The notes under the pieces are model-generated. The model was not told the origin of the DNA, did no database searches, and saw only the letters and a list, made by a program, of their open reading frames with translations. The translations under genes and the position numbers were made by a program. From Gammaproteobacteria bacterium (GTDB lineage: Bacteria; Pseudomonadota; Gammaproteobacteria; UBA4575), in contig CBDCTA010000011.1 of the NCBI GenBank assembly GCA_965221955.1, positions 1-21,386 on the forward strand: a stretch of 21,386 bases of DNA. Direction: 5' to 3'. Shown here piece after piece: positions 1 to 21,386 of the stretch. Every line of letters begins with the position of its first letter. The first letter of the stretch is position 1.

Positions 1-51
1 AACTAAATCATATTAATTCGATTAAGTGGCAATCTAAATTGTATTATTTTG

Positions 52-79
52 CTGTCTGCTTTCGGCCATTAGCGGACAT
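52..79 (+). repeat. 28-bp palindromic site S1
   Basis: CTGTCTGCTTT-CGGCCA-TTAGCGGACAT; 11-6-11 match to the family consensus. Confidence 0.9.
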
Positions 80-108
80 AAATTAATATGGAGTTTCCCA
101 AAATTTAG

Positions 109-570
109 TTACTGAATTTGAATCTCTTCAAGGTATAAAATTAGCTCAAATATGCGTCCTCGGACAAAAGTTCGACTAAATCTTTCATCAACATATAAAA
201 CACTTTCATGGTCAAAGCGATCACCCCATACAGGCATTGCTCTGGGACCATGCAATTTTAAATTGTCACTGCCTTCTATAGTTCTAAAGATCTTTCTGGT
301 TGGAAAAACACCTTTATTTTCCTGCTGTAGTAATGTCAGATTTACAGGTCTAACTGTGAGTTTTGATGCGTAAACACCATTACCTTTACCATTATCTCCA
401 TGGCACAATGCACATGAGCGCGTATATTCATCTTTACCTGCGGCAATCGCTTCTTGTAGTTCTTCACTATGCCCAAGGTTTGCAAATCCAAAGAATATGA
501 TCAGTGATAATCCTAGCGGCTTCATGATGCTTAAAGTCATACTCATCAACGAACTCCTTATTGATTTCAT
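109..570 (-). CDS. Periplasmic mono-heme c-type cytochrome
   Basis: Signal-peptide-like N-terminus, CxxCH motif (CALCH), candidate distal Met ligand in AMPVWG; true start may be a downstream Met. Confidence 0.88.
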   Translation of the reverse strand: MKSIRSSLMSMTLSIMKPLGLSLIIFFGFANLGHSEELQEAIAAGKDEYTRSCALCHGDNGKGNGVYASKLTVRPVNLTLLQQENKGVFPTRKIFRTIEGSDNLKLHGPRAMPVWGDRFDHESVLYVDERFSRTFVRGRIFELILYLEEIQIQ

Positions 571-719
571 TTACTCACACTATATATTTTCGAGTGCCAA
601 AATAAATATTTATTGAACATGATAACTATGCGACCTTCATCATCTTATGAGCTGGACAATCGGAACCCAATACCAATTAAATCTTTGTTCATATTCTTTC
701 AAAATCGTGCTTTTACTTC

Positions 720-747
720 ATGTCTACTTTCGTCCAATAGCAGACAT
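720..747 (+). repeat. 28-bp palindromic site S2
   Basis: ATGTCTACTTT-CGTCCA-ATAGCAGACAT. Confidence 0.85.
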
Positions 748-759
748 TCCTTATTAGAC

Positions 760-1014
760 TCATTTTTTCGCAGAGGGAGGATGTTTCATTTTCATATAAA
801 CGCCGCCTTTTTCTAATTCATTCAACATTTGATTAAGTCGTTTTTCCTTTGTTTCCTGCCTCTTTGCTTGGTTTATCCAACCTATATAATCATTCTGTTG
901 GTATGCTGGGCGTTGTTTATAGTCTCGTATTAAATTCCGTCCCTCCAAAGCTTTTTTCACAAAGCCAGGCATTGTATTACGTTTGCGTTTCAAATTAGAG
1001 AAACCTTTTTTCAT
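760..1014 (-). CDS. YdeI/OmpD-associated (bacteriocin-protection) family protein
   Basis: Motif YQQNDYIGWINQAKRQETKEKRLNQMLNEL is typical of this family. Confidence 0.8.
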   Translation of the reverse strand: MKKGFSNLKRKRNTMPGFVKKALEGRNLIRDYKQRPAYQQNDYIGWINQAKRQETKEKRLNQMLNELEKGGVYMKMKHPPSAKK

Positions 1015-1056
1015 ATCAAATATATTCTAACAATTATCATCATCATTAAAATACAA

Positions 1057-1084
1057 ATGTCCGCTTTGGGTCGTTAGCCGTCAT
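1057..1084 (+). repeat. 28-bp palindromic site S3
   Basis: ATGTCCGCTTT-GGGTCG-TTAGCCGTCAT. Confidence 0.95.
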
Positions 1085-1129
1085 TTTAAAATTGTAGTTT
1101 GTAGAAGCCAACCAGTTTCCACCATAATT

Positions 1130-1157
1130 TTGTCCGCTTTGGGTCATTAGCGGACAT
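1130..1157 (+). repeat. 28-bp palindromic site S4
   Basis: TTGTCCGCTTT-GGGTCA-TTAGCGGACAT; 45 bp after S3. Confidence 0.95.
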
Positions 1158-1173
1158 TTACTGAATATATATT

Positions 1174-2073
1174 TTAACTATCTGTCTTATTTAGTCCTTC
1201 AATATACATGTGCAAGTAAGTGTTGAATTGCTCAGGTGACTCTAGGTGTAAAAAATGACCGACATCTTTCATAATGACCGCATCATAATCTGCATATTTT
1301 TGATTTACTTCAACATTCGTTGGTGGAATCATGGGAGCAGGTTCTGCATTAATGGCCCGGATGGGTACACCTGCGTTTGAAAACATTTTGGGTAGGTCTA
1401 AATACGCATAATCTCTCAAAAGTGCGATCGCAACATTTGGATCTGCACTTGTCACCTTTTTTAGTATCCACTGCTGTAAGTTTGGGTCAATCAATTTACC
1501 GGATGCATCATTGAACATCGTTGTCAGTGTTCCTACAAAATCATTCTCAAATGCAGCGATCATTGCTTCTGCTTGTTCAGGAGGAAACTCATATTCCGCA
1601 TCGTGTAACGTATCTGCCGCGACTATTCCGATGACTTTATTTGGTAGCCGTCGTGCAACCTCTAAACTCACTGGACCCCCCATGGATTGTCCAACCAAAA
1701 TGATCCTGTTTAAATTTAGCTCATTGATGACTGCCACAACGTCTTGCGCTAATCCTGCAATTGTCCACGCTTCACGATTAGTTGATGACTTGCCATGACC
1801 ACCTAGGTCTAAGGTTACGACTTTATACTGATCATCAAACTCATCTATCTGTTCACGCCAAAATTCATGATTACAAGACCAACAGTGAACAAAAACAATT
1901 GCGGTATCACTCTGACCGCGAACCTCATAATAAATCGATACATCATCAGCAGATTTAACAATTCCAGTGGGCTCAATGAGATTTGATGCACATGATGTAA
2001 GCATTAAATACATCAATGTGAGATTTATTAGTTTTGTAAAATCTTTTAAACGCATAAAGTTAGGAAACATCAT
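1174..2073 (-). CDS. Alpha/beta fold hydrolase, probable lipoprotein
   Basis: FVHCWS oxyanion region, DLGGHG, nucleophile elbow GQSMGG, C-terminal GHF His; lipobox-like LTSC; start uncertain. Confidence 0.9.
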   Translation of the reverse strand: MMFPNFMRLKDFTKLINLTLMYLMLTSCASNLIEPTGIVKSADDVSIYYEVRGQSDTAIVFVHCWSCNHEFWREQIDEFDDQYKVVTLDLGGHGKSSTNREAWTIAGLAQDVVAVINELNLNRIILVGQSMGGPVSLEVARRLPNKVIGIVAADTLHDAEYEFPPEQAEAMIAAFENDFVGTLTTMFNDASGKLIDPNLQQWILKKVTSADPNVAIALLRDYAYLDLPKMFSNAGVPIRAINAEPAPMIPPTNVEVNQKYADYDAVIMKDVGHFLHLESPEQFNTYLHMYIEGLNKTDS

Positions 2074-2105
2074 TCACAATCATACAAGCATTCTCTTTTC
2101 ATAGA

Positions 2106-2600
2106 TTAAGATCGCTTAGCATAATGATAGAGGTCATAAAATTGATCGTTTTTATAAACCTCATTCTTTAGAACACCTTCTAATTCGTAGTCGCATTTTT
2201 CAAGGACACGCATCGAAATACTATTTGGAGCCAAAACAGGGGCGAATAGTTTCTTATACTTTAAATGTTCAAATACGTACTCTGTCATTTTCTGTAGAGC
2301 CTGTGTTGCAATTCCTCTACCCCAATATTCTTCTCCAATCCAATAGCCAATTTCCGCAATATGGCTTTTCCAACCTAACTGAGGAGTAATACCAATACTG
2401 CCAACGAATTCATTCTTATATTCAATGACTTTGGTTATTGCATCATTTTCATGACAACCTGTACTAATCCACCATTCTGCATCTTTACGTGTATAGGGAT
2501 AAGGAAATGTATATATCAGGTATTTAGAAACTTTTTCATTGTTCGCTAAGATAACTAATCGATCAATGTCTTTAACAGTATATTCTCTGAAAGAAAGCAT
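2106..2600 (-). CDS. GNAT N-acetyltransferase, RimJ/RimL family
   Basis: AEIGYWIGEEYWGRGIAT and NSISMRVLEKCDYELEG motifs. Confidence 0.92.
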   Translation of the reverse strand: MLSFREYTVKDIDRLVILANNEKVSKYLIYTFPYPYTRKDAEWWISTGCHENDAITKVIEYKNEFVGSIGITPQLGWKSHIAEIGYWIGEEYWGRGIATQALQKMTEYVFEHLKYKKLFAPVLAPNSISMRVLEKCDYELEGVLKNEVYKNDQFYDLYHYAKRS

Positions 2601-2616
2601 TCTTAAATGTATTTAA

Positions 2617-2644
2617 ATGTCCGCTTTGGGTCGTTAATGGCCAT
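2617..2644 (+). repeat. 28-bp palindromic site S5
   Basis: ATGTCCGCTTT-GGGTCG-TTAATGGCCAT. Confidence 0.92.
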
Positions 2645-2699
2645 TTTGATCGTGTTATTTATTAAATCCAACCTGAATTTCTCATTAGTGACTTAAGCT

Positions 2700-2727
2700 A
2701 TGTCCGCTTTCGACTATAAGCGGACAT
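2700..2727 (+). repeat. 28-bp palindromic site S6
   Basis: ATGTCCGCTTT-CGACTA-TAAGCGGACAT; 55 bp after S5. Confidence 0.95.
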
Positions 2728-2768
2728 TTTAGGCTACTAGTATTTGTAATTAGTTATCTACTTAGAAA

Positions 2769-3056
2769 CTATAAAATATGGCGACGAATTAAAATCCAAG
2801 CAAGCGGCAGTAACGCAATCAAAGCCGATATTATTAATGAAGTGCTAAACGTGCCTTCTCGCGCTTCAATAATACACTGATATACAGCTATTCCTGCAAT
2901 TACAAAGCTGAGCAACACCGATATGAGAAACAATGGTGCTGTAGACCATGCACCCCATCCATCATAATTGCGAACATACAATTCAATTCCAACAAGAACT
3001 GAAACAGGAACCAAGCAAAGAAATTCTAGTATATGCTTTCGGCCAATAGCGGTCAT
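2769..3056 (-). CDS. Hypothetical membrane protein (about 3 TM helices)
   Basis: Three hydrophobic segments; ATG and first 9 codons lie inside site S7. Confidence 0.7.
   Translation of the reverse strand: MTAIGRKHILEFLCLVPVSVLVGIELYVRNYDGWGAWSTAPLFLISVLLSFVIAGIAVYQCIIEAREGTFSTSLIISALIALLPLAWILIRRHIL
3029..3056 (+). repeat. 28-bp palindromic site S7 (left arm degenerate, overlaps two ORFs)
   Basis: GTATATGCTTT-CGGCCA-ATAGCGGTCAT. Confidence 0.85.
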
Positions 3057-3253
3057 TCGAAAAATCCATAGAATATCATTGCGATACCTATCATTATGAG
3101 CAAGAACGATGGAACAGTAATTTTATCTTCTGGGTTTGATAATGTGGGTTCGGGGAAATTAAGGCCAGATTGATACCACATGTACGCACCATAAAGTATC
3201 AAGATAAATCCACAAACAGTGATTAGAAATCTTATTAATTCGTTTCTATTCAT
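3053..3253 (-). CDS. Small hypothetical membrane protein (2 TM helices)
   Basis: Two hydrophobic segments; stop TGA is inside site S7. Confidence 0.65.
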   Translation of the reverse strand: MNRNELIRFLITVCGFILILYGAYMWYQSGLNFPEPTLSNPEDKITVPSFLLIMIGIAMIFYGFFE

Positions 3254-3273
3254 TTGAAATAATATTTACATAA

Positions 3274-3301
3274 ATGTCCGCTTTGGGTCATTAGTGGTCA
3301 T
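3274..3301 (+). repeat. 28-bp palindromic site S8
   Basis: ATGTCCGCTTT-GGGTCA-TTAGTGGTCAT. Confidence 0.95.
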
Positions 3302-3318
3302 TAGATAGTTATTAATAA

Positions 3319-3642
3319 TCATTTGTACTTACTATGTTCCCAATGCCAATAATTATCTAAACATTCATAATCAGATAATTCTACTGTTTCGCTAAGCTTT
3401 GTCTCAATAAAGCTATTCAATTTTTCAATCAAATCTTCGATGCCTTCCCATTTCTCTATAAGAAAAACATCATGTTTATCAGCTAATTTTTTTATTGAAA
3501 TTGGTGTGCACAACTGAAGATAAAAGCTATCTCCTGTGTTATTTTCGCCCACATTGATTACAGCTGAAGCAACAAAGTCCAATGGATCATCTGGCTCCCA
3601 ATCAGCTTTTTCATTAATAGATATATTTAAAATTTTGAGCAT
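3319..3642 (-). CDS. Imm8-like immunity protein (polymorphic toxin systems)
   Basis: WEPDDPLDF...GDSFYLQLCTP...YWHWE pattern and size resemble Immunity protein 8. Confidence 0.65.
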   Translation of the reverse strand: MLKILNISINEKADWEPDDPLDFVASAVINVGENNTGDSFYLQLCTPISIKKLADKHDVFLIEKWEGIEDLIEKLNSFIETKLSETVELSDYECLDNYWHWEHSKYK

Positions 3643-3659
3643 CAGGACTTAATAAATTA

Positions 3660-3687
3660 ATGTCTGCTTTGGGTCGTTAGTAGTCAT
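3660..3687 (+). repeat. 28-bp palindromic site S9
   Basis: ATGTCTGCTTT-GGGTCG-TTAGTAGTCAT. Confidence 0.92.
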
Positions 3688-3742
3688 TTTGAAGCTTTGT
3701 TTTGAAGATTCCAACCTGACTTCCCTTAAATTTATCTAAATT

Positions 3743-3770
3743 ATGTCCGCTTTTGGCCAATAATGGATAT
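3743..3770 (+). repeat. 28-bp palindromic site S10
   Basis: ATGTCCGCTTT-TGGCCA-ATAATGGATAT; 55 bp after S9. Confidence 0.88.
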
Positions 3771-3792
3771 TTTCAATTTTACATTAAGACAT

Positions 3793-3822
3793 AAAAAAGC
3801 CTCGATTCTATGACCGAGGCTT
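3793..3822 (-). terminator. Rho-independent terminator after the Met-rich protein gene
   Basis: Minus strand reads AAGCCTCGGT-CATAGA-ATCGAGGCTT followed by a T run. Confidence 0.8.
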
Positions 3823-3898
3823 CTTGTGAGGATGGATTATTACTCTACTCTAATTTTGAGAGATAAGTTTTAATCCTATTGCTTCCTGCAATTCTTTA

Positions 3899-4519
3899 TT
3901 ATTTAGTCGCCATGTTATCTGCAACGATAGGAGCTTGAAATCCTGCAAACATTTGCTGGAACCAATCAGGGTTTGTCATGGCTGCTGCACTTTCTTGTTG
4001 CCATTTTGGATCCATCACCTTGAACATTGGTTGATAGGTTTGTGGATTCATTGATACATTCATCCATTGTGTATAGTACGCAGGATTCATAAATGCATAA
4101 AATGGCTGATAGAACTGAGGGTTCATAGAAGCCGCCATCCAGTTAGTATACATCTGTGGATTCATAAACTGAGCCATCATAGCTGACCATGCTGCAGGAT
4201 TACTGTAGTACGCCATGACTTTATTCCAGGTCTCAGGCTTCATTGAACATTCCATCATGTTTGGTGCTGATTGAGGATTGCTCATAATCATCATCATTTC
4301 AGTGAACTTTGATGGGTCGGCCATTGTTTCAGCAAACACAACTGGGTCTAGATACTTTTCTAGTTTGCAATCCGTTGTAGCAATGGCTTGAGTTTCTTCT
4401 TTCGCCACTTCTTGGTCACTGCTAGCGGATGCGACAGCATAGACACTGAGAGCAATCATTACCGCACTGAGTACCGATATGTACATTGTTTTAGTAAGTT
4501 TCATTTTAGTTACCTTCAT
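3899..4519 (-). CDS. Secreted Met-rich MNP-repeat hypothetical protein
   Basis: Signal peptide ending near AVA-SA; about 10 units of 11-13 aa built on M-N/D-P. Confidence 0.8.
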   Translation of the reverse strand: MKVTKMKLTKTMYISVLSAVMIALSVYAVASASSDQEVAKEETQAIATTDCKLEKYLDPVVFAETMADPSKFTEMMMIMSNPQSAPNMMECSMKPETWNKVMAYYSNPAAWSAMMAQFMNPQMYTNWMAASMNPQFYQPFYAFMNPAYYTQWMNVSMNPQTYQPMFKVMDPKWQQESAAAMTNPDWFQQMFAGFQAPIVADNMATK

Positions 4520-4564
4520 TAAAGTTAGTGAATAAATTGATTTAAATATCTCGATTTTTCATGA

Positions 4565-4762
4565 TTAGTTGTACTGACCTGCTTCAAGTGAAGAATAAAA
4601 TTGAAGGGGTTCAGATGAAAAAGGTTCTTGCATTAGATATTGATTTGATTGCATGTGGGCAACTTTCATTTCTTCAGGCAATACGATCTGATTGGCAAAG
4701 ATTGTCAATGCCAAAGTAGTTAATCCAAGAAATACAATTGTTCGAAATGACGCAATTTTCAT
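4565..4762 (-). CDS. Small hypothetical exported or membrane-anchored protein
   Basis: 65 aa, N-terminal hydrophobic helix, AGGA SD-like sequence upstream, co-oriented with 3899..4519. Confidence 0.55.
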   Translation of the reverse strand: MKIASFRTIVFLGLTTLALTIFANQIVLPEEMKVAHMQSNQYLMQEPFSSEPLQFYSSLEAGQYN

Positions 4763-5060
4763 AATTTAGAATCCTAAAAAGTAGTTACTTACCTTGCTAA
4801 GGCATTTTGCGCCTTATACAAAGTTCAATAATTACAACAATTTTTAGACCAACCTTGTCTGATTAAGCGGCTTGGCTCAGCTTTAGTGAAAATTTACACC
4901 AGCCGAGCTCATCCTTGCTGGCACGTATAGTACATTTGATTTAAAGTGCAACAACTGCTCTATTGGTATATTAGGATATACTAATAGAGATAACGTGAGG
5001 CTTTAGTGTTCTAGCCTCTCAGTTACGTTGTCATAGGTGGCAGTAAAATTAATTTTGCTG

Positions 5061-5088
5061 ATGTCTGCTTTGGGTCGTTAACAGTCAT
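5061..5088 (+). repeat. 28-bp palindromic site S11
   Basis: ATGTCTGCTTT-GGGTCG-TTAACAGTCAT. Confidence 0.9.
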
Positions 5089-5133
5089 ATTGAACGTGTT
5101 ATTAATTGATTCCAACACATTGTGTCCCTTATT

Positions 5134-5167
5134 TTGTCCGCTTTCCTTTCGGCCAATAAGCGGTCAT
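5134..5167 (+). repeat. Site S12 with internal 5-bp duplication
   Basis: TTGTCCG-CTTTC-CTTTC-GGCCA-ATAAGCGGTCAT; 45 bp after S11. Confidence 0.85.
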
Positions 5168-5261
5168 CTACGTTAAGCCGCAACATAAATAGCCACAGCA
5201 ATTGTGGTATGAAAGCTTGACTAACCAGGTTTATTGAACAAAAAAATTTACAACACCTATA

Positions 5262-5573
5262 TTAAAATTTATCTAATCTGAATACCTGAGCATTGCTTAG
5301 ATACATAACTATTGCGTAATTTTCGAAATATTTATCCTTTAAGTAAGATGAGATTTGTTTAGCTAATTCGATATTGCATATTATTTCAATACGAATATTG
5401 CTTTCTGTTTCCCAGCCGCCCATTCGTGAGCCGCGACGACCTTTTCCACGCGCATTGACTATCGTGTAACCATTTACACCCAATGTTTCAAAATCATCTA
5501 CTAAAGAAGACTCGATAGTTGCTTCAGTTATTATTGTTAGAACTTTAATATTGTGAATATTTTCAGTAGCCAT
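5262..5573 (-). CDS. sbtB: P-II-like regulator (SbtB-type)
   Basis: LTIITEA...LGVNGYTIVNARGKGRRG...NIRIEII P-II-like pattern, directly downstream of an SbtA-family gene. Confidence 0.8.
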   Translation of the reverse strand: MATENIHNIKVLTIITEATIESSLVDDFETLGVNGYTIVNARGKGRRGSRMGGWETESNIRIEIICNIELAKQISSYLKDKYFENYAIVMYLSNAQVFRLDKF

Positions 5574-5578
5574 GAACT

Positions 5579-6520
5579 TTATCCTATAGTGACACTATAC
5601 AAAAACTTAGCCAGTGATAAATATATTGGAATTCCAAAAATAACATTAAACGAAAATGTAATCCCAAGTGAGGCAGTAAGTGATAGAGTAGGATTTGCTT
5701 CAGGAACAGAAATACGCATAGCCGCTGGTACTGCAATATATGATGCGCTTGCTGCCAAAGTCGCCAACATACCAATGCCTCCGATTGATAATCCTAAAAG
5801 TAAACCGATAAAGCTTCCTATGACTGCGGAGAATAAAGGCATAAGGATTCCAAAAATAGCCAAAAATAGACCATGATCTTTCAACGCACCTACTTGCATA
5901 GCTGCAATCAGCCCCATTTCAAGCAAAAAGATTGCAAGCACCCCTTTGAATAAATCAAAAAATAGTGGTTGTATCGATGATATTCCATCTGGCCCTGCTA
6001 TCCATCCAATTAGTAAACCACCAACTAACAGTATAATTCCTTTGCCAAGAAAAACTTCATGAAACACAAATGACCACTGTGTGTCTCTAGAAATTCCTTT
6101 TGCAAGAATAATTCCAACCAAAATTGCAGGAATTTCCAGAAGAACTAAAAGTAAAGGCATGTGCTCTTCGTAGAAAATATTTCTAGTCCCATAATAGGCT
6201 ACTGCTACCGCAAAAGTGCCGACACTTACAGACCCATAGTGAGCGGCAATAGATGCTGCATCTGCCTTTTTAAATTTTCCCAAAAAACGCAATACTGGAA
6301 ATGCAATCAATGTCAAAATTGATCCCATAAAAATTACAGCCAACATATCTGGAATAAGACTAATGAGAGATTGCTTTGCTAGCTCAACTCCACCTTTCAA
6401 CCCAATTGAGATAAGAAGTAGAAAACTAATAAATTCATAAATCTGTGTGGGCAATCGCAATGGAGAGCGAAAGATTCCAGCTAAAAATCCCAGTAAAAAA
6501 AATAAGATGATAGGATCGAT
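5579..6520 (-). CDS. sbtA: Sodium-dependent bicarbonate transporter family permease (SbtA-type)
   Basis: IGLKGG, IAAHYGSVSVGTF, AASASYIAVPAAMR motifs; frame stays open upstream of the ORF-track start (6460) through DPIILFFLLG to an ATC at 6520 with an SD. Confidence 0.9.
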   Translation of the reverse strand: MDPIILFFLLGFLAGIFRSPLRLPTQIYEFISFLLLISIGLKGGVELAKQSLISLIPDMLAVIFMGSILTLIAFPVLRFLGKFKKADAASIAAHYGSVSVGTFAVAVAYYGTRNIFYEEHMPLLLVLLEIPAILVGIILAKGISRDTQWSFVFHEVFLGKGIILLVGGLLIGWIAGPDGISSIQPLFFDLFKGVLAIFLLEMGLIAAMQVGALKDHGLFLAIFGILMPLFSAVIGSFIGLLLGLSIGGIGMLATLAASASYIAVPAAMRISVPEANPTLSLTASLGITFSFNVIFGIPIYLSLAKFLYSVTIG

Positions 6521-6564
6521 GATTATTCCTTTTATTTTTTCAATTCAACATGCTTTTAAATTTA

Positions 6565-6592
6565 ATGTCCGCCTTGGGTCGTAAGCAGTCAT
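6565..6592 (+). repeat. 28-bp palindromic site S13
   Basis: ATGTCCGCCTT-GGGTCG-TAAGCAGTCAT. Confidence 0.9.
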
Positions 6593-6804
6593 CCTATATA
6601 ACCTCTAAACTCTAATTGAGCATTTCTTTGTATTTGCTTTAATCGTTCAATTCTAATTTGTAGTTGACTGCTACGGTCATATTCTTGCTTATATAAATGG
6701 ATGTAGTCATTTAATTCTTCATTCGTTTGCAGCAATGCTTGTCGAAGCTCGCCAAGTGTCATATCTTGCATCTTTTTTCTAAGAAGCTTTCGTAAAGTGG
6801 TCAT
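6589..6804 (-). CDS. Small coiled-coil hypothetical protein
   Basis: 71 aa with heptad-like Leu spacing; stop TGA falls inside site S13. Confidence 0.55.
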   Translation of the reverse strand: MTTLRKLLRKKMQDMTLGELRQALLQTNEELNDYIHLYKQEYDRSSQLQIRIERLKQIQRNAQLEFRGYIG

Positions 6805-6863
6805 TATGCATCCAATCTTATTGTTATCTCTTCTTACAAGAATTTATATAACTTAGGTTTTAA

Positions 6864-7277
6864 TTATTGCTTCTTTTTTAATGGCTTTATTTTTTTATAG
6901 CTCCTAATAATTTCATCATCTTTTACTTTTACCCAATTACCCTCATCATCCTGCATAATTAAAGCACAGTTTGATTTATTTTTTCGATTCCATTTTATGC
7001 AGTGATTATCATTTTCATCTATGTACCATATACCTTTTCTTTTTACACCGTCTTTTTTAGTAGTTACTAATCCATCTTCATAGAAATTAAAGTTATATGT
7101 TTCATTATTGACCTCATCTTTGATTGTGACCACGGTATCAGAAAATATATCCTTAAAATCTTCAGCAGGGACAATCCTGAGGTCTAACACATCTACTTCT
7201 TCCGCTGCATAAGAATTACAAAATAAAGAAGACGTTAAAACTAATAATAGAACTTTACCAGTGTGTCGCTTATTCAT
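6864..7277 (-). CDS. Secreted hypothetical protein
   Basis: Signal peptide (SYA-AE), SD-like AGGA, Cys pair in GIWYIDENDNHCIKW...NC. Confidence 0.75.
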   Translation of the reverse strand: MNKRHTGKVLLLVLTSSLFCNSYAAEEVDVLDLRIVPAEDFKDIFSDTVVTIKDEVNNETYNFNFYEDGLVTTKKDGVKRKGIWYIDENDNHCIKWNRKNKSNCALIMQDDEGNWVKVKDDEIIRSYKKIKPLKKKQ

Positions 7278-7337
7278 TTTCCTAGCCTTTTAATCAAAAT
7301 AGTATATTTAAGGATTACTTCATATATCAGAATAATA

Positions 7338-7838
7338 CTACTGAAAAACAATAACTGGGTCTGTGAATAACTTTGAATTAGGTATGAGAACTTTATTTCC
7401 TTCAGAATCTAGCTCTGTGTATCTCAGGTCTATAGAAACTACAGTCCCTTGATAGCTAGATACTTTTATAAGGTTCCCTATTTTAAACGGTCTATACAAT
7501 AATAAGAGGACACCAGATAGTAAATTAGAAATAGAATCTTTTAATGCAAAACCTAGGGCAAAGCCCGTTAGACCAAGACCTGCAACTAGAGCAGAAACAT
7601 TTATTCCCAACGTACCAAGTGCTGTAACTAGACCAAAGATTGTTAACGTTATACTACTCGTGCGGGCTAGTAGTGATGCAAGGTTTTTATCAAACTTTAA
7701 TCGATCAGCGGCGCTAGTAATTATTCTTTTTATAATTTTAGAAAGAACTACGAAAATTACTATGATGACAATAACTCCAGCTACCTTTGGCACCCATAGA
7801 GTTGCTTCATCTAACAGAAATTGGAAAAGATTTTCCAT
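7338..7838 (-). CDS. Short MscS-family mechanosensitive channel
   Basis: GFALGFALKDSISNLLSG and RPFKIG...IPNS motifs; lacks the C-terminal domain. Confidence 0.9.
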   Translation of the reverse strand: MENLFQFLLDEATLWVPKVAGVIVIIVIFVVLSKIIKRIITSAADRLKFDKNLASLLARTSSITLTIFGLVTALGTLGINVSALVAGLGLTGFALGFALKDSISNLLSGVLLLLYRPFKIGNLIKVSSYQGTVVSIDLRYTELDSEGNKVLIPNSKLFTDPVIVFQ

Positions 7839-7897
7839 AACCTACTAACCTCGTTATGTTCTAACTATAGAGAACAACAAACATTTTAGTACACATT

Positions 7898-8912
7898 TTA
7901 TGTTGTTTGATCAAAATCAAAATCATCTAAGCTTTGCACCACTTTCTTAACATTCTTAAAATAAGCAACATGAAATAAAGGGTCACCCTCGTAGACCAAA
8001 GGTATATGTGATTGACCGATAATGATCCCATCATCTGATGCAATTATTTCTTCTTGATTATGATAGTCACAGACATCTTCTACATACCCAATAATCTGAT
8101 CCTCTTTTAATTACCTTCCCTAAACGGATTCTAGATCTGAAAATACCGCTTACTGGTGAACGCATCCAACTACTTGATTGCGCCACTTGTGGAATAATGC
8201 TATTTGATGGGCTTTTCGCAAGAGGTGAAAGCATTTTGATGTGCCTCATTACATTCAGAACACCATTTAACCCCGCTTTAATTCCCGCTTCACTAAAGCG
8301 CATAGCCTCACCTGCTTCATAGACAAGTATCTGCACATCTTTCATCCGAGCTGCTTCTCGTAGCGACCCATCACGGAGCTTTGAATTAACAATAACGGGC
8401 ACGCCAAAAGCTTTTGCTAATTCAGCAATACTGTCATCATTCAAATCGGCGCGTATCTGAGGAAGATTATTTCGATTCAAAGCAGCTGTGTGTAGATCAA
8501 TACCATATGTACACTTTGATACGACTTCATTCATAAACAAATATGCAAGTCGACCCGCAAGCGATCCACGTGATGAACCCGGGAAGCACCGATTTAGATC
8601 ACGACGATCTGGCAGATATCTAGAATGTTGCAACATTCCATATATGTTTACAGCAGGGACGGCAATAAGTGTCCCCGATAATCTTTTTACTGAAACTTTC
8701 TTTATGAGGCGCCTAACTATTTCAACACCGTTTAATTCATCGCCATGTATCGCAGCACTTACAAATAATCTTGGCCCATCATTTTTACCTCGAATCACAT
8801 GTACCGGCATCGTCAGCGGTGTATTGGTATACAAAGGGGGGAGCTCTAGCTGCAGAACTGTGCTTGTTCCTGGCTTTATATCGGTACCAGCAATTATTAT
8901 TTCTTCAGCCAA
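7898..8912 (-). pseudogene. Succinylglutamate desuccinylase/aspartoacylase (AstE/AspA, M14-type) family gene with a frameshift near 8105
   Basis: HGDELNG, DLNRCFPG, IDLHT motifs; expected C-terminus (GIIIGQSHIPLVYEGDPLFHVA) continues in another frame to TAA at 7898-7900. Confidence 0.8.
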
Positions 8913-8965
8913 TTTATATATTCTTGTAATCTAATAATCTAAAACTAAAAAATAGATACGAATTC

Positions 8966-9874
8966 TCATCCTTTTCCACGCGTTCTAGTTTTATTGGGTT
9001 TTGCATGTTTCTCAATGAAATCAATGATCATTCCTGCAACGTCTTTTTCAGTTGCCTTTTCTATTCCCTCCAGACCCGGGGAAGAATTGACCTCCATGAC
9101 AACTGGTCCATGGCTTGATCTTAAAAGATCTACACCTGCCACATTTAAACCCATTTTCTTTGCTGCACGTGTGGCAGTCGATCGTTCACTTGGTGTTAAT
9201 TTCACAAGGGACGCAGTACCACCACGATGTAGGTTAGAACGAAACTCACCTTCTGCTGCTTGTCGCATCATCGCAGCAACCACTTTATTCCCTATCACAA
9301 AGCAGCGAATATCTGCCCCACCCGCTTCTTTTATAAATTCTTGGACTAAAAAGTTTGCGCCTAGCTGTCGAAAAGCATCAATTATTGTCTCTGCGGCTTT
9401 ATGTGTCTCTGCTAATACAATTCCCTTACCTTGTGTCCCCTCAATTAATTTAACAACTAAGGGTGGTCCATTGACTAAGCTAATTAAATCTTTTGTATTT
9501 TTAGTTGAATTCGCAAAACCCGTTAGTGGTAGTCCTATTCCAGCACGTGAAAGGATTTGCAAAGAACGTAATTTATCTCTTGAACGTGTGATGGCAACGG
9601 ACTCATTGAGTGGGTAGGTTCCCATCATTTCAAATTGTCTTAACACCGCAGTTCCATAAAAAGTAATAGATGCGCCAATACGTGGAATCACTGCATCATA
9701 CCTTTGCAGTTCTTCTCCCTTTAAATGAACACTAGGTTCATCAGTTGCTATATCCATATAACAGTCAGTCGTATTGACGACATCAATTTCATGTCCACGT
9801 TCTACCGCAGCCTCAATTAGGCGTTTATTGGAATAGAGTCTTGTTCCACCTTTGCTTAATAATGCTATTTTCAT
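8966..9874 (-). CDS. rimK: Ribosomal protein S6-L-glutamate ligase / poly-alpha-glutamate synthase
   Basis: [47 protein letters not shown]. Confidence 0.96.
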
Positions 9875-10329
9875 TTCGTACCTATTTTTTTCTTCTTACC
9901 TATTAGATAAGAACGCGCAGGATTGACTATGAAGTGATTTTTTATTGCATCACGTCCAAGCAGCATTCTAAAGGACATACTGTCACGATTAGTAAGAGTA
10001 ATCTCAGCTTCTATAATTTCTTTATTCAATTTGATACGCGTAGAAATTACGTATCTAAGCTCACGGTGTCCACCAGAATCGGTAATTTCTCGTTGATCTA
10101 CGATTTTGCCTGTACATGTCTTCTTTATTTTTGAATTTTTTTGAACAGGATGTAAGCCGAATCGTACATATTGATTTCCTGACCTTTTGAATGGCTCGAT
10201 AAAATAAGCGTGCAAAGAAGACGTCTTAGCGCCCGTATCAACCTTGCACTTTATCTGATCAATGCCCAATTCTGGCAATGCGACCCATTCACGCCAACCT
10301 ATAACTTTTAAATCATTAGTTTTTGACAT
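9871..10329 (-). CDS. RimK-associated retropepsin-like protease (RimB / 'ATP-dependent zinc protease' family)
   Basis: [35 protein letters not shown]; 4-bp overlap with rimK; start placed at Met 10329 (ORF track gives 10374). Confidence 0.88.
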
Positions 10330-10501
10330 TTCATGTATGTTTTGATGATACCTATACATTCGATCTCTATTCATTCTTATATCATTAACTAGGCAAAAAA
10401 CAATAAAAATCGTTCATTATCTAAAAATAATTGAATAGTTTTTGCCTATTGTATTAAATCTCTAATTGATCATGTAGCACATCTTGATGCACACTTGCCA
10501 A

Positions 10502-11464
10502 ATGATAGAAACAATCTTATTTAATCAAAGCAAAGGAGCTACCGATCAAGGTCTAATGGAACTATTCGATCGCTGGAAAGAACAAAATGACTCATTAATT
10601 TGGGTAAGCCTAACAAACCCTTCCAGTCAAGAAGACGAGCAAATAGCAAATTTATTTGGATTTAATAAATTGGAAATGGCCGATGCCACAAGACTTCGTC
10701 ACCCTCCTAAAATAGAATTTTTCGATGATCATATTCTGATGATTCTACGAACTATCGATTCAACCGATATTGAACAAGAAATTCAGTATTCTCAATTAGC
10801 AATATTCATATCAGAACGCTACATCATTTCTCGAAAAATAAAATCTAATGAATGTATAAACAAGACATGGGATGACTTAATCAATAATGAAATTGACTGC
10901 ACACATGGTACAAGCCATATTGCATACCGCATTTCTAGAAATATTGCAGACAATTATTTTACGGTATTAGAAAAGTTGGAAGACCGACTTGAGGACCTAG
11001 AAAGTTTATTAACTACTGATCTCAATGATGATCACTTAGCAGAACTATCTAAATACAATAGCTCGTTGAGAAAAATCAATAGAGCGATGACATATCATAA
11101 GAATATATTTAGTTCTCTCTTAAACACAACGACAATCAGTTTTATTAAAAATAATATACATGAGTTTAATGACGTTTATGAACATATGGAAAGAAGCGCT
11201 AGCCTATCGCTCATGCACCAGCAGTTAAGTTCAGATCTAGTAAACAACTACTTAGCCTTAACGTCACATCGTGTAAATAAGATTGTAAAAACACTAACTA
11301 TCTTTACAGTTCTCTTTGTACCACTTTCATTTATCGCGGGGTTGTATGGAATGAATTTTGAATTTATTCCAGAGCTCAAATTTAAATATGGCTATTTTTA
11401 CATCTTGGGTATTATGTTTGCCGTTTTTACTGGATTGCTATATTTCTTGAGAAAAATGAAATGA
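10502..11464 (+). CDS. corA: CorA-family Mg/Co transporter
   Basis: HPPKIE, GLYGMNF signature, PEL, two C-terminal TM helices; start uncertain (10484-10502). Confidence 0.92.
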   Translation: MIETILFNQSKGATDQGLMELFDRWKEQNDSLIWVSLTNPSSQEDEQIANLFGFNKLEMADATRLRHPPKIEFFDDHILMILRTIDSTDIEQEIQYSQLAIFISERYIISRKIKSNECINKTWDDLINNEIDCTHGTSHIAYRISRNIADNYFTVLEKLEDRLEDLESLLTTDLNDDHLAELSKYNSSLRKINRAMTYHKNIFSSLLNTTTISFIKNNIHEFNDVYEHMERSASLSLMHQQLSSDLVNNYLALTSHRVNKIVKTLTIFTVLFVPLSFIAGLYGMNFEFIPELKFKYGYFYILGIMFAVFTGLLYFLRKMK

Positions 11465-13632
11465 ACTCAAGAATATTTACACTTTTATTGATATTTGTGT
11501 GCATTCTTTACATGCCAATTGCTGTGTATTCACAATCAGAAGAGCTCATAGCAACACCTGATATAAAAGCAGAAACAACATCACAAATACCTAGCCCATT
11601 AGATCTGAATCCAAACTGGTGGCAGTACTTCGACATACAAGACAATGACTTCTCTAAAAATGTTAGTTCTTTCTTATCACAACTAAAAACGCTTTTTAAT
11701 AAATTAGATGATAAACATAAAATTAAATTAAGCGAAAATGAAGCAAAAATACACGCTAGCTTAAAAGCGCTTGAAGACTTGAAAAATATAGAACAGATCT
11801 CACCCTCTGAAAAGTCACCTTTTAAAGATAAATATTCTTTGGATGAGCTACAGAGTGTTGAGTGGTCTCTACGAGAGACTGAGTCTATCTATAGCATTCA
11901 GGCACCACAGTTAAAAGAAGATCAAAAAGCAATCAAGGCTTTAAATCAAAAGATAGATACACTATTTGCTGCATATCGAAAGATCGATGCAGCAGATCAT
12001 GAAAAACTAGCTGCAGGACTAGAAATAATTGCGAATAGATTAGCTTGGTTAGTTTCTACAAACAAACAGCCCATTCAAAAACAGCAGATTGAAAATTATA
12101 AAACTAAAATTAGTTGGCTAAATGAAGAAAAAGAACATGCATTAAATAATCTTGTTATCACAAATAGTGAATATAACACGATCAAAAACGAAATAAAGAA
12201 GCAACTTGAAGAATTAGACGCGGCCCAAAAATATCAAGTAGAAGCAAAAAGCCTAACATTGGAGATTGTAGAAGATGATTTAATAAATACCTTCAAATCT
12301 AATGTTTTCAAACAAAAAGCATTGCTGGCTGAAATACTGACCGCATATCAAACGATACGCTTGCATCTCTTACAAGCTAAGCAGTCTATTTATCTACTTG
12401 AGAGAAATGAAACTGGTTTAGACCCTGATGAGCAAGTTGAGCAATATAAAGCCAGAGAAGTAATTTTAAAGAATACAAAAAGTGAATATGACAGTTGGCA
12501 TAAAGCACTTCAGAAAGATCGTGAAATAATAAACGAGCTCATGTTAGACAGGGATAGTGAAAATGAAAATTATAAAACAGAAGAACAAATTCTTCGAGAA
12601 CATAGAGAAGTACTCAAAAACACATCAACAGTATTAAGAAATTTAGATATATCAATAAACGATCTCACATTTTTTAATAATGCAGTTAGAGAGCAACTAG
12701 CAAAAACTCAGGGTATATTTTTCAAATTACGCTCTGATAGCTATTCTACTCTCGGTGGAGTATGGCAAAGCTTTCAAAATGTATTTTCAAAAAGTTTGTT
12801 TACGATCGGTGATGTTCCAGTAACGTTTAGCGACATTTTTAGAGCAATCATAATTATTCTGATTGCATATTTAATCTCAATAATTGTAAGAAGAATATTT
12901 AGACGAATAAGTGATGCAAATGACAGTCGTTCTACATCTATTATTTACACACTAAGTAGGCTTTCCCATTACTTGATAATAATTGTTGGCTTAATTATAG
13001 CCCTTTCATCTATTGGCTTAAGTTTTACCAATGTTGCTATTATCGCTGGCGCACTTAGTGTTGGCATAGGTTTTGGTCTTCAGTCTATTGTTAATAATTT
13101 TGTGTCTGGAATTATTCTTTTGTTTGAGCAGAATTTGAAAGTTGGAGATTATGTTGAATTAGAGTCAGGCATGAAAGGCATAGTAAAAGGAATTCATGTA
13201 CGAAGCACTACTATCACAACATTGGATAATCTAGACATTATTGTTCCAAATTCTGAACTAGTCGCAGCGAAAGTGACAAACTACACCATGAATGAGCCTA
13301 TGTTTCGTATGCATGTACCTTTTGGAGTTGCATATGGATCAGATAAAGAACTAGTCCGTAAGGCTGTGCTAGAAGCAACAAGACAAGTTGAAGTTACATA
13401 TGATGATGGTGCGAAAAGACGCCCACAAGTATGGTTAGTGGGTTTTGGAGATAGTAGCTTAAATTTTGAGTTAGTAGTTTGGGTAGTCAATAAAAAGGGT
13501 AGCAACGCTACACCAGGCTCATGGAGAGCACTATATACATGGGAAATAGAAACTGCATTAATTAAACATGAAATTGAAATTCCATTCCCACAACGAGATT
13601 TACATCTAAAAAGTGGTTTTGTAGAAAGCTAA
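11461..13632 (+). CDS. Large MscS-family (MscK-like) mechanosensitive channel
   Basis: Signal peptide, long helical periplasmic region, GALSVGIGFGLQSIVNNFVSG, FGDSSLNFEL, IEIPFPQRDLH. Confidence 0.93.
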   Translation: MNSRIFTLLLIFVCILYMPIAVYSQSEELIATPDIKAETTSQIPSPLDLNPNWWQYFDIQDNDFSKNVSSFLSQLKTLFNKLDDKHKIKLSENEAKIHASLKALEDLKNIEQISPSEKSPFKDKYSLDELQSVEWSLRETESIYSIQAPQLKEDQKAIKALNQKIDTLFAAYRKIDAADHEKLAAGLEIIANRLAWLVSTNKQPIQKQQIENYKTKISWLNEEKEHALNNLVITNSEYNTIKNEIKKQLEELDAAQKYQVEAKSLTLEIVEDDLINTFKSNVFKQKALLAEILTAYQTIRLHLLQAKQSIYLLERNETGLDPDEQVEQYKAREVILKNTKSEYDSWHKALQKDREIINELMLDRDSENENYKTEEQILREHREVLKNTSTVLRNLDISINDLTFFNNAVREQLAKTQGIFFKLRSDSYSTLGGVWQSFQNVFSKSLFTIGDVPVTFSDIFRAIIIILIAYLISIIVRRIFRRISDANDSRSTSIIYTLSRLSHYLIIIVGLIIALSSIGLSFTNVAIIAGALSVGIGFGLQSIVNNFVSGIILLFEQNLKVGDYVELESGMKGIVKGIHVRSTTITTLDNLDIIVPNSELVAAKVTNYTMNEPMFRMHVPFGVAYGSDKELVRKAVLEATRQVEVTYDDGAKRRPQVWLVGFGDSSLNFELVVWVVNKKGSNATPGSWRALYTWEIETALIKHEIEIPFPQRDLHLKSGFVES

Positions 13633-13755
13633 ATTTTAATTATTTTTACTGTGGACAATATTTTTTCTTAAATTTAGTTTTTACGTAAACCTAAATCTTG
13701 AAATTCTTAATGATACTAGAGTGTAACCCACAGTAATTTTATTCTAAAATAATAC

Positions 13756-15141
13756 TTAAGTTATCTTAATAGAATTTGTTTTTGATCTGACCTCGTTTGG
13801 GTTTTCATGATTCACCCATCTATTCATCAACTTCGCAGCAACGACATCTCCAGCTACATTAATTGATGTTCGACTCATATCTAAGATACGATCTACACCC
13901 ATAATAAGAGCAATACCTTCAGGCGGGATTCCAACCGTATCAAGAATAGTTGCAAGTATAACAATCCCTACCCCCGGTGTAGCAGGTGATCCAATAGATG
14001 CGCCAACCGCCATCGTGACAATTAAAATCATACCACTTAAAGAAATATCAACACCATACACTTGTGCTAGAAAAATTGTTGCTACAGCTTGGTAAAGAGC
14101 AGTTCCATTCATATTGATCGTTGCACCTAATGGAATGACAAATTGAGAAATTGATGTACGAACGTTCAATTTTTCTTCAGCTGTTTTAATAGATAAAGGC
14201 ATTACAGCTGCAGAACTTGAAGTTGAAAATGCAAGCAATAGAAGCTCACGTGTAGTACCCAGGAATTGAAATGGTGCTTGACGAGTAAATATAAATATTA
14301 TAACTAAGTAAAATATAAGTAATAAAAGAAGCGCAAGTAAAACCGTTGCAACATAATGCGACATACTAATAAGTGCACTGATCCCAACTTGACTCGTCAG
14401 CCGTGCCATTAATCCAAAAACGGCAATCGGTGCTAACCACATTGCCCACTTCACAATCGTCATACAAACTTGTTGTAAAGAATTTAATAGTTCTAAAAGT
14501 GGTTTAGATTGTGTGGGCGACATTGCAACAAGAGCAATCCCAAAAATCAGCGCAAAAATTACAATTTGTAGCATTTGACCTTCTACCATTGAACTTAATG
14601 GGTTGCCAGGCAAGAGTTGTATAAGCACTTGAGGTAATTCTTCAGCACTTGGAGGTGATGCTGTTTCTATAGGTTCGATGTTTTGAGCTGATGTCGTATC
14701 AATAGATTTTTCTGCTATTGCTAATGTCTTTCTTGTTAGCGATACAAGTGCAACACCAATACCAATAAAGGCTGCAATCGCTGTAGTAATAACAAAATAT
14801 ATACTGACTACTATTCCCAGTTTCTTTAGTTGATTGACACTTTCACTAGATGCGATCCCTAAAATTATGGATGCAAATACCAACGGGATTACGATCATTT
14901 GAATCGTTGCTAGAAATAACTGTCCTGGTAATGCTAACCAATTACCGATTAGAATACTTAGTTCAGGACGAATAATGCCAACTGTAGGGCCAATAATAAA
15001 ACCAACTGCTAATCCTAAAATCATACCAATTAAGACTTTCAACCATAACTGTTTTTCAACTAGCGAAAGTAATTGAGAACTTAAACGCTTAAGGGGCTTA
15101 GGTTGAATTTTTTCAAGATTTTTTAAATGCTCTAGGATCAT
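13756..15141 (-). CDS. Dicarboxylate/amino acid:cation symporter (DAACS, GltP-like)
   Basis: AFSTSSSAAVMP, PLGATINMNGTALY, DRILDMSRTSINVAGD. Confidence 0.95.
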   Translation of the reverse strand: MILEHLKNLEKIQPKPLKRLSSQLLSLVEKQLWLKVLIGMILGLAVGFIIGPTVGIIRPELSILIGNWLALPGQLFLATIQMIVIPLVFASIILGIASSESVNQLKKLGIVVSIYFVITTAIAAFIGIGVALVSLTRKTLAIAEKSIDTTSAQNIEPIETASPPSAEELPQVLIQLLPGNPLSSMVEGQMLQIVIFALIFGIALVAMSPTQSKPLLELLNSLQQVCMTIVKWAMWLAPIAVFGLMARLTSQVGISALISMSHYVATVLLALLLLLIFYLVIIFIFTRQAPFQFLGTTRELLLLAFSTSSSAAVMPLSIKTAEEKLNVRTSISQFVIPLGATINMNGTALYQAVATIFLAQVYGVDISLSGMILIVTMAVGASIGSPATPGVGIVILATILDTVGIPPEGIALIMGVDRILDMSRTSINVAGDVVAAKLMNRWVNHENPNEVRSKTNSIKIT

Positions 15142-15253
15142 GTTGCTAGCGTTGTGATTGTTATATAAAAGTCACAATACATTTTAATGACTTGAATATT
15201 AGCTTATTTATTACAGAACTTAACTCAGAATAGTTCATAAAAAGGGGATGATA

Positions 15254-15267
15254 TTGACCTAAATCAA
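15254..15267. promoter_or_regulatory. FNR/CRP-family box
   Basis: TTGAC-CTAA-ATCAA, one mismatch to TTGAT-N4-ATCAA, in a divergent intergenic region. Confidence 0.45.
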
Positions 15268-15363
15268 TGATGCAAAATAAATTCTTTCGCAGATTATAAG
15301 TTCATTTATTCGATAAGATATACACTTTGAAAATTCGCTATTCAAAAATAGCAGAGGGTAATC

Positions 15364-15564
15364 ATGCATAAGTTTAAGTCTATTTTAGTTGTAGTGATAC
15401 TTATCATGCTGATAATTTTTTTAGTTCAGAATTTTAAGGTGACGTCAATTTACTTTTTATTTTGGGGTGTAGATCTACCAAGAGCAATCTTGTTTTTTCT
15501 GCTCTTTCTAATTGGTGCCATTTTTGGTGCTATTTCAATTAGCTTTTTCAAACGAAGTAATTAA
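15364..15564 (+). CDS. LapA-family (DUF1049) small membrane protein
   Basis: IFLVQN...IYFLFW...LP...LFLIGAIFG pattern; GAGGG SD upstream. Confidence 0.8.
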   Translation: MHKFKSILVVVILIMLIIFLVQNFKVTSIYFLFWGVDLPRAILFFLLFLIGAIFGAISISFFKRSN

Positions 15565-15581
15565 AAGAATTAGCTTAGAAA

Positions 15582-15725
15582 TTAATTTCTTTCTATTGTA
15601 TAGATCAAATCAACAGCTTGGTTTTCTCCAGATTTTGCTTCAACGCTGACTCTCTTTGTAAATTGATAATTAAATCCAACTGTTCCTACAGATGTGAATA
15701 AGCCATGAGCGTAAGATACATAAAG
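15582..15725 (-). pseudogene. 3' remnant of a tamB-like (DUF490) gene
   Basis: LYVSYAHGLF...YQFTKRVSVEAKSGENQAVDLIYTIERN* resembles the TamB C-terminal beta strands; no genuine 5' part is present. Confidence 0.65.
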
Positions 15726-15728
15726 CTG

Positions 15729-15947
15729 AAGAAAAGTGAATATGTGGTGGCCATTGAATGGATACGCTCTGTGGCAACCGAGGACGCACACTTCAAACGA
15801 AATGCAGGACTCTTTACGCCACGACTCACTAAAGCCTCTTTGGACAATCAGCCCAAAACGATCGATTACATTAACGAAGTATTTGATGTGGATCTTTATG
15901 CGCTTGTCGAACCCACTAATAAAAATGAAAATAAGAATAATGCTTGA
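15729..15947 (+). pseudogene. 3' remnant of a gene, possibly a NucS/DUF91-type nuclease
   Basis: EYVVAIEWIRSV...GLF...LDNQPKTIDYINEVF recalls the C-terminus of such proteins; the ATG at 15705 sits in tamB antisense sequence. Confidence 0.4.
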
Positions 15948-16056
15948 AAGTAATATTTTTTTATACATAGATGTTTACTCCTAATAACGGTTAATTACTA
16001 AACATTCCATGTTTTAACTCTCCAATTAATTACCTCATGTTGTTCATATAAAGCAT

Positions 16057-17520
16057 CTACAATTCTTCAATACTAAATTCGTCAACTGCTGTAGCCAAAC
16101 CGCCAAATGGATCCCATTCTGCTTTAACAACTGATCCAACATTTATTGCCGCAAAAAATGCAGCAACCGTAATTGCATTATTATTTTCATCGAAATAAAG
16201 TGTTCCTGCATCTACAATAAGCGCATTACCGAGAATTGTTACTGATGTATTTGCAAGAAATGCATCCACAAGGCCTTGCAATTCCACCTCAGTGTCTGGA
16301 TCTTCACGTTCAATTCGTGTTGCAACTAATTGTGCACCAATAAATGATCCGCGCATTTCAATATAGTCACCAGTCATAATATCGGCTAAGCCAAATTGTG
16401 GAAGACCAATTGCACTTTTATCTTCAAAACGGGTGGTGGGTGTTACATTAATTGTTTCACCAAGTAATGTAATAGTTTGAGCTGCAACATTAGTTGCATC
16501 TGTAATTGCAGTTATTCTTATGAATGAATCTGGTTTAATAATGATTCTCGTTGCTTGAATAACATTAAACCCATCTAATGTCCCTTCAACTTCAACTTTT
16601 ACATTTGCTGCAACATCAGCAACATTTGCTGGCAGTCCATTTTCAAATTCAATTGTTGCACCGAATCCATTAACGGCTTGCCCATTAACTTCAAAGTCTG
16701 CAATAGAATTGAATACGGTGATAATGCCCTCTACTTCAGCCTGCTCTCCTACTACGGCATTCAGCTCAAGACCGTTTTCTAGATCAGAAGCTGTAAATGT
16801 GTTGCCCGCGAATGCTGCTACTGGACCAATCACCTCAACTACCAACCCATCGGCCAATGCATTAGATAAGTTAGCTTGATTAGCCGCAGCAAAATTGACT
16901 GTTAGCCTTGTTGCAGGACCAAATATCTCAAATGTGCTTGCCGCAACATTTAAATTATCTACTTGTCCAATTACACGATACTGTGTTGTGCCATTTCTAA
17001 TACGGATGTAACTCGCTACTATTTCACCAGCTACCGTACGAACCCCACTAATCTCAACCCGTGTTACATTTGCAACAAAGTTTGCAGCATCAAAAGGAAC
17101 ATTATTAAAGAAAGATGTTGTGTCATTAATAATAATGCGTTGATTAAGAACCGTCATTGTTCGATTAACAAAATCTACTGCTTGTACGGGTCCTCGCACA
17201 GTCTCTGCATATTCAACACTTGAAGCTGTATTATTTGAGAAATTAACTTCTGCACGTACAACTTGACCGACTTCAAGATCACCTTCCACCGCAGCAGCAT
17301 CGTTAATTGTGAACGTTGCACCACCTGTGGCAAACTCAATTCCATTTAGAATAATACTTGCGAAACCATCAACAGAACCAAAGCTGACTCCCGTTCCGCC
17401 TATGCCGCCACTGACAGAAGCAAAACTGCCTCCACCTCCGCCGCCGCTACACGCAGAGATAATTAAAAGAATAGCGGTAAAAATACCGTAAAGAGATTTT
17501 TTAAAATTAGTTATTATCAT
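16057..17520 (-). CDS. DUF5666-domain lipoprotein
   Basis: Lipobox ISAC, Gly linker, GGIGGTG, repeated G-x-V/I...VEVEG OB-like modules; likely start at ATG 17520. Confidence 0.85.
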   Translation of the reverse strand: MIITNFKKSLYGIFTAILLIISACSGGGGGGSFASVSGGIGGTGVSFGSVDGFASIILNGIEFATGGATFTINDAAAVEGDLEVGQVVRAEVNFSNNTASSVEYAETVRGPVQAVDFVNRTMTVLNQRIIINDTTSFFNNVPFDAANFVANVTRVEISGVRTVAGEIVASYIRIRNGTTQYRVIGQVDNLNVAASTFEIFGPATRLTVNFAAANQANLSNALADGLVVEVIGPVAAFAGNTFTASDLENGLELNAVVGEQAEVEGIITVFNSIADFEVNGQAVNGFGATIEFENGLPANVADVAANVKVEVEGTLDGFNVIQATRIIIKPDSFIRITAITDATNVAAQTITLLGETINVTPTTRFEDKSAIGLPQFGLADIMTGDYIEMRGSFIGAQLVATRIEREDPDTEVELQGLVDAFLANTSVTILGNALIVDAGTLYFDENNNAITVAAFFAAINVGSVVKAEWDPFGGLATAVDEFSIEEL

Positions 17521-18355
17521 TTTTATCAACATCCTCAATCTCATATTCCTCGTCAGCCTCATCCATCATATAAATACCAAGACCTATTCGCGTCTTGCCT
17601 TTTCCTTTGATGTCTGGATTTGAATCACGATCTCGTTTCTCCAACCAGCGGTCTAATCGCTCTAATAACTCCTGACTAAGCTTAGCGCTATGTTTTCTAA
17701 ATGCTTCTAGATGATCTAGCGGCACATTGTCATAACTGACTTTACGTTGAAACTTAGCTTCTTCTTTTTTATGAGTTAAATTGTAATCAATAGTTTTAAT
17801 TAGATCTGCTGTATCAGTTCCCAGTATTTGTAACTTATCTACATCACTTTCGTGTGGCACATATCCTTTTGTTACAAGTTTCAGTGTGTTATTGCGTGAT
17901 AGTTCAATTGCTTTAACTCTTAACAGTTCATCAGCTACTGCACGTGCCGGCATATCTCCACTATATTCATTCACTAACTCACTGAAACTTTTATCACCTT
18001 CAAATGGTAAAACTGCAGGTGAACCCGACTTCGTTCTATAACGCGTATCACGTAACCAAGCTGTTAATACTCGGACTGCGCGGTTATAACGTTCATCAAC
18101 TTCAGTATGTTCAACAGGTGGTAGTTTTTGTATACGCGCAACCTCTTTACGGTTTAAACCCGTAATTACAGAAATTCTGGAGGCAGTTTGTTTTTTGCCT
18201 TCAACTTGGAATTCTTTTTCTGCTACTTCCACGTAAACCCTTCTTACTATTTCCTCAAATGCACCAGCTGACACTCCATACCGCAAGAGTATGCGTACAA
18301 GTGGCCTGAGTATGCGAACAATCGCATGTATAACAACCTTCGAGTGTTTTTCCAT
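17507..18355 (-). CDS. DUF6502-family protein, putative DNA-binding regulator
   Basis: LRPLVRILLRYGV, SRISVITGLNRKEV (HTH-like), SFSELV...GDMPARAVADEL, FQRKVSY; lies between DUF5666 genes. Confidence 0.8.
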   Translation of the reverse strand: MEKHSKVVIHAIVRILRPLVRILLRYGVSAGAFEEIVRRVYVEVAEKEFQVEGKKQTASRISVITGLNRKEVARIQKLPPVEHTEVDERYNRAVRVLTAWLRDTRYRTKSGSPAVLPFEGDKSFSELVNEYSGDMPARAVADELLRVKAIELSRNNTLKLVTKGYVPHESDVDKLQILGTDTADLIKTIDYNLTHKKEEAKFQRKVSYDNVPLDHLEAFRKHSAKLSQELLERLDRWLEKRDRDSNPDIKGKGKTRIGLGIYMMDEADEEYEIEDVDKNDNN

Positions 18356-18382
18356 TCATCTCTAAAGTCTCAGTTATAAAAT

Positions 18383-18417
18383 AAAAAGCAGTCTCATCCA
18401 TGAGAGCTATGCTTTTT
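18383..18417 (-). terminator. Intra-operon hairpin or terminator
   Basis: Minus strand AAAAAGCA-TAGC-TCTCAT-GG-ATGAGA-C-TGCTTTTT followed by ATTTT. Confidence 0.55.
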
Positions 18418-18443
18418 ACTTTCAAGGAGTACCTGAAACTTAT

Positions 18444-19904
18444 TTAGTCCTCTAGTTCAAGTTCTTTTACTGGATCCGTAATATTATTAAACGGATCCCA
18501 CTGACCCTGCACAACTGTTAATCCAGCTGTAAGGGAGTTAAAAAATGTGGCTGCAGTGATCACTTGATCATTCAAACCGTCGTATTCAGTTTGAGCATTA
18601 GTATTAAGCGTTAAACCTAACACAGTTACCGTCCTTGCAACTGCGTCGAATGCTGTAACTGGGCCACGAACACGTGCATCTTGGTCTGGATCATCGCGCT
18701 CTAATTCAGTTGCAATAAAAGCTGAATTTGCACCAATAAATCCTCTTATTTCTAGATAATCATTCACTTGAATATCTGCAAAACTAAATGGATTATTGCT
18801 TGTATTATCTTCGAGATCAGTTTGAGGAGTAACTGTAACTACAACACCATTATTCGCCAACATTGTTAATGTATTAGCGCCTTTTGCTGCCACTGTTCCA
18901 ATAATTCGTGCATCGTTATCTTCGAATTTGACTTTAGTTGCGACTAAAGTACCTGAGCTATTAATCGTACCTTCAACTTCAAGACGTGTTCCAACTTGTA
19001 TTTGATCTGCTGTACCAAACAAGAATTGTGTATTTGCATTGGTAACTACAGTTAACCCATTTATCACAAACATGTTTGGTGAAATTACTTGAGTGACTAC
19101 ACTTTCAATTTCAACACGTGCCCCTGGATTCGCACCGCCCCCAAATGGTGCTTGAGGCTCAACTTTAGTCGCAGATAACATAAAAGAATTTGGAACATAT
19201 GCTTTATTCATATCCTTAACTTCTACAAGTTGACCTTCAACTGGTACACCATTAGCTAAATCATTTACATCTGCCGCACTGTAGTTCACAGTTAAATCAT
19301 CAATCTGGAATGTCATAGCAGCAGTATTTAAATTACGCACATTACCTATTACTTCGTAATCATTTAAATTTGCACCATTGCCTTTGTTCTCTATGAATGT
19401 AGCGATGATGTCATCATTTGCATTTCTAAAACCACTAACCTCAGCAACTGTACCCGCTGTAAGTGTTGCAAGCCCTCCATTATCAAATACTGTTTGAGCA
19501 TCTGTTATAACAGTTTGACCCATTACACTTAGTGTTCCACTGTTGTTATTCACATCAACAGGACCTTCAACATCCTCTTCAAATTCAACACTTGATGCTG
19601 AGTTATTAGAGCTTGCCTGTACAGTGACTCTCATCCCTAGATTGAGATCACTTTCTAAGACTTGTTGTTCGCCACGAATAATCATTGCATTCGTTGTGTC
19701 ATATCGAACACCATTTACAAAAACACTACTAAAACCCGTAATTGTTCCAGTACTGCTAAGTGATCCAGAAGAACCAGATGAAGCCGAATCTCCGCCTCCT
19801 CCGCCTCCGCCACTACATGCAGTAAGAAATGCAATCAATACAAATGCGGTTAGTAATTGCTTCCAAAATAAATTTTCAAAACTACCTTTATTTTCTATTC
19901 TCAT
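18444..19904 (-). CDS. DUF5666-domain lipoprotein
   Basis: Lipobox LTAC, Gly/Ser linker, GTITGFSSVFVNG, repeated modules; AAGGAG SD; paralog of 16057..17520. Confidence 0.88.
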   Translation of the reverse strand: MRIENKGSFENLFWKQLLTAFVLIAFLTACSGGGGGGGDSASSGSSGSLSSTGTITGFSSVFVNGVRYDTTNAMIIRGEQQVLESDLNLGMRVTVQASSNNSASSVEFEEDVEGPVDVNNNSGTLSVMGQTVITDAQTVFDNGGLATLTAGTVAEVSGFRNANDDIIATFIENKGNGANLNDYEVIGNVRNLNTAAMTFQIDDLTVNYSAADVNDLANGVPVEGQLVEVKDMNKAYVPNSFMLSATKVEPQAPFGGGANPGARVEIESVVTQVISPNMFVINGLTVVTNANTQFLFGTADQIQVGTRLEVEGTINSSGTLVATKVKFEDNDARIIGTVAAKGANTLTMLANNGVVVTVTPQTDLEDNTSNNPFSFADIQVNDYLEIRGFIGANSAFIATELERDDPDQDARVRGPVTAFDAVARTVTVLGLTLNTNAQTEYDGLNDQVITAATFFNSLTAGLTVVQGQWDPFNNITDPVKELELED

Positions 19905-19963
19905 TATTGACTCCTTATCAACTATTTAAGCGATAGAAGCCCAGTTATGGGCATATATTATAT

Positions 19964-20039
19964 TGGGAATTTTTTCCCATTAACAGCCAGTATACACATA
20001 TTTTATATATTTGGGAATATATTCCCAAATATATAAAAT
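19964..20039. promoter_or_regulatory. Tandem operator-like boxes TGGGAA-N4-TTCCCA
   Basis: Boxes at 19964-19979 and 20012-20027; the second is the centre of a perfect 40-bp palindrome at 20000-20039. Confidence 0.7.
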
Positions 20040-20333
20040 CGATTATTGAATGATGAGGATAAAGGATTGAAACACTGTGGATTTCTCTATTGAGAGCAGG
20101 TAAATCTACTCATAACTGAACGACAAAAACAAAAAAATATTGAATTTGGAGCGCTGCCGACATGTAATTCAAAGTAAGGCCTGCGAACAGTCTTCATTAA
20201 TACAATTTAATATTAGTAAATACTTATTGCCTGACTTGTAGTGCTCTGTTGTGCTTTGTTTGAAATTTTTTAGTAAAAGTTTGTTACGGCCGTCCAGTGC
20301 GTTTCAATAATAACAATTACTTAAAAATGAAAG

Positions 20334-20411
20334 TGGTAGCTATGGTTGGACTTGAACCAACGACCCCAGCATTATGAAGACAGTGCTCTACCAATATACA
20401 TTTGAATAGCC
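20334..20411 (-). pseudogene. tRNA-Met(CAT) remnant / att-like duplication
   Basis: Intact 3' half TCATAATGCTGGGGTCGTTGGTTCAAGTCCAACCATAGCTACCA; anticodon stem mismatched and 5' D-stem scrambled. Confidence 0.8.
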
Positions 20412-20576
20412 AAAGCCAAAGGGGCACCTTGATGATCACAAAAGAGACTTTTGGAAGAAATGTGGGCAAATACGAAATGTAGGATGCCCCTTGCAGGTTT
20501 TTCTTTTCGCAAATCCCTGCAGAAATAGGCCTTTTCTGCTCAACATCTAGCGTCTCTTGCAAGAGACAAGACTGGC

Positions 20577-20612
20577 TGGCGGAGAGAAAGAGATTCGAAC
20601 TCTCGGTACCCC
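20577..20612 (-). pseudogene. tRNA-Ser 3' fragment / att-like duplication
   Basis: GGGGTACCGAGAGTTCGAATCTCTTTCTCTCCGCCA: T-arm, 3' acceptor strand, G discriminator and CCA; no 5' half. Confidence 0.75.
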
Positions 20613-20793
20613 TTTGAGCTGCAAGCTCCTGAATTCTTGTGAGAAAAACTTCCTGAACTTGCCGCAGAGACAAATTTTTAATCTTTCCTTCGAATTTGAG
20701 CATAAACCGGAACCGAAGTTCGCTTGGACTGCATGCTAAGCATTCAGTCTCTACTACTATAACTGCATCCTTAATGAGAGCTGTCTACAATAC

Positions 20794-20823
20794 AGGACTC
20801 TTTGCTACGCAAAGAGTCCTTTT
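20794..20823 (+). terminator. Terminator-like hairpin
   Basis: AGGACTCTTTGC-TAC-GCAAAGAGTCCT followed by TTT; perfect 12-bp stem. Confidence 0.6.
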
Positions 20824-20827
20824 ACTA

Positions 20828-20855
20828 AATATCGCTTACGACCCAAAGCGGACAT
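20828..20855 (-). repeat. 28-bp palindromic site S14 (inverted orientation)
   Basis: Minus strand ATGTCCGCTTT-GGGTCG-TAAGCGATATT. Confidence 0.9.
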
Positions 20856-20901
20856 TAACTTATTTGAGGGAGTGATTATGTAGTGGTCAGATATTTCTAT
20901 T

Positions 20902-21150
20902 TCAATCACTAATTTCATAATCTGTTCTTACACCGCTTTTATGACTCCACAGCTCTGCAATTTCCTTGCTATCTTCAAGATCTTCACACACTGCCTTTAA
21001 ATCATCTAAAGTGATTTCCAAGTCATAAAAATGTTTATATCCAGAACTTACAAGTTCCTTTAGTAGTTCTTTTGGTGTAACAAGGCTATCTTTACAAGCT
21101 TTTTCAAGCATTTTTTGAAATTCTTTTTTAGCGTTAGGCCCATATCTCAT
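20902..21150 (-). CDS. Hypothetical protein
   Basis: 82 aa, AAGGA SD upstream, flanked by S14 and S15. Confidence 0.65.
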   Translation of the reverse strand: MRYGPNAKKEFQKMLEKACKDSLVTPKELLKELVSSGYKHFYDLEITLDDLKAVCEDLEDSKEIAELWSHKSGVRTDYEISD

Positions 21151-21328
21151 TGAAACTTATCCTTATAAAACAAGTTAATTCAAGACCTTTTGAATAAAAG
21201 GCGAGCGAATATATCTCCGAAATCTATATTTCGGATATATCTATAAATGAATGCTAGTAAGAACTTGGTTTAAGGGATAATTTGTAGGTTTTTTTAACTA
21301 AAAAAATACCACACACTTAAAAATACTA

Positions 21329-21356
21329 ATGTCCGCTTTTAGCCGTAATTGGACAT
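21329..21356 (+). repeat. 28-bp palindromic site S15
   Basis: ATGTCCGCTTT-TAGCCG-TAATTGGACAT. Confidence 0.88.
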
Positions 21357-21386
21357 TCTCAAGGTAAATAAAACTGAATAAAGCTA

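Follow-up and report, generated by a model that had tools for sequence, protein, structure and literature searches.

What are the short repeated sites at the left end of this stretch, and what moves the genes between them? We call the window the whole stretch of DNA that was analysed, 21,386 nucleotides from a Gammaproteobacteria bacterium (assembly GCA_965221955.1, G000 below). The original prediction read 13 same-orientation copies of a 28-bp site as the borders of a non-integron gene-cassette array. When the window was searched with the degenerate 28-mer at three or fewer mismatches, 11 matches were found against 0 expected (100 shuffles); they correspond to 10 of the 13 starts listed earlier (52, 1057, 1130, 2617, 2700, 3274, 3660, 3743, 5061, and 6565), and at 2700 the minus strand matches as well. 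The sites at 720 and 3029 were recovered once up to four substitutions were allowed, and the copy at 5134-5167, which carries 6 extra bases, was recovered only inside a profile match at 5056-5172. The profile scan recovered all 13 sites, every one on the plus strand, in agreement with the prediction, and detected two more copies, at 20833-20861 on the minus strand and at 21324-21365, which probably explain why 15 copies had also been mentioned. Because the array reaches the contig start, its left end lies outside view.

Table 1. Sites and cassette genes along the window
Feature	Position	Strand	Evidence
B-class site, first in view	52-79	+	degenerate 28-mer search, profile scan
Cassette ORF, 153 aa, c-type cytochrome domain	109-570	-	
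Degenerate B-class site	720-747	+	search with up to four substitutions, profile scan
Cassette ORF, 84 aa, YdeI/OmdA domain	760-1014	-	
Composite: A 1057-1084, 45-bp linker, second site 1130-1157	1057-1157	+	28-mer search, alignment, profile scan
Two-gene module: alpha/beta hydrolase 1174-2073, GNAT acetyltransferase 2106-2600	1174-2600	-	
Composite: A 2617-2644, linker, B 2700-2727	2617-2727	+	28-mer search, alignment, profile scan
Cassette ORF, 95 aa, without family match	2769-3056	-	
B-class site overlapping start codon of the 95-aa ORF; junction of the four-cassette difference from congener G011	3029-3056	+	
Cassette ORF, 66 aa, small membrane protein	3053-3253	-	
A-class site	3274-3301	+	28-mer search, profile scan
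Cassette ORF, 107 aa, weak Imm8 immunity-protein match below the Pfam cut-off	3319-3642	-	
Composite: A 3660-3687, linker, B 3743-3770	3660-3770	+	28-mer search, alignment, profile scan
Module: 206-aa ORF 3899-4519 (without family), 65-aa ORF 4565-4762	3771-5060	-	
Composite: A 5061-5088, linker, B with 6 extra bases 5134-5167	5061-5167	+	28-mer search, profile scan
Two-gene module: P-II protein 5262-5573, SbtA-like bicarbonate transporter 5579-6460	5262-6460	-	
Terminal A-class site, right end of array; overlaps stop of 71-aa ORF 6589-6804	6565-6592	+	
Extra A-class site, beyond the reported span	20833-20861	-	search with up to four substitutions, profile scan
Extra site, scoring on both strands	21324-21365		search with up to four substitutions, profile scan

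As originally described, the main ORFs between the sites all lie on the minus strand, the sites bound modules of one or two genes with unrelated cargo, and the distances between gene ends and sites are correct (747/760, 1157/1174, 2600/2617, 3253/3274, 3301/3319, and 3642/3660). The module at 3771-5060 also holds a terminator-like hairpin at 3825-3794. Relatives of the cargo were found outside the array: homologues of the 153-aa c-type cytochrome ORF occur at 72-76% identity elsewhere in G000 and in six congeners, an 82% identical copy of the 107-aa ORF (3319-3642) lies in G011, and an 89% identical copy of the P-II/SbtA-like module (5262-6460) lies in G014, the last two without flanking sites. 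Three window cassettes have congener homologues with no sites beside them.

The sites are 28 bp long and dyad-symmetric, keep one polarity within arrays, and fall into two spacer classes, A (…TTTGGGTCGTT…) and B (…TTTCGGCCAAT…). Read along the site strand, a unit usually starts with B, continues with a gene encoded on the other strand and then A, and is separated from the next B by a linker of 45–55 bp; lone cassettes take the form B-gene-A. A-linker-B composites of 101-111 bp stand at four places in the window, and alignment of 31 composites revealed that the linker between A and B is conserved as well. In the G000 assembly, the profile scan found 187 sites at 47 loci, with 25, 24, 13, 12, and 11 sites at the largest and smaller numbers thereafter; the window array, with its 13, is the third largest. 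The form [..B] X [A..] was seen in 62 of 94 same-orientation neighbour pairs of this genome. In 134 of 155 modules the longest ORF runs opposite to the sites; one ORF occupies a median 85% of a module, and the median distance is 17.5 nt between stop codon and B and 37 nt between start codon and A. The 284 module ORFs form hardly any families (largest cluster, 5), no mobility genes were found among the diverse Pfam matches of this cargo, and no gene recurs in or near modules. In one complete relative, orientation follows the replichore at 68 of 87 sites and 19 of 22 loci, with the cassette genes co-directional with replication. Conserved 28-bp sites bracket one accessory gene, or sometimes two, per module.

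Array contents differ between close relatives. Two near-identical contig pairs, with flanks of 98.7–99.7% identity, carry different arrays. In C14 and C23, whose flanks are 99.0-99.5% identical, the array measures ~4.1 kb and ~12.4 kb, respectively, with one module in common; C14 contains an extra 1.0-kb module between two B sites, whereas a single B occupies the same place in C23. Homology between the two ends inside or at the edge of a site at this B-X-B junction and at the terminal A edge, and at a third junction the site is inverted. Judged by the informative bases of B-X-B versus B, a crossover within the central 6 bp would need extra mutations. In the second pair, C10 and C29 (flanks 98.7-99.7%), 1.4 kb versus 4.0 kb of unrelated cassettes lie between terminal B and terminal A, the left breakpoint falling ~10-20 nt outside terminal B. 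Window positions 2700-3057 are 97% identical to C5:25760-26117 within unrelated flanks, and this homology begins at the first base of one site and stops just past the next. Congener G011 lacks four of the window cassettes, position 3058 being joined to 6584 via one site, and core synteny of the genus begins only at about 7330-7890. Breakpoints had been expected inside sites; in the contig pairs and congeners most fall in a site or at its edge, though not all. Altogether, modules bounded by sites are gained, lost, replaced, and inverted. The original prediction had also held that copies scattered genome-wide with no gene gain or loss at their boundaries would mark an ordinary REP-like repeat: copies are indeed genome-wide (47 loci), but genes are gained and lost at the sites.

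At most positions of the site, conservation exceeds 90%. As single-stranded DNA the sites fold weakly (z -0.3 to -2.85), energies are near those of shuffles in three of five composite folds, and neither A-B nor intra-arm covariation beyond shuffles was detected in the site profiles; the A and B sites of a composite share polarity and are not inverted. The sites are conserved in sequence, not in structure, and a hairpin or attC-like fold was left unsupported by the weak folding and lack of covariation. More than 106 stretches, spanning 38-67% G+C and widely differing taxa (Gamma- and Alphaproteobacteria, Nitrospina, and others), contain an exact 22-mer of the site. Plasmid and phage collections gave no site match, and IMG/VR gave one half-site alone, which is uninformative. 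A literature search, with supplements outside its range, found no paper with the site sequence or such arrays, an absence that does not amount to their being unpublished.

The recombinase had been predicted to be encoded outside the window. There is no recombinase gene inside it, as anticipated; a dedicated one adjoining arrays elsewhere was not found, and among the flanking ORFs of 106 loci no linked recombinase recurs. In G022, a lone array sits between scpB and rluB. A dedicated tyrosine recombinase beside the arrays was rejected: the sole adjacent one, at the C23/C14 array, is the housekeeping xerD-dsbC, and no sites lie within about 10 kb of xerD in the two relatives checked. XerD of G000 was identified at 402 bits (equivalog cut-off, 330), a second Xer-like gene of this genome lies on C22, and both XerC and XerD were found in four distinct relatives; these two are the only site-specific recombinases present in every site-bearing genome checked for tyrosine recombinases. 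G000 has its own canonical dif at C4:59807, with arms unrelated to A and B sites. This comparison and the reading of the sites confirm that they are neither dif nor attC by sequence; of the predicted dif-like 11-6-11 layout, the geometry holds and the arm sequence does not.

Other enzyme families were likewise searched. An integron integrase was rejected in G000, where TIGR02249 gave 83 bits for the best single stretch and 130 bits for the whole XerD (cut-off, 265); no IntI above cut-off was found in five further site-bearing genomes, two of them chromosome-level records, and two cultured hosts contain IntI remnants only, without overlap with the 8-kb site loci examined. The transposase search covered Y1, IS110, Rpn, rve, and DDE_Tnp_1. 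The RAYT/Y1 family (PF01797) had no match in G000 (96.6% complete) or in G010, G014, and G019 (each 99-100% complete), and the two Y1 genes of a relative, G045, have another kind of palindrome at their flanks and no A/B site. G000 lacks IS110, Rpn, rve, and DDE_Tnp_1, as do most or all of the congeners that carry sites. No serine recombinase was found in site-positive G001, G002, G014, G015, G021, and G022; G000, G010, and G019 have one large serine recombinase each, that of G000 adjoining a terminase-like gene and a 162-aa ORF. C29 encodes a 431-aa integrase resembling those of genomic islands.

Upstream of the A site, the gene-strand consensus reads GGTTGGAAT…TTAAA|AT, and a sigma-70-like TTGGAA-N17-TAAAAT lies on the gene strand with its -10 overlapping the A site. 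Of 80 composites, 38 pass a promoter test that demands 4/6 matches in each hexamer, as do 27 of 199 lone A sites. The scan of the window flags one linker only; the linker of composite 1057-1157 carries TTGGCT-N17-TAAAAT on its minus strand.

We give an even chance to the reading that the array in the window belongs to a genome-wide system of chromosomal gene cassettes, served by a site-specific, putatively trans-acting recombinase. Double-stranded sites of the same spacer class would be recombined in trans by a protein that recognises their sequence; B x B or A x A exchange would then excise or insert a circle of one gene plus one linker. The linker would supply the sigma-70-like promoter, so that each cassette would come to rest in its own expression slot. 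Since the sites are unlike the genome's own dif, we hold an unrecognised enzyme to be no less likely than XerCD as the recombinase. Several points stand against this reading: no recombinase is linked to an array and none of the recognised enzyme families tracks the sites, short-homology recombination also yields breakpoints inside 28-bp near-identical repeats, the left C10/C29 breakpoint lies outside terminal B, the informative bases at B-X-B fit a central crossover poorly, and three window cassettes have congener homologues that no sites flank.

The main rival, which we consider unlikely, is that the sites are REP/BIME/REPIN-like extragenic palindromes, selfish or structural, that accumulate around accessory genes without a dedicated recombinase, array differences arising when host homologous or short-homology pathways recombine the repeats, perhaps once foreign DNA has been taken up. 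Like such elements, the sites are short imperfect palindromes in high copy, genome-wide (47 loci) and intergenic, clustered in variable regions, and often paired with a conserved linker, the ~105-bp A-linker-B composite resembling a BIME or REPIN doublet; a clearly REP-like repeat, E, lies beside many arrays, one breakpoint lies outside a site while those within near-identical 28-mers fit short-homology exchange, and no enzyme was found. However, no associated RAYT accompanies them (the Y1/RAYT gene is absent from G000, G010, G014, and G019, and G045 has its two Y1 genes beside a different palindrome, with no A/B site), their hairpins are weak and lack compensatory change, and the two sites of a composite are direct rather than inverted. 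Each unit also brackets a gene in strict orientation (134/155), and the exact 22-mer recurs across classes and phyla at 38-67% G+C, unlike lineage-specific REPs. Alternatively, the sites might be mainly expression signals, with a conserved regulator binding both A, as an operator over the -10 of a portable promoter, and B, as an element at the end of the gene; mobility would then be a by-product of sequence identity. The fixed distance of TTGGAA-N17-TAAAAT from A with the -10 overlapping the site, the dyad symmetry, the conservation in sequence rather than structure, and the fixed positions relative to start and stop codons are all consistent with this. Nevertheless, we regard it as improbable: fewer than half of the composites (38/80) and 27/199 lone A sites pass the promoter test, one window linker is flagged, B sites have no promoter, and signals by themselves do not explain B-X-B versus B or whole-array replacement. 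We know of no regulator with such an operator.

We find it very hard to credit that the arrays are divergent integrase-less integron arrays (CALINs), with the A-linker-B composite as attC and IntI elsewhere or lost. They share with CALINs small, co-oriented, mostly single and unrelated accessory ORFs, diverse and mostly of unknown function, the longest lying opposite to the sites in 134/155 modules and each ORF followed by its site (median 17.5 nt from the stop codon), with a ~100-bp repeated recombination unit of two simple sites between; content also turns over rapidly between close strains, and orientation is tied to replication. attC is recognised as a folded single strand, its structure conserved and its sequence not; in contrast, the sites here are conserved in sequence, with weak folds and no covariation, and attC core and inverse core 7-mers were not found in the required arrangement at either end of the 31 aligned composites. 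No IntI reached cut-off in G000 or five further genomes, with remnants only in two cultured hosts. Dozens of loci per genome (47 in G000) take the place of one integron platform, a lone cassette lies between two half-units, B and A, rather than being joined to a whole composite, and a promoter-like element precedes each cassette in place of the single Pc.

Returning to a trans-acting recombinase, one close parallel is the dif modules of Acinetobacter, which are bounded by pdif sites and involve XerCD (PMC13141974, PMC6449649), and in which pdif sites with identical spacers recombine. The common features are 28-bp sites of 11-6-11 layout, modules of one or few accessory genes between sites, and inversions and deletions at sites; XerC and XerD are both in the host genome, and the one clear B-X-B versus B difference may parallel the identical-spacer rule, exchange apparently occurring between like spacers, although its informative bases do not put the crossover in the central 6 bp. 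The arms of A and B, however, are unlike dif and unlike the pdif sites in Table 1 of PMC13141974, polarity is single within arrays whereas the pdif sites described alternate between C/D and D/C, and the present arrays are chromosomal and multi-locus, were not found in a plasmid collection, and span several phyla rather than the one genus known for dif modules. Mobile insertion cassettes and MITEs also carry transposase-less passenger genes between similar short terminal sequences; here the flanking sites are direct copies, each itself palindromic, and no partner insertion sequence with such ends is present in these genomes, where rve, DDE_Tnp_1, and IS110 are missing to the extent given above.

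Integrons are the textbook case of bacteria filing single genes into exchangeable arrays. Dif modules, plasmid-bound and known from one genus, are a second such system, and the present one would be a third: chromosomal, multi-locus, without a linked enzyme, and with an identical site from Gammaproteobacteria to Nitrospina. More tentatively, and with less confidence than for the main reading, we suggest a phylum-spanning, IntI-independent form of gene capture in which promoter-bearing slots, spread over the chromosome, acquire and swap single-gene cassettes at a strictly conserved 28-bp double-stranded site, by means of a recombinase of unrecognised family or of XerCD acting on a non-dif site. 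If so, accessory genes in these genomes, which are nearly free of IS elements, would move chiefly by cassette exchange. Confirmation would point to a missing sequence-specific recombinase, account for strain-level variation of gene content in abundant sediment and marine lineages nearly without insertion sequences, and provide a simple sequence tag to mine accessory genes from metagenomes.

Two further observations follow. The structured repeat E, the second repeat adjoining many arrays and clearly REP-like, was rejected as an obligatory array end, as it is present in the site-less congener G013 and was not found in site-rich G019, G021, and G022; neither E nor the sites matched Rfam. The window end around 21324-21365 is 97% identical to C26:75247-76340.

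A search of the window with a degenerate form of the 28-bp site, allowing up to three mismatches, returned 11 matches, compared with 0 in 100 shuffled sequences. The original prediction had placed 13 sites in a gene-cassette array at 52-6592; 10 of the 13 starts were confirmed at the same mismatch limit, those at 720 and 3029 were recovered by a looser scan of the window, and that at 5134 was recovered only with a profile built from 31 composite units (described below). All 13 sites lie on the plus strand, the main ORFs between them all lie on the minus strand, and the gene-end-to-site distances quoted at the time are correct. The sites are real and more widespread than first described; the array reaches the start of the contig, the whole of which is the window.

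Coordinates of site copies, promoter-like elements, and repeat E (window positions unless a contig of the source assembly is named)
Feature	Position	Strand	Basis
Site copy with 6 extra bases	5134-5167	+	Profile of 31 composite units
Further site copy, beyond the reported span	20833-20861		Profile scan
Further site copy, beyond the reported span	21324-21365		Profile scan
Promoter-like TTGGAA-N17-TAAAAT	1083-1111, and linkers of other composites	Gene strand	Sequence
Repeat E (3 of 61 copies)	C17:16411-16507; C22:24032-24121; C29:312278-312375		

The sites fall into two spacer classes, A (ATGTCCGCTTT-GGGTCG-TTAGC(A/G)G(T/A)CAT) and B (ATGTC(C/T)GCTTT-CGGCCA-(A/T)TAGCGG(A/T)CAT), whose profiles differ at four central positions and have identical polarity. 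A is commonly followed by B after 45-55 bp, forming a composite of 101-111 bp in which the linker is conserved too, its TCCAACC motif appearing invariant among 31 aligned composites; four composites lie in the window. Across the source assembly (2.69 Mb in 29 contigs, 96.6% complete, 4.3% contamination), we counted 39 composites, 52 lone A, 50 lone B, and 7 unclassed sites after resolving overlaps, i.e., 187 sites at 47 loci, among which the window's 13-site array ranks third by size.

In 62 of the 94 same-orientation neighbor pairs no more than 6 kb apart in this assembly, a gene module is bounded by B and the next A, and lone cassettes embedded among ordinary genes have the order B-gene-A. 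When the assembly was pooled with 106 loci fetched from other genomes, the longest ORF ran opposite to the site orientation in 134 of 155 modules and on the same strand in 20, one module having no ORF. The median module length is about 550 bp over all 268 neighbor intervals, with a single ORF filling a median of 85% of the module and, in 86 modules, median distances of 17.5 nt from stop codon to B and 37 nt from start codon to A. Cargo in the window comprises a c-type cytochrome, a YdeI/OmdA fragment, an alpha/beta hydrolase with a GNAT acetyltransferase, small membrane proteins, a weak Imm8-like protein, a 206-aa family-less protein, and a P-II/SbtA-like pair. In 27 cassettes of two other arrays, each Pfam family found (peptidases M23 and M48, globin, OsmC, GNAT, Rieske, Macro, TPR, and Na/H exchanger) was confined to one cassette, with no mobility genes among them, and there is hardly any family structure among the 284 module ORFs of 50 aa or more, the largest cluster having five members, nearly all of them in one locus. 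A 95-aa ORF begins inside the B-class site at 3029-3056, which encodes its start codon and initial residues (MTAIGRK); its orthologue in the congener G011 starts in corresponding but less site-like sequence.

The cassette reading of the original prediction was supported by contig pairs within the source assembly, which behave like strain variants. Contigs C14 and C23 share flanks at 99.0 to 99.5% identity over 4.3 and 10.8 kb, between which the array measures ~4.1 kb in C14 and ~12.4 kb in C23, with one 1.5-kb module in common. At a point where C23 has one B site, C14 carries an extra 1.0-kb module with a B on each side, and homology to either flank ends within the site or at its edge; at the next junction a site is found inverted, and at the far end homology restarts 4 nt before the terminal A. 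Likewise, C10 and C29 have flanks 98.7 to 99.7% identical enclosing unrelated cassettes (1.4 and 4.0 kb, respectively), the right breakpoint being the inner edge of the terminal A and the left lying roughly 10-20 nt outside the terminal B. The window segment 2700-3057 recurs in C5 at 97% identity with unrelated flanks, its homology running from the first base of one site to one or two bases past the next. In G011, position 3058 is joined directly to 6584 via one site, so that four of the window's cassettes are missing from this genome. Three of the window's cassettes have homologues that stand without flanking sites in congeners (P-II/SbtA pair, 89% identity; Imm8-like gene, 82%; 206-aa gene, 81%), which counts against a simple picture of cassette turnover.

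Core synteny with congeners starts only at about 7330-7890. The 166-aa ORF at 7338-7838 corresponds to an MscS channel in its N-terminal region and beta domain only; this short ORF may represent a fragment where array and core meet, and a full-length MscS-family gene (723 aa) lies at 11461-13632. In its right part, the window matches segments of contig C26 at 97% identity (11275-15913 versus C26:91280-95919; 20294-21386 versus C26:75247-76340). Between these blocks, 15914-20293 (4.4 kb) encodes a DUF5666 protein and has two further ORFs; C26 has in its place 14.9 kb carrying a large serine recombinase accompanied by a 162-aa ORF, a terminase-like gene, and two more sites.

The original prediction had also invoked a tyrosine recombinase and a dif-like layout, and neither part was borne out. 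The only tyrosine recombinase adjoining an array is housekeeping xerD, followed by dsbC, at the C23/C14 array, and xerD of two relatives has no sites within ~10 kb. Canonical dif lies at C4:59807, with one dif in each of four distinct relatives (five genome handles), and the dif arms of the source genome are unrelated to A or B. Integron integrase scored below the cut-off in the source assembly and five further site-bearing genomes; two cultured hosts have IntI remnants that do not overlap the fetched site loci. Y1/RAYT is absent from the source assembly, G010, G014, and G019, and a different palindrome borders the two Y1 genes of G045. Six site-positive relatives have no serine recombinase, and the source assembly and most or all site-positive congeners lack IS110, Rpn, rve, and DDE_Tnp_1. 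In the complete congener G010, the recombinases found are limited to XerC, XerD, a phage-type integrase, and a single large serine recombinase. Among the genes flanking 106 loci, none recurs; in G022, the single array lies between scpB and rluB. Since neither a recurring flanking gene nor a dedicated array-linked enzyme was found, a putative recombinase would act in trans. Site-rich genomes are nearly free of recognized insertion sequences, and G013, in which a degenerate 23-mer search found no A/B site, is the sole one of the genus with IS110, rve, and DDE_Tnp_1 (versus 14 others), a contrast that is a single case.

Conservation exceeds 90% at most site positions, with the list of A sites enriched for the 22-mer used in fetching loci. 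Pairing between arms, and between A and B within a composite, was no better than with shuffled partners, and folding of single-stranded DNA was weak for composites and single sites (Z-scores of -0.3 to -2.85), with three of five composite folds within about one standard deviation of shuffles. Together, the sequence conservation and the weak folding and pairing point to a sequence-specific protein that recognizes the site as duplex DNA, as opposed to recognition of a folded hairpin like those of attC or REP. The linker on the gene strand reads GGTTGGAAT…TTAAA-AT, a promoter-like arrangement whose -10 hexamer overlaps the A site. With four of six matches required in each hexamer, 38 of 80 composites passed, compared with only 27 of 199 lone A sites; a generic promoter scan of the window flagged one linker. 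We infer that each linker would drive its downstream cassette, and, from these hexamers, each cassette may have its own promoter, with a palindromic site at the transcription start.

In its workings the system comes closest to an integron array or to dif modules, yet it fits the definition of neither. Unlike integrons, A/B arrays have no IntI in the genomes searched and no attC motifs, their sites are conserved in sequence, and they occupy many loci; it is highly improbable that they are divergent attC. From dif modules, as set out in PMC13141974, they differ in having arms unlike dif, in direct rather than alternating site orientation, and in not being found on plasmids. The promoter-like linkers would suit a mainly regulatory element, a reading that is improbable. 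A REP-like repeat recombined by host functions, consistent with the enzyme searches, is a stronger contender, still unlikely: A/B sites differ from REP/RAYT in enzyme, hairpin stability, doublet orientation, and lineage specificity. To a site-specific cassette system with a putative trans-acting recombinase we give an even chance. A literature search, supplements excluded, found no description of the site sequence or such arrays.

The degenerate 23-mer was found in 20 of 41 related genomes (reversed control pattern, 0 of 41), including 18 of 24 of the same family (6 of 11 sampled genera) and one of another family. An exact 22-mer occurs in more than 106 stretches of a species-representative collection, with record titles listed including Gammaproteobacteria, Thiotrichales, Woeseiaceae, Lysobacter, Oleiagrimonas, Billgrantia, Hahella, Nitrospina, Alphaproteobacteria, Caulobacteraceae, Xanthobacteraceae, and others. 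Cultured carriers of the sites include Lysobacter, Billgrantia, and Oleiagrimonas isolates; some records are bins and could be mis-binned, yet sites also occur in long contigs of 60-67% G+C. Plasmid and phage collections gave no match, and viral contigs one half-site. In one complete relative (dnaA at 585 kb, dif at 1,912 kb), site orientation makes cassette genes co-directional with replication at 45 of 55 sites in one replichore and at 23 of 32 in the second (19 of 22 by locus); this bias may stem either from selection on the direction of genes or from a mechanism coupled to replication.

A second repeat, E (~75-100 bp), is present in the source assembly and absent from the window. Copies often flank an array directly as an inverted pair (E, B ... 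A, linker, inverted E), and E adjoins 26 of 102 terminal half-sites. E has two hairpins with compensatory changes (at one pair, A-T in 22 and T-A in 22) and GGA in each loop, reminiscent of CsrA-binding hairpins; no Rfam match was found. E is mostly confined to the genus, occurs in site-less G013, and went undetected in the site-rich genomes G019, G021, and G022, which marks it as a separate element. In G014, the P-II/SbtA pair stands without A/B sites but has an E copy just upstream (~1374-1436 of L129, its stretch C2:44500-49000). Self-comparison of the source assembly also revealed perfect or near-perfect tandem repeats at C22:1-1926 and C29:662144-663592, with periods of 339 bp and 294 bp, respectively.

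Follow-up and report, generated by a model that had tools for sequence, protein, structure and literature searches.

Comparison with described repeat families

One type of linker in the BIMEs of Escherichia coli carries an IHF site. Within BIMEs, REPs are described as regularly spaced and joined by short linkers (PMC2817692, PMC3333891). The four site doublets examined here, which lie in a window of 21,386 nt (the whole stretch of DNA analysed), share with the E. coli REP/BIME system short imperfect palindromes, many extragenic copies and a preference for the 3' ends of genes, as well as an organization into composites with a few discrete linker lengths and a conserved internal motif. They differ in that their units are direct and in fixed order (hp1, hp2, hp3, or A then B), in that neither an IHF consensus nor a RAYT gene was seen, and in sequence, which is unrelated and has a stem conserved across classes of Pseudomonadota.

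The GTAG and CGTC REP superfamilies are likewise described as cross-phylum families of palindromic repeats, many of them in Alphaproteobacteria, and the CGTC group is described as having no linked transposase, as here (PMC3733652). The same account gives CGTC families an unpaired tag, stems of 8-9 bp starting with AT, loops of 4-5 nt and a CCA tail, and lists TGTC as a tag variant (Di Nocera et al. 2013, PMC3733652). In contrast, TGTC here is part of the stem, which encloses a loop of 10 nt (alternatively, 11-nt arms flank a 6-bp centre), and a CCA tail is lacking; neither superfamily, as written in section 6 of PMC3733652, accommodates the element. The repeat family itself seems to be undescribed.

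Correia elements of Neisseria are reported to create outward promoters for an adjacent gene and to bind IHF and RNase III (PMC2649163). By analogy, they are the closest precedent for a portable-promoter repeat, with the promoter being putative in our case, and they too are elements of ~100-150 bp bounded by repeats and present in short and long forms. However, the Neisseria elements are MITEs with true inverted repeats and with target duplications, whereas the end units here are direct and near-palindromic, single units are common and no target duplication was seen. In integrons, the attC site is an imperfect palindrome, R''(RYYYAAC)...R'(GTTRRRY), of at least 57 nt. Integron cassette arrays (attC, Vibrio repeats) resemble this locus in their co-oriented, small, unrelated and mostly promoterless genes with a repeat of ~30-110 bp between them. 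They differ in that the window contains no intI and no R''...R' imperfect palindrome of at least 57 nt, in that the single 28-nt junctions are too short for attC, and in that the sites also adjoin housekeeping genes in other genomes.

Sites and linkers in the window

The sites that flank the linkers are 28-bp near-palindromes of one repeat family. On the plus strand, the A palindrome follows a short AT-rich tail and consists of ATGTCCGCTTTGGGTCGTTAG and a degenerate right arm. A search with the 15-mer core of the site returned 13 matches at no more than 3 mismatches, compared with 0.19 expected in the window, and none of 100 shuffles reached that number. One of these matches is a palindromic site counted on its second strand, and another (17375) looks like chance. 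The features are as follows.

52..79, plus strand: single B-type site; its left partner, if any, lies beyond the window start
720..747, plus strand: single B-type site, 13 nt past the stop codon of ORF 760-1014 (-9.1 kcal/mol)
1057..1084, plus strand: A-type site of doublet 1, left 21 nt conserved, right arm degenerate
1085..1129, plus strand: linker 1, 45 nt, CCAAC at 24; minus strand TTGGCT (1111-1106), N17, TAAAAT (1088-1083)
1130..1157, plus strand: B-type site of doublet 1, good hairpin (z -5.4)
2617..2644, plus strand: A-type site of doublet 2; GNAT gene start codon (2600) 16 nt away
2645..2699, plus strand: linker 2, 55 nt, CCAAC at 24; minus strand TTGGAT-N17-CAAAAT
2700..2727, plus strand: B-type site of doublet 2, perfect 10-bp stem (z -5.5)
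3029..3056, plus strand: degenerate B-type site between two small membrane-protein ORFs, overlapping the listed start of ORF 2769-3056
3274..3301, plus strand: single A-type site, 17 nt past one stop codon and 20 nt ahead of the next start; no CCAAC block follows it
3660..3687, plus strand: A-type site of doublet 3; start codon (3642) 17 nt away
3688..3742, plus strand: linker 3, 55 nt, CCAAC at 24; minus strand TTGGAA-N17-CAAAAT
3743..3770, plus strand: B-type site of doublet 3, right arm degenerate
3794..3825, minus strand: intrinsic-terminator-like hairpin and T-run, ending gene 3899-4519
5061..5088, plus strand: A-type site of doublet 4
5089..5133, plus strand: linker 4, 45 nt, CCAAC at 24; minus strand TTGGAA-N17-CAATAT
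5134..5167, plus strand: B-type site of doublet 4, lengthened to 34 nt by 6 nt inserted in the loop
6565..6592, plus strand: single A-type site overlapping the stop codon of ORF 6589-6804, 14 nt ahead of the likely sbtA start at 6551
20829..20855, minus strand: A-type site in opposite orientation
21329..21356, plus strand: A-type site that, with 20829-20855, brackets an 82-aa ORF as inverted repeats

Recomputation reproduced the linker coordinates and the lengths of 45, 55, 55 and 45 nt given in the preliminary description, and it again placed CCAAC at linker position 24 in all four linkers, WTTGA at the start of three and a TTYCC-like pyrimidine run in each, 8-13 nt past the CCAAC start. The sites within a doublet are spaced 73 or 83 nt from start to start. 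The rest of the linkers had been called diverged, which is not what we found: over nt 1-33, pairs of linkers are identical at 18-23 of 33 positions (random expectation, 27%) and 13 of the 33 columns are invariant; the linkers are homologous copies. The common offset of CCAAC therefore means primarily that no indel has occurred in that stretch. Conservation along the element is strongly uneven: A is nearly invariant on its left side, and the right-hand portion of the linker is not alignable. This unevenness argues for some constraint. Only at CCAAC are five columns in a row invariant, identity over the rest of the stretch being ~60%, and the adjoining CCTGA is likewise conserved.

When folded as RNA on the gene strand, the B-site hairpins of doublets 1-4 reached -12.2, -14.4, -2.2 and -8.6 kcal/mol and the A-site hairpins -2.8, -0.6, 0 and -3.2 kcal/mol, which makes the upstream B hairpin the more stable in all four doublets. 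Stem mismatches across the repeat family are mostly uncompensated and show no strand bias, which gives no pointer to selection on an RNA hairpin; a conserved RNA fold was tested and is unsupported.

Related loci and the wider family

The linker sample comprised the four window copies and three related sequences, to which the gap-free alignment extends in other genomes. Locus L119 has CCAAC at position 24 and no B site in its remaining 288 nt, L033/L034 has CCACC at position 24 of a 54-nt linker, and L090 has CCAAT at position 25; CC.A is kept in all seven aligned sequences, from at least three genomes. The recurrence of CCAAC, exact or nearly so, and its neighbours at the same offset from the A site in three further loci bears out the earlier suggestion of a constrained block. 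Since one of these loci has no second site, the offset is not a property of doublet spacing, and it belongs to the left site alone. The proposal that linker lengths follow a rule of one helical turn fails in the relatives, where one clear doublet has a linker of 54 nt and a degenerate one of ~31 nt, and in the wider family, where the spacer is 17 nt. A linker profile searched against the window and 137 loci matched the four window copies (linker 3 with the top score), L119 and the L033/L034 place; the sole further match was 20 nt in L042 (E=8.2), and no convincing copy of the block away from an A-type site was found in that set.

The repeat family is widespread in Pseudomonadota, and the 15-mer has 144 distinct matches in other genomes, of which 100 continue into the full hairpin. 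Hairpins there form ordered clusters of hp1, hp2 and hp3 with a period of 45-46 bp, and 31 of 40, 22 of 26 and 8 of 10 adjacent hairpin pairs have a 17-nt spacer, the sequence of which differs. The neighbours are ordinary chromosomal genes, including those for a chaperonin, D-Ala-D-Ala ligase, phosphofructokinase and ABC-transporter binding proteins. Among 138 ORFs beside these sites there is no transposase and one phage-type integrase, and no Y1 transposase or RAYT gene was seen among them or among the window ORFs. ORFs were called on either side of 65 clusters: only 9 of these are set between two divergent starts, and the other 56 have a gene end on one flank or both; the family prefers gene 3' ends. 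Taken together, the wide spread, the ordinary neighbours, the preference for gene 3' ends and the absence of a nearby transposase indicate a family like REP/BIME. Against this label, successive units are direct rather than alternating, the GTAG and CGTC superfamilies as written do not match the element, no Y1 transposase was seen, and stem mismatches are mostly uncompensated. In addition, 12 of the 15 window sites lie within 6.6 kb, among small, co-oriented genes unrelated to one another, a layout that resembles a cassette array more than dispersed REPs.

Readings of the linker and proposed organization

The linkers are the middle of a small palindromic repeat between genes, and a feature of this sort is ordinary. 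From the alignments, we consider it probable that each doublet is a copy of a single composite intergenic repeat, REP/BIME in type, with the first ~33 nt of the linker belonging to the A unit. The offset of CCAAC from A would then be fixed whatever lies beyond, and the lengths of 45 and 55 nt would reflect indels further to the right, where the linker is unconserved.

It is possible, if doubtful, that CCAAC has no function and is kept merely by descent or by copying between elements, in which case the doublet would be a decaying longer repeat and its lengths indel accidents. Homologous linkers need no function to share an offset, half of the window A-type sites (4 of 8) have no CCAAC block, and the two 45-nt linkers are built differently (CCAAC+3+TTTCC+9 and CCAAC+8+TCCC+5); the linker lengths of the relatives and the mostly uncompensated stem mutations, as in decaying repeats, are also consistent with this reading. 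However, the single five-column invariant run, the persistence of CC.A across genomes and the uneven conservation along the element argue for constraint. The equal length that two linkers reach through different internal arrangements can also be taken to favour a putative accessory site for a DNA-binding protein (a nucleoid protein or a palindrome-acting factor), with helical phasing of the distance from A to B, comparable to the IHF site that certain E. coli BIMEs have in their linker. Measured between centres, the sites of a doublet are 73 or 83 bp apart, by arithmetic ~7 and ~8 turns at 10.5 bp per turn, and the exact 17-nt spacer of the wider family, which is kept while its sequence varies, looks like a length constraint. 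We regard such a site as unlikely, since the block is kept in L119 without any B site, linkers of 54 and ~31 nt exist, the 45-46 bp period seen across the family does not correspond to whole helical turns and no candidate binding protein was identified. The IHF consensus, which we take to be WATCAANNNNTTR, matched the linkers no better than shuffled linkers and at no common position, which leaves an IHF site in the linker unsupported.

It is very improbable that the 28-bp sites are recombinase core sites, the left 6.6 kb a mobile gene cassette array and the linker a cassette promoter. The sites do have an 11-6-11 geometry, with 11-bp inverted arms around an asymmetric 6-bp centre that differs between site types, and in 1-6600 a site is present at nine gene junctions in a row, the genes on either side being small, co-oriented and unrelated. 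Furthermore, the 2.76-Mb chromosome OZ252002.1 has a comparable region, 4.5 kb of small genes with a site behind each, and among the matches listed for it, 4 of the 5 that are exact over the core fall within 2.1 kb. However, no recombinase was found in the window, the one integrase among the 138 neighbouring ORFs elsewhere is distant, sites of the wider family flank housekeeping genes in all four gene-orientation classes, and the array does not differ in G+C content from the rest of the window. Inspection found no attC-type R''...R' palindrome, which leaves attC identity unsupported.

On the composite-repeat reading, we tentatively propose from the sequence that the CCAAC block holds the -35 box of a putative weak, outward, sigma-70-like promoter. 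The gene strand carries TTGGnn-N17-(T/C)AAAAT in fixed register; these are the linker's two best-kept blocks, the first being the complement of CCAA plus two bases and the second straddling the boundary between linker and A, and TTG, A2 and T6 are present in all four linkers. In this register the match to the sigma-70 consensus is 7-9 of 12, and in a promoter consensus scan linker 1 alone passed and the other three failed. The TTG/A2/T6 pattern occurs at 0.2% of positions, so that by arithmetic about one such arrangement is expected per 110-bp element over both strands and three spacer lengths; promoter-like matches in the 7-kb region number 20, fewer than the shuffle mean of 28.8. The conservation of CCTGA beside the block is unexplained by a -35 box. 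The earlier suggestion of a portable promoter firing into minus-strand genes is possible but weak, and it is at odds with L034, where the module is directed towards a convergent CBS-domain gene, whose 3' end is ~165 nt away. The terminator-like hairpin lies just upstream of doublet 3 in the gene direction (3825-3794), which suggests that gene 3319-3642 needs a promoter within 3643-3793.

As a whole, the composite repeat, with its tentative promoter function, is the best explanation, and we hold it at about even confidence. Along the plus strand, the element would comprise the AT-rich tail, the A palindrome, the linker and a B palindrome still able to form a hairpin. Because the genes are on the minus strand, they meet it in the order B, linker, A: the B hairpin would come just after the upstream stop codon, and beyond A lie start codons at 16, 17 and 42 nt for doublets 2, 3 and 1 (range given as 14-42 nt), while doublet 4 is 298 nt from the next ORF start. 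The message from upstream would be capped by the B hairpin, a role that REP hairpins have in enterobacteria, and a weak sigma-70-type promoter would restart transcription inside the A site, from which the downstream gene would gain a conserved leader.

Palindromic sites and doublets in the window

The repeated site is a 28-bp near-palindrome in which a 9-bp stem (ATGTCCGCT / AGCGGACAT) encloses a loop of 10 nt; alternatively, it can be parsed as a 6-bp centre between two 11-bp arms. Searching the window with the site core at up to three mismatches returned 13 matches where 0.19 were expected, and none of 100 shuffles came near this number. In total, the window contains 15 copies, 11 of which have matching arms. 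Two flavours were distinguished. The A flavour has the loop TTGGGTCGTT, an almost invariant left 21 nt and a degenerate right arm, and the B flavour has the loop TTCGGCCAAT and as a rule forms a good hairpin. Some of the sites are paired into doublets, numbered from left to right, and the order in every doublet is A-linker-B. Of the two palindromes in a doublet, B, located where the upstream gene ends, consistently gives the more stable hairpin, and A scarcely folds.

Palindromic sites in the window (start position or range, strand, type)
52, plus strand, site
720, plus strand, site
1057, plus strand, A site of doublet 1
1130, plus strand, B site of doublet 1
2617, plus strand, A site of doublet 2
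2700, plus strand, B site of doublet 2
3029, plus strand, degenerate B-type site
3274, plus strand, A site
3660, plus strand, A site of doublet 3
3743, plus strand, B site of doublet 3
5061, plus strand, A site of doublet 4
5134-5167, plus strand, B site of doublet 4, with a 6-nt insertion
6565, plus strand, single A site
20829-20855, minus strand, A-type site
21329, plus strand, A-type site

Several observations concern the immediate surroundings of the sites. The ~13 nt to the left of A sites are also alike, roughly CTTAAAAATAnTA (repeat family D2; 1044-1056, 2604-2616, 3261-3273, 3647-3659, 6552-6564 and 21316-21328). On the gene strand, this flank places a TTTAAG-like motif 6-16 nt past the site, shortly before several start codons, where the repeat may supply a weak ribosome-binding region. 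The degenerate site at 3029-3056 overlaps the listed ATG of a 95-aa ORF (2769-3056), the true start codon of which is probably further downstream; the junction at this ORF likewise bears a site. An 82-aa ORF (20902-21150, minus strand), for which no Pfam or NCBIfam match was found, is bracketed by two inverted A-type sites (20829-21356), and this inverted pair (I1) has 39-nt arms that are 74% complementary and reach past the sites.

A linker block tied to the A site

The preliminary description placed four linkers inside site doublets, and their coordinates were confirmed.

Linkers of the doublets
1085-1129, linker of doublet 1, 45 nt
2645-2699, linker of doublet 2, 55 nt
3688-3742, linker of doublet 3, 55 nt
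5089-5133, linker of doublet 4, 45 nt

As described, CCAAC begins at linker position 24 in all four. The linkers had been considered diverged outside their shared motifs, but they are instead homologous, with 18-23 of the first 33 nt identical in all six pairs (random expectation, 27%) and 13 invariant columns, among which CCAAC is the sole run of five. Because the linkers are homologous, their common CCAAC offset signifies first of all that no indel occurred in that stretch. Past approximately position 33, the 45-nt and 55-nt linkers are unalignable, and the two 45-nt linkers differ from each other after CCAAC (3 nt, TTTCC and 9 nt versus 8 nt, TCCC and 5 nt).

Relatives were sought by scanning a genome collection (596 Gb) with a 15-mer of the site core, which yielded at least 137 stretches, 80 of them with long flanks. 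By arithmetic, a 15-mer should match a collection of this size ~1,100 times by chance; among the matches listed, 100 of 144 distinct ones extend into the right arm of the hairpin in the correct register, which indicates that most are genuine family members. Three of the listed loci come from genomes that, like the window (36% G+C), are low in G+C. The locus L033/L034 (OZ252002.1) contains one A-linker-B doublet with a 54-nt linker, which has CCACC at position 24 and a right half that is alignable with the 55-nt forms of the window. At L119, an A site is followed by the block (CCAAC plus its neighbours in the left ~33 nt of the linker) with CCAAC at position 24, and no B site was found across the remaining 288 nt, while L090 has CCAAT at position 25 and a half-decayed B site ~31 nt on. 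When the window and all listed loci were searched with a profile of the linker's first 40 nt, it matched the window linkers, these relatives and nothing else convincing; its only further match among the listed loci was 20 nt in L042 (E=8.2). The recurrence of the block at the same offset in relatives, together with the confinement of profile matches to them, indicates that the block belongs to the A site. Positional conservation of CCAAC thus extends to a few additional cases, and of the constrained functional unit proposed earlier we retain a constrained block, tied to the A site, and abandon the 45/55 length rule, which is not general given linkers of 54 nt (L033/L034) and ~31 nt (L090).

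Two structural readings were rejected. Pairing of CCAAC with GTTAG of the A loop or with a TTGGG loop fails in L033, L119 and L090, which alter one side without compensation, and a common RNA fold of the doublets was not supported, with z-scores of -4.7 to +0.2 and structures unlike each other.

L034 showed two further features. A 13-nt motif (CTGACAAGTTAAC) occurs three times in the non-coding stretch directly before the site array of OZ252002.1, as direct copies at 1492-1504 and 1544-1556 and an imperfect inverted copy at 1654-1666, and looks like an operator or arm-type site. Directly after the doublet (~2310-2350) lies a T-arm-like stretch (GGGGTTCGAAT...), in which ARAGORN finds no tRNA and which may be the 3' fragment of a tRNA at an old integration border.

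Relation to known intergenic repeats

Loci from Alpha- and Betaproteobacteria metagenome-assembled genomes (MAGs), in which the taxonomic labels of short contigs may be wrong, share the stem of the window sites and have three loop types in a fixed order. These loop classes are defined by our own regular expressions, and every locus was found via hp1.

Hairpins of the wider family, in order
hp1, loop TTGGGTCAAA
hp2, loop TTACCCCCRAA
hp3, loop TTGTGCCAAT

Among the listed loci, a 17-nt spacer separates 31 of 40 adjacent hp1-hp2 pairs, 22 of 26 hp2-hp3 pairs and 8 of 10 hp1-hp3 pairs, and the spacer sequences vary among lineages. Site A of the window corresponds to hp1 and B to hp3, and the linker is a lineage-specific middle part with no recognisable hp2; a decayed hp2 was rejected on length (45/55 versus 62-63 nt) and on sequence, which is unalignable. 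Stem mismatches are mainly uncompensated and without strand-specific G-U bias. As a test of an RNA role, G-U counts were inconsistent (hp1, 38 versus 53; hp2, 31 versus 31; hp3, 35 versus 22), with the hp1 count biased because the loci were found through hp1.

Within these MAGs, L057-L060, L067-L069 and L071 contain rows of paralogous ABC_sub_bind (PF04392) genes with a hairpin cluster after each and with frameshifts splitting some of the genes. At L062/L063, a ~1.7-kb segment beside site clusters is repeated in the same contig at 98.7% identity, and the flank of one site is shared with L029 on another contig of the same MAG.

REPs are imperfect extragenic palindromes of 20-40 bp present in many copies, and BIMEs are regularly spaced composites of them with alternating orientation; a Y1 transposase (RAYT) gene is flanked by REPs, which are biased toward gene 3' ends and scarce between divergent genes. 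The 28-bp sites resemble REPs in being short, imperfect, extragenic and numerous, and they resemble BIMEs in their regular spacing (linkers of 45/55 nt in the window, 17 nt in the wider family). Unlike in BIMEs, successive units, whose orientation was read from the asymmetric loop, are direct and ordered 1, 2, 3, and clusters of mixed orientation are rare among those listed. No RAYT was found among the 26 ORFs of the window or 138 site-neighbouring ORFs at the listed loci; the RAYT gene is usually single-copy and could sit elsewhere in the genome. The 138 comprise sets of 34 and 104, the latter from a list of 111 of which seven were omitted because they, or duplicates from overlapping loci, were already among the 34. 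These neighbours are ordinary chromosomal genes (chaperonin, D-Ala-D-Ala ligase, phosphofructokinase, sigma factor and many ABC-transporter binding proteins); the set includes a single phage-type integrase, located 3 kb away from a site, and lacks transposases.

Placement was assessed, with crude ORF calls, for 65 listed clusters that have an ORF called within 400 nt on each side. The flanking genes were co-directional as in the window for 22 clusters, convergent for 20, co-directional in the opposite sense for 14 and divergent for nine, so that 56 of 65 clusters face at least one gene end and nine lie between divergent starts. This is a REP-like preference for gene ends with weak polarity.

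Previously described BIMEs consist of regularly spaced REPs with short linkers (PMC2817692; PMC3333891). The GTAG and CGTC superfamilies of REPs carry an unpaired GTAG or CGTC (TGTC) tag at one end, stems of 8-9 bp starting with AT, a 4-5 nt loop and a CCA tail (PMC3733652). Compared with that written description, as distinct from the consensus figures, the present sites differ in that TGTC is paired, the loop is 10 nt long and a CCA tail is lacking. Rfam at gathering score returned nothing in the window or 14 loci except two tRNAs, and its E-value mode gave two matches at chance level. Literature searches with sequence and peptide strings returned nothing relevant and no description of the 28-bp palindrome family, and blastn of doublet 1 against a plasmid collection gave no match. 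Looking up RimK in a protein atlas narrowed the placement no further than Pseudomonadota. We conclude that the sites form a REP/BIME-like family outside the described families as written, because the units are direct rather than alternating, lack the tag and were seen without a RAYT gene. The element is therefore one of the composite intergenic palindromic repeats, an already known kind.

Possible roles of the array and the block

Within the first 6.6 kb of the window, which hold 12 of the 15 sites, nine consecutive junctions part small, unrelated, co-oriented genes that encode cytochrome c, OmdA, an alpha/beta hydrolase with GNAT, two small membrane proteins, an Imm8-like protein, two proteins of unknown function and SbtA with its P-II partner. 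The SbtA-type bicarbonate transporter and P-II-like partner (5262-6551) lie between doublet 4 and the single A site at 6565, and sbtA probably starts at ATG 6551 rather than TTG 6460, since its match to the Pfam profile begins at position 20. OZ252002.1 has a similar 4.5-kb stretch. The next 14 kb, with larger genes, contain no convincing site; arm matches at 8281 and 18249 are low-scoring (13/18) and look like chance. In that region, a DUF6502 protein lies between two DUF5666 paralogues of 501 and 486 aa (16057-19904), and direct repeats D6, D8 and D10 stem from this duplication. A 128-aa ORF (15582-15968) matches only the final ~46 residues of TamB, the sole NCBIfam match among 11 small ORFs, and may represent either a fragmentary gene or a short protein bearing the TamB C-terminal domain.

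Such an arrangement resembles an integron array, and the sites could be recombination cores bounding mobile cassettes in a low-G+C gammaproteobacterial lineage, where double-stranded palindromes with several centre types would replace folded attC sites and the A-linked linker would be the promoter and leader of each cassette. A tyrosine-recombinase core site has inverted arms around an asymmetric centre of 6-8 bp, with a cognate recombinase and evidence of exchange, and the 11-6-11 geometry is present here. However, no recombinase lies near the sites among the ORFs of the window or the neighbouring ORFs of the listed loci, the window has no Phage_integrase match, and no intI was found beside the array within it, although the array runs past the left end and an integrase could lie further upstream. 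An attC site spans ~57-141 nt as an imperfect R''...R' palindrome, the ends of which carry conserved AAC and GTT triplets. No attC-type structure was seen on either strand, and the folds lack a common element-spanning hairpin; GTTGGAT-type (linker) and GCTAAC-type (A) motifs are in the wrong order and only ~30 nt apart. All-against-all blastn of the listed loci gave no usable syntenic pair for detecting empty sites, and a tRNA search for island borders found none. Furthermore, the array has the same G+C content as the rest of the window, and the same sites adjoin housekeeping genes elsewhere. We consider mobile cassettes very improbable.

For the composite repeat, a role of the block in transcription can be weighed separately. 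Two parts of the linker are kept best: positions 22-27 (NNCCAA, which gives TTGGNN on the minus strand) and positions 1-4 together with the final two bases of the A site. In sigma-70 promoters, the -35 and -10 hexamers lie 16-18 nt apart. The window linkers read TTGGCT/TAAAAT, TTGGAT/CAAAAT, TTGGAA/CAAAAT and TTGGAA/CAATAT with a 17-nt spacer, and the relatives read GTGGAA/TTTAAT, TTGGGT/TAAAAT and, with an 18-nt spacer, TTGGAA/TTGAAT. The pattern TTGGnn-N17-(T/C)AAAAT scores 7-9 of 12 in all four linkers, of which only linker 1 passes a consensus scan. A terminator-like hairpin (3825-3794) directly precedes doublet 3, so transcription of the next gene would have to begin within 3643-3793. Start codons just 16-42 nt past A in three of four doublets and the greater stability of B relative to A also favour a promoter. 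Against it, promoter-like matches in the region are fewer than in shuffles (20 versus 28.8), a TTG/A2/T6 pattern occurs at 0.2% of positions and is thus expected about once per element by chance, a promoter does not account for the conserved CCTGA, and the L034 doublet aims at the end of a convergent gene. Of the portable promoter suggested in the preliminary description, the two conserved blocks at promoter spacing stand; the scan rejects three of four linkers and shows no enrichment in the region. Judged from these motifs, a sigma-70-type promoter is a plausible but weak candidate that we hold tentatively. Sigma-E-like and sigma-54-like readings were rejected because their spacings, inspected against the consensus sequences, do not fit. 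That the block has no function is about as probable as the sigma-70 reading, and another binding role is less likely; the accessory-protein site proposed earlier did not hold for IHF, a feature of BIME-1 linkers, whose best matches (6-8 of 9) were no better than in shuffled linkers and fell at differing positions.

Taken together, the linker finding itself is a modest addition to a known class of composite intergenic repeats, and the wider family may outweigh it in importance. A 28-bp palindrome with three ordered loop variants and a 17-nt spacer recurs across Alpha-, Beta- and Gammaproteobacteria, which suggests that a conserved host or mobile factor reads it. If the linker is a promoter, the repeat would be a ready-made gene-junction module, in which a hairpin caps one message and a promoter and leader serve the next, and this would explain how unrelated small genes are expressed with almost no intergenic space.
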